This document shows positions 1 through 64,000 of a stretch of DNA of 64,000 nucleotides, piece after piece (the stretch's first letter is position 1; the number at the start of each line of letters is the position of its first letter). The translations under genes were made by a program, and so were the position numbers. Location of the stretch: NCBI GenBank assembly GCA_965208125.1, contig OZ242320.1, positions 768,001 to 832,000 on the forward strand. The letters are read 5' to 3'. Below the pieces are notes generated by a model. It did no database searches and was not told the origin of the DNA. It saw nothing but the letters and a program-made list of their open reading frames with translations. The stretch is from Candidatus Latescibacterota bacterium. Its GTDB lineage: Bacteria > Latescibacterota > UBA2968.

Positions 1-511
1 ATGTTCTGAGTTCATCTGTATGGCTCGGAGAAATCTCGTCGTGTAAGGCATGGCGCTTGAGATGCGACCCCGGGACCACGCGCAAACACCCGTTTTGCGG
101 CATCGTATCGGTCAAATAATACATCAAAAAACACTGAATGGGCTGCGTCGTATAGCTCACTGGATCATCCCAAAAACGACCATCTTCATGCCAGAACAGG
201 GGTGGACTATGCGGCGGCTTGCTGATAATGCGTCCATGTCCAAACTTCGGTTCATCAAACCCGAGCTGTTTCAACGCATTGAGCGCATTGGGATGGGCGA
301 TGAGTTCAGCCATCACCGGATACTGATACGCCATAGCCCAATCGATCATGACCATACTCCCGGTCGTGCGATGCATCTCAAAATGTTCCAGCTCCTGTTC
401 GGAGAGCACATCATCGCTAAAGCGCTGCAATTGATCCACCAGGACAGAATCGAGAATATTCTCAAACACAAAGAACCCATCGCGGGCAAATTGTTCTCGT
501 TTTGTAAACAA
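1..511 (-). CDS. PhyH-family Fe(II)/2OG dioxygenase, 3'-truncated by window edge (missing from the ORF track)
   Basis: Manual minus-strand translation from TTG at 511, with AGGAGG RBS at 517-522: MFTKREQFARDGFFVFENIL...LFWHEDG...MYYLTDT..NGCLRVVPGSH. Has the HxD and PGSH motifs. Confidence 0.85.
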   Translation of the reverse strand, partial: MFTKREQFARDGFFVFENILDSVLVDQLQRFSDDVLSEQELEHFEMHRTTGSMVMIDWAMAYQYPVMAELIAHPNALNALKQLGFDEPKFGHGRIISKPPHSPPLFWHEDGRFWDDPVSYTTQPIQCFLMYYLTDTMPQNGCLRVVPGSHLKRHALHDEISPSHTDELRT

Positions 512-524
512 GGCAAACCTCCTG

Positions 525-1979
525 CTAAATCCCGGGCAATGGAACGCTATCATCTGTCCGTATCTGCCATTGACGAATACGCTCAGTCAGGTCTCTAATA
601 CGATCTCTGCATTTGGGATCGTCGAAATAATTGATAGTTTCACATGGATCGGTATTGAGATCATATAGTTCACACTGATCGTGCGCGCTGAGATTGAGTT
701 TCCAGCGGTCGGCGGAAATAACAGATCGCCAGGGCGTACTCATAGCGGGATTGACCTCAGCCTCACCGGGACGCGGATGTCCATCGCTGCGGTTCCACTG
801 AATAAAAACATCATTCTCCGACAATGTCGCATCGCCATCCAGCACGGACACGCGGCTCTCGCCTTGCAGATGACCGGGAATAGATTCACCCATCAAATCC
901 AGAAGCGTAGGCACGAGATCAATATGTGAAATATTCCCCCCAATCATACGCTGCTGTCTGGACAGCCAGGGCACATGAATGAGAAGCGGCACCTTGACAG
1001 ACTCCTCGTACAAAACAGTCTTGCCCAAAATGCCGTGATCACCCACCATCTCGCCGTGATCGCTGGTAAACACAATAATCGTATTATCCGCCTGCCCACT
1101 CTCCTCAAGCGCAGCGAGAATCTTGCCAACAGAGCGATCAATCAACGTGACATTGCCATAATAGCGCGCGCGAACAGCACGCCAGCCCTCATCTGTGCGA
1201 AGATCGTAACCGTATTCTTCAGACTCCATATAATAAGCGGACAAAACGCGATTGAGAAGAGACGCATTAGCTGGCGGCTTCTGGCGAAACGCGGGACCAA
1301 CGGGAAGTCCTGAAGGATCGTAATAATCGTTTAATGGACCAGTATGCGGTGGATGCGGCTCCAGATAGGAAACGGCGAGCACAAAAGGATCATCGCCACA
1401 TGCGCGTATAAATTCGGCAGCGCGGTCGCCCTGGAAAGACGCCTTGGTAAACGGTTCATCCATACTCGCTTCAACATGGCGGGAAAAAACGTGCTGACCT
1501 TCGGATTCGGAATTGGGTTCAAAACCATTTTCCACGAGAAAGTGATGGTAGTCACTGCGGTATGCATGGCGTTCAGAACTCGAAAAAAAGCGACGATACG
1601 AATCCTCGGTACCAACCCATTCGGAAAAACCGTGCTGCGGAAAAATTTCATCGCCAAGATGCCACTTGCCATTATAACAACAGCGATAATCTGAAGACAC
1701 CATCTCCGCAATGGTTTGCACATCTCGAGGCAATGGCACATTGCACGCTGGCACGCGCGCGGTATGCGGGTAGAGACCACACAACATCGTGGCACGCGAG
1801 GGACTACACACGGGCTGGCTGACATAGGCATTCTCAAAGACAAAACTCTTATCCGCAAGCGCATTGAGATATGGCGTATCAATATGATCATTGCCATAAC
1901 ACCGCATCGTATCCGCGCGCTGTTGATCGGTAAAAATAAATAACAAATTCGGTTTTCTAAGAAATGAGTTCATCATCAA
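525..1979 (-). CDS. Sulfatase (Cys-type, S1 family)
   Basis: KPNLLFIFTDQQR N-terminus, CSPSR formylglycine motif, GKWHLG, FTSDHG. No signal peptide. Confidence 0.93.
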   Translation of the reverse strand: MMMNSFLRKPNLLFIFTDQQRADTMRCYGNDHIDTPYLNALADKSFVFENAYVSQPVCSPSRATMLCGLYPHTARVPACNVPLPRDVQTIAEMVSSDYRCCYNGKWHLGDEIFPQHGFSEWVGTEDSYRRFFSSSERHAYRSDYHHFLVENGFEPNSESEGQHVFSRHVEASMDEPFTKASFQGDRAAEFIRACGDDPFVLAVSYLEPHPPHTGPLNDYYDPSGLPVGPAFRQKPPANASLLNRVLSAYYMESEEYGYDLRTDEGWRAVRARYYGNVTLIDRSVGKILAALEESGQADNTIIVFTSDHGEMVGDHGILGKTVLYEESVKVPLLIHVPWLSRQQRMIGGNISHIDLVPTLLDLMGESIPGHLQGESRVSVLDGDATLSENDVFIQWNRSDGHPRPGEAEVNPAMSTPWRSVISADRWKLNLSAHDQCELYDLNTDPCETINYFDDPKCRDRIRDLTERIRQWQIRTDDSVPLPGI

Positions 1980-1984
1980 ACCTC

Positions 1985-2009
1985 CAGCAATCAGCGGTCA
2001 GCACTCAGC
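1985..2009. repeat. Heptamer tandem repeat (CAGCNNT)x3+
   Basis: cagcaat cagcggt cagcact cagc. The related agcggtcagcaat occurs at 60211. Confidence 0.55.
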
Positions 2010-2041
2010 CCGCTCTACTCCCAATTCTCAATTTTTAATTT

Positions 2042-3259
2042 TTAATTCGTCAACCGCCACTGCGACCTGGGAATCACAACAGCGAGAACAGCGAGAACGA
2101 TACACCCCGCAATGGCAAAGACCGCGCAGTGCAAAAGCGTATGCGACAGCGCAACATCTGGACCTTCTGAAACACCGGCGAGAAGAGCAAGACAAAGAGA
2201 AAATGACAAACGCCCAATCAGACTCTGGATCGAAAGATACGTCGCGCGATGGTGTTGTTGCAAACGCGGAACGGTCGCCGCATTGAGAGGCGCAATCATA
2301 AGCGCGCGCGGCACAGATCGGAAAGCCAACAAAAGCGCAACAACAGGATGAAAAAAGACCCCCATCATTGCAATGAGAACAACCTGCACCCCTGCACTGA
2401 GCATAAGAGCTGACCGGGTGCCGAAATGATCGCGCAGGCGAATACTCTGTTTTGCAAACCACGCGGCAATACCCATCGTCAGCGCCGTGTGTAAACCCGT
2501 AAGCAACGGGGTGGAAGCCTGGGCACCGAGCAACTGGATATAGGGTTGATAAAATTCATAGGGAATATGGTTGATAACCGTCATAAAAACGGAAAACAAC
2601 ATCAACCACCCGAGCACGGGTTGGCCGAGATAAGCGAGACAGGCGCGAATCTGCGAAAAAAATCCCGAAGTCTGTCCTCCAGAAGCAGCATTGGACTCCC
2701 GGTCGGGTTCGGCAAATAACAAAACCAGCACAAAAGCCACACACGCCGTTAAAAAAGAAAAACCATAAGCGACGCGCAAAGCATAGATGGATCCTAATCC
2801 CCCCAGAAGCGCGGCACCTGCTGAAGCAATAAAAACATTCCGCGTAATGCGCGCTTCGCGCTGGGGATAGGCGTCTTCTCGCCCCAAACATTTGAGCAGA
2901 TCGTAGTGAAACGACGTATCCGTGCCAGATCGAAAGGCCATACTTGCAGCCAGCCCAATTTGCGCCAGCGCAAAAACGCCAAAAGACCCACCTGAAAAAA
3001 ACAGAGCATACGCAAAGATCGCTGAAACGGCAGAGATCAGAAGGGTCAGACGACGACCCAGGGTATCGGATAAATACCCGGAGGGCACTTCGAGAATAAC
3101 AACGGCGGCATAATAAATAGCTTCGAGACGCAGCACCTGCTCAATGGGCATGTGCTGGTTAAAATAGAGAAAAAAGACGGGCAACCAGAAATACGCCTGC
3201 GTTAAGGGGGCATAAATCGGATACAATCTAACGCTGCGGGTGAGTCCAGAATGTGACAT
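2042..3259 (-). CDS. MFS transporter
   Basis: About 12 hydrophobic segments. Motif-A-like EVPSGYLSDTLGRR. Start could be 3259 or 3265. Confidence 0.88.
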   Translation of the reverse strand: MSHSGLTRSVRLYPIYAPLTQAYFWLPVFFLYFNQHMPIEQVLRLEAIYYAAVVILEVPSGYLSDTLGRRLTLLISAVSAIFAYALFFSGGSFGVFALAQIGLAASMAFRSGTDTSFHYDLLKCLGREDAYPQREARITRNVFIASAGAALLGGLGSIYALRVAYGFSFLTACVAFVLVLLFAEPDRESNAASGGQTSGFFSQIRACLAYLGQPVLGWLMLFSVFMTVINHIPYEFYQPYIQLLGAQASTPLLTGLHTALTMGIAAWFAKQSIRLRDHFGTRSALMLSAGVQVVLIAMMGVFFHPVVALLLAFRSVPRALMIAPLNAATVPRLQQHHRATYLSIQSLIGRLSFSLCLALLAGVSEGPDVALSHTLLHCAVFAIAGCIVLAVLAVVIPRSQWRLTN

Positions 3260-3298
3260 CGTCAATTGTCAAAAGCCATCCGCTCTGCGGATGATCGT

Positions 3299-3643
3299 TT
3301 ACTCATGCCTGAAACTGACCATAGCGCGGTTCACCGTTCTGAACGTTTGGAAGGCCGAAGCCAGAGACGTAACCATAAGAATGCTCTCGATTCTTCTGGT
3401 AATACCCACCAGACGCAAATCGCCACCTGCTGCCTTAACAGTCGCCAGAGATGCGGTGAGAACCCCGAGCATCGCACTGCCAAACCATCTGACAGCAGAA
3501 AAATCGACAATCACGCGATTGGTGCCACTTGCAACGAGTTGTTTGATGTGGTCGTGAAACGGCATAACATCAGGACCGTCCATCAGTTCACCTGTAAGGG
3601 TAATAATCGCGATATCGTCCTTGATTTCTTCCCTTAGATTCAT
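3299..3643 (-). CDS. STAS-domain anti-sigma-factor antagonist
   Basis: IITLTGEL...VIVDFSAVRWFGSAMLGVL...GGDLRL (SpoIIAA-like, conserved Ser). AAGGAAG RBS before ATG 3643. Confidence 0.88.
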   Translation of the reverse strand: MNLREEIKDDIAIITLTGELMDGPDVMPFHDHIKQLVASGTNRVIVDFSAVRWFGSAMLGVLTASLATVKAAGGDLRLVGITRRIESILMVTSLASAFQTFRTVNRAMVSFRHE

Positions 3644-3772
3644 AGCTACTTCCTTTGTTGAATGAGATTGGATATTCTTTGAATGCGATAACATAAGCCT
3701 CTTGCACCGATTTTACAACTATTTCTTAATCTACAAAAGGGACTGGCATGGAATTTGCAAGAGGAAAATATA

Positions 3773-3811
3773 ACAAAAAACGGGACACCTGAATCTGGTC
3801 CCGTTTTTTGC
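3773..3811 (-). terminator. Intrinsic terminator (likely bidirectional)
   Basis: caaaaaacggga-cacctgaatctgg-tcccgttttttg inverted repeat immediately after the 3815 stop codon. Confidence 0.7.
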
Positions 3812-3814
3812 TTT

Positions 3815-4927
3815 TTAAGTCATCGGATCTCGTTTGAGCAAAGGCAGGGAATTGGGTGTGACGAGCACACCTCCATTTTCATAGGATTCAATCGCCGCCC
3901 ACGTGTATTCGAGGGCAGCGAGCGCATCGTGACCCGAAGCGCGGAGTTCTTCTCTGGGCACACCGTTGGTGACATCCTCGAGAAAAGCGTGGATGCGATT
4001 GGGAAAAGTGGAGCCAAAGTCAGTAATCCCCGTATCATCGACAATGGGATCGGGTGCGGCACCGTGCGACATATTCTCCGGCATAGGTGCTGTGCCAGGC
4101 GCGGGCCAAAAAGTGATTTTTTCAACGCAATTTTCAATACAAAAAGTCCCGCGCGTACCCGCCACTTCGACACTCCACCAGCCGCCCAGACCAAAAGTGA
4201 CATCGCCGCGCTGGCTCAGCAAATAACCCATCGCGCCGCTTTCAAAACGCACGTGAATGCTGTTGAGAGAAATCATGAGATCGCCCGCTTGCTTGCGAAA
4301 ACTGGGGCGGTCAAAAAATGCCTGCACATGCGTGATATTGCCGCAAAAATCGCGCATCACGCTGAAAGGATGTGTGAGAAAAGCCTTGACGTGAAAATAG
4401 GGATGTCCCCACGATTTAGGTCCTTTGCTCGGCTTATAAGTCGCTTCGCCGCCTGCAAAACCCATCTTGTGAATACAGTAAATCTGTTCGCCCACTTTGC
4501 CTTCTGCGATATATTCCCGCGCCTTGTCCGCAGGTTGAGAAAAATAATGGTTGAGATTGCAGCCGAGGTACAGATTTTGTTCTGCGGCATAAGCGACCAT
4601 ATCGCGGGCTTCATCAATATCGTTGGACAGGGGTTTTTCACACAAAACGTGCTTGCCAGCGGCGAGAACCTCCATCGTCGGTTCATAGTGCCAACTGCCA
4701 TTCTCATTTCCCCCAGTAGTAACATCGACAATATCCAGGTCTTCATTCTCCAACATATCTTTGAGACTATAATAAGCCCTGACCCCGTGTCTTTCCGCAG
4801 CCTTATCCGCGGACTCTTTGACAACATCACACACCGCAACGAGATCTGCAAGATCGTCTTCTGCATGACAGCCTGCATGCCGATTGCCAACACCACCCAT
4901 ACCAACAACGCCAACTTTAAGTGCCAT
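3815..4927 (-). CDS. Gfo/Idh/MocA-family oxidoreductase
   Basis: MALKVGVVGMGGVG Rossmann motif and AGKHVLCEKP. True start is ATG 4927; the upstream extension in the ORF track overlaps the next gene. Confidence 0.92.
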   Translation of the reverse strand: MALKVGVVGMGGVGNRHAGCHAEDDLADLVAVCDVVKESADKAAERHGVRAYYSLKDMLENEDLDIVDVTTGGNENGSWHYEPTMEVLAAGKHVLCEKPLSNDIDEARDMVAYAAEQNLYLGCNLNHYFSQPADKAREYIAEGKVGEQIYCIHKMGFAGGEATYKPSKGPKSWGHPYFHVKAFLTHPFSVMRDFCGNITHVQAFFDRPSFRKQAGDLMISLNSIHVRFESGAMGYLLSQRGDVTFGLGGWWSVEVAGTRGTFCIENCVEKITFWPAPGTAPMPENMSHGAAPDPIVDDTGITDFGSTFPNRIHAFLEDVTNGVPREELRASGHDALAALEYTWAAIESYENGGVLVTPNSLPLLKRDPMT

Positions 4928-4982
4928 AAAACTATCTCCAAAAAGAGGTGAAAAAACCAAACGCGAATCGCGTAATCTAAAT

Positions 4983-6161
4983 CTAAAGTATCCCGCACTC
5001 AAACCGCTTGAGCACCTCGCCCAGACCAGCCAGCGGCACAACCTCACCATCTCGTCGAGATTGCCGGTCTGCACCCCCATAGACGACCACTTTACCGGAA
5101 ATTTGCGGCAACACCTTTGCAATTCGGTTGAGCGCGTTAAAATAATCAGAGGCAATTGTAGCACCGGACTTGATCTCAATAGCACAAAGACCATTGCCAT
5201 TCTCATACAGAAGATCGCACTCCAACCCCCGGGCGTCTCGAAAAAAAGACAAATTGGACCGGTAGCCTCGATTGAAACGGTGCTTGAGAGTCTCCACCAC
5301 AACTGCATTTTCAAACAGCGCCCCGCGGAGCGGATGGGTGGCAATCTGCCCGGCATGCTCAATGCCTATAAGATAGCTCGCCAACCCGACATCGTAGAAG
5401 TACAGCTTGGGAGACTTGACCAGCCGCTTGCGAATATTGGCGTAAAACGGCGGAAGTTGAAAAACCACATAGCTCGCTTCCAGGACCGTTAGCCAGTGTC
5501 GCGCCGTAGTGTGAGAAACGCCAGCGTCTGCACCCAGAGCCGAGAGATTGGCCAGTTGCCCCACGCGCCCGGCACACAAGCGAATGAAACGACGAAAACT
5601 GGAAAGATTGCGAATCTCCCCAATCTGGCGCACATCGCGCTCGACGTAAGTCTCGAAATAGTCGCCAAGAGCTTGACGCGGTTCCAGTTTCTGATCGTGA
5701 ATGCGGGGATAAAAACCAGAGTACAGGATATCATCTACGCTTTCGCTCGCGCCGGATCCTCGGCGTTCTGCAAGTGAGAAAGGCAACAGGCGAAGCAGTG
5801 CTGTGCGCCCTGCCAGGGACTGGTTAATGGCATCGGAGAGCCTGAACTGCTCGCTGCCCGTGAGTACGAAAAGGCTATTTCTGCGCTGTTCATCGGCAAG
5901 TACCTGCAAATAGGACAAAAGCTCTGGCACGCGCTGGATTTCGTCCAAAATGGCACCCTCGCCGATATGAGAGAGAAAGCCTCTGGGATCGGACTCGGCA
6001 AATTCCCGCTGATCGGGTGCTTCCAGGTTGACATACTTCAGATGCGGAAAAGCTACGCGACAAAGGGTGGTCTTGCCGGACTGCCGCGGTCCAGTCACAG
6101 TGACAAACGGATATTTTTCGAAAAGTTCGACCAGACAGGGTGTAATCTCGCGCTTAATCAT
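4983..6161 (-). CDS. AAA+ ATPase with DUF4143 domain (AAA_14 + DUF4143)
   Basis: Walker A GPRQSGKTT, Walker B ILDEIQ, LTGS, KSPKLYFYDVG, C-terminal ECD..IEIK nuclease-like motif. Confidence 0.9.
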   Translation of the reverse strand: MIKREITPCLVELFEKYPFVTVTGPRQSGKTTLCRVAFPHLKYVNLEAPDQREFAESDPRGFLSHIGEGAILDEIQRVPELLSYLQVLADEQRRNSLFVLTGSEQFRLSDAINQSLAGRTALLRLLPFSLAERRGSGASESVDDILYSGFYPRIHDQKLEPRQALGDYFETYVERDVRQIGEIRNLSSFRRFIRLCAGRVGQLANLSALGADAGVSHTTARHWLTVLEASYVVFQLPPFYANIRKRLVKSPKLYFYDVGLASYLIGIEHAGQIATHPLRGALFENAVVVETLKHRFNRGYRSNLSFFRDARGLECDLLYENGNGLCAIEIKSGATIASDYFNALNRIAKVLPQISGKVVVYGGADRQSRRDGEVVPLAGLGEVLKRFECGIL

Positions 6162-6226
6162 AGCACCTAAAATAACCGAAGATGTAACAATATGCAACTT
6201 AAACTTTCAAATTTACCCCACTTTCT

Positions 6227-7966
6227 CTATGCCGCGCTGGCCTTGCTCCGAATCTCCGTCAGATGAAAAGGTGTTGCCGCCCTTCCACCCCCGGGCAGGC
6301 CAAGGGGCAATCTCACATCCAGCAAAAAGGGGCGTTCCTCGCCCTCCACCACATCCAGTCCCCGCGCAATAGCACCATCCAGATCCGATTCTTCATCGAC
6401 CTGCACCCCCTCCACACCAAACCCCTCTGCAATTTTCACCGGATCAATCCCATCCAGAACCACGCCCGGGTATTCTCCCGTCTCCTTCATCACACCGCCC
6501 GCCCGCTCAAAATTGGTCGCCACAATCCCATAAGACCGATTATTTGGAATCACAAAAAGCACTGGAATCTGGTGGTGGGCAGCCGTCCAAAGCCCGGAAT
6601 CGGCATAATACATTGACCCATCGCCTACCAGCCCAACCACGGGCTTGTGCGGCACCGCCAGTTTCAACCCAATCGTACCACCAATCCCATAACCCTCCGA
6701 TCCCCCAGCCGCCCGGATATAGGCATTGCGCCCCGCGCCATACGCATCTCCTCGACTATCTATTGGCAGGGCGTATTGCTCGACCATCATCAAACCACCA
6801 CCCAACCTCTCCAGCCCCCGATCGATTGCATCTACCAGCACATAGGGTCTCACTTGCCCGGCCTCCTGCGCCACGCGCTTTGCCGCCGCTTTTCGCTTTG
6901 CGTGAAGAGAAGCAGCGTGCATCTCGGCGCGGGCGAGACGCTCGGCAAAAGACACCTGAGACGAAGCGCGCTCAATACATTCAAGCGTCCTGAACTCATC
7001 TGCTAAAATCGCGAGATCCAGCCCCGGAAGATTCGTAAAATTCTCGACATCTGGCCCAATCCCAATCAGGCGTTGCGCACCCGACAACACATTAAAATCC
7101 TGGGGTTTCCCGCGACCATTGTGGCGCACGCCAATGCACACAATCAGATCGGGTGACACCTCGGCAACAGCCTCTGCGATCCGCCCACAGTGCAAGCTGT
7201 GGCTTCGCGGAGTCCTGCGCATCTCGGTCCATGTACCCGCAATCGGACATCCATACTGCTCTGCCAGCGCCGTAATTCGCGCCTCTGCCCCACTCTTCCA
7301 AATACCGTCCCCAACATAAAACAGCGGACGCTGGGCATCGGACAGCGCGCGAATAACGGCTTCGACATCCTCATCTGCCGGATAACCCGCCCGCACCGAC
7401 TGAATCTCCCCCTCAATAATCTCTGTACTCACCATATCATTTCCGAGCAACCGATCGTAAACAGCGAGATGAACCGGACCGACCGGCGGTGTTTTGGCAA
7501 CGCGCAGCGCGCGCTCAATCGCCTGGGGCAAGCCATCCGATTCAATCACCGTCCAGCTCGCCTTGGTAAAAGGCTCCGCAATCGAAGTTGGACCCACATT
7601 ATGCGTCAAATCCAGACCCACCCGGTCTCCATAACTCCCCGTATCTCCCGCAAACGTGAGCACCACCACGGGCAGGCTTCCACTCCAAACATTGATCAAC
7701 TGCCCCAAACACTGCGCCAACCCAGCACCCAGATGGACGACCATCACAGCCGGATCGAGATTCCCCTGCGTATATCCCCCCGCCATCGCAGCCACACTAC
7801 CCTCGTGAAGTGCCAGAATACCGTTAACATTGGGATTTATGTGGAGCGCGTCAAAAAAAAGAGCCTCCCGAGAGCCAGAGTTGTTAAACACATACTGCAC
7901 ACCCAGCGCGGCGAGTTGCTCGACAATAATTTGGGATGGGGTTGCGGTAACTGATCTCTTTTTCAT
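6227..7966 (-). CDS. Thiamine-pyrophosphate-dependent enzyme (benzoylformate decarboxylase/ALS-like)
   Basis: ALHEGSVAAMAGGY (catalytic Glu), GPVHL, ThDP motif GDGS...NN. Confidence 0.88.
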   Translation of the reverse strand: MKKRSVTATPSQIIVEQLAALGVQYVFNNSGSREALFFDALHINPNVNGILALHEGSVAAMAGGYTQGNLDPAVMVVHLGAGLAQCLGQLINVWSGSLPVVVLTFAGDTGSYGDRVGLDLTHNVGPTSIAEPFTKASWTVIESDGLPQAIERALRVAKTPPVGPVHLAVYDRLLGNDMVSTEIIEGEIQSVRAGYPADEDVEAVIRALSDAQRPLFYVGDGIWKSGAEARITALAEQYGCPIAGTWTEMRRTPRSHSLHCGRIAEAVAEVSPDLIVCIGVRHNGRGKPQDFNVLSGAQRLIGIGPDVENFTNLPGLDLAILADEFRTLECIERASSQVSFAERLARAEMHAASLHAKRKAAAKRVAQEAGQVRPYVLVDAIDRGLERLGGGLMMVEQYALPIDSRGDAYGAGRNAYIRAAGGSEGYGIGGTIGLKLAVPHKPVVGLVGDGSMYYADSGLWTAAHHQIPVLFVIPNNRSYGIVATNFERAGGVMKETGEYPGVVLDGIDPVKIAEGFGVEGVQVDEESDLDGAIARGLDVVEGEERPFLLDVRLPLGLPGGGRAATPFHLTEIRSKASAA

Positions 7967-8151
7967 AACCCCTCACCTCCTTGGCTATTTGTCCTGAAAA
8001 AAAACCATCGTGAAGTATGATAACCCGTCGCCCAGAACAGCACAAGCAATACCAGAACAGGTGTAATTTCCTTTGTCGCGCTCGGGAGGCACTTTATATT
8101 GCTGCGGCAAAACCAATTATATCTTCAGAGTTTTATTAACAGGAGACCACA

Positions 8152-9234
8152 ATGAAAATCACAGATATCAAAATGACAGTTGTAAAACAACGCCTGGAAA
8201 AACCATTCTGGAACTCGATTGTCACCACGCGCTCCAAGTCTCGCGCCAGATTGGAAATCTATACAAATGAGGGCCTCACAGGCATGACCATGTGTTCGGG
8301 ATCTGTGCGGACAAAACTGAACACCTTAAAAGAAAAATTGATCGGTGAAGACCCCATGCGAATCGCGTACTTATGGGAAAAACTATTCATGGGCGGCACG
8401 CGCAAACCCATAGCCAAAGGCGAATACATCAACGCCATCAGCGCAGCCGACAATGCCCTCTGGGACTTAAAGGGCAAAGCACTCAGTCAACCCGTGTGGA
8501 AATTGCTCGGCGGCGTACAAAACAAACTGTGGGCCTATGCCGCGGGTGGATATTACGAAGAAGGCAAGGGCATACCAGAACTCTGCGAGGAAATGACAAC
8601 CTATGTAAGCCAGGGATTTCAAGCGGTAAAAATGAAAGTGGGATGGCCCGGCGTCACATTGAAAGAAGACGCAGAACGAGTCCGCGCCGTACGCAAAGCC
8701 ATAGGCGACGACATCGCCCTGATGATCGACGCGAACAATGCCTGGGACGCGCATACCGCAATTCGATTCGGACGCATGATCGAACCCTATGACCCCTACT
8801 GGTATGAAGAACCCGTGCGCCCGGATGATCTCGAAGGCTCTGCACTCGTCGCCGAGGCACTGGACTATCCCGTTGCCAGTGGAGAAAACGAAGCCACGCG
8901 CTGGGGATTTCGCGACCTGATCGAACGCGGCGGTGTACGCATCGTCCAGGCCGACCCAAACAACTGCGGCGGAATCAGCGAATGGATGAAAATTGCGGCC
9001 ATAGCCAGCGCCCATCACCTGCAAATGGCCCCGCATGGACAGGGAGCCCTGGGTTGCGTCTTAGTCGCCGCGGTAGATAATGGACTGGTAGTGGAAAATT
9101 ACCTGCGAAACTTCAGCACAGATATGGTAGGCGATTTAGAATTTAAAGACGGGCATGTCATTATGAACGACGCACCCGGTCTCGGCATCGAATGGAATGA
9201 AGACCTGATCGAAAAGTATGGAGAAAAGTATTAA
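8152..9234 (+). CDS. Mandelate racemase/muconate lactonizing enzyme family
   Basis: ALWDLKGK, KMK motif, metal ligands DAN / EEP / GEN, APH. Confidence 0.92.
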   Translation: MKITDIKMTVVKQRLEKPFWNSIVTTRSKSRARLEIYTNEGLTGMTMCSGSVRTKLNTLKEKLIGEDPMRIAYLWEKLFMGGTRKPIAKGEYINAISAADNALWDLKGKALSQPVWKLLGGVQNKLWAYAAGGYYEEGKGIPELCEEMTTYVSQGFQAVKMKVGWPGVTLKEDAERVRAVRKAIGDDIALMIDANNAWDAHTAIRFGRMIEPYDPYWYEEPVRPDDLEGSALVAEALDYPVASGENEATRWGFRDLIERGGVRIVQADPNNCGGISEWMKIAAIASAHHLQMAPHGQGALGCVLVAAVDNGLVVENYLRNFSTDMVGDLEFKDGHVIMNDAPGLGIEWNEDLIEKYGEKY

Positions 9235-9241
9235 AGGATGT

Positions 9242-10045
9242 TCAACCTGCAATCACTGCCCGCAGGTGGGCAACCGCCAGCCGGATCACCTCAGTATCGT
9301 CGCACGCATTCAAATCCTTGCCTTCAAAGACCACCGAGACAACCCCGTTGAAGTCCACATCCTTCAGGATCTGAATAATCCGCGGATAATCCAGCCACGT
9401 CTCCTCCCCCGTATCGATCTTGTAAAACTTGGCCCGAACATGGGACGTATATGGTGCTGTCTGTTCCATAAACGCGTAGATATCCACCTCCGGATCCGGC
9501 ACCCCCTGGTTCCGCGCGGGCGATCCGACCCACTGTCCGGTATCCATAATAAGCGTAAAATTTTCCCGGTCTGTCTGTTCCAGAATCCGCAGCACATCTT
9601 CCCCCGTAGAAGGATGGTTCTGTAGCCCTACAGCAATCCCCTTCTCTGCGGCATAATCGGCCGCTTCCCGAAAACACCGGATTTCCCGCCTCTGCGCTTC
9701 GGCATCTTCCAGCGGAGGCCCGCAAAACAGCCGGATCATAGGCGCACCTATAAACGCCGCCGTATCCACATCTGCTCTGACCTGAGCCAGTTTCTCAGCC
9801 AGATCCGCATCGGACCCCACAAAATGCCCACCCGAAGCCAGGTACCCGATTGACAGCCCATATTGGAGACACTGCATCTTCACCTCGAGCAAGTACGCCG
9901 GCTGCTTCGACTGGAATCCGCGTCCGCTGTGGAAATCGATCACATCCAGCTTCAATTGGTACGCCAGTTGGATATAGCTCTCCACACTCTCCAGGCGGGG
10001 CGGATCATCCTTCCCGAACATCGAAGCGTAAACACCCACTTTCAT
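9242..10045 (-). CDS. Sugar phosphate isomerase/epimerase (AP_endonuc_2 TIM barrel)
   Basis: GAPMIRLF, LQNH, DTG, HVRAK, VFEG pattern. Confidence 0.8.
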   Translation of the reverse strand: MKVGVYASMFGKDDPPRLESVESYIQLAYQLKLDVIDFHSGRGFQSKQPAYLLEVKMQCLQYGLSIGYLASGGHFVGSDADLAEKLAQVRADVDTAAFIGAPMIRLFCGPPLEDAEAQRREIRCFREAADYAAEKGIAVGLQNHPSTGEDVLRILEQTDRENFTLIMDTGQWVGSPARNQGVPDPEVDIYAFMEQTAPYTSHVRAKFYKIDTGEETWLDYPRIIQILKDVDFNGVVSVVFEGKDLNACDDTEVIRLAVAHLRAVIAG

Positions 10046-10060
10046 AGCAAACCTCTCAAT

Positions 10061-10438
10061 TCAGACGTGATCGGATTCGCGCCGAAACAATTGCAGGAGC
10101 ACGTCATTCGGCCCATTGAAAAAGCTCAACCGGATGTCGGCTCCTTCGGCATCGAAAGGCTCCACGGCAATGTCCACGCCCTTGTCCTCGAGTTCCCGGG
10201 CGCTGTCGTCAACACTGTCAACCTTAAAGGATATGTGGTGAAAGCCCACTTCTGCGTCCATGGTCTTTTGGGGCATCAGTTCCAGAATGATATCTCCGGC
10301 CTGCAAAAAGACGAAATCCTCGTCATCCTCGTTGTGAAAGCGGTCAATTTCCACCAGGCCCAGAGTCCGGGTATAAAATCGCACGGCGCCTTCGATATCG
10401 TCGCTGACCAGGGCAATTTTGTGGATATTGTCGATCAT
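10061..10438 (-). CDS. VOC/glyoxalase family protein
   Basis: FYTRTLGL, LELM, GFHHISFKVD, FFNGPND. Confidence 0.85.
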   Translation of the reverse strand: MIDNIHKIALVSDDIEGAVRFYTRTLGLVEIDRFHNEDDEDFVFLQAGDIILELMPQKTMDAEVGFHHISFKVDSVDDSARELEDKGVDIAVEPFDAEGADIRLSFFNGPNDVLLQLFRRESDHV

Positions 10439-10499
10439 GTCCTTCTCCTGTCGTTAGGATCGAAAAACCCTCAATCTTATTTTAACCACACATGCTGCT

Positions 10500-11507
10500 T
10501 CAAACATTCCACACCCGCTCGAACAAATTCATCCAATTCCCTCCCAACAGCCTGGTGATATCCTCGGCGCTGTACCCGCGATTGACGAGTGCCTCTGCCA
10601 GATTGGGAAACTCCGCCGGGCTATCAATCCCCTTCGGTTGAAAACTCAGTTCGGTGTATGGCACCGAGCCATCGGCAAAAGTCGAGGGAAACTTCGTACC
10701 TTGCTGCGAACCGATATAATGCCAGAACTCGAGCGGCTGATCGTGCGTGGAATCCGTCCCAATAGCCACGTGATCAATGCCGACCCGCTCCACCATATCA
10801 TCAATAGCATCGACAAAATCCTCGACAGTCGAATCGAATCCTTTGGGAAGAAAATGGGCATAAGACGTGGCACCTACAACGCCCCCCTTTTCGGCCAGAA
10901 GCTTGAGCGCATCTTCCTCCTTATTCCGCGGATGATTGCAAAAACTGCGCGCATTGGCATGGGTAATGGCGACCGGCTGCTCGGACATCTCAATAGCGTC
11001 CATCGTCGTTTTCGGACCGACATGCGACAGATCAATAACAATACCGAGCCGGTTCATTTCGCGCACCGCATCCACGCCAAAATTGCTCAGGCCACCATCG
11101 GTTCGCTCCCAGCAGCCACTACCCAGCAAATTGGTCTCGTGATAGGTCAGTTGAATCACCCGAACACCGAGGGCGAGAAATAGTCCCAGGCGATCCAACT
11201 CGTTTTCTATGGGCGAAGCATTCTGAAAACTGAGAATAATTCCGGTCTTCCCCTGCTCTTTGGCAGCATAAATATCAGCCGTCTCTTTCACCTGCAAAAT
11301 GTCATCGCGCTCGCGAAAGCGCCGCATCCACACCGATAGATGCGCCATCGTCTGCAAAAAATTTTCCCACGTAGCCACCGTGGCATTGATCGCGGTGATA
11401 TTGCCGGCTCGCAAACGCCTGAACACCGCATCGCTCTCCCAGTTGCTAATACTCAGGCCATCTATCACAATCGCCTCGTCGTAGATCTTCCTCGCATCCG
11501 TACTCAT
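10500..11507 (-). CDS. Membrane dipeptidase (peptidase M19-like amidohydrolase)
   Basis: QLTY, GLSNFG..VREMNRLG..IDLSH, HPRNK, IDHVAIGTD, GGNW. Confidence 0.88.
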   Translation of the reverse strand: MSTDARKIYDEAIVIDGLSISNWESDAVFRRLRAGNITAINATVATWENFLQTMAHLSVWMRRFRERDDILQVKETADIYAAKEQGKTGIILSFQNASPIENELDRLGLFLALGVRVIQLTYHETNLLGSGCWERTDGGLSNFGVDAVREMNRLGIVIDLSHVGPKTTMDAIEMSEQPVAITHANARSFCNHPRNKEEDALKLLAEKGGVVGATSYAHFLPKGFDSTVEDFVDAIDDMVERVGIDHVAIGTDSTHDQPLEFWHYIGSQQGTKFPSTFADGSVPYTELSFQPKGIDSPAEFPNLAEALVNRGYSAEDITRLLGGNWMNLFERVWNV

Positions 11508-11522
11508 CTTCCTGCTCCTCTA

Positions 11523-12623
11523 TCAATAATCTGACACCGCCCCATCCCGGAGCCTCGCATTCGGCCACTCGAATGGACGCGCTGGACTCTTACCCACTTC
11601 GATAGCGCGCGCTTCATTGACCTCAACGCCCAGTCCGGGTCCCTCGGGCAAAGAAACATAACCTTCGTCATCCATTTCCCAGGTCTTAATCGCCACATCT
11701 TCGGGAAGCACACCCGCGTACCCCTCGTGAATCAAAAACATCGGCACCGACGCCGCCACATGCAAGCTCGCCGTCAAACCCAGGTGAGACATCGTACAAT
11801 GCGGTGCAATAGGGACAAAATGCGCTTCGGCGAGCGTAGCCACCTTCTTCATCTGGGTAATCCCCCCACCGTGACCGCAATCCGGCTGAAGCACGTCAAT
11901 CACCTGCGCCTCCAAAATCTCCCGCACCTCCCAGATCGTGCGATCCCGCTCACCAGTCGCAAGGGGCACCGGCACCATCTCGCGAACCTTCTTCATATTC
12001 TCTATATTCCCCGGCACCCACGCCTCTTCCAAAAACAGCAAATCATCGGACTTCAAATAGCCCGCAAACTGCCTGACCAGAGGTGGTGGCAAACAGCTAT
12101 GCGCATCGAACATCACGGCACCGTCGTGTCCCACCTTCTCCCTCGCATCTTTAATCTTCTGAACAATTGCCTCAATCTCGGCAGGCGTACCCGCAAAATA
12201 CTGGGCACCACCCGGCCCGGTCTTAATCGCCTTTGGACTTGGATACATCCATATCTTATCCCGACACGGACCGCCCAACAGGCGATACACTGGAACCCCG
12301 TGCAGCTTGCCACAGATATCCCACAGCGCCATATCAATCGCGGAAATCGTATGAACCATCAAACCGCCGTTGCGGATATTGCGATGTGCGCGGAACATCC
12401 GCTGCCAGAGGTGCTCCGTACGCGTGGGATTCTCTCCAATAATCAACTCGGAAAGCGACTCTGCAAGCGCGCAAGTTACCCTTGTCTCCATATTATTGAT
12501 CTCACCCCAACCCGTAATCCCGGCATTCGTCTCGACCTTGACATATCCCTTCACGCCAATCGGTATCGCAGTCAACCCCGTAACGCGAATACTCGATGCT
12601 CTGTCTTCATGATCATTGCTCAT
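11523..12623 (-). CDS. Enolase-superfamily acid-sugar dehydratase (galactonate dehydratase-like)
   Basis: GWGE, SAIDMALWDI, DAH / EE / GER ligands, QPD, APH. Confidence 0.85.
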   Translation of the reverse strand: MSNDHEDRASSIRVTGLTAIPIGVKGYVKVETNAGITGWGEINNMETRVTCALAESLSELIIGENPTRTEHLWQRMFRAHRNIRNGGLMVHTISAIDMALWDICGKLHGVPVYRLLGGPCRDKIWMYPSPKAIKTGPGGAQYFAGTPAEIEAIVQKIKDAREKVGHDGAVMFDAHSCLPPPLVRQFAGYLKSDDLLFLEEAWVPGNIENMKKVREMVPVPLATGERDRTIWEVREILEAQVIDVLQPDCGHGGGITQMKKVATLAEAHFVPIAPHCTMSHLGLTASLHVAASVPMFLIHEGYAGVLPEDVAIKTWEMDDEGYVSLPEGPGLGVEVNEARAIEVGKSPARPFEWPNARLRDGAVSDY

Positions 12624-12783
12624 ACAGTCCTCCAGCGGATAGAAGTGTAACGCGCATACTGGTCGAACAGCTTGACCAAACAGAGTGTAATTTAGCGTTT
12701 GATAAAAAATATGGTATCTTTATTTTACCATGCCAACGACACGCGAGTAGAAAGCATCAAACTTTATCCCGAGAAACAGTAAA

Positions 12784-14616
12784 ATGACCTGTGCAACACT
12801 GTCAGCAAAAACGCGCCAACAACCACCCGACTGGGCCATGCGCCAGCGCCAACTAATAGCGGTAATGGACCGCGCTGCCCACCCTTTTGTCGAACACAGC
12901 ACCCGCCCGGACGGCACTCTAATCCAGCGCACGGTATGGACGAGCATGGACGGCACGGACAACGGCTATGAAGCCTTCCTCTCCTTCCCCCTCTTCTACC
13001 TGCTGGGCGGCGGCGAGCACATCCATCGGATCGCCCGCAAAGAGTGGGACGCCATCACCTATCAATACGCCAACTACGGCACAGTAGATCGGGAATTCGT
13101 CACAGGCTTCGACTGGTTCCACCACTCCGAGAGCTATACCTACATCTACTATCTGGCCATGGCCGATCCCGAGAACCACATCGACCGCACCCGCGCCCTG
13201 CGCTACGCCGCCATGTACACTGGCGAAGATCCGCTGGCACCCAACTGGGATGCACAGCACTGCATGATCCGCTCGCCCCTCAACGGCAGCAAAGGACCGC
13301 GCTTTGTAACCACCCAGATCGATTGGGACTACCACCGCCCCATTCTCTCCGGGTACCTCGCTCCGTATGAAGACATAGAGGGCGCTGACAGTTCTGACCC
13401 ACTTTTCAAAGTCGATTGGACCGACGACCGGGTCTTCGCCCGGGTACTCGACCAGATCAATCAACGCATGACCCGCGGCGACGTGCCCCTCAATCTGAGT
13501 GCCACCAGCCTGATTACCAACGCGTACCTCTACACGGGCGAAGACAAGTACCGGCAGTGGGTGCTGGATTATTTGCGAGCCTGGGAGGCGCGCTGCGCCG
13601 CCAATGATGGCATCATGCCCGACAATATCGGTCCCAACGGCATCATCGGCGAGTTAATGGATGGCAAGTGGTGGGGCGGGTACTACGGCTGGCGCTGGCC
13701 GCATGGGGCGCGCAATATTGTCGAGCCAGCCCTCGTAGCTGGCAGTTGCGCCCTGCTCATGACCGGCGACATGTCGCATCTGAACCTGGCCCGCTCACAA
13801 CTCGATATGCTCTGGGAAAACCGACGCGAGGAGAACGGTCAGATCCAGGTGCCGGCACGGCACGGCGACCGCGGCTGGTTCGACTTCCGCCCGCCCGATC
13901 CCCATTTGTACATCCACCTGTATTACCTGAGCCAGAGCGCCGAGGATCTGGCCCGTCTCGACGAGATCTTCCCGGAACGCGAGGGATTTGCGGGCTTGCC
14001 ACCCGACTGGGGCGCGGCCAAGGCCGGTATCTGCCCCCCAAAAGCCTGGTTCGCCTTTACCGAAGGCAAAAATCCCGACTACCTCGACCAGGCCTTCGAC
14101 TCGACCTACTCCAGCATCTGCCGCAGCCTGGAGCGTTTGGAAAGCGATGACAGCGACCCGGAAACGCGCGAATGCTACCACTTCCAGAAACTCAATCCAG
14201 TGCTGCCCGAAGCCCTCATTCAAATGGCCATGGGCACGCCAGCAGCCATGTACAACGGCGGCATGCTACAGGCCCACTTGCGCTATTTTGACCCGCAACG
14301 CCACCGCCCGGGACTGCCCGAACACGTCGCGGCACTGGTTGATCGGGTCAGCGCCGACCAGATCAGTGTATCGCTGGTGAATACCGATCCGGTGGAGAGC
14401 CGAGCCGTATTGCTCCAGGCCGGTTCCTTTGGCGAGCACTGCTTTACCCAGGCCCGCCTCGAAAACCGTGAAGACGCTGACCAGTCCGTCGAGGTAAACG
14501 GCAAATATCTTCGGGTACATCTGGGTCCAGGTGCTCAGGCACGCCTGCACCTGGGACTGAAGCGCTTTGCCTTCCAGCCCTCCTATGCTCTCCCGCCTGT
14601 TACATGTCTTCTTTGA
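12784..14616 (+). CDS. Hypothetical protein, 610 aa, Trp/Tyr-rich
   Basis: Long ORF with GC3-biased codons. No motif I can name with confidence. Confidence 0.8.
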   Translation: MTCATLSAKTRQQPPDWAMRQRQLIAVMDRAAHPFVEHSTRPDGTLIQRTVWTSMDGTDNGYEAFLSFPLFYLLGGGEHIHRIARKEWDAITYQYANYGTVDREFVTGFDWFHHSESYTYIYYLAMADPENHIDRTRALRYAAMYTGEDPLAPNWDAQHCMIRSPLNGSKGPRFVTTQIDWDYHRPILSGYLAPYEDIEGADSSDPLFKVDWTDDRVFARVLDQINQRMTRGDVPLNLSATSLITNAYLYTGEDKYRQWVLDYLRAWEARCAANDGIMPDNIGPNGIIGELMDGKWWGGYYGWRWPHGARNIVEPALVAGSCALLMTGDMSHLNLARSQLDMLWENRREENGQIQVPARHGDRGWFDFRPPDPHLYIHLYYLSQSAEDLARLDEIFPEREGFAGLPPDWGAAKAGICPPKAWFAFTEGKNPDYLDQAFDSTYSSICRSLERLESDDSDPETRECYHFQKLNPVLPEALIQMAMGTPAAMYNGGMLQAHLRYFDPQRHRPGLPEHVAALVDRVSADQISVSLVNTDPVESRAVLLQAGSFGEHCFTQARLENREDADQSVEVNGKYLRVHLGPGAQARLHLGLKRFAFQPSYALPPVTCLL

Positions 14617-14626
14617 AGGAAACAGC

Positions 14627-15856
14627 ATGAGTCGATTGTACTACAGTGAAGAAGGGCGAGTGATGCCGTCTCTCTGCGAGGAATTAACGATCTTTCGGCG
14701 GGCGCGCAAAACGCTCATCTTGCCCACGACGAACGCGCCGGGAATAGTTTATATACTCGCCCGACCCTATCCGGAAAACAACGCGCCCTTGCGGGTGTCA
14801 GTAAATGGTGCGGAAGTTGCCGCGCTAAAACCGACCCGACGCGGCGCATATTCATGGTATGAATTCTCAGTGGAAAAACTGAAGGAAGGCGAGAACATCT
14901 TTGAACTGTGGACCGACCACACTGCAATGGCCGGCTGGTCGCTCGCAATGGAAGCGGGACATCCCGCGCCGGATAGCGCCATAAGCGATGATGGCGGACA
15001 GACCTGGCGCAGCGAGCGAATGGGATACTTGAACGCGGTTCTGGGTGAATACGTCATTCGAGTCAGACTGACCGAGGGAGAAGATCCCCCACCGCCCCCT
15101 ATGACATGGGAAAACGCGGATGCACCCAGATTTGAATCCCTGAGGCAAATGCTACCTCCTGCTGCACGCGATGAAGGACCGTTAATCAAACGGGTACGCG
15201 CACTATCGGCCTGGCTGGCATCCAGTTGGGAACACACCAGTTCGGCAAGAGCAGAACAGTACGCGCCGTGGGATGCAGAAACCCTGTTGGCCTGGGCTCC
15301 GGGACAGATTGGACACAATGGAAAACGGCCAGTGGCAATGTGTGTACACTATGCAGCGGCATTTGTGAGTTGCGCGCAAGCTATCGGCATTCCAGCCCGA
15401 TGCGCGGTCTTGACAGAAGCGGTGAACAGCTTCAATGGACATTTTGTAGCAGAAGTCTGGTTCGATCACCTGGGCAAGTGGGTAGTGGTAGATCCGAATA
15501 CGGACGCGCTATTTTTAAAAAACGGGATACCGATGTCAATGGATGAGATACAGGCCGCGGGGAAGAATCTAAAAACACATGTCGAATACGGACAGGGTAC
15601 AGAATTCCAGCGCACCTTTCCGCACATCGTGGAATTTATGCGGGAAAATCTGGAAAAGGGAGTTTGTTTTCAACACCGGAGCGTCTGGTTCCGGAGCGAC
15701 CTCCTGGGACACCCCGAGTTTTCACCACCAGCGCACGGATCGCTGAGCTATTGCGAAACCGGCCTGGTGTGGGAACAGCGAGACAGGCAATCGGGATTCG
15801 GAATGTTTCCCCATTTTGGCAATGAGGACTATTTCAACACAGCACCTGTCAGGTAG
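14627..15856 (+). CDS. Transglutaminase-like (Cys-His-Asp) domain protein
   Basis: AMCVHYA...GIPAR...GHFVAEVW...WVVVDP. AAGGA RBS before ATG 14627. Confidence 0.82.
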   Translation: MSRLYYSEEGRVMPSLCEELTIFRRARKTLILPTTNAPGIVYILARPYPENNAPLRVSVNGAEVAALKPTRRGAYSWYEFSVEKLKEGENIFELWTDHTAMAGWSLAMEAGHPAPDSAISDDGGQTWRSERMGYLNAVLGEYVIRVRLTEGEDPPPPPMTWENADAPRFESLRQMLPPAARDEGPLIKRVRALSAWLASSWEHTSSARAEQYAPWDAETLLAWAPGQIGHNGKRPVAMCVHYAAAFVSCAQAIGIPARCAVLTEAVNSFNGHFVAEVWFDHLGKWVVVDPNTDALFLKNGIPMSMDEIQAAGKNLKTHVEYGQGTEFQRTFPHIVEFMRENLEKGVCFQHRSVWFRSDLLGHPEFSPPAHGSLSYCETGLVWEQRDRQSGFGMFPHFGNEDYFNTAPVR

Positions 15857-16622
15857 AGTCCGGAGCGATCACATTGGGCCGACTGCCAACCGCCGGAGCG
15901 CCCATAATCCGTCGTTGCTGTGGCGTAGGATCGAAATAGTTCGCCGGGTCGTAGGACGCCTGATGATTGGCCATGTGTCCCGGATTGTATTTGTAGAGAA
16001 AGGCACGCCGTTCGTGGGTACTGCGCCAACCCTTCGTTCCGTGGGTCAAAGCCTCGGTAAAAATAACCGCATCGCCCGCATCCACCTCGGGCTGTACCAC
16101 ATAGTGCGGCACCCTCTTCAGTGTGCGCACATCCTCAGGCAGATTCTGGGAAAAATTGCCCTTGTGGCTACCCGGAATACACACAAACCCGCCATCTCCC
16201 GCCCCGGCTGGAGCCAGCATAAAAGTCACCACAGTTAGACCCGTCCGCACCTGCCCATCCAGATAGTGAAAATATCGATGCGTCCCCAACTCTGGCAGAC
16301 CGTGTAGATTCCCGCTGGCGCTACCAGTATTCATAAACATGGCGTAATCGTGATCAATGCGGAATTTGGGACCGAGAAACTCCGCCAGAACCGGCACAAT
16401 TCTCGGGTGATCAAGCAGCCGCTGGCAGGCTGGATCCCACCGGGAGACATAGCGAACATTGCGAATGCCGCGGCGCCCCTTGGAATCATTGCCGTCCGAG
16501 TAGTCCCTGGGATACACCCGATCCGAGACCTCGTTCAGTTCATCCACCTCCTGCTGCGTCAGCACGCCGCGGAGCACCAGATAGCCCTGCAAATCGAACA
16601 AGTATCTCTCTTCGTCAGTCAT
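15849..16622 (-). CDS. PhyH-family Fe/2OG enzyme with atypical H-G-L motif
   Basis: YLFDLQGYLV, IPGSHK, FTEALTHG, RR..LYKY. First His is in NLHGL, with no Asp. Confidence 0.85.
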   Translation of the reverse strand: MTDEERYLFDLQGYLVLRGVLTQQEVDELNEVSDRVYPRDYSDGNDSKGRRGIRNVRYVSRWDPACQRLLDHPRIVPVLAEFLGPKFRIDHDYAMFMNTGSASGNLHGLPELGTHRYFHYLDGQVRTGLTVVTFMLAPAGAGDGGFVCIPGSHKGNFSQNLPEDVRTLKRVPHYVVQPEVDAGDAVIFTEALTHGTKGWRSTHERRAFLYKYNPGHMANHQASYDPANYFDPTPQQRRIMGAPAVGSRPNVIAPDST

Positions 16623-16632
16623 ACAATCTCCC

Positions 16633-17394
16633 TCATTTATACTTCGCCCGGTGTTCCGGCAGCGAACCATCGTCCTCTGGCTCGAACCCTATCAACTCCC
16701 GCGCATTGGACAAATCCCACTTCTCCTCACCACCCCGGGACACCCCGTAGAAAATCTCAAACTTCAAATCCTCTGCCTCAATACACCGCCAGGTCATCTG
16801 AGCGATATCCCGAGGGCTGAACCAGCGGGACAGCCCCGGCTCATAATCCCGCCCCGGTTCATTCAGCCCATTGAAATTGGCGATCCGCAAACAGAACACC
16901 CGGATCCCGTACTGATCGGCATAAAACCGTCCCAGAGCCTCTCCAAACGCCTTGCCAGCGCCATAGATCCCGTCCGGACGCACGGGTTTGTCCGGCTCAG
17001 AACGAATGCCCTCCTTCTCGTTCATACCAGTCACATGATTCGTACTCGCATAGACCACCGTTGGCACCCGATTAATCCGCGCTGCCTCGTAGATATTGTA
17101 CGTCCCCTTCATATCCACATCAAACGTCACCTGTGCCCTCTGTGCATTCGGCATCCCCTGCCAGGTTCTAAAAAGAGCCAAATGGGCAATTGCATCCACC
17201 CCGGCGGCGGCCTCCACCATAGCCTCAAAATTGGAAATATCCGAAACCACCACCTCGTCCTTCTCATCCACATCGTCCGGAATCTGAGAGTGAAACATCA
17301 ACCGAAAATCGTACCGGTGTCGCAGATGTTTTCGCAGCGCCGTCCCAATCTTGCCCGCTGCCCCCGTAATCAACAACTTCTTGCGTTCTGCCAT
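16633..17394 (-). CDS. NAD-dependent epimerase/dehydrogenase (uronate dehydrogenase-like)
   Basis: ITGAAGKIG, YASTNH, YGAGK, LRI, SPRD. Confidence 0.85.
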   Translation of the reverse strand: MAERKKLLITGAAGKIGTALRKHLRHRYDFRLMFHSQIPDDVDEKDEVVVSDISNFEAMVEAAAGVDAIAHLALFRTWQGMPNAQRAQVTFDVDMKGTYNIYEAARINRVPTVVYASTNHVTGMNEKEGIRSEPDKPVRPDGIYGAGKAFGEALGRFYADQYGIRVFCLRIANFNGLNEPGRDYEPGLSRWFSPRDIAQMTWRCIEAEDLKFEIFYGVSRGGEEKWDLSNARELIGFEPEDDGSLPEHRAKYK

Positions 17395-17573
17395 ATCGAA
17401 TAATCCTTCTCAAATTAGTATTAAAAACCAGTATCGCCCTCATCTCCAAAAGTCGTGAAACCAGGAGTCTAAATCAAGCAGAAACCAAATCGGAAGCGAT
17501 CATTTTTTGATTGCCCCGGGGGTTACATCCCACTTTCTTGTTCCCGGGACTTCTTCCTCGAAAGGTGATCACC

Positions 17574-19565
17574 GTGAACATACAAAAACATCCCGACCAC
17601 GCAAAAGTACAGGCTCAATACGTGGCCTACCTGCGGGAAAAACTCGCAAAACTCCCCGAAAAGCGGATCAGCGACGCCTTTCCCCGCACCCGGGAAGAAT
17701 GGAAAACCCACACCGACAAACTGCATCCCATCCTCCGCACAATCTTCGACTTCCCCGAAACCAGCGGACCCCTCTGCCCCCGCACAGTCGGGAAAATCGA
17801 AAGAGACGACTTCACCATCGAAAAAATCATCTACGACGCCGAACCGGGATCCTCTGTACCCGCCCACCTCTTCCTGCCAAAAGGCGTAACCTTTCCGGTC
17901 CCGGCCCTCATCTTTCCCAGCGGACACGGAGGGAGTAAAAGCGCGTTCTACAACCACTACGCGGGCCAGATCTACGCCAAAGCGGGCATCATCTGCCTGA
18001 TCCCCGACCCTGTCGGCGAAGAAGAACGGGACGAAGAAAACCGCCCGGGAATACGCGGTCACCGTCTGGACTTTAGAATCGACCGGTGCTTTGAAGTGGG
18101 CCGATCAGTCATCGGCAAAATGACCTACGACATCATCCGCGGCATCGACTACCTCTGCATCCGTCCCGAAGTAGATACCGATCGAATCGGCTGTGTGGGC
18201 CACTCGCTCGGCTGCACCATCACCATGAACGTCCTCTGCACCGACGACCGCCTGGCCCTCAGCCTGCCCGCCTCCTGGGTAACCCATTTCGACTACATCG
18301 TGGGCGACCTGAGCTGCGAATGGCGTCCCTATCGCCTCAAGCACCATGTCGATATGCCGGAACAAATCGCAATGGGTGCCCCCCGGTGCGCCACGCTCAT
18401 CCTCGCCGGAGAATGGGACTATCCTCCCCATGCGTATCGTGGGCTACTGGAAACCTGCCGACAAGTGCAACAAGTCTATGACATTTGCGACGCTGCAGAC
18501 CGGTTCGATGTCCACATCACCCCAAAGGGCGGCCACCGGCCCTACTTCCTCAACAAACCCGCCTTCGCCTGGGTGGAAAAACACCTGGGCATGCCGAAAT
18601 TCGACGCAGAAGCAATACAACGCCTGCCAGAAGTCTATCTGGGAGACTGGACAGACGCCCACGGAATCAATATCGAATCGGGCTATAAGAGCCACAAGCA
18701 CTACGCAGGAACCGCGGTCATCGATCTAAATGTGGCACCAGTACCGACCGACGAACTCACCTGCTTGCCTCCGCGAGGCTATGAAGCACCGGAGTTCGCG
18801 ATGCGGGGATGGGTGGCATCCATCTTGAAAGAATTACCGCCCAAACTGGACATACCTCAAAGACTGGAAGACTGGAAACGCGTGCGAATAGCTCTCCAGG
18901 ACACAGTGGCAAAAATCCTCGCAGTACCCGAAAACAGACCGAGCCTCTCACCCGAAACCATCCGAACCTTCGAGGAAAATGAATTCACTGGAGAAGAAAT
19001 TCGCTACGGCGCCCTCGGCCTCTCATCCTTTCTATTGATGCCAAAGGATGCATCAAAAAATACAGCCCTCTATCTCCACCAGAGCCGTACCAAACAGGGC
19101 GCCCTGCAAACAGGTGAAGTACGGCACCTGATAGCTTCTGGCACAACCGTCCTCGCACTGGATTGTGTCGGCATGGACGACAGCGGGATGCTGCTGGGAG
19201 AACCATCGACAACAGCCAACGTACAGCATGTCATCGAAGCATTGGACCTCCTGAAACAGCGAGGCATTCAGCGTGCAGCCTGCTATGGATACGTCGATGA
19301 CATCGCCCTGTACGCGGCGATCCTGGACGACCGAATATCCGAAATCATCCTCGGCTCCAGAGGGGGAATTGAGCCGCACCACCAGCAGCGCTACCGACAG
19401 GAAGGCGTCGTACCCTACATCTCCCGACATATCGGGCGACCCGGACTCCTCTCACTGTTCGCCCCCCGACCACTCACCGTAAAAATAGAAGAAAAAGAAT
19501 TGGATCAGGTACAGAAAGTCTATAGCCTGTACAGCGCAGAAAACAGACTCAGAATTGTGGAATGA
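17574..19565 (+). CDS. Two-domain alpha/beta hydrolase (acetylxylan esterase/dienelactone hydrolase-like)
   Basis: RGIDYL..RPEVD..RIGCVGHSLG nucleophile elbow, plus a degenerate second hydrolase module. GTG start at 17574 is estimated. Confidence 0.82.
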   Translation: MNIQKHPDHAKVQAQYVAYLREKLAKLPEKRISDAFPRTREEWKTHTDKLHPILRTIFDFPETSGPLCPRTVGKIERDDFTIEKIIYDAEPGSSVPAHLFLPKGVTFPVPALIFPSGHGGSKSAFYNHYAGQIYAKAGIICLIPDPVGEEERDEENRPGIRGHRLDFRIDRCFEVGRSVIGKMTYDIIRGIDYLCIRPEVDTDRIGCVGHSLGCTITMNVLCTDDRLALSLPASWVTHFDYIVGDLSCEWRPYRLKHHVDMPEQIAMGAPRCATLILAGEWDYPPHAYRGLLETCRQVQQVYDICDAADRFDVHITPKGGHRPYFLNKPAFAWVEKHLGMPKFDAEAIQRLPEVYLGDWTDAHGINIESGYKSHKHYAGTAVIDLNVAPVPTDELTCLPPRGYEAPEFAMRGWVASILKELPPKLDIPQRLEDWKRVRIALQDTVAKILAVPENRPSLSPETIRTFEENEFTGEEIRYGALGLSSFLLMPKDASKNTALYLHQSRTKQGALQTGEVRHLIASGTTVLALDCVGMDDSGMLLGEPSTTANVQHVIEALDLLKQRGIQRAACYGYVDDIALYAAILDDRISEIILGSRGGIEPHHQQRYRQEGVVPYISRHIGRPGLLSLFAPRPLTVKIEEKELDQVQKVYSLYSAENRLRIVE

Positions 19566-19581
19566 GAACGCACGCCTTCTA

Positions 19582-20418
19582 CTACGCGGAAAAATTGGCC
19601 CAATTCTCTCCAACACGCGAAGTATCCGTTCGACCACAAAAAACAAACAACCGATACTCACTCGCGGTCGTCTCTCCCTGTGCCAGCGTCCAGGGACCAG
19701 CAATACAGCGGCTGGGCACAATGCCGAGTTGCCCATCAACGCGCCAGGGATTGGGGTATTCGGGATTGGTGGGATGATCCATCATCGCAATGCCTGCCCA
19801 GTCAGGGCGTCCTTCGATGGGAATGGAGACAGAAACCCATTGTGCGCGTTGTCCTTCAGCGTCGCGGTTGGTCTGACCCTCACTGTTGATGGCCTCGCCA
19901 CCGAGGTCTCTTTTGTAAGGCATACGAAGAAAGAGACCGCCGTAGGCGTATTCTCCAAAGGTAAGATCAATTGATGCGGTGAGGGACCATGTGATATCGA
20001 TATCGTACGTATCGCCCTGATCGTTGAAAGTCCAGGCCTGTATTTCGGTGAGCATAGGCGCACCGTTGGGATCTCGCCATTCGCTGGTAACAGTCCAGGT
20101 GGCGGTGTTGTTATGCACACCTGCGTTGCTGATCGGTCCGGGGTGAAAGGTCCCGTCCAGATCTTTGCGCCGTTCCTGTAATCCCTCTGTCCAGAACCCA
20201 ACCCCGTTGACTTCGTTGAGACCCACATAAAGACCATGCTGCCAGGGATGGTGCGAGGGGGTGTCCTCGGTGAGAATACCATTGCCGTCGGGTGCCACAA
20301 TAGGATGAATATAGGCGCGGGTATCGGCTTTGGCGAGTTGAACAAGAATGGGATCTTTTTGTCCGCTGCGGAATATTTCAACGCGATCTGGTATTGCCCT
20401 TTGTTTGAGTTCAGTCAT
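19582..20418 (-). CDS. PF14100 'PmoA'-family (DUF6807-like) beta-sandwich protein; not methane monooxygenase
   Basis: YIHP, HHPWQHGL, FW, YGGLFLRM, DHPTNP..P..WRV. Soluble, no TM helices. Confidence 0.75.
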   Translation of the reverse strand: MTELKQRAIPDRVEIFRSGQKDPILVQLAKADTRAYIHPIVAPDGNGILTEDTPSHHPWQHGLYVGLNEVNGVGFWTEGLQERRKDLDGTFHPGPISNAGVHNNTATWTVTSEWRDPNGAPMLTEIQAWTFNDQGDTYDIDITWSLTASIDLTFGEYAYGGLFLRMPYKRDLGGEAINSEGQTNRDAEGQRAQWVSVSIPIEGRPDWAGIAMMDHPTNPEYPNPWRVDGQLGIVPSRCIAGPWTLAQGETTASEYRLFVFCGRTDTSRVGENWANFSA

Positions 20419-20467
20419 TATTCTCCTCGGTTTGATGGATAGCATAGGTGTTGGAAAACGCGCGCTT

Positions 20468-21070
20468 CTATGGCCTTTCGGGCAGATCAATACCTGCAAA
20501 CCCCGCCAATTGCGCGACCATGCGATAGGTCAGCCCCCACAGCACGGGGCGATTGACACCGAGCAAATCAATAGCCGGCATATTGTGCCAACCTTCGAGA
20601 TTGAGCGTTTGCCACCGCGCGGAATCGACGAAATGTGCAAAAGGCGTCCAGAAAACATCGCGCACCTCGTCGTTGGGCGCAACCTCAACGCCTTCAAAAA
20701 TCGCATAAACAAAACAGGCGACCTGGATGGGTAGCGTCGCGCCCGCGACATCGTCCAGACGGCCGAGGTGCTGCGCATTGCTCAGATCGAGACCGAGTTC
20801 CTCGCGCGTCTCGCGCTCAGCCGTGTATTTGAGATCGGGATCATCGGGTTCGGCTGTGCCACCGGGAAAGGCAATATGCCCCGACCATGGATCTGTCGGA
20901 TGCGCGGCACGCTCGATAAAAAGAAGATAGAGATCATCCCGTCGCGGATGAAAAACCGCAGCAACAGCCGCTTGCGTCTTATTCGTCTCCGAACGAATAC
21001 TGGGTTGATACGCCGATAGGGCTGTCGCAATCCTTTGAAAGATATTCATAAGTTCCGCACCCACCGTCAC
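20468..21070 (-). CDS. Nudix CoA pyrophosphatase
   Basis: WSGHIAFPGG...TAERETREELG Nudix box, LWGLT. Confidence 0.88.
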   Translation of the reverse strand: MTVGAELMNIFQRIATALSAYQPSIRSETNKTQAAVAAVFHPRRDDLYLLFIERAAHPTDPWSGHIAFPGGTAEPDDPDLKYTAERETREELGLDLSNAQHLGRLDDVAGATLPIQVACFVYAIFEGVEVAPNDEVRDVFWTPFAHFVDSARWQTLNLEGWHNMPAIDLLGVNRPVLWGLTYRMVAQLAGFAGIDLPERP

Positions 21071-21582
21071 GTCAACTCACTCATCCGAAACAACGCGCGA
21101 AGTTCAATACCCTCTTTGGCGAGATTCTCTGTGCCACCGGACTCGCGGTCAATTACACATATCGCCTGTGAAACGCGCGCGCCCAGATTGCGAAGATCCC
21201 GAGTGGAAAGAACAACTTGCCCGCCAGAAGTGACCACATCTTCAACAACCAGCAGATTCTTGCCAGATATATCAACACCTTCGGCAAGTTTACAAGTACC
21301 ATAAGTTTTGGCTTCTTTGCGCACAAAACATGTGGGCAACCCAGACAACTGGGAAAGCATAGTCGCAATGGGCACGCCACCGAGTTCGAGACCTGCGAGA
21401 ACATCTGTATTGTCGGGAATCAAAGGCTGGAGATGCGCGGCGAGTTCGCAGAGAAGTTCGGGACGGGTTTCAAACTGATACTTATCGAAATACTCTGTCG
21501 CAATTGCGCCTGAACGAAGCGTAAATTGTCCGGTCAAATGAGAAGTCTGATAAATGCGATGAGCGAGTTCAGATCGGGTCAT
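21067..21582 (-). CDS. pyrE: Orotate phosphoribosyltransferase
   Basis: GQFTLRSG..YFDKY, FVRKEAKTYG, PRPP motif VVEDVVTSG. Confidence 0.92.
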   Translation of the reverse strand: MTRSELAHRIYQTSHLTGQFTLRSGAIATEYFDKYQFETRPELLCELAAHLQPLIPDNTDVLAGLELGGVPIATMLSQLSGLPTCFVRKEAKTYGTCKLAEGVDISGKNLLVVEDVVTSGGQVVLSTRDLRNLGARVSQAICVIDRESGGTENLAKEGIELRALFRMSELT

Positions 21583-21778
21583 CGTGTGGAATCTCCATGT
21601 CTAAAAATACTTGTGCTTGTTCGCGGCTTACCGAAGGAAATCCATCTAAGAAATCTTCGAGGCTGTCGCCTGCTTTGAGATGGTCAACCAGTGACTTTAT
21701 GGGTACGCGCGTACCCTTAAAAACAGGTGTGCCCCCAAGAATCTTTTTATTGCAGGTGATAATGTGATCGCATTTCAT
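21569..21778 (-). CDS. DUF433 family protein (antitoxin-like HTH)
   Basis: ILGGTPVFKGTRVPI..L..GDSLEDFL..FPSV. AGGAGG RBS before ATG 21778. Confidence 0.88.
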   Translation of the reverse strand: MKCDHIITCNKKILGGTPVFKGTRVPIKSLVDHLKAGDSLEDFLDGFPSVSREQAQVFLDMEIPHDDPI

Positions 21779-21810
21779 TTTTTGCCTCCTCAATTTCTTT
21801 TATTAAAATA

Positions 21811-23307
21811 TTACGGCTCTATCAACTTATAGAACTCTATCGCCCCATTGACAATGCGGTTGATAACCGCACTCTTGGTCGTATGTCGATTTTCATCATA
21901 ATGTGAAATAACCGTTGCCCCGCTATAATCCCTCGTCGCTGCAATTTCATCGCGAATCGCCATCGGTGTCAACTCCTTCGCCCGAAGCATCGCCAGAGCC
22001 ACCAATCTCAGGGCATCGTATCCCAGCGCACCGCCCCCGTCTGGCGCGACGCCAAACATCGCCGTGTACGCATCAATAAAACGATGGGCGTCTTCACTCA
22101 AATCGCCCGGTGTGACTTTGGACGAGAAAAACGTACTGAAAAAACTCCCTTCGAGAATCTCACCACTCGTGGCAACCAAATCAGCGTTATCCCAACTATC
22201 GCCACCGAGAAGAATCCCCGTAATGCCGAGCGCCTTTGCCTGTTGAACCACCAGTGGAATCTCGGATGAGAAACCCGGCAGAAAAAACACATCCGGTGCC
22301 GACTCCGCAACCGGGGTCAATTGCGCGGTAAAATCGGTATCCCCCTGCATGTAAAACTGCGCGTGTACAACCTCGCCCCCATAAGCAGTAAAATTGTCAA
22401 CAAAAGTTTGCGCCAATCCCTCCGAATACAGAGATCCCTTGCGCGCGAGAACAGCCGCGGTCTTTGCTCCCAAATCCTCGATAGCAAACTGCGCCATCAC
22501 TTCGCCCTGAAAATCGTCTGTAAAAGCCGCCATAAACACAAAATCACCCGCAGCAGTAACCGTTGGATTGGTCGCCGTAGTAGTCACCATCGGTATCCCA
22601 TGGCTTTGTGCGACCGATCCGGCAGCCACCGCAAAAATCGAGCGATTGGGACCCGCAATTGCCGACACCCCCTCTCTGGTAATCAATTCCTCGGCTATCT
22701 CTGCGGCGTGTTCGGGATCTCTTATATCTCCCCGCGACACAATTTCGATGGGCATACCGCGCACACCGCCCATCTCGTTCAATTGCATCGCCGCCAATTC
22801 AGCACCTCTCAGTGTATTGCTACGCGTTGGCGCAGTGTACATAAAACCGATCTTGACCGTAAGCAACGCCGAATGCGCGACACGCACCCTTCCACCTATG
22901 GGCAAATCGAGCACCACCTCATGCCCGCCATTGATCGGAATACTCGACCATGAACCGATCTCTCGCCCATCTATTGATGCACGCGCCTGATAATAACCCA
23001 TCGCATCATCCGATGTAATCTCCACACGCGCCCGACCATTCTCATCCGTCACCCCCGACCACTGATAATCTGCCGCCTGTCCTGCAACAGAACGCGAAAA
23101 TTCCACCTTCGCCCAACTCACAGGTGCGCCGTCTCGAAGCACAGTCGCCACTACCACAGCCTGCGACGCACTCGTCTGCACAGCCAATTTACTCAGCGGA
23201 CGTCCAACCTGCTCTTCTCCATCTACCATCTGCGACTGCATCACCTGCTCGCCGCCACAGCCCCACACCAACCCTATCGCAAACACACAAAAAAAACCTC
23301 GCAACAC
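21811..23307 (-). CDS. Lipoprotein: N-terminal Ig-like domain fused to a LivJ-type ABC substrate-binding domain
   Basis: Lipobox LVWGC. C-terminal ATNPTVT..GDFVF, FTDDFQG, DTDFTAQL, LGGDSWD, LGYDA. Confidence 0.85.
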   Translation of the reverse strand: MLRGFFCVFAIGLVWGCGGEQVMQSQMVDGEEQVGRPLSKLAVQTSASQAVVVATVLRDGAPVSWAKVEFSRSVAGQAADYQWSGVTDENGRARVEITSDDAMGYYQARASIDGREIGSWSSIPINGGHEVVLDLPIGGRVRVAHSALLTVKIGFMYTAPTRSNTLRGAELAAMQLNEMGGVRGMPIEIVSRGDIRDPEHAAEIAEELITREGVSAIAGPNRSIFAVAAGSVAQSHGIPMVTTTATNPTVTAAGDFVFMAAFTDDFQGEVMAQFAIEDLGAKTAAVLARKGSLYSEGLAQTFVDNFTAYGGEVVHAQFYMQGDTDFTAQLTPVAESAPDVFFLPGFSSEIPLVVQQAKALGITGILLGGDSWDNADLVATSGEILEGSFFSTFFSSKVTPGDLSEDAHRFIDAYTAMFGVAPDGGGALGYDALRLVALAMLRAKELTPMAIRDEIAATRDYSGATVISHYDENRHTTKSAVINRIVNGAIEFYKLIEP

Positions 23308-23325
23308 AACAACCTCCTCATACCC

Positions 23326-24162
23326 CTATGTCTCAAGCCGTGCCCACGCAGTCACATGCGGTGGCAAGAGAAGCGGGCGTTTCGACATCCTGATCTCTTC
23401 CCGAATCCGATCTGATAGTGTATCCACATCGACCTCTTCAGCAGTCGCAATTCCAAACTCCTCCATAAGCGGGACCAGGCTGCGAAAGGCGTTGGCAATA
23501 AAATCGTACCCAGCCCACGATTCTGCGCCCCCCAATGGCGCTACAAAATGCAAAACAGGCGCAGGTAAACCGGCATCCAAAAAAGTACCGTGAAGATCCA
23601 TGCCCATTTCAGTATGCGCCCCTGAATGTTGAAACACTGCTATTCCCCATTCAACCAGCTTGTTCATAAGCGGCGTATCTGAACGAGAAATCGATACATA
23701 AGGCGTAAAATCCACCTCCTGAAAAGCGACAATACCCCCCGGGCGCAAGTGCCTTGTGAGCTCTTTCAAAGCATCTGCGGGATCAGACATATACATAAGC
23801 ACAAGGCGCCCAACCACCGCATCGAATTCACCCTCCGTATCCAGAGTTCGGGCATCTCCCGCTATGAACTGGATATTTTCAAAACCCAGTTCTCTCACCC
23901 GCGCCTGGGCTGTCTCGAGAATCGCCGCATTGACATCCACACCCACGACTTCCCCCTCTGCACCGACCAACTCAGCAGCCGCCATTGCAACATCTCCGGC
24001 GCCGCTCCCCACATCGAGAACCCGCATCCCGCTAACCAGACCTGCCTCCTGAAAAAAACGCAGTGTCACAGCCTCGTAAAGTTGTGACTGCTGAATCAAA
24101 CGCTCCGTCTCTCCTTCACTGCGCCCCATCGTATATCTCGGATCGCTACTCGACTCACTCAT
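23326..24162 (-). CDS. Class I SAM-dependent methyltransferase
   Basis: VLDVGSGAG, VVGVD, FDAVVGRLVL, LRPGG. AAGGAG RBS before ATG 24162. Confidence 0.9.
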   Translation of the reverse strand: MSESSSDPRYTMGRSEGETERLIQQSQLYEAVTLRFFQEAGLVSGMRVLDVGSGAGDVAMAAAELVGAEGEVVGVDVNAAILETAQARVRELGFENIQFIAGDARTLDTEGEFDAVVGRLVLMYMSDPADALKELTRHLRPGGIVAFQEVDFTPYVSISRSDTPLMNKLVEWGIAVFQHSGAHTEMGMDLHGTFLDAGLPAPVLHFVAPLGGAESWAGYDFIANAFRSLVPLMEEFGIATAEEVDVDTLSDRIREEIRMSKRPLLLPPHVTAWARLET

Positions 24163-24295
24163 GGTACTTTCTCCTTTTGTGATATTCTCTTTGTGACATC
24201 CTCTGAATTTCAAAAAAATTACAACTTTGAGCAAATAAAAAACACCGTGACAGCCACCCAATAATTAGTTACTTTTTAGACAAATATAAGGAGAA

Positions 24296-27214
24296 ATGCA
24301 CATGTCATCTCGACTATTTTTCGTTCTTTGTCTCTCTCTCAGCATCCCCATTTCGGCCTTTGCCCAACTCAACATTAAAGGCACAGTCAGCGACGAGCGA
24401 GGCGAGGGCCTGCCCAATGCCAATATCATTGTCATCGGCACAACAACCGGCACGAACACCGATACCCAGGGCAATTTCGCGCTATATTTGTCAGAGCCAG
24501 AAGCGGAAACCACCATTGAAGCGCGTTTTGTGGGCTACAAATCCGCCAGACAAACCATTCGCCAAAACAGCGGCCTTGCGGAAGTCTCTTTTCAACTCGC
24601 CGTAGATGTCTTGCAATTCGATGAAATCGTCGTCACAGGCCTTTCCGTTGCAGCCAGCAAAAAACAACTGGGAAATGCCATTTCCACCCTGACCGATCGC
24701 CAATTGGAATCAACCGGTGCCACATCCCTCGACAAAGCGCTGACCGGTAAATTAGCCGGTGCGCTCATCCAGCAAAACTCGGGCAATCCCGGCGGCGGCG
24801 TAACCATCCGTCTGCGCGGAACCGGTACCGTCCTGGGCGATGCCGACCCCCTTTATGTGGTAGATGGCGTCATTGTGAACAACGACTCGCCAGAACTCAT
24901 CCGACTCGGCGGCGGATCGCAAAACCGCCTCATCGATCTCAACCCAAACGACATAGAACGCATTGAAATCGTAAAAGGCGCAGCAGCAGCAGCCCTTTAC
25001 GGATCGCGTGCAAACAACGGCGTCGTGCAAATATTTACAAAACGCGGCGCACAGGGCAAACCCCGCATAAACTATACCTATGGTCTCACAACGTCAAAAA
25101 TACGCAAAACACTGCCAGTAAATCGAGCAACCGTTGACAATAGGGGAAATAAAAATCCCGACGGCTCCGATGTCCAGCGCTTTGACCATCAGGACTTCAT
25201 CTTTAGACGCGCCGCGGGAATGGAGCACTATGCGTCGATTTCGGGAGGATCTGGCAATACCCGTTATTTTGCCTCCGGGTCCTATCTCGCCGATCAAGGC
25301 GTGGTTGAAAACACATTGTTCCGGCGGATCAGTGCCCGAACGCGCATCGACCAGAATTTGTCGAACTGGTTGGCCTTATCTGTGGGAGGAAATTTCGTAT
25401 TTAGCAAAAGCAATGACATCCCCAACGGCGGACTAAATTCAAACTACGGCTCGATGACGGGTTTTATTTTTGGCCCCAACACCTATAATCTCACGCCCGA
25501 CCCCGAAACCGGTACTTATCCGGACGACGGCATTCTCGCCAATCCCCTCGAAGTCATCGATCGATACGATTTCACACAAGAAATCACGCGCTATATTGGA
25601 AATGCACAGTTAAATGCAACCCCGCTATCTGGACTGAGCATCGACTATACCCTGGGCATTGATACCTACGATCAAACGGCCATCGCATTTATTCCTACCG
25701 GTACCTCTGCGCCGGGCCTGGCAAATGGCTTTTCTCGAAGAGCCGTATTCGATTTTCTGCAACTCAACAATGACCTCAACATCAGATACCAGCGGGACAT
25801 ATTTCCCAACGTGCAATCAACCACGCGCATCGGCGGAACCCTGCAATACGAAAAAGGAGAAAACTTCAGCGCAGAAGGCAGAAATCTGAGTCCCGTTGCA
25901 GAAGTCGTATCGAGCGGTGCAAACGTCGTCGCAGGCGAAACCAGAAGCAAAAGGGTCATTTATGGCGGATTTATCCAGCAAACCTTTGGAATCGCCAACC
26001 GTCTTTTTGTCACGGCTGCTGCCCGCATCGACGCCTCCTCGGTCTATGACGCGGATAATCGCTGGCAATTTTATCCAAAAGCGAGTGCCTCCTATCTCAT
26101 TTCAGATACGGGCTTCTGGCAAAATAGCGCACTTCAAAACATCTTTTCAGACTTCAAATTGCGAGCCTCCATAGGCACTTCAGGGGGGCAAACAGCTATT
26201 GGGCCGTATGACCGCCTGACCAATTACAATGCATCCTCTTATGACGGCAACCCCGGTCTGGTGCCCAGCACACAACTCGGCGGAACAATCAAACCCGAAA
26301 GACAGCGGGAAATTGAAGTGGGTGCAGATTTTAGTCTCCTGTCCAATCGCCTGGGTATAGAACTGACCTATTACGATCAGCGCATCGACGACCTGTTGCT
26401 ATTCCGCACATTATCCCCCTCCACAGGTCATTCGCGTGCCCTGCAAAATGTCGGCACCATGGACAATACCGGGTTGGAACTCCTCGTGCGCGCGATTCCG
26501 CTTGCACGCCCCAATCTCCGCTGGGAATCGACCTTCACGTATTCGACCAACAAAAACAAAGTCGATGGCATTGAGGGCGGGCGATTGATTATTCCAAATT
26601 CGTTTTCCCAGGTCTCGGCCATCAACGGCGAACCCCTCGGAGTTTTCTTCAGCACGGCTTTTGAACGCGATGCCCAGGGCAATATCGCAAACGACGAAAA
26701 CAATCTCCCGATACAAGCGGCTGATCGCAAAATTATTGGGGATCCCAACCCGGACTTTACCGCTTCATGGATCAATCAGATCGCCCTGGGACAAAACTGG
26801 TCATTTCGCATGCAATGGGACGCCATCATAGGTGGCGATGTGTTCAATTTTACCAGACGCCTGGCCGCATTGAGCGCATTCGGCGTTTTAACAGACTACG
26901 AACGCGAATTAAACGGCGAACTTCCCTCTGGCTATAATGCGCGGGTCTTCCGAATTTTTGAACAATGGATTGAAGACGGATCCTTTGTGAAATTGCGCGA
27001 ACTATCTGCATCTTATCGCTGGCAGCCCCAATTTTTGGGATTGAGCAGCATTCAATTGAGCCTGATTGGTCGCAATTTGCTTTCCATAGACGATTACAGC
27101 GGTTACGATCCGGAAACCAATATCGCCGGACAGCGCACCGCAGTCCGCGGATTTGACTTCGTAGAAGTGCCCATCCCGCGCAGTATTGCATTTCGTATAA
27201 GTTTGAACTACTAA
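24296..27214 (+). CDS. susC: SusC/RagA-family TonB-linked outer-membrane receptor
   Basis: Signal peptide, N-terminal extension domain, plug (IRLRG, PLYVVDG, DIERIEIVKGAAAAALYGSRANNGV), GDPNPD, SFVKLRE, YDPE. Confidence 0.93.
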   Translation: MHMSSRLFFVLCLSLSIPISAFAQLNIKGTVSDERGEGLPNANIIVIGTTTGTNTDTQGNFALYLSEPEAETTIEARFVGYKSARQTIRQNSGLAEVSFQLAVDVLQFDEIVVTGLSVAASKKQLGNAISTLTDRQLESTGATSLDKALTGKLAGALIQQNSGNPGGGVTIRLRGTGTVLGDADPLYVVDGVIVNNDSPELIRLGGGSQNRLIDLNPNDIERIEIVKGAAAAALYGSRANNGVVQIFTKRGAQGKPRINYTYGLTTSKIRKTLPVNRATVDNRGNKNPDGSDVQRFDHQDFIFRRAAGMEHYASISGGSGNTRYFASGSYLADQGVVENTLFRRISARTRIDQNLSNWLALSVGGNFVFSKSNDIPNGGLNSNYGSMTGFIFGPNTYNLTPDPETGTYPDDGILANPLEVIDRYDFTQEITRYIGNAQLNATPLSGLSIDYTLGIDTYDQTAIAFIPTGTSAPGLANGFSRRAVFDFLQLNNDLNIRYQRDIFPNVQSTTRIGGTLQYEKGENFSAEGRNLSPVAEVVSSGANVVAGETRSKRVIYGGFIQQTFGIANRLFVTAAARIDASSVYDADNRWQFYPKASASYLISDTGFWQNSALQNIFSDFKLRASIGTSGGQTAIGPYDRLTNYNASSYDGNPGLVPSTQLGGTIKPERQREIEVGADFSLLSNRLGIELTYYDQRIDDLLLFRTLSPSTGHSRALQNVGTMDNTGLELLVRAIPLARPNLRWESTFTYSTNKNKVDGIEGGRLIIPNSFSQVSAINGEPLGVFFSTAFERDAQGNIANDENNLPIQAADRKIIGDPNPDFTASWINQIALGQNWSFRMQWDAIIGGDVFNFTRRLAALSAFGVLTDYERELNGELPSGYNARVFRIFEQWIEDGSFVKLRELSASYRWQPQFLGLSSIQLSLIGRNLLSIDDYSGYDPETNIAGQRTAVRGFDFVEVPIPRSIAFRISLNY

Positions 27215-27224
27215 GGGAAAAAAT

Positions 27225-28529
27225 ATGAAATCGAGTCGCCTGTATATTCTCCCGGCATTGCTGCTCTTTGTCACACAAGGTTGCGATTTAAACATAACAA
27301 ATCCAAATCAGGCAGTGGAAGAGCGCGTTTTAACCACCAGTGACGGCATTATCGCACTCGCCATTGGCATGCAACGAGATTACGCGAGTCAGAATGTCGA
27401 TTCATACATTCGTCATCCGGCAATTACAAGCCGCGAATTTGCGGCAAACACGACATTTGCCAACCTCATACAATTAGAGGATGGCCTCAACGCTTTGTCT
27501 GGCGCGAACAGCGGTGTCAGCGCGATCTGGTTCGAATCATATCGCGTCATCGGAATAGCCAACGACCTGATCGAAAACGCGCCCAATGTGCAACTTTCAG
27601 AAGGTACGCGTAGCGGCATCATTGCACTATCTCAACTTTACAAAGCGATGTGCCTGGGATTCGTCGCACAGGCTTTTGAACAGGCACCAACAGATGTACA
27701 GACCGATGGACAAGCTCCTTTTCAGCCGCGGTCTGAGGTATTTGCCGAAGCGATTCGGTTGCTGGACAACGCGCTCCAAACCATCTCAGCCACGCCACCA
27801 TCTACTCAATTCAACGCGGATATCCTGGGACAGGGATTCGATCTCTTAAATACGATTCACGCTTATCGGGCACGCTATAACCTGTTCGCGGGAAATTATC
27901 CAGCCGCACTTGCAGCCGCCAATACCGTCGATCCCTCGGCAACTTCTGTCTATACTTATGGCGCCGACAATCAGAACCCCATCTACAACCAGGTTTTTGT
28001 TGCGGATGATTATGCGCCAAGAGATAATTTCGGAACGCTGGTCACAGACAGCAACGATGCGAGACTTGCATTTTATCTCATGCCAAATGACCGCCTGAGC
28101 AATCCCAACGCCTTGCCGATTGAAACGCTATCCGGCTTTTGGAACACCGCCACATCGTCCATCCCGGCATATTTGCCCGGCGAAATGGCTCTGACAAGAG
28201 CAGAGGCAAACGCAATGATGGGAGATATCACAGGTGCAATCGCCGAAATAGACGCCATCCGCACAAAAACACCCGATCGTGATCCCTTTGGCATTGGGGC
28301 ATCGCTACCACCCTACAGCGGTCCACAAACCATCGAGGCCGTGACAGAAGAAATCTTTCGGCAGCGCAGAGCGGAATTATTCCTGAACGGTACTGGATTG
28401 GAAGACAGCAGGCGTCTCGGTCAACCCGGTCCCTCATCTGACCCCTTTGAGCGAAATCGAAATTTCTATCCCTATGCCGACCAGGAGCGGTTAAACAACC
28501 CCAATACGCCTTCCGATCCAGCGAATTAG
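27225..28529 (+). CDS. susD: SusD/RagB-family lipoprotein
   Basis: Lipobox TQGC, directly downstream of susC, with RAEA and RRAELF..G motifs. Confidence 0.88.
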   Translation: MKSSRLYILPALLLFVTQGCDLNITNPNQAVEERVLTTSDGIIALAIGMQRDYASQNVDSYIRHPAITSREFAANTTFANLIQLEDGLNALSGANSGVSAIWFESYRVIGIANDLIENAPNVQLSEGTRSGIIALSQLYKAMCLGFVAQAFEQAPTDVQTDGQAPFQPRSEVFAEAIRLLDNALQTISATPPSTQFNADILGQGFDLLNTIHAYRARYNLFAGNYPAALAAANTVDPSATSVYTYGADNQNPIYNQVFVADDYAPRDNFGTLVTDSNDARLAFYLMPNDRLSNPNALPIETLSGFWNTATSSIPAYLPGEMALTRAEANAMMGDITGAIAEIDAIRTKTPDRDPFGIGASLPPYSGPQTIEAVTEEIFRQRRAELFLNGTGLEDSRRLGQPGPSSDPFERNRNFYPYADQERLNNPNTPSDPAN

Positions 28530-28540
28530 ACCCTTCCTAT

Positions 28541-28583
28541 AAAAAAAGCAGAGAGCCGTGCAAAATAGCACAGCTCTCTGCTT
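28541..28583. terminator. Hairpin terminator between convergent susD and RND genes
   Basis: aagcagagagc-cgtgcaaaatagcaca-gctctctgctt with a flanking A-run. Confidence 0.7.
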
Positions 28584-28603
28584 GGGAGAAATTTTTTATT
28601 ATT

Positions 28604-31600
28604 TTAATCCGCCGCCTGCACCGGGTCATCCCCCCATCGCTCTGACCTCTGGAAACTCACTGTGGCAATCCGCTTCAATGACCCGCGCAAATCATCCAGC
28701 AAAACGTAAAACAGCGGAATCACAAACAGCGTCAGCGCCGTTGACACAATCAGCCCACCCATCATCGTAATCCCCAGCGGCGCATAGGGCATCCCCATCA
28801 TCGTACTGCTGCCAATCGCCATGGGAAACAACCCGAACACCGTCGTGCAGGTCGTCATCAATATAGGACGAAAGCGATTGTGACCCGCCGCCATAATTGC
28901 CGCCGTGCGATCCATACCCGCCTGGCGCAACCGATTGATCATATCGATCAGCACAATCGCATTGTTGACCACCACCCCAATCAGCACAATCGCCCCCACA
29001 TTCGACATAAAATCCATCGTCGTACCCGTCAACCACAACCCCCAATACACCCCCAAAAACGAAAATGGAATCGAAAAAATCACCGCAAAAGGCAAAATAA
29101 CCGACTCAAACAACACGCCCATCAACAAAAACACAAACACGATCGCCATAATCACGGCAAATGTCATCGCCTGGCTTTCCCGGCTGTATTGCGAATGCCG
29201 CTCGCCCTTGTTCCACTCATAACCCCTCGGCAGCGTGAACCCCTCCATCACCCGATCAACCTCCTGATACAACCCTTCCATATCATCCTTGGTCGTATAA
29301 ACGCGCACGCGCAACCGATTGCGACCATTATGCCTGAAAATATGTCCTGGACCTTTGGCCACTTCAAAAGTTGCAAAACTCGACAAAGGCAGCTTTTCAC
29401 CCGAATCGGTCACAAACATAAAATTCTTCAACTGCACCAGCGACTGCCGGTCGGATTCATCCAGAATCAACTGCACATCCACCTCGTGATCATCCGTCTG
29501 AAACCGCGGCAAAGTCGCACCGCGCAGTTGATATGCCAGCGTGCGGCTGATCCGCTCTGCCGGAATACCGTGCTTTTTGGCCTGAGCGCGGTTCACGCGA
29601 ATGCGAATCTCGTCTTTGCCAAACTCCAGATCGCTTTGCAAACTCGTCACTGATGGAATCTGCTGCAACCGCCGCTCCACTTCCCCCAGCATATCTTCTA
29701 ATTTTTCAAAATCAGGACCGTATAAATACACGCCCACATAGGGATCTCGTCCGCCCGAATTTCTGGATTCTACAGCAACTCGAAATCCCACATAGCGCGG
29801 CACCTCCTTATTCAACTCGTCAATAATCTCTTGTCGCGTCATCCACCGCTCAATGGGAAAACCGATCAAATTGCCTGCCCAGCGATACACAGCATACCAC
29901 CACTCTTGATGGGGATCTTCCTCGAGATTCATTCGCAAATTGATATACCCACGCCGAAAATACGTCATAACATTTCTGATTTTATACCTATCCCGCCGCT
30001 CATTCACATAAACTTCCAGATCGCTCGCAATTTTATCCATCTCTTCCAGGGAAAAATTTTTGGGGCCATACATGCGAATGGTCACGCGATTCGAAGAAAA
30101 ACGCATCTGATCGGTCTTCTTCACGTTCTGATATGGAAAATAAATCGTAGCAAACAAAACCAGCACCACGAGAAACGCATCCCGCCGATGGTGAATAACC
30201 CAGTTCAAACCGCGCCGATAAATGCGGCGGACAAAAGCGATGGATTTTGGATCTGATCTCACCACCACATCGCCAAACCGCTGTGCAGCCAGAGGAATAA
30301 ACAACAGCGCCACAAACAGAGAAGCCACCAGCGCAAACACCACGGGCATCCCAATTTTTGACAGCAAAAACTTCATATCAAAGCTGTCATTCATCAGCAT
30401 CATCGGCAAAAACACCACCACAGTGGTCAAAGTCGCCATCGTAATCGCCAGCCCCACCTCGCTGGCTCCGTAGATAGATGCACCGCGCGGCTCTTTACCC
30501 TCTGCCCGCAAGCGATAAATATTCTCCACAATCACAATCGCATTATCCACCACCATGCCCACCCCCACCATCAACCCCATCATCGTCAACAAATTGAGCG
30601 ACCACCCCATAAAATAGAGCACGGTAATCGTCATCATCACACACAGCGGAATGGACAGCGTAATCAGTGCCGTCATACGCAGAGCACGCAGAAAAAACAG
30701 CAACACCAGCGCCGCAAACAACCCGCCCCAAAGTCCCGTGACTTTCAAATTATCCATCGAATCTTCTATCAGCTTGCCCTCGCTGTAAAACAGGCGAAAC
30801 ACCGCAGGCGTATTGGCCTCAATCTCCTCCATTTTCATCACAATACGCTTGCACAAATCGACGATATTCTCACCCGACTCCTTATACACATCCAGACCCA
30901 AATTGCGCTGCCCATCCACGCGCCATACCCGGTCTCGAGGCGGCGCAGCATACACCACATCTGCCACATCCTTCAGACGCACCTGCACATTGCTATAACG
31001 GCCCTGAACAACAATACCCTCAATCTCCTTCAGGCTTTGATAATGCGCCAGAGATCGCACGTAAAACCGCTTACCCCCCTCCTGCACCTGACCGCCAGAC
31101 AAAGAAAAATTGTCCTGCTGCAACGACGCCACAAGCTCGTGGGTTTCAATACCGTGCGTCCGCAACCGCTCTTGATCCACCAAAATCAAAACCTCCTTGT
31201 TCTCAAACCCCCACACGCTGGTCTTTGCTACACCATCAACCCGCTCAATCGGATCGAGAACATGGGTTTGAACCCATTGCTCCTTATCGACAATATCCTC
31301 TGGAATAGACAGCCCGGTCCAGATCACCTCGGAATCGGTTTCCTGATTCCACGAATACACCTTGATCTGATCGCGCACTTCCTCGGGCAAATCGAGCCTG
31401 GCGTGCTCGAGCCGATCTGCCACCCGAACATACGCCTCTCGCATATCCGTGCCCCGGTGAAATTTCAACTCAACTCCTGCCCACGGATCGCCGGCAAAAG
31501 CGTAAATATCGCTCAGTTCTCTCACCGTACGCATATGCCGTTCCATCGGCAGCGCAATGGTATTAAACCGCTCTTGAACCGACGCATTTTCTGTGGCCAC

Positions 31601-31774
31601 ATCCACCCAAAACCGATTCCAGTCATTGCCCGACGCCCATGCCTGAATGGGAATGCGCCAATAAGCCACCAGCCCAATCACCATCAACCCCACCAAACAC
31701 ATCGTCACAGTCACCGGCCGCGTCACCGAAATCCTGGGCAAAAGCGATGTTCTCTTCTCATTCTTCTCAGCCAT
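28604..31774 (-). CDS. RND efflux permease (AcrB/AcrD/AcrF family)
   Basis: RPVT N-terminus, 12-TM layout, VDNAIVIVENI, VNNAIVLID, RFRPILMT. Confidence 0.92.
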   Translation of the reverse strand: MAEKNEKRTSLLPRISVTRPVTVTMCLVGLMVIGLVAYWRIPIQAWASGNDWNRFWVDVATENASVQERFNTIALPMERHMRTVRELSDIYAFAGDPWAGVELKFHRGTDMREAYVRVADRLEHARLDLPEEVRDQIKVYSWNQETDSEVIWTGLSIPEDIVDKEQWVQTHVLDPIERVDGVAKTSVWGFENKEVLILVDQERLRTHGIETHELVASLQQDNFSLSGGQVQEGGKRFYVRSLAHYQSLKEIEGIVVQGRYSNVQVRLKDVADVVYAAPPRDRVWRVDGQRNLGLDVYKESGENIVDLCKRIVMKMEEIEANTPAVFRLFYSEGKLIEDSMDNLKVTGLWGGLFAALVLLFFLRALRMTALITLSIPLCVMMTITVLYFMGWSLNLLTMMGLMVGVGMVVDNAIVIVENIYRLRAEGKEPRGASIYGASEVGLAITMATLTTVVVFLPMMLMNDSFDMKFLLSKIGMPVVFALVASLFVALLFIPLAAQRFGDVVVRSDPKSIAFVRRIYRRGLNWVIHHRRDAFLVVLVLFATIYFPYQNVKKTDQMRFSSNRVTIRMYGPKNFSLEEMDKIASDLEVYVNERRDRYKIRNVMTYFRRGYINLRMNLEEDPHQEWWYAVYRWAGNLIGFPIERWMTRQEIIDELNKEVPRYVGFRVAVESRNSGGRDPYVGVYLYGPDFEKLEDMLGEVERRLQQIPSVTSLQSDLEFGKDEIRIRVNRAQAKKHGIPAERISRTLAYQLRGATLPRFQTDDHEVDVQLILDESDRQSLVQLKNFMFVTDSGEKLPLSSFATFEVAKGPGHIFRHNGRNRLRVRVYTTKDDMEGLYQEVDRVMEGFTLPRGYEWNKGERHSQYSRESQAMTFAVIMAIVFVFLLMGVLFESVILPFAVIFSIPFSFLGVYWGLWLTGTTMDFMSNVGAIVLIGVVVNNAIVLIDMINRLRQAGMDRTAAIMAAGHNRFRPILMTTCTTVFGLFPMAIGSSTMMGMPYAPLGITMMGGLIVSTALTLFVIPLFYVLLDDLRGSLKRIATVSFQRSERWGDDPVQAAD

Positions 31775-31954
31775 TTATATCCTCCGAATGGTATCCCATC
31801 TCTCCCCGTATAACAGCACTACGGGGCAGGCTCTTTCACCTATATAGACACACCCCAGAACCATCCGGTTTTCTTTTGGACAAAAAAAAATCCGCAAAGC
31901 GGATTGTAGAATTCCTAAATAATTTTTAATGTCCTGTACCTCAGATCACAAACC

Positions 31955-32332
31955 TCACCGCGAATAATCAAGCCTGGCCAGGAGCATCGGCAAAGACCGA
32001 AGTTCTCGTTTCAGAGGATCCAGAACATAGCCCAGGGCTTCAAGAGTAACAACACCCAGAAGATTGCTATCGCCGGGTTCACCAAAAATAACAGGTGCTG
32101 CACCCCGGTGTTCTTTGTAGCGAAACAGCGCATCGCCCAAATCGCGTTCAATTTGATCGCCATTTGCCAGCGTAAAAGTTCGACGAGAATGCGGTCGAAT
32201 GCCCAATGCCTCAAGAACAGATCGCTGAACCACAGAATAGACAGCACCTGAGTCAATCAAAAAATGCTCGGTCTGAAAATCTTCTGAACGAGCGGGATTG
32301 GCGATATCAATGTCGAGAAATACGAGTCCCAT
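31955..32332 (-). CDS. Clan AA (retropepsin-like) aspartyl protease
   Basis: FLIDSGA active-site motif, LANG, LLGVVTLE. Confidence 0.85.
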   Translation of the reverse strand: MGLVFLDIDIANPARSEDFQTEHFLIDSGAVYSVVQRSVLEALGIRPHSRRTFTLANGDQIERDLGDALFRYKEHRGAAPVIFGEPGDSNLLGVVTLEALGYVLDPLKRELRSLPMLLARLDYSR

Positions 32333-32364
32333 GCTTTCAATAATAGGAAGGAAAATGTCAGGTG

Positions 32365-32682
32365 TTATTTGATCAGCAGCCCGGCGACGGCACAGATCGC
32401 AATAACGGCAGCAATGACACAAGAAATTTGCCAATTGCGCGTGTTGCCAAACTCTTGCTTTGCAGATTGTATTTCTTGTTTTAGTTCATCCCGTAAGTCC
32501 CGAAACCCCGCATCCATTCTACTGTTGACGTCGTCGATCTTGTCAAACAAGCGGTTTATAGCTTGTGTCAATTCGCTTTTGGTATTGTCAACATCGGTTT
32601 GCATACGTTCAACGCGCTTGCCAAATTGGTCAAATTGCCCCTTGAGTTCTGCTTGTTCTTTTTCAACTGCTTCAATCGCCAT
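32365..32682 (-). CDS. Small coiled-coil protein with C-terminal TM anchor
   Basis: Heptad-rich body, hydrophobic tail, GAGG RBS. Confidence 0.7.
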   Translation of the reverse strand: MAIEAVEKEQAELKGQFDQFGKRVERMQTDVDNTKSELTQAINRLFDKIDDVNSRMDAGFRDLRDELKQEIQSAKQEFGNTRNWQISCVIAAVIAICAVAGLLIK

Positions 32683-32888
32683 TTTTATCCTCTTGAACGA
32701 GTTTAAACTTAAGCACTTCTAAGGCGTGACCTCTTCGACTATCTGATCGCCTCTTCGCAAAAACTACCCGATAAAGGTTACATTGTCCAGCGATATTTTG
32801 CTTATTGCACTCGCTTGCCATCCGCCATTTCCTAGTGAACTGGTCTGGACTGCGACCAGTTGTACACCGTTCCACACTTCCTACTTCT

Positions 32889-33677
32889 CTACGGCATCCC
32901 TCTTCGCCCACCGCCATCCATATAAATCGAACTGCCAAACACATAAGAACACGCCTCAGACGCCAAAAAAGCAACGACATTGGCGATCTCTTCAGGCTCA
33001 GCCATACGCCCGGCGGGCAACTCTGCGCCCAGGTCTTTGAGCACCGCCTCGACATCTCGCCCCTCGCGGTCTGCCCGCGCCCTTTGTTGCGAACGTGCGC
33101 GGGGCGTATTGGTCAACCCCGGGCAAACCGCATTCACCAGAACACCATCGCCAGACACCGCATCGGACAGCGCGCGCGTCATATTCAAAATGATCGCATT
33201 TGCCGCCCCCGTCGGAATATTGCCCCGCGTAGGACTCGTACCCGCGCCACCCGCGACATTGACAATACGCCCCCATCCACTTTCTCGCATCAACGGAATC
33301 ACCAACTGCGTCATCCGCAAATAACTATAGCTCTTCAACGCCAACGCCTCGCTAATCTGCGCCACATCCAAATCCAAAATATCGTCATTGCGCGCAGCAC
33401 CCACATTATTGACCAGCACATCCACACCCCCAAACGCGCCTATAGCCTCATTCACCACCACCTCACAATTCTCCTCCAGCGTCAAATCAACCGCAACCGC
33501 ATGCCCTTCCCCGCCCGCTGCATTAATCTCGACAACCACCGCATCCAACGTCTCCTGCGTACGCGCCGCAATACACACACGCGCCCCTTCCCGCGCCAAT
33601 GCCAGCGCGCAACAACGCCCAATCCCCTGACTGCCACCCGTAACAACCGCCCGCTTACCTTTCAATCCCAAATCCAT
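32889..33677 (-). CDS. SDR family oxidoreductase
   Basis: TGGSQGIG, DVLVNN, VNAVCPG, DGG. Confidence 0.92.
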   Translation of the reverse strand: MDLGLKGKRAVVTGGSQGIGRCCALALAREGARVCIAARTQETLDAVVVEINAAGGEGHAVAVDLTLEENCEVVVNEAIGAFGGVDVLVNNVGAARNDDILDLDVAQISEALALKSYSYLRMTQLVIPLMRESGWGRIVNVAGGAGTSPTRGNIPTGAANAIILNMTRALSDAVSGDGVLVNAVCPGLTNTPRARSQQRARADREGRDVEAVLKDLGAELPAGRMAEPEEIANVVAFLASEACSYVFGSSIYMDGGGRRGMP

Positions 33678-33690
33678 TTACTCACTCCGT

Positions 33691-34470
33691 TTATGCAATT
33701 TCCTTTCTAATCCCATCCCACTCCCGCCAGATATCCATAAACACATCCTTGCCATTCTCCCCGATATCGACATGCCTCGCCCTGAAAATCACGGCATATC
33801 GAATATCTGGACACGCATTAATCGCCGCCGTATGAATAATCTGATGATGCGCCAGAATGAGATCGCCAGGCTCACCGGTCAACTGCACCGGACCTTCGGG
33901 CACCGTCACATCGGGCATATAATTCAACAAAATCTCATGCCCTTTTTCCCGAAAAACATCCTCCATCACATGGTGTGACTTTGGCCAAACCGTAAAATTG
34001 CCGCAATACGGCGCGGGCACATCATCCAGATAAACCACGGCAAAAGCCGTAAAATCCCGACTATAACCGCTCTCTTCAACTGTCCCCCTCAAAAAATCGC
34101 GCGCCTTTGCAATCCCATCCAGATGCCCACCCGTTCGCAATGGCGGACCCGCAGTCGCGAGTTGGGGATCCCGTTGTGGCGTCCCAACCGGCGCGGGAAA
34201 ATTCAGCTTTATAGCACCGTGGCCCTGGCGTTGCAAATTCCCCTTACCCAAAGCCGATTCGAGCAATGAAAACACCGGCGTCTCGTTAAACATATCCGTA
34301 ATCACCGGCATCGCGCGAATATCCCCAAAAGAACGCCTGTCGCCCTTCCCAATCTCCGCATTAATTGCCTGCCGTGCCGCCTCCACCATCACCCCTGGCA
34401 CAGCACCCTCAATTTTCAAAAATCCTTCGCTGTAAAATTCCAACTTCTGAGACTTTGTCAATTCCATCAC
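33691..34470 (-). CDS. PhyH-family dioxygenase
   Basis: EFYSEGF, GHLDG, VWPKSH, GDLILAH..IH, R. Confidence 0.85.
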   Translation of the reverse strand: MMELTKSQKLEFYSEGFLKIEGAVPGVMVEAARQAINAEIGKGDRRSFGDIRAMPVITDMFNETPVFSLLESALGKGNLQRQGHGAIKLNFPAPVGTPQRDPQLATAGPPLRTGGHLDGIAKARDFLRGTVEESGYSRDFTAFAVVYLDDVPAPYCGNFTVWPKSHHVMEDVFREKGHEILLNYMPDVTVPEGPVQLTGEPGDLILAHHQIIHTAAINACPDIRYAVIFRARHVDIGENGKDVFMDIWREWDGIRKEIA

Positions 34471-34477
34471 ACTCTCC

Positions 34478-35239
34478 TCACGGTGACCACAGACCCCAAT
34501 CTTCCGTCTTCTTCCATCGGGTCTGACACCCTTTACACGAACAAAAATACCGCATCATCCAGCGTGGGCGCCCGCCCACATTTGCCGTGCCATTGTGTCC
34601 AAATAAATACGTAAAAAACAACACATCCCCACGTTTAGGCGTCAACTCAATCGGATCGCCCAACTCCAGCCCGGGAATATCCCGGTTCAGATGAAACAGA
34701 TATTTGTACTTTTCTCGATCCGACTCTGCCAATGCGAGAATCTTGCGATGCGAACCGGGAAAAATCGCCGTCCCACCCCCCTTGTGTTTCACATCGCTCA
34801 AAAATACCAGACTCGCAATGCGATAAGGACCGGGAAACGTCTCGTGCATGTGTTCTTTGGGAATGCCATCAACGTGCGCCCTGGGCAAAGACCACTCCCC
34901 ATTGACCGGAACTTTATTTTGCGTGTGAACCGCTTCAGGTGGATGCACCTCCTCTTCGCCGACCAACTCAGCCGTCGCCTTCAAATAGTGCGGCGTTGCA
35001 CAGGCCATCAAATCCCGATCACGAAGACCGTTGAACACCGACAATCCCCGCGCAGCCTGAAAACCAGCAACACCTTCGGGTTCTCGATGCCAGGTCTCTG
35101 GATCACCCGGCGCCATACCCATAATCCGCCACATTGCAGCTTCTGCCCGTTCTGCCACATCCTCGGGAATCAAACCCGACGCCAGAAGATACCCATCTCT
35201 TTCGTATTGCGCGCGTTGCGCTTCCGTTAAAACTCCCAT
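34478..35239 (-). CDS. PhyH-family dioxygenase
   Basis: YERDGY, AHVDG, FPGSH, GDVLFF...GH. Confidence 0.85.
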   Translation of the reverse strand: MGVLTEAQRAQYERDGYLLASGLIPEDVAERAEAAMWRIMGMAPGDPETWHREPEGVAGFQAARGLSVFNGLRDRDLMACATPHYLKATAELVGEEEVHPPEAVHTQNKVPVNGEWSLPRAHVDGIPKEHMHETFPGPYRIASLVFLSDVKHKGGGTAIFPGSHRKILALAESDREKYKYLFHLNRDIPGLELGDPIELTPKRGDVLFFTYLFGHNGTANVGGRPRWMMRYFCSCKGCQTRWKKTEDWGLWSP

Positions 35240-35259
35240 AGGATTCCTCCATTAGCCAT

Positions 35260-36120
35260 TCAATTCCACGACGTCAAACCCAACAACTTCTCACCCAATT
35301 CCGTCAACTTCGCCGGCTTCTGCGTCTTGTGTTCCCAATCCCTCGGATCACCCGGCCAGCGGGGCGTGGGTCTGCACGCTCGCCATGCCTGAATGCGCTC
35401 TTCCCGCTCTGCCTCTCCCCGACCCTCTGCTGGCGACATCGTAATATACTGCGCCAGACGGGGCCTATCCGAGCGATTGTGCCCATTGCCGTGTGCCAGC
35501 AACCGATGCCAGATCAAAAGATCGCCCGCCCTGCCCGGAATCGACTTCACTTCCAGATCATCCAGATTGGGTCGCCGGGGATCGCGATCCTCTGGCTGTG
35601 TCTTGACCCACTCCTCAAAAATATTATTAAACCCCGGCACACACTGAAACCCGCCCTGATCCTCTGAAGTATCCGTCAAATACAACACCCCCTGCACCCC
35701 AAAAGGCACTTTGGGCACAGACGTATCCGTATCCCAGTGAATCATGCCCTCATTTTGCCAATCGGGTTTATCCGCCCGCGAAGGCGGCTTCATATTCGCG
35801 CGATCCAGGGACACCCACAACTTCTCCGTACCCCAAATTTCGGAAAACGCCTGATGCAAGCGGGGATACTGCCGGTTATCCCACAACGCCTGATGCTGGT
35901 AAATCTCCACCATCCCCGATGCCGCAATCATCGAACACGGATTCCCGCGCGTATAGGGTTTGTACTTGTACCAATCCTCTGGATTATCGCGATCCATATC
36001 CAAAAATGTCCAGACCGCATCCACCATCGCATCCAAATTCTCCTGCGGCACCGCATTGTGTACCACCACATACCCATTCTCACGCCAAAAATCCCAATCC
36101 TTCTCGCTCAAAACTGGCAT
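35260..36120 (-). CDS. PhyH-family dioxygenase
   Basis: ENGYVV, IHWD, QGVLYLTD, GDLLIWH..AHG. Confidence 0.88.
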   Translation of the reverse strand: MPVLSEKDWDFWRENGYVVVHNAVPQENLDAMVDAVWTFLDMDRDNPEDWYKYKPYTRGNPCSMIAASGMVEIYQHQALWDNRQYPRLHQAFSEIWGTEKLWVSLDRANMKPPSRADKPDWQNEGMIHWDTDTSVPKVPFGVQGVLYLTDTSEDQGGFQCVPGFNNIFEEWVKTQPEDRDPRRPNLDDLEVKSIPGRAGDLLIWHRLLAHGNGHNRSDRPRLAQYITMSPAEGRGEAEREERIQAWRACRPTPRWPGDPRDWEHKTQKPAKLTELGEKLLGLTSWN

Positions 36121-36214
36121 CTTTGTTCTCCTTTTCTCTAAAAATATATCCGAATAGGTATAACGCCTTCCAGCTCTTCTTTTTTATCTGCGTTCAGGCT
36201 CAAATTATTCGCCT

Positions 36215-37123
36215 TCATTCTGCGGATCGCCTTCTCACTTCAGTCCCCGCAGTCTTCTCCGCCACCTTAATCGACGCTGTCTGATCTTCATCACCCAACC
36301 CCATCCCCATCGCGATGGTCTGAATCTGATACGCAGCCGCGCCCATCAAATTTGTCGCACCCAGTGAAGCGGCCATCTGCGCAGCCAACCCGAGATCCTT
36401 GTGCGACAACCGCAATTTAAAATAGGGTTCAAAATTTCGCGCCAGTGCGCGGCGCTTAAAACTCCCCTGCAAATGCGACGAATTTGCAGCCGTATTCGAC
36501 ATCACATTCCACAACACACCCACATCCAACCCCGCAGCAGCACCCATCGCAAAAGCCTCACCCAACAGCGTAGCAACCGAACACGACACCAGATTATTGA
36601 CCAGCTTAGTCGTCACACCCATGCCCAACTCGCCACAATAAAACTGCTCGTCGCCTAACGTATCCAGCACATCTTGCACAGACGCCACCACATCGGCATC
36701 GCCGCCAATCATCAGCGTCAATCCCCCCCGCGCCGCGTCTGCCGGACCCTTGCCCACAGGCACATCCAGCATATACCCGCCCTTTTCCGCTATAACCCTG
36801 CCAACCCTGCGCGTCGTATCCGGATCAATCGAACTCATATCGATATAAACCTGCCCCACCGACAACCCGGAAACAATACCATCCGGTCCCAAAGCGACTT
36901 GCTCAACAGCTTGCGGCGTCGGCAGCGAAGAAATAACAACCTCCGACTGCTCGGCAACCGCCCGGGGCGTATTCACCCCCGTTGCCCCCTTCTCCTGCAA
37001 AACCTGCACCGCTTCATCGCGCAAATCGTGAACCGCGACATCATAACCACTCGCAACCAGATGACTCGCCATCCCACCACCCATCATCCCCAGCCCCACA
37101 TATCCCAATTTTCGTTTCACCAT
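36215..37123 (-). CDS. 3-hydroxyisobutyrate/tartronate-semialdehyde reductase-family dehydrogenase
   Basis: GYVGLGMMG, DMSS, DVPV, KLVNN, KDL. Confidence 0.9.
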   Translation of the reverse strand: MVKRKLGYVGLGMMGGGMASHLVASGYDVAVHDLRDEAVQVLQEKGATGVNTPRAVAEQSEVVISSLPTPQAVEQVALGPDGIVSGLSVGQVYIDMSSIDPDTTRRVGRVIAEKGGYMLDVPVGKGPADAARGGLTLMIGGDADVVASVQDVLDTLGDEQFYCGELGMGVTTKLVNNLVSCSVATLLGEAFAMGAAAGLDVGVLWNVMSNTAANSSHLQGSFKRRALARNFEPYFKLRLSHKDLGLAAQMAASLGATNLMGAAAYQIQTIAMGMGLGDEDQTASIKVAEKTAGTEVRRRSAE

Positions 37124-37146
37124 CTCACCTCTTCAAATGCTAAATG

Positions 37147-37620
37147 TTAATCAACACTCGGATCCGGATGAATTGGATCAACCCAATACACCTTCTCCGG
37201 CTCTTCAACAACCGGAATATCCAGATTCACCACCACAGGCTCCTGATCGCTGCGCACCAGCACGCACTCCAGAGGCTCATCCACACTGGCATTGATCTCC
37301 TGATGCGGCACGTAGGGTGGCACATAAATAAAATCACCCGGACCCGCCTCTGCCACATACTCCAACTGATCGCCCCATCTCATGCGCGCCCTGCCGCTCA
37401 CCACATAAATCACACTCTCCAGCGCCCCGTGGTGATGCGCCCCCGTCTTTGCATTCGGATGAATCTCAACCGTACCCGCCCACAACTTCTCAGCTCCCGC
37501 ACTCGCCCGATTAATCGCCGCTGCCCGCGTCATCCCCGGTGTCTGAGGCGTATTAAAATCCAACTGATCACCTGTCACCACCCGCACCCCCTGATTTCGC
37601 CAATCCTTATTTTCTAACAT
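37147..37620 (-). CDS. Cupin-domain protein
   Basis: HHHGALES..YV..G and GDFIYVPPYVPHQE. Confidence 0.9.
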   Translation of the reverse strand: MLENKDWRNQGVRVVTGDQLDFNTPQTPGMTRAAAINRASAGAEKLWAGTVEIHPNAKTGAHHHGALESVIYVVSGRARMRWGDQLEYVAEAGPGDFIYVPPYVPHQEINASVDEPLECVLVRSDQEPVVVNLDIPVVEEPEKVYWVDPIHPDPSVD

Positions 37621-37640
37621 AACACCTCCATCCAGAGCGC

Positions 37641-39107
37641 CTATCCAATCGCCTCTCGCTCGCGCCAGCGATACATCCGCAAAGCCGGATCATTGGTCTC
37701 CACCATCCACTGCTGCAACCGCGCCTTCAATCGCGCCACATCATCGGCATAATCGGGATCATCAATCACATTATTCATCTCATGGGGATCGTTCTTCAGA
37801 TCGTACAACTCGTCCTGCCCCGTCAAATTACACCCGTATTTCAAATCCCCCATACGCAGCATCTTCATCGACGTAGCCACATTGCCCAAACCCAAAAACT
37901 CCGTCACCACAGCATCGCGCCAACCCGTCGCCTCGCCGCGAACAAGCGGCAACAGCGACGCACCGTGAATCGCATCCCCATCATAATGTCCACCTGCCAG
38001 ATCCAAAATCGTGGGATACATATCCGCCAGCGAAGCAAACTCCGCAACGCGCGCTCCCGCATGTGAACCATCCGGCAACCGAATAATCATCGGAACATGA
38101 TGCGTCTCTTCAAAATGATGCCACCCCTTATCCAGCAACCCCCCGTGACTGCCCAGCGTCTCGCCGTGGTCCGCCGTAAAAATCAGCACCGTATTGTCCA
38201 ATTCTCCACTCGCCTTCAAATAATCGTACAGCCGACCAATCTGACTGTCGATCATCGACACCCGCGCATAATAATAGCGCACCGCCATCGCCCAATCTTC
38301 CCACGTCAAATTTTCCTTATCCCAGTGAATCTTCAAATGATGCGGACCGGGAATCTCCCGCGAAGGCCACTCGTAATTTCCCCACGGCGGAATCTCCACA
38401 TCCCGATACCAGTCCAGAAACTCACCCGTCGCGTGATACGGCCCGTGCGGACCCCAGAAATTCAAACTGATAAAATACGGCAGCTCGCGCTCTCGAAACG
38501 ACCTGCTCATCTCAATCACATTATCCACCAGATACGCCGGCACCGTCGCCTCCGTTGGCACAGTCAACTCACCCACTCCTTTGCGGACCATTGTAGTCGC
38601 CTCTGCCCAGGGCTTCACGCCCGGCTCATAACCCTTTGCCCGCGCCCATGCCTGATAATCCGAATAACTCGAACCAGCCCCGCCGTGCCCGGCAAAATCC
38701 TGCCCTTCATACCCGATACGCGAAGGCGAAGATGGCCTATTCGACCCCTGAAATGTCTGTGTCTTCTCAGAGCCGAGATGCCACTTCCCCGTATATCCCG
38801 TCCCATAACCCGCCGCTTGCAAACGCCGCGACAACAGTTCGGGCCGATCCTCCAACTCGTGAACACTACACCCCACCTCGTGGATATTTGACGTAATGCC
38901 GTGGGTATGCGGATACACGCCCGTTTGCAGCGTACCCCGCGCCGGACTACACACCGGATAAACCGTATAAGCATTCTCAAACAACACGCCCTCTGCTGCA
39001 AGGCGATCGATATTCGGCGTACGGCACGGCGTCTCACCATAAGCACTCACGCCCGACAGGCGATGTTGGTCAGTTAAAATAAAAATAATATTAGGTCTAT
39101 CTGCCAT
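37641..39107 (-). CDS. Sulfatase (Cys-type)
   Basis: RPNIIFILTDQHR, CSPAR, GKWHLG, ADHG. Confidence 0.93.
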   Translation of the reverse strand: MADRPNIIFILTDQHRLSGVSAYGETPCRTPNIDRLAAEGVLFENAYTVYPVCSPARGTLQTGVYPHTHGITSNIHEVGCSVHELEDRPELLSRRLQAAGYGTGYTGKWHLGSEKTQTFQGSNRPSSPSRIGYEGQDFAGHGGAGSSYSDYQAWARAKGYEPGVKPWAEATTMVRKGVGELTVPTEATVPAYLVDNVIEMSRSFRERELPYFISLNFWGPHGPYHATGEFLDWYRDVEIPPWGNYEWPSREIPGPHHLKIHWDKENLTWEDWAMAVRYYYARVSMIDSQIGRLYDYLKASGELDNTVLIFTADHGETLGSHGGLLDKGWHHFEETHHVPMIIRLPDGSHAGARVAEFASLADMYPTILDLAGGHYDGDAIHGASLLPLVRGEATGWRDAVVTEFLGLGNVATSMKMLRMGDLKYGCNLTGQDELYDLKNDPHEMNNVIDDPDYADDVARLKARLQQWMVETNDPALRMYRWREREAIG

Positions 39108-39867
39108 TTAATCCCTCCCAATATTCCCACATATCATCTGGTGTTTCAAACTGCAACTCATTCCAATTCTTCCACTTAAACCGCGTAAACAACCCCATGC
39201 GGATATTGCGACTGCAATTCTTACTCGCGCTGTGAACCATCAAACCGTGCCAGAAAACCACCGTCCCCGCGGGACCAGTAATCTCCATCGGATCGGGCAA
39301 ATCAATAATCGTCCCCATGTGAATCTGATTGGGCGGCTCATCGGGATCTAAAAACTGGCGATTCACACTCAACAAAGAATGCGACTTAAAATAATCCGCC
39401 ATCTTCTCATGCGTACCGGGCCACACGCAAAATCCCCCTGAGCGGGGCTTGATATCACAGAGATACACAGTCGCAGCAATCGTAAAACCCGCCACCGTCA
39501 AATCTTTTTGCCCATAGCCATCTACATGCCCACCCGAAGGCTTTGACCACTTATCCGTACCCGTGGGATAGCGGAACAACGGCGTCGGCTCAGCCCACTC
39601 GGTCAACCGCCCTTTGCCCGCCATCTCTTCGGCCATATCAAACACACCGTAATCATACACAATCGACCTGTGCAACGTCGGAGTCTTGCTCTCAGGCTTC
39701 TTCGGCTCGGCATTCACCCACGTCTTCGGATCGTGGCGGTCTGCCCAAACACCATGCCAGAGGCCATCCACGGCGCGTTCCATCAAATCCTCGGGCAAAA
39801 CATCCCGCTTAACGAGATACCCATTATCTTTAAAAAACTGTTTCTCATCATGAGTAAGCAACCCCAT
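39097..39867 (-). CDS. PhyH-family dioxygenase
   Basis: DNGYL, GHVDG, WPGTH, FWH..VHS. Close paralog of 44235..44975. Confidence 0.85.
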   Translation of the reverse strand: MGLLTHDEKQFFKDNGYLVKRDVLPEDLMERAVDGLWHGVWADRHDPKTWVNAEPKKPESKTPTLHRSIVYDYGVFDMAEEMAGKGRLTEWAEPTPLFRYPTGTDKWSKPSGGHVDGYGQKDLTVAGFTIAATVYLCDIKPRSGGFCVWPGTHEKMADYFKSHSLLSVNRQFLDPDEPPNQIHMGTIIDLPDPMEITGPAGTVVFWHGLMVHSASKNCSRNIRMGLFTRFKWKNWNELQFETPDDMWEYWEGLNGR

Positions 39868-39892
39868 GATACACTCCCTTTATACAAAACGC

Positions 39893-39921
39893 TTGCCAAT
39901 GATATCAGATTCTGCTATCAT
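39893..39921 (+). promoter_or_regulatory. Sigma70-type promoter of hicAB with overlapping palindromic operator
   Basis: TTGCCA-17 bp-TATCAT. ATGATATCAGATTCTGCTATCAT (39899-39921) is a near-perfect inverted repeat. Confidence 0.7.
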
Positions 39922-39928
39922 CTAAACA

Positions 39929-40180
39929 ATGAACCGACGACACCAGAACACCTTAAACGACATCTTCAGAACGCCCGTCCCTTCCACATTGGAATGGCGG
40001 CGTATCGAAGCCCTTTTCAAAGCACTTGGAGCCAGAACTATTGAAGGCAGAGGTTCGCGCGTGAGATTTGAACTGAACCGCGTTATCGCTACTTTTCGCC
40101 CTCATCCCCAGAAAGAGGCGAAGCCATATCAAGTGCGTGATGCCAGACACTTTCTACAACAAGCGGGAATAACACCATGA
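39929..40180 (+). CDS. hicA: HicA-family toxin
   Basis: W..IEALF..LG...EGRGSRVRF.LN...RPHPQKEAKPYQV. Overlaps hicB (ATGA). Confidence 0.88.
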   Translation: MNRRHQNTLNDIFRTPVPSTLEWRRIEALFKALGARTIEGRGSRVRFELNRVIATFRPHPQKEAKPYQVRDARHFLQQAGITP

Positions 40181-40512
40181 ACACTATGACATATAAAGGA
40201 TATGCCGCTCGCATTGAATACAGCGATGAAGACCATTGCTTTATTGGTCACATAGCGGGCATCAACGACATCGTAGGGTTTCACGGCGATTCAGTTGCAC
40301 AACTGCGTACCGCATTTGAAGAAGCAGTGGAAGATTATCTCGAAACCTGCGAAAAATTAAATCGTCCTCCACAAAAGCCCTATTCTGGCAATTTGATGTT
40401 GCGCCTTCCCCCAGAAGTTCACGCAGCGATTGCCACAGCTGCTGAAGTCAGTGGCAAAAGCATCAATCAATGGACAACCGATACACTCGCTGATATCCTG
40501 CAGACACACTAA
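40177..40512 (+). CDS. hicB: HicB-family antitoxin
   Basis: YKGY.ARIEY, F.EAVEDYL, KPYSGNLMLR..PEVH, RHH tail. Confidence 0.92.
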   Translation: MNTMTYKGYAARIEYSDEDHCFIGHIAGINDIVGFHGDSVAQLRTAFEEAVEDYLETCEKLNRPPQKPYSGNLMLRLPPEVHAAIATAAEVSGKSINQWTTDTLADILQTH

Positions 40513-40514
40513 CA

Positions 40515-41369
40515 CTAAGCCGCCACGGCTTTCTCACCCAGATGCTCCTCAATCCACGCCTTCAAAGGCACATCCTCGGGTTTGGGCGACGTATATCCAA
40601 AACCACCCGAAGGACTCGCACCCAACAACTGCCTGCGAATGGGATCGCTCCGCTCCATAAAATGATCCACCGTCATATTGTCGCGGGGCCTCAACCAGCG
40701 ATAGCTATAGCCGTAAAACAGCGTACGCCTGGGCGAATCCCAATAATTTGTACTGCTCGAATGCCAGATACGCCGATCAAAAACAACCGCACTACCTTTC
40801 GGCACACACACTTGCATGCCGCCCTCGGGCATTTCCGAGCGACTTTCGCCCGGAAACACATTGCCCAGATGCGAACCGGGAACCACAACAAAATTCCCGC
40901 GACCAGGCTCTGAAGCATCCGTCAAAAAGAACGCCACCTTCAGCGAAATCCTCGGGCGCGGATTCGTCTCAATATCGAGATTGAGGCGACCGCTATCCTG
41001 GTGAAATCCAAGCCCCGGTCCATCTTTATCAAGCGACTTTTCCGGACCAACAGGAGGCGTCACAATCATATGAGAATGATACAGCTGAATATTCCAATTC
41101 AGCAACCCCCATACCTTTGGAAAAGTCTTATACCAATCGAGCAACTCCAAAAACAAATCGTCCTGACCGATAAAATCCAGCATATTGGACCGCTGATCCG
41201 GCCCAATGCCCTCTCGCTCTCGATGCGCGCCATCCACGCGATCTACAACCGGCACCAACTCATCCACCAGATCCTCTGGCAACACGCTCTCGAGAATAAA
41301 AAATCCATCGCGTTCAAACTTCAACCGCTCCTCTTCGGTCACGCAATAATCCAGACATCTCGCGTCCAT
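40515..41369 (-). CDS. PhyH-family dioxygenase
   Basis: FERDGF, FHQD, VPGSH, FDRRIWHS, YSYRW. Confidence 0.88.
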   Translation of the reverse strand: MDARCLDYCVTEEERLKFERDGFFILESVLPEDLVDELVPVVDRVDGAHREREGIGPDQRSNMLDFIGQDDLFLELLDWYKTFPKVWGLLNWNIQLYHSHMIVTPPVGPEKSLDKDGPGLGFHQDSGRLNLDIETNPRPRISLKVAFFLTDASEPGRGNFVVVPGSHLGNVFPGESRSEMPEGGMQVCVPKGSAVVFDRRIWHSSSTNYWDSPRRTLFYGYSYRWLRPRDNMTVDHFMERSDPIRRQLLGASPSGGFGYTSPKPEDVPLKAWIEEHLGEKAVAA

Positions 41370-41450
41370 AACAACACGCCTCCTTAACTCCGTGTGAGTG
41401 GAAAACCCTCTCCCGATTCCATCACCAGAATACTACACCTGCGCATCAAC

Positions 41451-42344
41451 TCATACAACCTCCTTTTCAAGCTCTGCCAAACGCGCCTTCTGCTCCACCA
41501 GCATGCGCTCTCGCTCGCGGCGGAACTCCGTATAATACCGCTCTCGCTTGCCCGTAATGCGGTAATCCAATCGCTCGACACCCAGCGCCCTCAACACCAC
41601 TCTCTCCACCAGTGAAAAATCATCGGGATCCTCGCGGTTAAAATTCATAGGCTCTTTAAATGCAACCGGAGGATTCGTAATAAACCGAGGACGCCCCGAA
41701 GGATTTGGCGCAGCAGAATGCAACATATACGGATGAATCAGATACACATCGCCCGCATTACCCGTCGCCTCGACAAACTCCTCACATCCCTCAATCATCT
41801 TCCCAAACGAACCCGTCGGTTCCAGCCCCTCGGGATGATCGTACAAAAACCGCGCAACTTTTGGAATCGAATCCGGCGCAAGATACGTACCGCCGCTATT
41901 GGGCAACACATCATCCCAAACCACCACCGTCAACAAACCCTGCTCTGGGCTATCCAGAAAATGCCGAAAAAAATTGCCATCCTTGTGCCATCCCCTGTGC
42001 TTTGCCGACGGAACATAGGGATCATCGGCATCTTTGTGAAAATTGATAATAAACCCATCCCCCCACGAAGGCTCACCCTCGATGCGCTCTGCCCCGCCCA
42101 TCACATCGCATATCCCATCCCATGCCTTTGGCGCGAGATCGGCAACTGCCCGCCGGTTCATCGACGGCATGTGAATGCGATCCTCCACCCAGGTCGTGGG
42201 ATCATCCCTGTCATACCCCAACCGCAGATATGCCAGATCGAGCCAATCCTGAATCTCCGCCTTCTCAAAACACCCCTCTATCTTCACATATCCCTTCTCC
42301 ACAAAATGCGCTGCCTGCGCGTCTGTCAATACCTTGAATGTCAC
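41451..42344 (-). CDS. PhyH-family dioxygenase
   Basis: EKGY, WHKDG, AGDVYLIHP.MLHS, R.ITNP. Confidence 0.85.
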   Translation of the reverse strand: MTFKVLTDAQAAHFVEKGYVKIEGCFEKAEIQDWLDLAYLRLGYDRDDPTTWVEDRIHMPSMNRRAVADLAPKAWDGICDVMGGAERIEGEPSWGDGFIINFHKDADDPYVPSAKHRGWHKDGNFFRHFLDSPEQGLLTVVVWDDVLPNSGGTYLAPDSIPKVARFLYDHPEGLEPTGSFGKMIEGCEEFVEATGNAGDVYLIHPYMLHSAAPNPSGRPRFITNPPVAFKEPMNFNREDPDDFSLVERVVLRALGVERLDYRITGKRERYYTEFRRERERMLVEQKARLAELEKEVV

Positions 42345-42363
42345 ATCAACCTCCTGTGCAAAT

Positions 42364-42389
42364 GGGCGGGTTGGGAAACCCGCCCCTAC
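42364..42389. repeat. REP-like palindrome (GTAG type)
   Basis: gggcgggtt-ggga-aacccgccc-CTAC. Confidence 0.7.
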
Positions 42390-43306
42390 TGAACCTTCAG
42401 ATGCTTAAAAAAGAACGCCAGCATCGCCTGATTCACATTCCCCGGCGGTGGCGATCCCATCTTCGGCAAATACATCTCCACCTCAACACCCACTTCATCG
42501 CACCGTTCTTTGATCGCAATTGCATGTTTGGGATGATGAACATAATGACCGCGATTTTGGGGCACCCCACCCCTTTGACTACAAAACAAAAACACAGGAG
42601 GGTCATCTTTTGTAATCAACCCGCGCATATCCACATCCGCCCGAATCTGTTTGCCCTTTTCGGTCTCAGTTTCATCAAACGTAGCCAGGCCGTAAAACGA
42701 GACATTCCTGGAATAAAAATTCTCAGCAGGCAAACCGAGCACAGACTCCCATTGTAAAAAATCATAGGAAAACTGACCATTGAGAAACCCCGCCGCCACA
42801 ATGCGCGAAGACTGGCGAAGCACGGGATCTTCACTATCGGGATCGGCCAGATCATCGTGAAAAGCCAGCCAAATCGAAGTCCCCGCACCGGCAGATCCGC
42901 CATAAGAAGCGATGCGTTTGGGATCGACGTGCCACGCTTCGGCATTGTATCTGATAAACTGCACCGCACGCGCCGCATCGCGCAAAATATCCTGTATGGG
43001 CGCAGTATTTTTAAACCTGTAATGAATCGCCGCAAATGAAACGCCCTTTTCCAAACAAGTCTCAACAACCACATTGCCGCGAACACGCCTTTTATTACCA
43101 CTGGCAAACCCACCCCCGTGAATAAAAATCAAAACAGGTGCTGGTACATCCGACTCTGCCCTCCAAAAATCCAGCACATTGCGCTCATAAGGTCCATACG
43201 CCACATTCTCAAGCGTGGGCGGCGTCCCTTTTCTCTCAGCCTCCTGAGCATATACACCTGTTGCCCCGATTAAAATGAAGCATAAAATCCATCTCCCAAC
43301 GCGCAT
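42386..43306 (-). CDS. Secreted alpha/beta hydrolase (HSL/BD-FAE-like esterase)
   Basis: Signal peptide, IHGGGF oxyanion motif, GGSAG nucleophile. Confidence 0.88.
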   Translation of the reverse strand: MRVGRWILCFILIGATGVYAQEAERKGTPPTLENVAYGPYERNVLDFWRAESDVPAPVLIFIHGGGFASGNKRRVRGNVVVETCLEKGVSFAAIHYRFKNTAPIQDILRDAARAVQFIRYNAEAWHVDPKRIASYGGSAGAGTSIWLAFHDDLADPDSEDPVLRQSSRIVAAGFLNGQFSYDFLQWESVLGLPAENFYSRNVSFYGLATFDETETEKGKQIRADVDMRGLITKDDPPVFLFCSQRGGVPQNRGHYVHHPKHAIAIKERCDEVGVEVEMYLPKMGSPPPGNVNQAMLAFFFKHLKVQ

Positions 43307-43321
43307 TGCTTCCTCCTGTTC

Positions 43322-44158
43322 TTAAACCTCAACCGTCCATGGAACCTGCTCCAGCGTCACCCCGTGTTCCTCTGCCCAATCAGTGAGCGGATACGTATTT
43401 GCCCTCGCGCTCAAGTTGGGATTATCACTCAACGGCACATCCAGAAGTTGCTTCTCAGTATCGCTCAAATCTGCGATCACGTCATCATCTAAATTCTCCA
43501 AATAAAAACCATTCCGAATCCACTTATAACTGTACCCAAAAATAACCACCCTGGACGTGCGACCGCTCAAATTTGGCGACTTCGTGTGAAAAATGCGATT
43601 CTCAAAAAACAGCGCATCGCCCGCCTTACACACCGGCTGCACCACCTCGGGCGGATCGACTTCTCCCCTCGGAATACCCAGCGGTTCATTGAGCACATGG
43701 CTTCTCCTCGCAAACCGCGTAATCCCCGAATCCGGTCCCGGGAAATCCGTCAAACAATAACACACCTTAATCCCCACACGCGGCTGATACGCATGCCCGA
43801 CCTCCTGCGTAATCCCAATATCCCGATGCCAGCTACGCATCGGCTCCGTCGTCTCGGCATCCTCTGGGTCCTTGTAAATAATCGCCGTATTCTGCAAATG
43901 AATATCTGGACTCAAAAGCTGAATCACCAGAGGCACCGTCCCCGAATGCGCAATCAAAGAGCGAAATACAGGCTCCTCCACAATCCCATCTCGAAACTGC
44001 TTGTACGCCCTTCCCCTATCATCATAAGACGCCATCATCGCATCACACGCCTCCGTCAACCGCACAATTTCCTCAGCCCCCAGAACATCCTCCACCACCA
44101 GATACCCTTCCGCATGAAAAAAATCCCGCTGTTCATCGCTCAATTTCACAAAATCCAT
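43322..44158 (-). CDS. PhyH-family dioxygenase
   Basis: AEGYL, WHRD, GDALFFENRIFH, GYSYKW. Confidence 0.87.
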   Translation of the reverse strand: MDFVKLSDEQRDFFHAEGYLVVEDVLGAEEIVRLTEACDAMMASYDDRGRAYKQFRDGIVEEPVFRSLIAHSGTVPLVIQLLSPDIHLQNTAIIYKDPEDAETTEPMRSWHRDIGITQEVGHAYQPRVGIKVCYCLTDFPGPDSGITRFARRSHVLNEPLGIPRGEVDPPEVVQPVCKAGDALFFENRIFHTKSPNLSGRTSRVVIFGYSYKWIRNGFYLENLDDDVIADLSDTEKQLLDVPLSDNPNLSARANTYPLTDWAEEHGVTLEQVPWTVEV

Positions 44159-44192
44159 GACAATCCTCCTTCATACTACGCCTCGCCGATGG

Positions 44193-44222
44193 GTACGGGC
44201 GACCACAAGGGATCGCCCCTAC
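44193..44222. repeat. REP-like palindrome
   Basis: gtacgggcgaccacaagggatcgcccCTAC, nearly identical to 56377-56406. Confidence 0.7.
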
Positions 44223-44234
44223 AACATCTGCGGA

Positions 44235-44975
44235 TCACACTTCCCAATATTCCCACATATCATCCGGCGTCTCAAACTGCAACAGATCCCAATTTTTTGT
44301 ACTCATGCGACTCACCAGTGCCATCCGTATCTGATCGCTACAATTCGACGTACCGCTGTGAACCATATACCCGTGCCATATACACGCAGTACCTGCTCGC
44401 CCGACCAACTCAACAGGTTCATTCAGATCAAAAATGCGGCCCATATCGCGCTCGACAATGCCGCCGGGATGATGCATATTGAGACCCAGCAGGGAATGCG
44501 ACTTGAAAAATTCTGCCACCGTCTTATGACTACCGGGCCACAGTGTAAAACCGCCGCCACGCGGCACCACATCACTGAGATAAACCGTCACACCAATCGT
44601 AAACCCCACGGTTGCACGCTCGCTCTTGTTATAACCATCCAGATGTGGCAACTTGATCGCCCACTCATCACTGCCACTGGGATACACCAGAATAGTCGAA
44701 GGATCTGCATCATCACTCAAATCGCCAGCCAGTTCCCTGCACATCGCAAACAAATCCGTTTCGTAAAGCGTCGCGCGAATCGCCGGATGATCCCAACAAT
44801 CTGGACTCCGCGGCCCGGCATCTATCCAGGTCTGTGGATCATCGCGATCTGCCTCAATATAAGTCCAAAGTGTATCGACCGCCCGTTGAATTTGCCCCTC
44901 ACTCAACATATTGTGTCGAATGAGATAGCCATTTTCTTTAAAAAAAGTTTTATCTTTAGCTGTTAAAAGTGACAT
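44235..44975 (-). CDS. PhyH-family dioxygenase
   Basis: ENGYL, PHLDG, WPGSH, WH..VHS. Shares C-terminal LQFETPDDMWEYWE with the 39097 gene. Confidence 0.87.
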   Translation of the reverse strand: MSLLTAKDKTFFKENGYLIRHNMLSEGQIQRAVDTLWTYIEADRDDPQTWIDAGPRSPDCWDHPAIRATLYETDLFAMCRELAGDLSDDADPSTILVYPSGSDEWAIKLPHLDGYNKSERATVGFTIGVTVYLSDVVPRGGGFTLWPGSHKTVAEFFKSHSLLGLNMHHPGGIVERDMGRIFDLNEPVELVGRAGTACIWHGYMVHSGTSNCSDQIRMALVSRMSTKNWDLLQFETPDDMWEYWEV

Positions 44976-44999
44976 ACCAACCCCTTACGGAGACTCACA

Positions 45000-46319
45000 A
45001 TGACCAGACAACCCAACATCCTCTTTTCTATGTGCGACGACCAGCGACACGACTGCATGGGATGTGCAGGACATCCCTTCATCGACACACCTGCTATGGA
45101 CCGCCTCGCCCGTGAAGGCATCCGCTTTGCCAATGGCTTCACCGCCATACCCCTTTGCGCGCCCAGCCGAGCCAGCCATCTTTCCGGTGTTTATGCTCAC
45201 ACCCACCGGGCAGCGCACAACCGCGCGCCGATACGCCCCGACCTCGCAACCTGGCCCGAACAATTACAAAAAGCGGGATATCGCACGGGCTTCTTTGGAA
45301 AAATACACTACGGAACCGAAGGCATTGACCTGCCCGGCGGCGATCCCAAACCCGGATTTGAGCGCTGGGTCAGCTTTCGCGGTCAGGGTGACTATGAAAA
45401 CCCCATCTTTATCATCGACGGAGAACAAGTCAAACACCAGGGATACAACACCGACCTCCTCGCCGATTACGTCGAACAATTTCTCGACCAAAACGACGAC
45501 CGCCCCTGGGCAATCTGCCTGTGGTACAAAGCCCCTCATGGCCCCTTCACCCCACCGCCGCGTCATGCCCATGCCTATTCCGACGACGAACTACCCAAAC
45601 CCAACGCCCTGGGCGCATCTCGCGACGGCAAAGCCAGAACCCTTCGCGACCGTCCTTACAACTTCGAAGACAACGAACGCTACGACACCTTTATGCGCAA
45701 CTACGTACGCACTGTGCGCGGTGTAGATGATGCCCTGAGCCGGATACTCGACAAAATCGACGCCATTGGACAAACCAACAACACACTCGTCGTACACACC
45801 AGCGACCACGGCTACTTCCACGGCGAATTTGGCCTCGGCGACAAACGCTGGATGTATGACCCATCCATTCGCGTGCCCTATCTCATGCGATATCCCGACC
45901 TCATCGCCAACCCCGGGCGCGTAGAACACACCGACGTAATCAGCCTCGACATCCCGGCAACCATCATGGACGTATCCGGCCTGGGCGTACCCCACCACTA
46001 CCACGGCCACTCCCTGCGGCCACTTCTGACCGACGAAGGAGAATTACCTCGAGAAGACCTCTTCTTCGAATACTTCGAAGACCCGCCTTATCCGTATTTT
46101 CCAACAATGGTCTGCTTGAGAACCCAAACCGAAAAACTCATCCACTACATCCGCGAAGGCGAAGGCGACGAATATTACGACCTCGTCAACGACCCCCACG
46201 AATACACCAACGCCATCGCCGATCCCGCTTATGCCCATCGCGTGGCCGACATGCAAAAACGGCTTTCAGACGCCCAGGAACGCTTCGAATTCACCGTTCC
46301 AGACCTGTCGGGCCAGTAG
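45000..46319 (+). CDS. Sulfatase (Cys-type, N-acetylglucosamine-6-sulfatase-like)
   Basis: PNILF..DDQR, CAPSR, KAPH, SDHG..GEFGL.DKR. Confidence 0.92.
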   Translation: MTRQPNILFSMCDDQRHDCMGCAGHPFIDTPAMDRLAREGIRFANGFTAIPLCAPSRASHLSGVYAHTHRAAHNRAPIRPDLATWPEQLQKAGYRTGFFGKIHYGTEGIDLPGGDPKPGFERWVSFRGQGDYENPIFIIDGEQVKHQGYNTDLLADYVEQFLDQNDDRPWAICLWYKAPHGPFTPPPRHAHAYSDDELPKPNALGASRDGKARTLRDRPYNFEDNERYDTFMRNYVRTVRGVDDALSRILDKIDAIGQTNNTLVVHTSDHGYFHGEFGLGDKRWMYDPSIRVPYLMRYPDLIANPGRVEHTDVISLDIPATIMDVSGLGVPHHYHGHSLRPLLTDEGELPREDLFFEYFEDPPYPYFPTMVCLRTQTEKLIHYIREGEGDEYYDLVNDPHEYTNAIADPAYAHRVADMQKRLSDAQERFEFTVPDLSGQ

Positions 46320-46342
46320 GCGGGTTTAAAACCCGCCCCTAC
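46316..46342. repeat. REP-like palindrome
   Basis: GTAG-gcgggtttaaaacccgccc-CTAC, overlapping the TAG stop. Confidence 0.7.
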
Positions 46343-46357
46343 AGAAAAGGAACACAC

Positions 46358-47857
46358 ATGGCAAAACAACCCAACCTCTTACTAATCACAACAGACACCC
46401 AGCGCTGTGACACCCTCAACTGCATGGGCAGTCCATTCGCACATTCACCCCATACAGATCGCCTCGCAGCCGAAGGCGTCATGTTCACACAGGGACACAC
46501 GCCCTCACCCGTATGCAACCCCTCGCGCAGCAGCCTCATCACCGGCCTGCACACCCCCATACACGGCGTATGGGAAAACGGCATGACCCGCCTCACCCAC
46601 TTCCCAACCCTGCCCGACCTCCTCAAAGAACAGGGATACACCAACATCATGGTCGGCAAACAACACTTTGGACAAACCCCCGACACTTTTGACATCATCA
46701 TCGGCCAGGACGACTACAGAAAATACATCCCAAAGTATGGATTCACACCCCAGGACTGCCACAAACAACCCACACCCGTACCCGAAGAACACTTCCTCGA
46801 CACTTTTTTCGCCAAACAAACCATCGAACAAATCGATCAGGTCGTCAAGAGCGATTCGGGTCCCTTTTTCGCCTTCTGCTCATTCCCGGCACCACATCCA
46901 CCCGAATGTCCACCGGGCGACTGGCTCACCTTTTACGACAACTGCGACAACCTGCCCGACCTCAATTACACCCACCGCGAAGAACAAAATCAGCCCGCAC
47001 ACACCAAACGCCTGCTCGGCATCAAACCCGAAAACGAATGCCATCCGGGCGAAGACCCAAACACCATCAAATACTGGCGAGAAGCCATTGGCCGCATCTA
47101 CGACCCGCAATACCGCGACACCATCATGGAACTCCGCAAAATCTATTATGCGTATGCCGCGTACTGCGATGCCCTGCTCGGTCGCATCCTGGACTACCTC
47201 GACCAGAATAACCTCCGGGAAAACACCCTGATCATCTTCACATCCGATCACGGGCAACAATTCTTCGACCACGGCTTTAACGACAAACACAACTTCTACG
47301 ACGAATCCTGGCGCGTCCCCTTTATCATGAGCATGCCAGGCACCCTTCCGCAAGGAGAAACGCGAGACTTCGCCATCTGGAACGACATCACCACCACCCT
47401 CCTCGCGGCTGCCGGCACCGAATGCCCCTCCATGCAGGGATTCGACCTCTTCACCCCACTCGCCAGAGGCGAACAATCCCCCCGTCGCTGTGCCGTTGCC
47501 ACCCTCTACAAATCCTGCGCCGTCGCCACAAAACGCTGGAAACTCGATTACTTTTTTGAAGAAGATGAAGGCCGTCTATTTGACCGCATCAACGACCCCC
47601 AGGAACAAAACGACCTCTACCACCATCCGGACCATCTCGAAATCCGCAACGAACTGCGCCACGCCCTCTTATCCTGGCGCAGCGACATCGCCGACCTCAA
47701 AACAGTACTGGAAGGCACAACCAAAAACAGAGGACCAAACGCCCGGGAATACACCATCGTAGCCCCTCGCATAGCCCCACACACCCATAAAATGCGCGGT
47801 ACCGATGCCGAACAGCGCCTGAATGAAAAATGTGAACGGATAGACGAGATGAGGTAA
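46358..47857 (+). CDS. Sulfatase (Cys-type)
   Basis: PNLLLITTD, CNPSR, GKQH, PHPP, SDHG. Confidence 0.92.
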   Translation: MAKQPNLLLITTDTQRCDTLNCMGSPFAHSPHTDRLAAEGVMFTQGHTPSPVCNPSRSSLITGLHTPIHGVWENGMTRLTHFPTLPDLLKEQGYTNIMVGKQHFGQTPDTFDIIIGQDDYRKYIPKYGFTPQDCHKQPTPVPEEHFLDTFFAKQTIEQIDQVVKSDSGPFFAFCSFPAPHPPECPPGDWLTFYDNCDNLPDLNYTHREEQNQPAHTKRLLGIKPENECHPGEDPNTIKYWREAIGRIYDPQYRDTIMELRKIYYAYAAYCDALLGRILDYLDQNNLRENTLIIFTSDHGQQFFDHGFNDKHNFYDESWRVPFIMSMPGTLPQGETRDFAIWNDITTTLLAAAGTECPSMQGFDLFTPLARGEQSPRRCAVATLYKSCAVATKRWKLDYFFEEDEGRLFDRINDPQEQNDLYHHPDHLEIRNELRHALLSWRSDIADLKTVLEGTTKNRGPNAREYTIVAPRIAPHTHKMRGTDAEQRLNEKCERIDEMR

Positions 47858-47866
47858 ACCAAACGC

Positions 47867-47905
47867 AAAAGACTCGAGTGCCCGCCTTCGGCACCCGAGT
47901 CTTTT
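47867..47905. terminator. Bidirectional terminator hairpin
   Basis: aaaagactcgagtgcc-cgccttc-ggcacccgagtctttt between convergent genes. Confidence 0.75.
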
Positions 47906-47927
47906 CACTTAAAACCAGCGCATCGAT

Positions 47928-49718
47928 CTACCGGTATTGAAACTCCGGCGATCCGATCAACATACTCACCACCTGTATATCTTTGCGCCTGGCATCTGCG
48001 GGAATCATCTCTTTGACCTCTGATGCAATAGCACTGGTATCCTGTGCCGGCAACAGCAACTTGCTATACATCGCCAATGCCTCTTCAGTCGTTGGCGTAT
48101 GCTCGCTCTGCCTGGGCAACTGCTTCAGTACAACCCCCCCAATCCTGCCCATCGCCAGACGCACGCCAAAATTCAATCGCGCAATCAGCGTACCCGAATT
48201 TGCCCACGACTCGGCATAATCCGGAAAACCCGTGGGCGGCTCATAACCATACAGCGGCTCGCCCATGCGGTAAAACCAGCCCATCAGCGGCTGTGGATTC
48301 CGTACATCGGCTTCCAATGCGCGAAGAGAACTCACCACCAATTCTAACGGCGATTTCATCTTGCTGCGCTTCTTCGCCTCTGCCCAAAACTCTCGAGACT
48401 GCGCCAGCGTAGCCATCACAGCAGCGATATCCCCATCCGTCTTACTAAATGTCTTCGCCATCCGCTTGACCAGTGCCTCGGGCGGACTGTCGTTCACAAA
48501 CCGACGCGCCAGCTTCGTAGAAATAAAATGTGCGGTTGAAGGGTGTTTGGTCAGCATATCCAGAACGCGCTCGCCCTCTTCTATGCCACCACCTGCAGGG
48601 AACTTCTCACCCAACACCACCTTGGCCTTTTTATCGTGCCAGGCATTGCGGAACAAAAATTCACCCTGGCGAACGAGATTCTTATTGCCATTGGCAATTG
48701 CCCTATCGGTATTCTTGCGCCCATTGCCATAAGGCATCGCAGTCCACCCCGTCAACACCCGCGCAACCTCTGTAACATCACGCTGCGTGTATCCACCATC
48801 CACACCCAGGGTATGCAACTCCATCAACTCACGGGCATAATTCTCATTCAAACCGTACTTGCGTCTTGGAGGCGTCTTCGGCTTCGCAACAGGCTTCGGC
48901 GGAGCCTTCGCCATCTCGCCACCCATCATACCGCCATCCATACCGCCATCCATACCCATCTCACCCGATGCCATATCCTTCTTTGGCTCAGGCCTGGGTT
49001 GATTCTGCTGCTGTGGCGTCGCCATACGCGACTGTGCATTATCCAGATAGTGCAACATCGCCGGATGCTTTGCCGTCGCGCCCAAAATCACGCGGAACTT
49101 GCCCAGCACATTGGGACGAATTGCATCGCGCTCATAGGTAAGCACGCGACTGCGCGCGCCCCCGTCGCGCGTGGTCACATTGAAATGATTGAACCAGAAA
49201 TCCGTCAACACTTCGGCGAGCTGGTTCTCGCTATACACCGCCCGCATCAGCTTCTGACTCCGAAGCTCCTGATTAAAAAGCGCGCCATAGGGACGCAACC
49301 CGTGCTTCTCGCGATACGCTTTCATCTTTTCCCGCATCTCTTTGAGAGGCGTCGTCGCCGGGTCCATCACCCCTTCTCTTTTCATCTGATTGCGAAGTTG
49401 ACCATCTGGCATATAGATCTCGGCTATTTGTAACTGCGTCATTTTCAACGCCGGATACGCTTCCAATCGCCTGTCCAACTCAGCATCCGGCAAATTGCCA
49501 GCCAACTGCTGAGCCAGCCACTTCTCTGGACCCATCTTTGCCACTTTTTCCACTTCACCGGGCCGCGCACCAAAGGCAAAACGCTCTAAGAGATACGCCG
49601 CTGCCTGCTCCTTACTCAGCCCCTCTTTTTTGTAGGGCAATTTCAACCCGGCATCCGCCGAAGTGCCTGCAAGCAAGGCACCACAGCACAAAACAATAAG
49701 TGAAAAACGAAATATCAT
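47928..49718 (-). CDS. DUF1800 family protein (copy C)
   Basis: Signal peptide, R..FGARPG, FWFNHFNV, AML.YLDN, NENYARELMELHTLG, SPEFQYR. Confidence 0.92.
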   Translation of the reverse strand: MIFRFSLIVLCCGALLAGTSADAGLKLPYKKEGLSKEQAAAYLLERFAFGARPGEVEKVAKMGPEKWLAQQLAGNLPDAELDRRLEAYPALKMTQLQIAEIYMPDGQLRNQMKREGVMDPATTPLKEMREKMKAYREKHGLRPYGALFNQELRSQKLMRAVYSENQLAEVLTDFWFNHFNVTTRDGGARSRVLTYERDAIRPNVLGKFRVILGATAKHPAMLHYLDNAQSRMATPQQQNQPRPEPKKDMASGEMGMDGGMDGGMMGGEMAKAPPKPVAKPKTPPRRKYGLNENYARELMELHTLGVDGGYTQRDVTEVARVLTGWTAMPYGNGRKNTDRAIANGNKNLVRQGEFLFRNAWHDKKAKVVLGEKFPAGGGIEEGERVLDMLTKHPSTAHFISTKLARRFVNDSPPEALVKRMAKTFSKTDGDIAAVMATLAQSREFWAEAKKRSKMKSPLELVVSSLRALEADVRNPQPLMGWFYRMGEPLYGYEPPTGFPDYAESWANSGTLIARLNFGVRLAMGRIGGVVLKQLPRQSEHTPTTEEALAMYSKLLLPAQDTSAIASEVKEMIPADARRKDIQVVSMLIGSPEFQYR

Positions 49719-49774
49719 TGCAAACCTCCTTAAAAAAATTTAAAAATATCCCCCTGGATATCCCATCCACCAGT

Positions 49775-51517
49775 TTATCGGTATTGAAACTCCGGCGACC
49801 CCAGCAGCATGCTGACCACCTGAACCTCTTTGCGTTTGGCATTATCTGGAATCGTCTCTTTCACCTCTGACGCAATAGCACTCGTATCCTGCGCTGGCAA
49901 CAGCAACTTGCTATACCTCGCCAGTGCCTCATCCGTTGTCAGACCAGCGCTATCCCGGGACAAGCGCTTCAATTCAATCCCTCTAATTTTGCCCGCAGCC
50001 AGATGAACGCCGAAATTCATTCGCGCAATCAGCGTACCCGCATTCGCCCACGACTCGGCATAATCCGGATAACCCGTAGGCGGCACATAACCATACAGCG
50101 GCTCACCCATGCGGTTAAACCAGCCCATCATCGGCTGTGGATTCTTCACATCGGCTTCCAACGCGCGAAGAGAACTCACCACCAGCTCAAATGGCGACTT
50201 CATCTTGCTGCGCTTCTTTGCCTCTGCCCAAAATTCCCTGGACTGTGCCAACGTAGCCACCACAGAAGCGATATCTCCATCCGTCTTGCTAAATGTCTTC
50301 GCCATCCGCTTGACCAGCGCCTCGGGAGGGCTATCGTTTATAAACCGACGCGCCAACTTCGTAGAAATAAAACGCGCGGTCGAAGGGTGTTCGGACAGCA
50401 TATCCAGAACGCGCTCGCCCTCTTCCATGCCACCACCTGCCGGGAACTTCTCACCCAACACCACTTTGGCATTTCTGTCGTGCCAGTCTCTGCGGAACAC
50501 AAATTCGCCCTCGCGAATGAGTTTTTTACTTCCTTTTGCGATTTGCTTCTCGAGATTTTTCCGCGCATTTTTATAAGGCATCGCAGCCCAACCTGTCAAC
50601 ACGCGCGCGACCTCGGTAACATCTCGCTGCGTGTATCCACCATCCACACCCAGCGTGTGCAACTCCATCAACTCGCGGGCGTAATTCTCATTCAAACCGT
50701 ACTTGCGTCTGCGTTGTGGAGGGGGCTGCGCCATAGCCTCACCGCCCATCATACCACCATCCATACCCATCTCGTCCGATGCCACCTTCTGCCTGGGTTG
50801 ATTTCGCTCCGATGGCGGTGCCATACGCGACTGTGTATTGTCCAGATAATACAACATCGCCGGATGCTTCGCCGTCGCACCCAAAATCACGCGGAACTTG
50901 CCCAGCACATTGGGACGAATTGCATCGCGCTCATAAGAGAGCACATAACCGCGCGCCCCACCATCGCGCGTGGTCACATTGAAATGATTAAACCAGAAAT
51001 CCGTCATCACCTCAGTGAGCTGGTTCTCGCTATACACCGCCCGCATCACTTTCTGGCTCTGAATTTCATGATTAAAAAGCGCGTTGTAAGAACGCAACCC
51101 GTGCTCCTTGCGATACGCCCTTATCTTCTGAAACATCTCTTTGCGATCCATCTTTGCGGGATCAACCGCGCCCTGTTTCTCCAGTATTCGGCGAATCCGC
51201 CCACTCTGCACATAAGTTTCAGACATTTCAAACTGCGTCATTTTCAACGCCGGATACGCTTCCAGGCGTTTGTCCAACTCAGCATCCGACAAATTGCCAG
51301 CCAACTGTTGAGCCAGCCACTTCTCGGGACCCATCTGCGCCACCTTTTCCACTTCACCTGGCCGCGCACCAAAGGCAAAACGCTCTAAGAGATACGCTGC
51401 AGCCTGCTCTTTGCTCAACCCCTCTGCCTTGTAGGGCAGTTGCAAATCGGCATTTGCCGGAGCCACCGCAAGCAGCGCACCACAGCACAAAACAACGAGT
51501 GAAAAACGCAATATCAT
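49775..51517 (-). CDS. DUF1800 family protein (copy B)
   Basis: Same motifs as copy C. GGAGG RBS before ATG 51517. Confidence 0.92.
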   Translation of the reverse strand: MILRFSLVVLCCGALLAVAPANADLQLPYKAEGLSKEQAAAYLLERFAFGARPGEVEKVAQMGPEKWLAQQLAGNLSDAELDKRLEAYPALKMTQFEMSETYVQSGRIRRILEKQGAVDPAKMDRKEMFQKIRAYRKEHGLRSYNALFNHEIQSQKVMRAVYSENQLTEVMTDFWFNHFNVTTRDGGARGYVLSYERDAIRPNVLGKFRVILGATAKHPAMLYYLDNTQSRMAPPSERNQPRQKVASDEMGMDGGMMGGEAMAQPPPQRRRKYGLNENYARELMELHTLGVDGGYTQRDVTEVARVLTGWAAMPYKNARKNLEKQIAKGSKKLIREGEFVFRRDWHDRNAKVVLGEKFPAGGGMEEGERVLDMLSEHPSTARFISTKLARRFINDSPPEALVKRMAKTFSKTDGDIASVVATLAQSREFWAEAKKRSKMKSPFELVVSSLRALEADVKNPQPMMGWFNRMGEPLYGYVPPTGYPDYAESWANAGTLIARMNFGVHLAAGKIRGIELKRLSRDSAGLTTDEALARYSKLLLPAQDTSAIASEVKETIPDNAKRKEVQVVSMLLGSPEFQYR

Positions 51518-51530
51518 TGGCAAACCTCCA

Positions 51531-51570
51531 CAAAAAAACTCGAGTGCCATACTTCGACACTCGAGTTTTT
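51531..51570 (-). terminator. Intrinsic terminator after DUF1501, abutting the RBS of DUF1800 copy B
   Basis: Minus strand aaaaaactcgagtgtcgaagtatggcactcgagttttttt, then gtGGAGG. Confidence 0.7.
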
Positions 51571-51655
51571 TCTTGCAGCGGTGTAAACTGCACACGCGCA
51601 ACACAACGTGTCAGTACAGCAGTTCAAATGAGTGGTCAATAATGACTTTACACCA

Positions 51656-52915
51656 TCACCTTAAACCGCTCACCTTCCCAACCGGGAACATCGCGATATC
51701 GTGGGAACGATCGATATTCAGATGCTTACCAGCCACATCGGCAAACACAGAACGGAAATCCGTCGTCACGGGCAAATCGCGCCGATCTTCGAGCGCATCT
51801 TTCACCAGCTTCTCTGGCACATTCCCGTGGATCTTTCCGCCAGCCACGTTATTCCCCAGCACAAACAAACACGACCCGCGGCCGTGATCCGTACCCAGAG
51901 AACCATTCTGATGCACTGTGCGACCAAATTCCGTCATCGTCATCAGCACAACATCGTCCTGATACGTACCCAAATCCGTCCAGAATGCCGCGATAGACTT
52001 GGACATCTCATCTGCCCTGCGCTGGAAAGAACCAGTCGTTGTGCCCTGCTGAACATGGGTATCCCAACCGCCAGTCTCGGTAAAGGCAACCTCAAGCCCC
52101 ACATCCGACTTGATCAGCAACGCGATCTGTTGCAGCCTGCGACCCAATGCCGTATTGGGATATTCCGCACCTTCGGCGGGCTTGTAATTATGCACGCCGA
52201 TCTTTTCCAACAACTCAATCGCATCAAAACTCTCCCGGCTCACCCTCTGAACCAGGCGTTTGGCACTCCGCGCATACATCGCCTCAAACCCTTCCTCCAC
52301 CTGTTCGGCCCCCTGCGGATTATTCGGCATCTGAATGCCAAAGGAACGCAGATCATCCACTGCAATCGAAGGCTCCTTCCCGTAAAATGCGCGCGGCAAC
52401 GCTCTGGTCAATGCCACAGACCGGAAGGGCGTACCCTCGTGACCGAGCAAACCCACTGCCCGATTGAGCCAACCCGTCCGCGTACCTTTCACACCAGGCG
52501 TCCCATTTTCCATGTAATCCTGGGCGTCAAAGTGCGACCGCGTCTTATTCGGCGAGCCTACGCCGTGGACAATAGCCAGGCGACCTTCTTTGTACAGCGG
52601 TGCCAGATCCACAAAAGAGGGATGCAATGCAAAACGACCATCCAGATCCGTCAGCTTGTTGTTCGGATCGGTCAGGTGCATAAACAAATTGGGGCGCGCC
52701 TCGGCGAGTGCCGGATCGTTAAACGGCGTCACCGCCATCAAACCATCCATAGCCCCGCGCTGGAAAATCGTCACCAGCACTTTGCGACGGCTATGTGCCA
52801 GCGGATTATTCGCAGCATCAGCCGCGCGGCTCAAGAACAGCGGCGTACCGCCAAACGAGGCAGAAAACAATGCCAATCCGCTGCCCTTCATAAATGCTCT
52901 TCGAGTCCATTCCAT
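51656..52915 (-). CDS. DUF1501 family protein with Tat signal
   Basis: TRRAFMK twin-arginine motif, RGAMDGL, RSHF, GGWDTH, EFGR, GTDHG, DFR. Confidence 0.92.
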   Translation of the reverse strand: MEWTRRAFMKGSGLALFSASFGGTPLFLSRAADAANNPLAHSRRKVLVTIFQRGAMDGLMAVTPFNDPALAEARPNLFMHLTDPNNKLTDLDGRFALHPSFVDLAPLYKEGRLAIVHGVGSPNKTRSHFDAQDYMENGTPGVKGTRTGWLNRAVGLLGHEGTPFRSVALTRALPRAFYGKEPSIAVDDLRSFGIQMPNNPQGAEQVEEGFEAMYARSAKRLVQRVSRESFDAIELLEKIGVHNYKPAEGAEYPNTALGRRLQQIALLIKSDVGLEVAFTETGGWDTHVQQGTTTGSFQRRADEMSKSIAAFWTDLGTYQDDVVLMTMTEFGRTVHQNGSLGTDHGRGSCLFVLGNNVAGGKIHGNVPEKLVKDALEDRRDLPVTTDFRSVFADVAGKHLNIDRSHDIAMFPVGKVSGLR

Positions 52916-52936
52916 AACGCTATCTCCTTTCCGAGT

Positions 52937-54730
52937 TTATCGGTATTGAAATTCCGGCGACCCCAGCAACATACTGATCACCTGAACGTCTTTGCGTTCG
53001 GCATCTGCGGGAATCGTCTGTTTAACCTCTGACGCAATAGCACTGGTATCCTGTGCTGGCAACAGCAACTTGCTATACATCGCCAGTGCCTCTTCCGTTG
53101 TCAGACCAGCACTCTCCTCAGGCAATTGCTTCAATTCAATCCCTCTGATTCTGCCCATAGCCAGATGGATACCAAAATTCATTCGCGCAATCAGCGTACC
53201 CGAATTTGCCCACGACTCGGCATAATCCGGAAAACCCGTAGGTGGCAAATAACCATACAGCGGCTCGCCCATGCGATCAAACCAGCGCATTATCGGCTGT
53301 GGATTCTTCACATCGGCTTCCAGCGCGCGAAGAGAACTCACCACCACTTCTAACGGCGACTTCATCTTGCTGCGCTTCTTCGCCTCTGCCCAAAACACGC
53401 GGGACTGCGCCAACGTAGCCACCACAGCAGCGATATCCCCATCGGTTTTGGTAAAGGTTTCCGCCATCTCATCAATCAGATCATCCGACGGTGCATCGTT
53501 TACAAAACGACGCGCCAACTTGGTCGAAATAAAACGCGCAGTTGAGGGATGACTGGTCAGCATATCCAGAACGCGCTCGCCCTCTTCCAGACCACCACCT
53601 GCAGGGAACTTCTCACCCAACACCACCTTGGCCTTGTCGTCGTGCCACGATTTGCGGAACACAAATTCGCCCTGAAGAATGTTATTTTGATTCCCATTGG
53701 CCATTTGTTTTTTGATATTTTCGCGTCCCCTTCCATAAGGTGCCGCAGCCCATCCGGTCAACACACGCGCGACCTCGGTAACATCCTGCTGCGTGTATCC
53801 ACCATCCACACCCAGCGTGTGCAACTCCATCAACTCGCGGGCATAATTCTCATTCAAACCGTACTTGCGCCTGCGTTGTGGAGGAGGAGTCTGCGCCTTT
53901 GCGGGAGCCTTCTCAGGAGCTTTTGCCATCTCACCACCCATATCGCCATCCATCCCACCATCCATACCCATCTCACCCGATGCCACTTCCTTCTTTGGCT
54001 CGGGCTTTGCCTGCTCCCTCTCCGATGGCGGCGCCATACGCGACTGTGCATTATCCAGATAATACAACATCGCCGGATGCTTCGCCGTCGCACCCAAAAT
54101 CACGCGGAACTTGCCCAACACATTGGGGCGAATCGCATCGCGCTCATAGGAAAGTGTGCGACTGCGCGCCCCACCATCGCGCGTAGTCACATTAAAGTGA
54201 TTGAACCAGAAATCCGTCATCACCTCAGTGAGCTGATTCTCGCTATACACAGCCCGCATCAGCTTCTGCCCCTTCAGTTCCTGATTGGACAGCATGCCAT
54301 AAGGACGCAACCCGTGCTCTTTGCGATACGCGTTTATCTTTTCATTCATCTCTTTGCGAGGCGTCTTCGCGGGATCAATCAACCCCGCTTTCGCCACCAT
54401 TCTGCGAATCCGCCCATTCTGCACATAAACTGCGGCCATCTCTTCCTGGGTCATTTTCAGTGCGGGAAATGCTTCCAATCGTTTCTCCAACGCCGCATCT
54501 GGCAAATTGCCCTTCAACTGCTGAGCCAGCCACTTCTCTGGACCCATCTTCGCCACTTTTTCCACTTCACCTGGACGCGCACCAAAGGCAAAACGCTCCA
54601 GAAGATACGCTGCAGCCTGCTCCTTACTCAGCCCCTCTGCCTTGTAGGGCAGTTGCAAATCGGCATTTGCCGGAGCCACCGCAAGCAACGCACCGCAGCA
54701 CAAAACAGCGAGTGCAACGCGCAATATCAT
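52937..54730 (-). CDS. DUF1800 family protein (copy A, directly upstream of DUF1501)
   Basis: Same motifs as copy C. AAGGAGG RBS before ATG 54730. Confidence 0.92.
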   Translation of the reverse strand: MILRVALAVLCCGALLAVAPANADLQLPYKAEGLSKEQAAAYLLERFAFGARPGEVEKVAKMGPEKWLAQQLKGNLPDAALEKRLEAFPALKMTQEEMAAVYVQNGRIRRMVAKAGLIDPAKTPRKEMNEKINAYRKEHGLRPYGMLSNQELKGQKLMRAVYSENQLTEVMTDFWFNHFNVTTRDGGARSRTLSYERDAIRPNVLGKFRVILGATAKHPAMLYYLDNAQSRMAPPSEREQAKPEPKKEVASGEMGMDGGMDGDMGGEMAKAPEKAPAKAQTPPPQRRRKYGLNENYARELMELHTLGVDGGYTQQDVTEVARVLTGWAAAPYGRGRENIKKQMANGNQNNILQGEFVFRKSWHDDKAKVVLGEKFPAGGGLEEGERVLDMLTSHPSTARFISTKLARRFVNDAPSDDLIDEMAETFTKTDGDIAAVVATLAQSRVFWAEAKKRSKMKSPLEVVVSSLRALEADVKNPQPIMRWFDRMGEPLYGYLPPTGFPDYAESWANSGTLIARMNFGIHLAMGRIRGIELKQLPEESAGLTTEEALAMYSKLLLPAQDTSAIASEVKQTIPADAERKDVQVISMLLGSPEFQYR

Positions 54731-54744
54731 AGCAACCCTCCTTA

Positions 54745-54906
54745 GAAGCTGTCTTAAAACCCCCAGCGGCCTCAGCACGGCTGCAAAAGCGTCGGCCTGC
54801 GTTGGTCAAACCCACCCGTATCTTGATGATATGGGTGGGTCCTCCCGCCTTGTCCGACACTTTTTCGCTCGCCCTGAGAACTCACCGGGATTTTTAAAAC
54901 ACCTTC
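54745..54906. mobile_element. MITE-like element (162 bp, 15-bp TIRs, TTA target duplication)
   Basis: Left end gaagctgtcttaaaa versus reverse complement of right end gaaggtgttttaaaa (13/15). TTA at 54742-54744 and 54907-54909. Internal hairpin acccacccgtat..atatgggtgggt. Confidence 0.75.
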
Positions 54907-54978
54907 TTAAAAAATTCCCCAAAGGGAATGGCATCTGTGAATATTTACAATAAAATATATCACAATACCTAATGGATC

Positions 54979-55024
54979 AATACAATTATACAATTTTATA
55001 CAATAATTATACAACTTTATACAA
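54979..55024. promoter_or_regulatory. Phased TATACAA direct repeats, a putative operator array in the AT-rich promoter of the DUF1800/1501 locus
   Basis: TATACAA at 54987, 54997, 55008 and 55018 (spacing 10/11/10). Confidence 0.55.
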
Positions 55025-55030
55025 TTCTTC

Positions 55031-56353
55031 TCAGAACAAATCTGCCGGAACGGGCCTGACAATAATCGAGTCAACCCCAAAGCCTTCCAACTGCTGGGGA
55101 TTCAGCGGGGCTTGCCTGTACTGCAGGATATAAGACGAGCCGCCCTGTGTCAGGTTCACGGTCAAAATATCGCCCTCTTTGCTGAAATCCACATCGGAGG
55201 CCGTCACATAAGTCAGATTCACGCCATCTGGCGCACCGCCTCGCAACGTGCCATTGAGCACGGGCACGCCGTTCTCAATCACATACCCCGCACGCCTGTT
55301 GAAGAACCGGGATTCATCGGCATGCGTGGAAAACTCAAGCGGCCTGGCAAACGTGATTTCCACCAAACCGTGTTCTATGACCGGGCCATTCTCGATGAGG
55401 GGATCCTCCACGCCAGCGGCTGGCACATGGCCAGATGGCGCGCGGTGGCGAGGGCTACGACGCTCCAGAACAGGTATCCACTGGATATCCAGTGAAGCTG
55501 GAATGCTCGGGAAGGGGTCTTCGGAATCCATCCATGTGCCATTGAGATGAGAATCTTGCAAAAACCATGTGCCGGAATACGGCATGTCATGGGTCTCCAG
55601 TTCTGCAACCACATCAGCTGGGGGGGCATAAGTGGCATAGCGTATGCCCTGACCGTCCTGCACCCACATAATCATCTGATGAGGGCGAGGGTCTTCATAG
55701 GGCCAGGGGCTATTAAAATAAACAGCCGTTCGGAGATTGCGGTTTTCAAACGAGCGGTTGTCTGGGCTCTGAGCATTTGGGATAGCAATGCGAACGCGCC
55801 CATTACCCAGCACTGTCACACGGCTATCTTCCTCGGCTCCGGGCAACACGCGTACCAGAGTATTGGGTTGGTTCAATGCCTGAGATGTATTCGGCGGTGC
55901 CGGGCTTGTATAATTGCCCACACGATTGGACAATTCACCGATCATCGGCAACCTGGGACCGATCAGCCAAATATAAAACGCACCGAGTGACAGTCTATTA
56001 CGCTCGTGGTTATTGTGATTATATTCAATGCGAAGCTGGTCGCGCGTGCCATTTACTGAACGCATATAATGCCGCACGGTCTTCTCATACGTCACAGACG
56101 CCATTGGCGGTGCTGCAAGCGGTGGATTGTACACAAATACCACCGTGCCATAATCCGATGCAGCCGCCGTAAAAATGATATGCCGGGGCGTGCCCTGAGG
56201 CGGATCGGCGACATCTATGGCACTGCCCCCATTCGTCCCGGAAATCAGCCGATAGCTGCCGCGCCACTCCTCGGTAGGCTCAACCGGGATATCCCGGGTA
56301 CATCCCGTCGCGCCCACCACGCCAATCAGACAAATCAATAAAAACTTACGCAT
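55031..56353 (-). CDS. Hypothetical lipoprotein, 440 aa
   Basis: Lipobox GATGC, AGGAGG RBS, beta-rich and Pro-rich. No recognised family. Confidence 0.8.
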   Translation of the reverse strand: MRKFLLICLIGVVGATGCTRDIPVEPTEEWRGSYRLISGTNGGSAIDVADPPQGTPRHIIFTAAASDYGTVVFVYNPPLAAPPMASVTYEKTVRHYMRSVNGTRDQLRIEYNHNNHERNRLSLGAFYIWLIGPRLPMIGELSNRVGNYTSPAPPNTSQALNQPNTLVRVLPGAEEDSRVTVLGNGRVRIAIPNAQSPDNRSFENRNLRTAVYFNSPWPYEDPRPHQMIMWVQDGQGIRYATYAPPADVVAELETHDMPYSGTWFLQDSHLNGTWMDSEDPFPSIPASLDIQWIPVLERRSPRHRAPSGHVPAAGVEDPLIENGPVIEHGLVEITFARPLEFSTHADESRFFNRRAGYVIENGVPVLNGTLRGGAPDGVNLTYVTASDVDFSKEGDILTVNLTQGGSSYILQYRQAPLNPQQLEGFGVDSIIVRPVPADLF

Positions 56354-56376
56354 CTTTTGATTCCTCCTGTCGGAAG

Positions 56377-56406
56377 GTAACGGGCGACCACAAGGGTCGC
56401 CCCTAC
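56377..56406. repeat. REP-like palindrome
   Basis: gggcgacc-acaag-ggtcgccc-CTAC. Confidence 0.72.
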
Positions 56407-56410
56407 CGCC

Positions 56411-57418
56411 TTAGAACGTTCCCGAAAGCGTCAAACGCAGCGGTCGCTCTTTAATCACACCGCCGATATCGCTATACGAAACATCCACACTTATCTTGCG
56501 CTCTTCGCTCACATTGAGATTCAAACCCGCTCCCACGCTCCAGGTCTCCACATCGTACCTGAACTTATAACCAGCGCGGAGTGCCAGCAGATTTTGTATC
56601 CACAACTCGCCACCAATGTGATCGCGCTCTCCGTAATCGCGGAAAAACACATGCTCATAAGCACCCGTCAGATAAAGCGGATCGCCCTGCTTGCCAATCA
56701 ACTCCATCGCAGCGGCCAGATTGTAGAAAAACGGCAGGCGATAATCCTCGGTCAGCACTTCCTTATTGCCGCCCAGATTGCTGATGGTCATGCCCACGCG
56801 CAGACTCTTGAAACCCGTGTAAAAGATCGTGCCGATATCAAATGTCGTGGAACTCACATTGATGATATGAAGCTGGGACCGCACATAGCGCAGGCGAAAA
56901 CCCATCGAAAACTTATCGGTCAGTTGCTTGGCAAAAGACGCCGCAACCGAAAAATCACCCAGCTTGATATTGCGCCCCGTGCCATCGGGTTGCATGGGCG
57001 TGGTCTCTTCCACATCGGGATATGTAAACGTGCGAAAAGAGACACCCACAACGCCTATGGGAATGCGATAGGCAAAACCCGCAGCCCCCATCCTGGTGCC
57101 CACCAGCCACTCGTTATAAGAGGCCAGATATGCCATATTGTCGATATGCACCAGCCCGGCTGCATTCTGGAATATCGAGTGAATATCTCGCGATGTGCCC
57201 ACATTGGCATCGGCCATGCCCGCCAGGCGCGCAGATGCCGAAATTTTCAAAAGCGCGAAGCCACTGCGCGCAATGCGGTTACCCTTATCGCCTTCCGAGC
57301 GAAAATGCCCTTCCGCAGCTATGGGTTCCAGATCATCAAAGCCTGCCACATCCTGAGCCATGGCACTTTGAGGGCTGAGAAAAAGCGCGATAGCCGCTAT
57401 CCAGATCAAATGTTTCAT
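56411..57418 (-). CDS. PorV/PorQ-like (UPF0164) outer-membrane beta-barrel
   Basis: Signal peptide, LLKI..SAR..GM..A...NAAGL N-terminal motif, DIG..Y.TGF, LALRAGY, terminal Phe. Confidence 0.82.
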   Translation of the reverse strand: MKHLIWIAAIALFLSPQSAMAQDVAGFDDLEPIAAEGHFRSEGDKGNRIARSGFALLKISASARLAGMADANVGTSRDIHSIFQNAAGLVHIDNMAYLASYNEWLVGTRMGAAGFAYRIPIGVVGVSFRTFTYPDVEETTPMQPDGTGRNIKLGDFSVAASFAKQLTDKFSMGFRLRYVRSQLHIINVSSTTFDIGTIFYTGFKSLRVGMTISNLGGNKEVLTEDYRLPFFYNLAAAMELIGKQGDPLYLTGAYEHVFFRDYGERDHIGGELWIQNLLALRAGYKFRYDVETWSVGAGLNLNVSEERKISVDVSYSDIGGVIKERPLRLTLSGTF

Positions 57419-57445
57419 AATTTGCTCCTCAATAATGACCAATGA

Positions 57446-60190
57446 TCAATTGACAATCACAAACAGACCCTTCTGGATCTGACCCTCACTCGAGGGATGG
57501 TGCGACTCAATCGCCCAGATATACGTGCCGGCATTGAGACGACCGCGCGTATTGGCATTCAAGCCCACCGTGTGCGTATCCCACTCGATTTCGCCGCGCG
57601 CCACCGGGTTGCCCCTCTGGGGATCAAGCGTATCAAAAGTCTGACGCCACGCCAGATCGCCCGTCAGCGTGTAGATATACAGCGTACACCGGCTCGGCAC
57701 ATTGACCCAGCGGATGCGAGGCGCGCCATAACTGTGCTCATCCCTGCCCTGTACCCAGGGGTTGGGCACCACCCTGATCGGCAGCGACATGGTTTCGTTT
57801 TCATGGTTGAGCAAGGCAGAAGTTAGCCGAGGCACAAGGCCATCGGCGGGGTGCCGATACTGATTGCGCTCATCCGAATGCCCGGTTTCCAATCCCTGCT
57901 CATCAAAAGCGCGTATTGAATAGTGATAAATAAAACCGATATCGGGTTCTGGATCGATAAACCTGTAGGTACCCCAGCGGAAGGGACCATCGACCTCGGC
58001 TTCGGCGGGATCTTCCTGGCCTTCTGCCCAGGGTTGATTGTCAAAAGAAGCCCCTGGAGGCGCATCTGGGGGCAACTGCCGCTCGCCTTCGGGTCCCACT
58101 GCCTTGGGAATCGTCGCCAGCAATTTCCACGGTCCAGCCCGCATAAAATCAGAGCGATAAACCCGATAACCCAGCACATCGGGACGCCCCAGATCCGGAT
58201 CGATCGCCGTATCGGCAATGCCAGACCAGTCCAGTTCGAGATCGCCTTGCAGGTTTGTAAACCCATTCACCTTCACATCGGGCGGTTGGTTAAGCCCGTC
58301 AAAACCCAGGTCATACAGCCTTTGCGCCTCATTGCCATGCGCATAAATCGCTTCCAGACCCAGTTCCAATTCGGGAATCAGGCTCTGCTGCTGCCAGTTC
58401 CACTCGTAAGGACGCGCGTACCCGCTGGTATCCATGCGATACTTTGCAGAATTGGACCCCATACCCCCTACATAAGCGATCACCACTTTGGCCTTGTCGC
58501 CGGGACCCAGGATATAAGGACCATAAACCTGTGCATCGATCCACGCACCCAATTCTTCATTGTCGTGGTATTGCACCATGCGATCTGTATCATTTTCCCC
58601 GAGCACGCCAGCAGCATCGCTGTAGATGTCGAACAATTGATTCTCGCCGTGCGTACCGCCATGCGGATCATCGCCCAGTGCCGAAGAATACATGCGCCAC
58701 CTGAACACAGCGTGCGGCTGTGGTCCCTGAGGCAGTACATAACCGCCTTTTCTATCCAGTGCATTGAACGGATGATCGGCTGTACCCGTCGCAATCGGCA
58801 TCATCCCGATATACTGCGGAGAAAGCAAGGTGCCATCTATAATATTAGATGTTGACACGTATTGATGCTGTGCGCGAGACCGGGTATAAGGCTCTCCGTA
58901 GTCATCCCACAATCGGGCAACCGCATCGCCATCATAGATATACGTCAGGTGCATTGGCGAGCCCTTGTAGTTGTAGGCATAGTCCGGATGTTCGTAATTG
59001 TCCGCCTGTGTATAGCGCCAGTAATCGTCTTGCGTGGAGGGTTGCACAAAATTCCACGCATTCGAATTCGAACCGCCAGCAGGCACCCAGTCAGCACCTG
59101 TCTTGCTGGCGATAAACCCGTTCTTGACCACAATATAGACTTCGTCGAGTTGTTTGGGATACCCGGGATCAGTACTGCCATCGCCATCTGTATCGCCATT
59201 ATTCCAGAACTCCATCTCCGTGATCAAAAAGTCATCGTAATCACCCGTGGTCATAATCGACGACTGCTTGCCATTGGGAGCAGGCACGGGGATCATCACG
59301 TCATTATCCGTACCCGGCGTGGAATACGCATGCACCATCCGCTTCACCGTAATACCCGAAGCCTGTGACCAGCCCGTCACCAGCAGATTCTCGCCGAACA
59401 ACTCGGGCGACAAACGCGGATCATTGGTCGCGACGCCATTCGACCGCATCTGATTCAACCCCGCGCGCACCCTTCTGTAGGACGACTCCAGCATCTGCTT
59501 GAACCCCTCTTTGTTCAATGGATAAAACCCGTACCCCCAGTTGTAATAATCTATTGGCTCCACTTTGTCGGGACCAGGTGGAAAACCGCGTTGCCCCAAA
59601 CCACCATAAGTACCGACAGCATACTGGTATTCCACAGGTTCGCCATTCACAAAATTGTGCGTGATTCTCATATTTCTCATGCGGGGCCAGTAAAGCGCGG
59701 CATTTTGTCCGTAATTGAACAGATTAAATGGACGACCGCCAGCCCGCCAAACAGACCGCCAAATCGATGCAATGCTTTCGACATTGTTGCGCGGATTGTG
59801 CTGGACCGGGAAAATATCTGCGGATGGCTGACGGGGACCTCCCTGAGATACATATTTGCGCCCATCATTTGTGCGCGCCATCACCCACACGCCATTGCCA
59901 CGCGAACAATCCTGTCGATTAAATCGATTCACAATACCCGATCGATAGGTCGAAGTCCACCGGCCGGGATAAGCCATGCCGACTTCGGGACCAAAGATGT
60001 TGCCACCATCCAGCGAATGCCCCAGGGTGCCATTGTTGCGCATCGACAACCAGAGTTTCGAGCGATTGGTCGTGCGGCGGCGCGTGCGCTGCTGCGCCTC
60101 GGCATCGATTATTGTCCACAACTCCGATGCACCCCACAGCACCACAAAGGCGAGCAACACCCGCGTAAATCTCTTAAATATCCGTTGCAT
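57446..60190 (-). CDS. Large secreted protein with FN3-like domain and T9SS-CTD-like C-terminus
   Basis: Signal peptide; PP..L.W...GYRVYRS...Y.YSIRAFD; C-terminal VVPNP..IRW.NVP..CTLYIYTLTGD..W...AG.YI...KGLFVIVN. Confidence 0.78.
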   Translation of the reverse strand: MQRIFKRFTRVLLAFVVLWGASELWTIIDAEAQQRTRRRTTNRSKLWLSMRNNGTLGHSLDGGNIFGPEVGMAYPGRWTSTYRSGIVNRFNRQDCSRGNGVWVMARTNDGRKYVSQGGPRQPSADIFPVQHNPRNNVESIASIWRSVWRAGGRPFNLFNYGQNAALYWPRMRNMRITHNFVNGEPVEYQYAVGTYGGLGQRGFPPGPDKVEPIDYYNWGYGFYPLNKEGFKQMLESSYRRVRAGLNQMRSNGVATNDPRLSPELFGENLLVTGWSQASGITVKRMVHAYSTPGTDNDVMIPVPAPNGKQSSIMTTGDYDDFLITEMEFWNNGDTDGDGSTDPGYPKQLDEVYIVVKNGFIASKTGADWVPAGGSNSNAWNFVQPSTQDDYWRYTQADNYEHPDYAYNYKGSPMHLTYIYDGDAVARLWDDYGEPYTRSRAQHQYVSTSNIIDGTLLSPQYIGMMPIATGTADHPFNALDRKGGYVLPQGPQPHAVFRWRMYSSALGDDPHGGTHGENQLFDIYSDAAGVLGENDTDRMVQYHDNEELGAWIDAQVYGPYILGPGDKAKVVIAYVGGMGSNSAKYRMDTSGYARPYEWNWQQQSLIPELELGLEAIYAHGNEAQRLYDLGFDGLNQPPDVKVNGFTNLQGDLELDWSGIADTAIDPDLGRPDVLGYRVYRSDFMRAGPWKLLATIPKAVGPEGERQLPPDAPPGASFDNQPWAEGQEDPAEAEVDGPFRWGTYRFIDPEPDIGFIYHYSIRAFDEQGLETGHSDERNQYRHPADGLVPRLTSALLNHENETMSLPIRVVPNPWVQGRDEHSYGAPRIRWVNVPSRCTLYIYTLTGDLAWRQTFDTLDPQRGNPVARGEIEWDTHTVGLNANTRGRLNAGTYIWAIESHHPSSEGQIQKGLFVIVN

Positions 60191-60210
60191 AAGCTAACTC
60201 CTTATTAAAT

Positions 60211-60286
60211 AGCGGTCAGCAATCGGCTTTTCCGCCGTACGGGCAGGTTTGAAACCTGCCCGTACGTTGACCGCTGAAAGCTGAGC
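60211..60286. repeat. Nested REP-like hairpin with heptamer-repeat flanks
   Basis: Perfect 15-bp arms cgtacgggcaggttt-g-aaacctgcccgtacg, inside an agcggtcagc / gttgaccgct pair. Confidence 0.7.
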
Positions 60287-60287
60287 T

Positions 60288-63200
60288 TTAGAATCTCATC
60301 CGCAAACCAAAGTGAAACTCGCGAGGTGTATCCTGGAACCGCAGAAAATCACCCACATCGCCGTATTCGATATATTCGGGATTGTCCGGCAATGGCGTGT
60401 AAATCACACCCCATTCCACGTATTCAGACCCCACTTCCACCAGCTGATTATCCACGCGATACCAGATATGCGGGTCTTTCTGGTTGAAGAGATTAAAGGC
60501 TTCGAAGAAAGCCGTCACGCTCGCGCGCCTGTTAAACTTAAAGGTCTTCTCAAAGTTGAGATCTGTGCGCGTGTGGATCGGGCCATTGTAGAAGCCTTCG
60601 CCGCCTCTTTCTGGCGGAGAATAGAAAAACCTGCGCCCCGTGAACAGGCGATACACCGTATTCAGGCGCAAATTTTCAAACGGATGAAAACCCACAAACC
60701 GCGGACCAAACTTGCTGGGCGACGTAAACATAAAGGTCACCGTGCCAAAGTTGGTTCGGTTCAGGTTGGCGGGCCGAAATTCCTGAGACTGGTTGTTGCG
60801 CTGCAACCAGGTCGAGGCGCCTTTGCCATCCCAGTTGAGCAGGCTGTTTTCCGGGTCCAGCGACCAGTTATTGCGCCCAACAGCATCTTCGATCAGTTCG
60901 AGTTGGTTGCGCGTGTTGTTGCCAAAAGCATTTCCACGTGAAAAGCGCGTAATACCATCCATGGGCCGCGGGAACTCTTCGCCCGTATCGCTGCCATTGA
61001 CAATACCGGGACCATAAACACCTTCTTCGGTAAGAAAATCACCGTCGCCATTGGAATCGTGTGTCCACTCATACCAGTAATGCGACAGATAATTGCCAGC
61101 ATTGTCGATATAGCCGGCATAATTGCCGAAGTTCGACGGATTCTTGGTCGCCAACCTGTCTGGATTGACATAGTGATGGCCGCGAACACCCGAGTTGCCA
61201 TTTTCAACCCACTGCACATTGTAGGCAATCGTAAACGCCGTCATGTAGTTGAATTTCTTTTTAACAGACAACTCAAAGCCGCGCGTGTCGCGGTTATTCG
61301 TCTGACCCGATGCATTCACCGACCTTTGATGCTGCAAACCCTGAGATTGGTGGCGATAGCTACCACCACTGCGGCGGTTGATCTGTTGCTTGTAATACGC
61401 CGTTATACCCGCCGTGTAATCCGTGATGAAGTTCCAGTCTGCACCCACTTCAAAACTCGTGGTCACCAGCGGCACAATCTTCGGCCATCCCCACTGTCCC
61501 GCATCCACGACATCCAGTGTATTGTACAATTCAGATTCGTCAATCCGCCCATTCTGGTTCAAATCCAGAAATTCCTCTTCGGTGCGGTAGCTGTGCGAGA
61601 AAATCCACCAGAATTGCTCAATCTGTTCAAACTTGCCAAAGGTGAAGTGCATCGCGCTGCTCTCCGTAATCGGATGCGACACACCCACACGCGGCGACAG
61701 CACATGGATTGCTCCCGGACGATGGGTCGGGATATTCTCGATCTTTGTCGGATCGTGATACTTGTACAGAGAAAGAAAATATTCCGATTGCGGCATCTCG
61801 GTATTCGGACTCCAGCGCAAACCGCGCAAGCCCACATTCACCACAATCCCCTCAAACTCCATCTTATCTTGGAAATACACGGCGTATTGACGCGGCACCA
61901 CGCCGACCTGGGGATTGTTGAACTGGCTGTAATACCTCTCGATCAAACCTCTGAAGTCGTTTTTATTGCGAGAGAAACCCCAGTTGTCGTAGAACAAAAA
62001 GTCAATACCCGTTTTGATGAAGTGCCCTTTGGTCACCTGGCTGGAATAATCGACCTTGAGCTGATAGCGGTCGCGCTCTGAATTTGTCCAGTTCACCACC
62101 GGGCGGCCAATGTAAAACCAGCCAGAGTCATTGCCAATACCCGGCTCGACATAGGGCTGATCTGTATTGAAGGGCAGTTCCGTATTCACCTCAGATGTAC
62201 GAGAATACGAGAACCGGATTTCGTAAAACGTGCGCGCCGACAGCGTGTGCGTCAAAGACGCGTAATTCATAAAATCGCGCGTGCGCAACTTGCCCGCCCC
62301 CGAGTATTCGGCAGGCACAAAGAGGTTGCGACCAGAAGAGTTCATATTCTTGCGCGAACCCTGTTCAATGCGCCGAATAACGCCTGCATTGTACCGAGAA
62401 CGCTGATTGAATATAGACCCATAGTTAAATCTGATGTTATTACCCGGGCGATACGTCAACTTTAAGTTCGTGCGGTTGTTAGGCAGTGATACCGCCGTGG
62501 GCGCGGGCAAAGCCGAGGGATTGCGATTTACCGAAGACGTCAACGTGAAGCCCAGCTTTCTCATAATCGGACCACCCAGCATTGCTTCGCCGCGACCGCC
62601 CCACACGCCCGTGTAATCCTGGCGTACGTGAACCTTGCGCTGAACATCGTCGGTGGCAAACTGAGAATCGGTTATCTCGCCCGTCTGATTGTCGTGACCC
62701 AGAATACCGTCGGGACCCGGGTACCACGCCTGCAAATTCTCCCACTCGGGATTGCCCCACTGCATCCTGCCGCGATGCACGGGTGCTTCATACACATTTG
62801 CTCCCCAGTGCTTTTGTCCGGGAGGCGTAATGCGATATTCACCTCTACCCGTGTACCTCTGACCACCTTCTTTGGTCACCACGGAAACGACAGAACCCGC
62901 ATTGCCGTACTCCGCATTCATCCCGCCGCTCAACACCGTCAGTTCTTGTACGGCACTCGTGTTCACGCCCTGAAACCGCGTAAATCCGGCACGCGCATCG
63001 TTATTCACCACGCGCACCCCATCAACCATATACGCCGTCTCCCAGAAGTTGCCACCGCGAACACTCTCCTCTTCGTCGGGGGTCACGCCCGCTTGCAACT
63101 CCACAAAGTCCGACATTTCTCGGACGATCGGCAGTGACTCGATCTCTTCTGCCGTAATAACGGATTTACTCTCCGTCTTGTCGTGCTCCACTGGCGGACG

Positions 63201-63566
63201 CTCTGCAACCACGATCATCTCGCCCAATTGGAGCGCTTCTTCCTGCATCTCGAAGTTCACCGTCGTGGTATGGTCAACATTGACGATCACACCCTGGCGA
63301 ATAGACTTTGAATACCCCATCATCACCGTTTCAACATCATAGGTTCCCGGCGGAATATTAATGATGAAGTATTCGCCCTCCTCGTCGGTGATCCCGGCGC
63401 GTTTCACGCCATCGATATCGATCACCACATTGGCACCGGGCAGCGGATCACCTGTAATCTCAGTGACTCGTCCACTGATTTTACCCGTTGTGGCCGCTTC
63501 TGCCAATCCGGTGCTGATCACCAGAGCGACCAGCAGACCCAGACAACACAATAATCGCTTGCTCAT
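60288..63566 (-). CDS. TonB-dependent receptor (CarboxypepD_reg-like N-terminus, plug, barrel)
   Basis: TGKISGRV..GDPLPGANV, G.Y.I.NIPPG.Y, VRGG..E..Y.VDG, SGG.NAEYG, QDKMEF, SPR.GVSHP, terminal Phe. Confidence 0.9.
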   Translation of the reverse strand: MSKRLLCCLGLLVALVISTGLAEAATTGKISGRVTEITGDPLPGANVVIDIDGVKRAGITDEEGEYFIINIPPGTYDVETVMMGYSKSIRQGVIVNVDHTTTVNFEMQEEALQLGEMIVVAERPPVEHDKTESKSVITAEEIESLPIVREMSDFVELQAGVTPDEEESVRGGNFWETAYMVDGVRVVNNDARAGFTRFQGVNTSAVQELTVLSGGMNAEYGNAGSVVSVVTKEGGQRYTGRGEYRITPPGQKHWGANVYEAPVHRGRMQWGNPEWENLQAWYPGPDGILGHDNQTGEITDSQFATDDVQRKVHVRQDYTGVWGGRGEAMLGGPIMRKLGFTLTSSVNRNPSALPAPTAVSLPNNRTNLKLTYRPGNNIRFNYGSIFNQRSRYNAGVIRRIEQGSRKNMNSSGRNLFVPAEYSGAGKLRTRDFMNYASLTHTLSARTFYEIRFSYSRTSEVNTELPFNTDQPYVEPGIGNDSGWFYIGRPVVNWTNSERDRYQLKVDYSSQVTKGHFIKTGIDFLFYDNWGFSRNKNDFRGLIERYYSQFNNPQVGVVPRQYAVYFQDKMEFEGIVVNVGLRGLRWSPNTEMPQSEYFLSLYKYHDPTKIENIPTHRPGAIHVLSPRVGVSHPITESSAMHFTFGKFEQIEQFWWIFSHSYRTEEEFLDLNQNGRIDESELYNTLDVVDAGQWGWPKIVPLVTTSFEVGADWNFITDYTAGITAYYKQQINRRSGGSYRHQSQGLQHQRSVNASGQTNNRDTRGFELSVKKKFNYMTAFTIAYNVQWVENGNSGVRGHHYVNPDRLATKNPSNFGNYAGYIDNAGNYLSHYWYEWTHDSNGDGDFLTEEGVYGPGIVNGSDTGEEFPRPMDGITRFSRGNAFGNNTRNQLELIEDAVGRNNWSLDPENSLLNWDGKGASTWLQRNNQSQEFRPANLNRTNFGTVTFMFTSPSKFGPRFVGFHPFENLRLNTVYRLFTGRRFFYSPPERGGEGFYNGPIHTRTDLNFEKTFKFNRRASVTAFFEAFNLFNQKDPHIWYRVDNQLVEVGSEYVEWGVIYTPLPDNPEYIEYGDVGDFLRFQDTPREFHFGLRMRF

Positions 63567-63636
63567 TTACGACCCTCCATAAAAAATGGTGAGTGGGATA
63601 GTCCAGTTCCCCCATACTGGAGAACTGAATCTCTAT

Positions 63637-64000
63637 TTACTCGAAATAATATTTAAAACTCACACCAGCATCCACTGTCCCGATCGGAAACGCCTTGTTC
63701 ATTCCCCAGGCGGTCAATGGATTGATCTCGCCAAAAATGAGATTGTAGCGCACGCGAAAATCAAGCCCATACGAAGAACCCAGCGATCCCTCAAAACCCG
63801 CACTTATGGGAATTGTCCACGCTGTCCGCGTATCCTCTGTGGGCACCAACCCGTGCAATAACACCTGACCATTGTCAATTATGCCGATGTTATCCCTCTG
63901 AGCTTCGGTCAGATTCTTGGTATCCAGAGAGGAATTCGGATTGCCCGGATACACCAGCGATATCTGCACGCCGCCGCGATCCACCTCTTCTGGAATATCG
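63637..64000 (-). CDS. C-terminal part of a probable outer-membrane beta-barrel protein, 5' end outside the window
   Basis: Frame stays open to the window edge. Alternating amphipathic strands ending ...AGVSFKYYFE. Confidence 0.6.
   Translation of the reverse strand, partial: DIPEEVDRGGVQISLVYPGNPNSSLDTKNLTEAQRDNIGIIDNGQVLLHGLVPTEDTRTAWTIPISAGFEGSLGSSYGLDFRVRYNLIFGEINPLTAWGMNKAFPIGTVDAGVSFKYYFE

Follow-up and report, generated by a model that had tools for sequence, protein, structure and literature searches.

Five genes lie close together on the minus strand between positions 54,914 and 64,000 of the window, a 64,000-nucleotide stretch of DNA from a Candidatus Latescibacterota bacterium. 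In keeping with the initial annotation, all five are co-oriented and carry envelope features. The 3′ end of a small outer-membrane barrel gene is followed by a TonB-dependent receptor gene, the gene of a large secreted protein (referred to as X), a PorV/PorQ-family barrel gene, and a lipoprotein gene, beyond which lies a terminator-like hairpin (Table 1). The five genes are separated by gaps of 27-97 nt, and this tight spacing, closed off by the hairpin, is best read as an outer-membrane operon whose conserved core is the trio of receptor, X, and PorV/PorQ-family barrel. Genome records that hold copies with 85-96% identity bear the title Candidatus Latescibacterota, not Bacteroidota. The DUF1800/DUF1501 genes located downstream (47928-54778) were considered as further members and rejected, because the hairpin and a 250-nt AT-rich spacer lie in between and because such genes are absent downstream of the unit in a related locus (L017). 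The surroundings of the unit in the window are rich in sulfatase genes.

Table 1. Features of the five-gene unit, in order of window position; residue ranges refer to the encoded protein.
Feature	Position	Strand	Description	Basis
Terminator-like hairpin with T-run	54914..54929	-	Likely end of the unit	
Lipoprotein candidate	55031..56353	-	440 aa; lipobox-like ...GATG-C (ATGC)	Read from sequence
PorV/PorQ-family outer-membrane barrel	56411..57418	-	335 aa from ATG 57418; signal peptide ...AMA/QD; ends ...SGTF	NF033709, PF19572
Protein X	57446..60190	-	914 aa; Sec signal peptide (residues 1-32), no lipobox cysteine	Read from sequence
X, Ig-like CTD	57449-57793	-	Residues ~800-914	AlphaFold2 model
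X, FN3-like domain	57821-58285	-	Residues ~636-790	AlphaFold2 model
X, beta-rich body	58286-60085	-	Residues ~36-635	AlphaFold2 model
Perfect GC-rich hairpin, no T-run	60237..60267	-	Between receptor gene and X	Read from sequence
TonB-dependent receptor	60288..63566	-	1092 aa; signal peptide, CarboxypepD_reg (30-108), Plug (129-223), large barrel ending ...RMRF	Pfam/NCBIfam
Small outer-membrane barrel candidate	63637..64000 (ORF 63637-63999)	-	3′ part, 120 codons seen, cut by window end	Translation ends ...VSFKYYFE

The receptor matches CarboxypepD_reg with 59 bits and Plug with 34.9 bits (cutoff 23.9), and is assigned to the TonB-dependent receptors, a class defined by a Plug domain and a 22-strand barrel. 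The barrel model PF00593 (TonB_dep_Rec_b-barrel) is unmatched by the window receptor and matched by its relatives in four other loci (L030, L031, L040, and L042); PF00593 and PF25183 both occur in relatives from other phyla (phmmer E 1e-40 to 1e-119). A PDB sequence search with the receptor found nothing. Because it reaches 45 bits against the SusC/RagA model TIGR04056, where the cutoff is 368, the receptor is not a member of the SusC family as judged by profile score. Receptor and following gene likewise do not form a SusC/RagA-SusD pair, for which TIGR04056 would have to exceed 368 bits and a SusD_RagB lipoprotein would have to come next.

The gene after the receptor had been described as something other than a SusD lipoprotein, and this was corroborated: X has a Sec signal, no lipobox, and no SusD match. 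Neither the whole protein nor its last 114 residues gave a single Pfam or NCBIfam match, even at E 10. The AlphaFold2 model of the whole protein (pLDDT 77, pTM 0.83) reproduced the two C-terminal domains that had been proposed, with seven strands at 641-763 (FN3-like) and seven at 806-913 (Ig-like tail). Foldseek searches with this model returned a list dominated by FN3 tandems, with PorZ (5m11) at rank 2. A second model, of residues 36-640, resembled the beta-sandwich N-domains of GH94 and GH15-type enzymes at TM 0.19-0.26, a likeness too weak to assign such a function, which was rejected. No named look-alike of the body emerged from a protein-atlas search, all 30 of 30 matches being unnamed clusters, and a PDB sequence search with a profile of X (A1) found nothing. 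An exhaustive search recovered 2588 representatives at E<=1e-3, a number that falls to 81 at E<=1e-30. A second profile (A2) matches X of distant loci over the end of the body plus the FN3 region and over the CTD, and reaches the N-terminus of some as well, which points to one broad family. For these 2588 representative clusters, which lack a Pfam or NCBIfam model, the present analysis supplies a name and a testable role.

The T9SS CTD has been described as a sandwich of 3+4 strands (PMC11285876), and X, with its Sec signal and modelled seven-strand Ig-like sandwich at the C-terminus, appears compatible with a T9SS CTD cargo in the widest sense. The earlier assignment of the tail to this kind is borne out by the model fold and by relatives of X, but not by the window X itself, which matched none of TIGR04183, PF18962, CHU_C, and FlgD_ig at E 10. 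Among 61 relatives, 13 match the PorZ model and 8 the PorU model, in each case within the last ~90 model positions that constitute the CTDs of these proteins, while 3 match TIGR04183, 5 weakly match CHU_C, and neither they nor the window X match TIGR04131. In X proteins from distant loci the PorZ CTD is matched by 9/11 and TIGR04183 by 6/11. All TIGR04183 matches stay under the cutoff (at most 22.5 bits versus 23), so that X does not qualify as type-A cargo, for which TIGR04183 or PF18962 would have to be exceeded; nor does it qualify as type-B cargo with a PorP/SprF partner (TIGR04131 or PF13585 together with TIGR03519). The PorZ model NF052228, which calls for a full-length match above 260 bits, is matched by relatives only, at model positions ~656-757 and with up to 30.6 bits; as the CTD alone matches and the body never does, X was rejected as a PorZ orthologue. 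The putative CTD assignment of the tail thus rests on the model fold together with sub-threshold matches in relatives. Passages of PMC10202324 describe the CTDs of PorZ and PorU as retained, bound to PorQ and PorV, respectively.

Directly after X comes its own PorV-like barrel, as first noted. The ORF list places its start at TTG 57442; ATG 57418 is preceded by GAGGAG and corresponds to a residue (M9) that is nearly invariant in the family, and is probably the true start. Against the PorV/PorQ family model NF033709 the barrel scores 161 bits, well over the cutoff of 90, whereas it falls short of both equivalog models (PorV, NF033710, 75.9 bits versus 250; PorQ, NF033711, 60.6 versus 220); a PDB sequence search matched it to the PorV chain 6h3i_F at E 3.8e-9. 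Of the HMM scans initially proposed, those of the barrel were hence positive at the family level, while UPF0164, which was never matched in the family scans, and the CTD models were not. The same pattern holds for the barrels of distant loci, since 15/15 tested lie above the NF033709 cutoff (139-232 bits), 0/15 reach the equivalog cutoff of PorV, PorQ, or PorV2, and only one of the 15 matched the PorP/SprF model TIGR03519, under its cutoff (E 0.006). The trio barrels accordingly point to a subclass of the PorV/PorQ family that is neither PorV nor PorQ.

An interface between cognate CTD and barrel, which the initial annotation had anticipated, was indeed predicted. Complexes of the X CTD (795-914) with the barrel (30-343) were modelled in three runs, along with three controls in which either side was replaced. 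The cognate pair scored 0.89 in three runs, while the best of the controls scored 0.01; in a benchmark whose counts are only rough, custom alignments having been used, the 0.89 mark was reached by 116/157 solved complexes and 2/215 mismatched pairs. The runs share at least 70% of contacts, with partner pLDDT values of 71-73, and the predicted interface employs the conserved tail motifs of X (806-811, 836-847, 883-895, and 905-914). Because PorV-containing structures have already been solved, this result may reflect likeness to those structures instead of binding by this particular pair. The modelled complex fits retention of the CTD and its cleavage alike.

The two outer genes of the unit are less widely kept. 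The lipoprotein candidate has zero Pfam or NCBIfam matches at E 10; 29 other proteins were found, all at least 61% identical over the aligned part and confined to Latescibacterota-type loci and L023, and its best protein-atlas match (score 0.86, a lead only) did not provide a named look-alike. By its sequence distribution it is lineage-specific and outside the conserved core. In 17 Latescibacterota loci the gene of a full-length relative of the small barrel (271-361 aa) immediately precedes the receptor gene. These relatives show a weak OMP_b-brl match (E 8.5e-4, under cutoff), whereas the window fragment has zero Pfam/NCBIfam matches at E 10; in L024 a distant relative (E 2e-6) separates X from the PorV-like gene. 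Both proteins would be lineage-specific accessories of the unit.

Conservation of the gene order was traced in 23 close loci (L001-L023) and in 35 distant loci (L024-L058) that were found only via two tail motifs of X. Several loci are closely related to each other, and the counts given here overstate independence. The five-gene order is kept in 17/23 close loci. In the distant set, 26/35 loci have a PorV-like gene whose start is no more than 100 nt past X, and 19/35 have a receptor-like gene directly upstream of X. The contiguous trio is present in 17/35 by phmmer labels alone and in 19/35 when two further loci are included, one with a receptor identified by Pfam (L034) and one with X split into two ORFs (L039); three more loci (L024, L040, and L048) hold the same genes permuted or interrupted. 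Record titles name Latescibacterota, Ignavibacteria, KSB1, Fidelibacterota, Calditrichota, Zixibacteria, Chlorobi-labelled MAGs, Marinimicrobia, and Bacteroidota. The order proposed from a single genome is therefore kept well beyond its lineage, in several FCB phyla, and because it recurs in other phyla the arrangement is not due to chance. Counter-examples are L026 and L027, where X has no adjacent barrel or receptor, and L044, which lacks the receptor. The second X copy in these genomes has no PorV-like neighbour and directly precedes an 837-865 aa gene, which in L005 encodes a receptor and is itself followed by a DUF4249 gene. Tandem X-barrel pairs occur in L052. The neighbours of the trio in other phyla are catabolic and transport genes (peptidases S51 and M14, DcuC, SNF, SSF, and RpiR), and PPIase genes flank it in L040. 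Canonical Por_Secre_tail proteins encoded in trio loci come without their own barrel.

Tree congruence, another early suggestion, was approached through distances among 18 trios, set out as one matrix each for receptor, X, and barrel; the matrices correlate with r 0.87-0.96, a level reached in 0/2000 permutations. These sequence-derived correlations fit inheritance as one unit, though shared phylogeny alone can give the same; since shared descent yields this outcome, the correlation was rejected as proof of co-evolution.

Taken together, the evidence is judged to lean slightly towards a nutrient-uptake module, in which X, as a surface partner, keeps its CTD and is anchored by it to a dedicated PorV-family barrel next to the receptor. 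Briefly, X would be exported by Sec and would then follow a type IX-like route across the outer membrane. Its CTD would not be removed, instead docking onto the co-encoded barrel's extracellular side in the manner of PorZ on PorQ and PorU on PorV, which would keep X on the surface. Held beside the receptor, the beta-sandwich body on its FN3-like stalk would capture or handle a substrate, which the receptor would then take over for TonB-driven import, and X would take the role that the SusD lipoprotein has in SusCD systems. The analysis shows the anatomy of the genes, their family assignments, the conservation of the trio, the predicted fold of X, and the predicted CTD-barrel interface. We infer that X lies at the surface, that it keeps its CTD, that it works together with the receptor, and what its substrate is, which may be a glycan because of the sulfatase-rich window and the weak fold likeness of the body. 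The interpretation put forward at the outset, an alternative to SusCD in which X would bind or process a substrate together with the receptor, is partly supported. None of the three outcomes named as refuting it occurred: the gene order is kept elsewhere, the modelled C-terminus is an Ig-like sandwich, and a CTD-barrel interface is predicted. The absence of SusD and the dedicated barrel were both noted correctly. The lipoprotein counted in that module falls outside the conserved core. Type IX cargo is exported by way of the SprA/Sov translocon and PorKLMN, and such T9SS knowledge from Bacteroidota is here carried over by analogy to a Latescibacterota host; SprA is described as FCB-specific and Chlorobiota is named as an FCB phylum without SprA in passages of PMC12611786, which themselves do not mention Latescibacterota.

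The predicted complex would be equally compatible with a transient contact, as expected if X were an ordinary type IX cargo and the PorV-like barrel its private shuttle, with the CTD cleaved, X released or attached to LPS, and the receptor importing whatever X makes or binds. The weak TIGR04183 matches of the relatives, and the description of PorV as a shuttle for type-A cargo in part of PMC11205867, agree with this explanation. It is nevertheless considered unlikely: PorZ and PorU, which retain their CTDs (PMC10202324), provide the best and commonest CTD matches, and one barrel gene per X, seen in 26/35 loci and in the tandem pairs of L052, would be superfluous for a shared shuttle. The canonical Por_Secre_tail proteins that manage in the same loci without a barrel of their own likewise argue against it. 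The resemblance of the X CTD to that of PorZ, the frequent second-best score of the barrels with PorQ, and the PPIase genes around the trio in L040 could also indicate a device for envelope biogenesis or secretion, in which X, seated on a PorQ-like barrel, would be an attachment factor similar to PorZ, and the receptor-like barrel would act in export, a role reportedly proposed for Oar in Myxococcus. Such a device is rather improbable, as the PorZ model is matched at the CTD only and never in the body of X, no solved structure, PorZ included, confidently matches the body of this beta-sandwich plus FN3 protein, the Plug domain of the receptors is normal, and the neighbours in other phyla are catabolic and transport genes.

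It is also conceivable that the PorV-like barrel, alongside the receptor, lets a hydrophobic compound through as a FadL-type channel, and that the X tail is just an Ig domain that plays no part in docking. PorV has been called a FadL homologue (PMC12578637, in part), and the window X reaches no CTD model. Very little probability is assigned to this channel, given that the predicted interface is specific, collapsing from 0.89 to 0.01 with either side replaced, that it uses the most conserved tail motifs, and that selection of loci by these motifs alone recovered a barrel in 26/35.

The tethered-partner reading can be extended, with considerable doubt, to one stable outer-membrane complex of receptor, X, and PorV-family barrel. 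This complex would constitute a third architecture for TonB-dependent capture beside lone receptors and SusCD, in which X acts as a non-lipidated substrate-binding lid or arm that arrives by type IX-like delivery and, keeping its CTD, is fixed by it to a private FadL-type barrel. Such a complex would be widespread among largely uncultured FCB phyla, and X would represent a large surface-protein family wholly lacking annotation. Knowledge of TonB-dependent uptake in the FCB group comes almost entirely from SusCD and lipoprotein partners, and the module suggests a second conserved way of giving a receptor a surface partner, borrowing the docking of type IX CTDs to PorV. In openly accessible papers, as distinct from subscription-only ones, no account of a module of receptor, CTD protein, and PorV-like barrel was found, and the trio seems to be undescribed. 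The phyla in which it occurs (Latescibacterota, Zixibacteria, KSB1, Calditrichota, Fidelibacterota, and Ignavibacteria) are known chiefly through metagenomes. Cultured members exist in Bacteroidota and Ignavibacteria, the labels that some of the carriers bear, and bench testing may be possible.

The closest precedent is that of the retained PorZ and PorU CTDs on PorQ and PorV, not the type-B CTD with a PorP/SprF barrel that was originally invoked. In the Porphyromonas gingivalis T9SS attachment complex, Sec-exported proteins with an Ig-like CTD are likewise kept on a PorV-family barrel (PMC10202324), a retention that would extend to X; CTDs of X relatives match the PorZ/PorU CTD regions, PorZ 5m11 is among the top fold matches, and the trio barrel exceeds the PorV/PorQ family cutoff. 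The differences are that the body of X is unrelated to PorZ or PorU, that the barrel lies below both the PorQ and PorV equivalog cutoffs, and that the genes of X and barrel are adjacent and behind a TonB-dependent receptor gene, in a Latescibacterota host. SprB-SprF offers a similar side-by-side arrangement of a surface-retained cargo and a dedicated barrel, as described in passages of PMC11205867 and PMC10202324, yet the trio barrel belongs to the PorV/PorQ and not the PorP/SprF family, and CHU_C matches in X relatives are few and weak, with none to TIGR04131. BamG-BamH of the Bacteroidota BAM complex also resembles the proposed arrangement, a 14-strand FadL-like barrel holding an extracellular protein through its loops (PMC12578637, in part), and some trio barrels weakly match the BamG model; these matches reach only up to 32 bits versus 250, and there is no BamA context at the trio. 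A direct contrast is provided by the canonical SusCD pair at 24296-28529, whose presence in the same window had been rightly recognised, with SusC (24296-27214) at 544 bits to TIGR04056 and a SusD_RagB match (27225-28529) at 27.4 bits (cutoff 23.1). Both systems begin with a large receptor carrying an N-terminal CarboxypepD_reg domain and continue with the gene of a surface partner, which for the trio is putative; unlike SusCD, the trio has a receptor that is not SusC and, in place of a SusD lipoprotein, a non-lipidated X with a candidate CTD and its own predicted anchoring barrel.

The TonB-dependent receptor P0004, the 914-aa protein X with its Ig-like C-terminal domain (CTD), and the PorV-like barrel P0002 lie in a row of five co-oriented genes, flanked by the partial gene of a small outer-membrane barrel candidate (P0005) and a lipoprotein candidate (P0003). 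The initial annotation read these genes as one unit, which is real and likely a single operon ending ahead of the DUF1800/DUF1501 genes, judging from the gene matches, the tight spacing (gaps of 27-97 nt, hairpins in some) and a terminator-like hairpin with T-run at 54929-54914 (minus), 3′ of the last gene.

Genes of the five-gene unit
Gene	Coordinates	Strand	Source
P0005, small barrel gene	63637-63999, truncated at window end	minus	ORF list
P0004, 1092 aa	60288-63566	minus	ORF list
P0001 (X), 914 aa	57446-60190	minus	ORF list
P0002, 343 aa	56411-57442	minus	ORF list
P0003, 440 aa	55031-56353	minus	ORF list

GC-rich hairpins without T-runs occupy the receptor/X (60237-60267) and barrel/lipoprotein (56381-56402) spacers on the minus strand and may be processing or stability elements inside the operon. 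Immediately 3′ of the P0003 stop codon, at 54975-55030 (minus), an AT-rich run holds five near-repeats of TTGTATAA(T/A). Next comes a row of four genes at 47928-54778 (minus), three DUF1800 and one DUF1501; internal stretches are nearly identical among the DUF1800 copies, since a hairpin-like motif repeats at ~48353, 50197 and 53359.

The receptor carries CarboxypepD_reg and Plug matches, a signal peptide and a C-terminal end ...RMRF, and reaches only 45 bits against the SusC/RagA model (cutoff 368), whereas the canonical SusCD pair with which the unit had been contrasted is genuine (SusC 544 bits, cutoff 368; next gene a SusD_RagB match). X starts with a Sec-type signal peptide without a lipobox cysteine, and neither the whole protein nor its last 114 residues separately gave a Pfam or NCBIfam match at E 10. 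P0002, likely starting at the ATG at 57418, after GAGGAG and 27 nt past the X stop, exceeds the PorV/PorQ family cutoff (161 bits vs 90) and matches PorV chain 6h3i_F (E 3.8e-9); it falls under the equivalog cutoffs for PorV (76 vs 250) and PorQ (61 vs 220), and also failed that for PorV2. P0003 has a lipoprotein-like N-terminal signal, and no family was found for it in Pfam/NCBIfam scans (E 10).

Comparison of loci bearing X relatives in public genome records revealed that the gene order is conserved beyond its own lineage. Among the close loci (L001-L023), the order small barrel-receptor-X-PorV-like-lipoprotein is intact in 17; L023 retains X, PorV-like gene and lipoprotein at a contig start, and the L022 contig stops within X. 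L005, L015, L018 and L021, all Latescibacterota loci, represent a second X copy, 87-89% identical and located at ~10001-12733 in each, with neither PorV-like gene nor lipoprotein adjoining. Downstream of this copy, ORF sizes give one common layout of an 837-865-aa and then a 277-336-aa gene, which in L005, the only such locus Pfam-scanned, are a different TonB-dependent receptor (CarboxypepD_reg and Plug) and a DUF4249 protein.

The 35 distant loci (L024-L058) were located solely via two short X-tail motifs and confirmed by tblastn. Their record titles span Ignavibacteria, KSB1, Fidelibacterota, Calditrichota, Zixibacteria, Chlorobi-labelled MAGs, Marinimicrobia and Bacteroidota. A PorV-like gene starts ≤100 nt downstream of X in 26/35, a P0004-like receptor lies immediately upstream in 19/35, and the trio of receptor, X and PorV-like gene is contiguous in 17/35 by phmmer labels alone, or 19/35 after adding L034 (receptor via Pfam) and L039 (whose X is broken into two ORFs). 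The independent count is below these raw counts because related genomes contribute several near-duplicate loci (L054/55/56, L034/38/58, L040/43/48, L031/46/50). The trio is permuted or interrupted in L024, L040 and L048; L044 has the barrel and lacks the receptor, and X stands without adjoining barrel or receptor in L026 and L027. Contig ends truncate eight loci on one side (L032, L043, L045, L051, L052, L053, L055, L058), L037 is fragmented through frame breaks, and L038 has the gene sizes of L034, its upstream gene being judged by size alone. Outside the close loci the small barrel recurs in L024 only, and neither the loci examined nor a protein search showed P0003 beyond the Latescibacterota-type lineage. 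Two tandem X-PorV-like pairs at L052:638-6380, with no receptor in between, suggest that X and barrel form a tighter unit than the full trio. The distance matrices of receptor, X and barrel are strongly correlated (r 0.87-0.96), which fits inheritance as a unit, although shared descent alone gives the same result.

The closest X copies (85-96% identical, L001-L021) come from records titled Candidatus Latescibacterota, so the original Bacteroidota frame is not directly applicable. Labels of near-identical sequences are discordant: Gemmatimonadota for a partial protein record, Rhodothermaceae for contig L022, Latescibacterota for 21 genome records. L047, titled Burkholderiales, matches the layout and gene sizes of the Crocinitomicaceae/Bacteroidetes loci L034, L038 and L058 (receptor ~1250 aa, X ~1256-1393 aa, barrel, genes of 157 and 128-130 aa, which in L034, the sole one of this set Pfam-scanned, encode GreA and a HIT-domain protein), and its label may be a binning error.

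An exhaustive profile search with X yielded 2588 representative clusters at E<=1e-3, of which 871 remain at E<=1e-10 and 81 at E<=1e-30; roughly fifty matched clusters, 740-840 aa in length, align to positions 261-912, the first ~260 residues being lineage-specific. A 61-member profile matches distant-locus X proteins in two zones, the body end with the FN3-like domain and the tail, separated by a ~280-residue insert in the ~920-aa forms, with the N-terminus also matched in some loci; X is thus one broad family. Pfam at E<=1e-3 matched 0/16 distant-locus X proteins. The AF2 model of X (pLDDT 77, pTM 0.83) combines a beta-rich body with two seven-strand domains, one FN3-like and the other forming the tail, and Foldseek returned FN3 tandems, with PorZ (5m11) at rank 2. 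Modelled separately (pLDDT 78, pTM 0.86), the body gave weak fold matches (TM 0.19-0.26) to beta-sandwich N-domains of GH94 phosphorylases and a dextran dextrinase, and its structural-atlas look-alikes were all unnamed clusters from FCB phyla (30/30); glycan binding by the body is only a lead.

The type IX-like nature of the tail is borne out in part, by its predicted seven-strand fold and by CTD matches in relatives, but CTD models gave zero matches in the window's own X. With all scores below the curated cutoffs, 13/61 relatives match the PorZ model, 8/61 PorU, 3/61 TIGR04183, 5/61 CHU_C and 2/61 FlgD_ig, and among 11 distant-locus X proteins the PorZ CTD is matched in 9 and TIGR04183 in 6. 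In every individually listed match (54/61 members), the PorZ/PorU alignments are confined to the models' last ~90 positions, which are the CTDs. The review PMC10202324 describes the CTDs of PorU and PorZ as retained, bound to PorV and PorQ, and suggests that cognate PorV-like barrels shield the CTD from cleavage.

All 15 PorV-like neighbours tested exceed the PorV/PorQ family cutoff, and 0/15 reach equivalog cutoffs. With residues 30-343 of the barrel paired to residues 795-914 of X, the proposed CTD-barrel interface was indeed predicted, scoring 0.89 (three runs), where the best control out of three reached 0.01; the score mark is reached by 116/157 solved complexes and 2/215 mismatched pairs, counts only approximate here because analysis-specific alignments were used. 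Contact agreement among the runs was at least 70%, with partner pLDDT of 71-73. The X-side contacts are the conserved tail motifs, and the barrel-side contacts repeat every 35-40 residues, as would loops on one barrel face. Since PorV-containing structures are already solved, the pass may reflect likeness to known complexes rather than prove binding of this pair.

Trio flanks in other phyla hold S51 and M14 peptidases, DcuC, SNF and SSF transporters, RpiR regulators, and BNR proteins with a canonical Por_Secre_tail. Such catabolic and transport flanks fit uptake better than envelope biogenesis, and hint at peptide or amino-sugar use in the Ignavibacteria-, Chlorobi- or Calditrichia-labelled loci (L035, L036, L041, L042, L033, L057, L030). 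Some S51/M14 peptidases beside the trio bear Por_Secre_tail. The same organisms encode canonical type-A cargo that lacks private barrels. The window itself holds eight densely packed PhyH-family dioxygenase genes at 34478-44975, and another one lies at 15849-16670. It also encodes four sulfatases (525-1979, 37641-39107, 45000-46319, 46358-47857) and an esterase; the PhyH/sulfatase region (33691-47857 plus 525-1979) suggests a locus degrading sulfated or branched substrates.

The best-supported scheme builds on the parts list, its conservation and the predicted docking; for all its other steps, we infer that X would be exported by Sec, cross the outer membrane via a type IX-like route and dock permanently on its private barrel through an uncleaved CTD, its body then capturing substrate that would pass to the adjoining receptor. 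No description of a receptor-CTD protein-PorV-like trio was found in the full text searched, beyond which further papers could exist. A member of neither system, the module resembles PorZ-PorQ in its proposed anchoring and SusCD in coupling a receptor to a partner at the surface.
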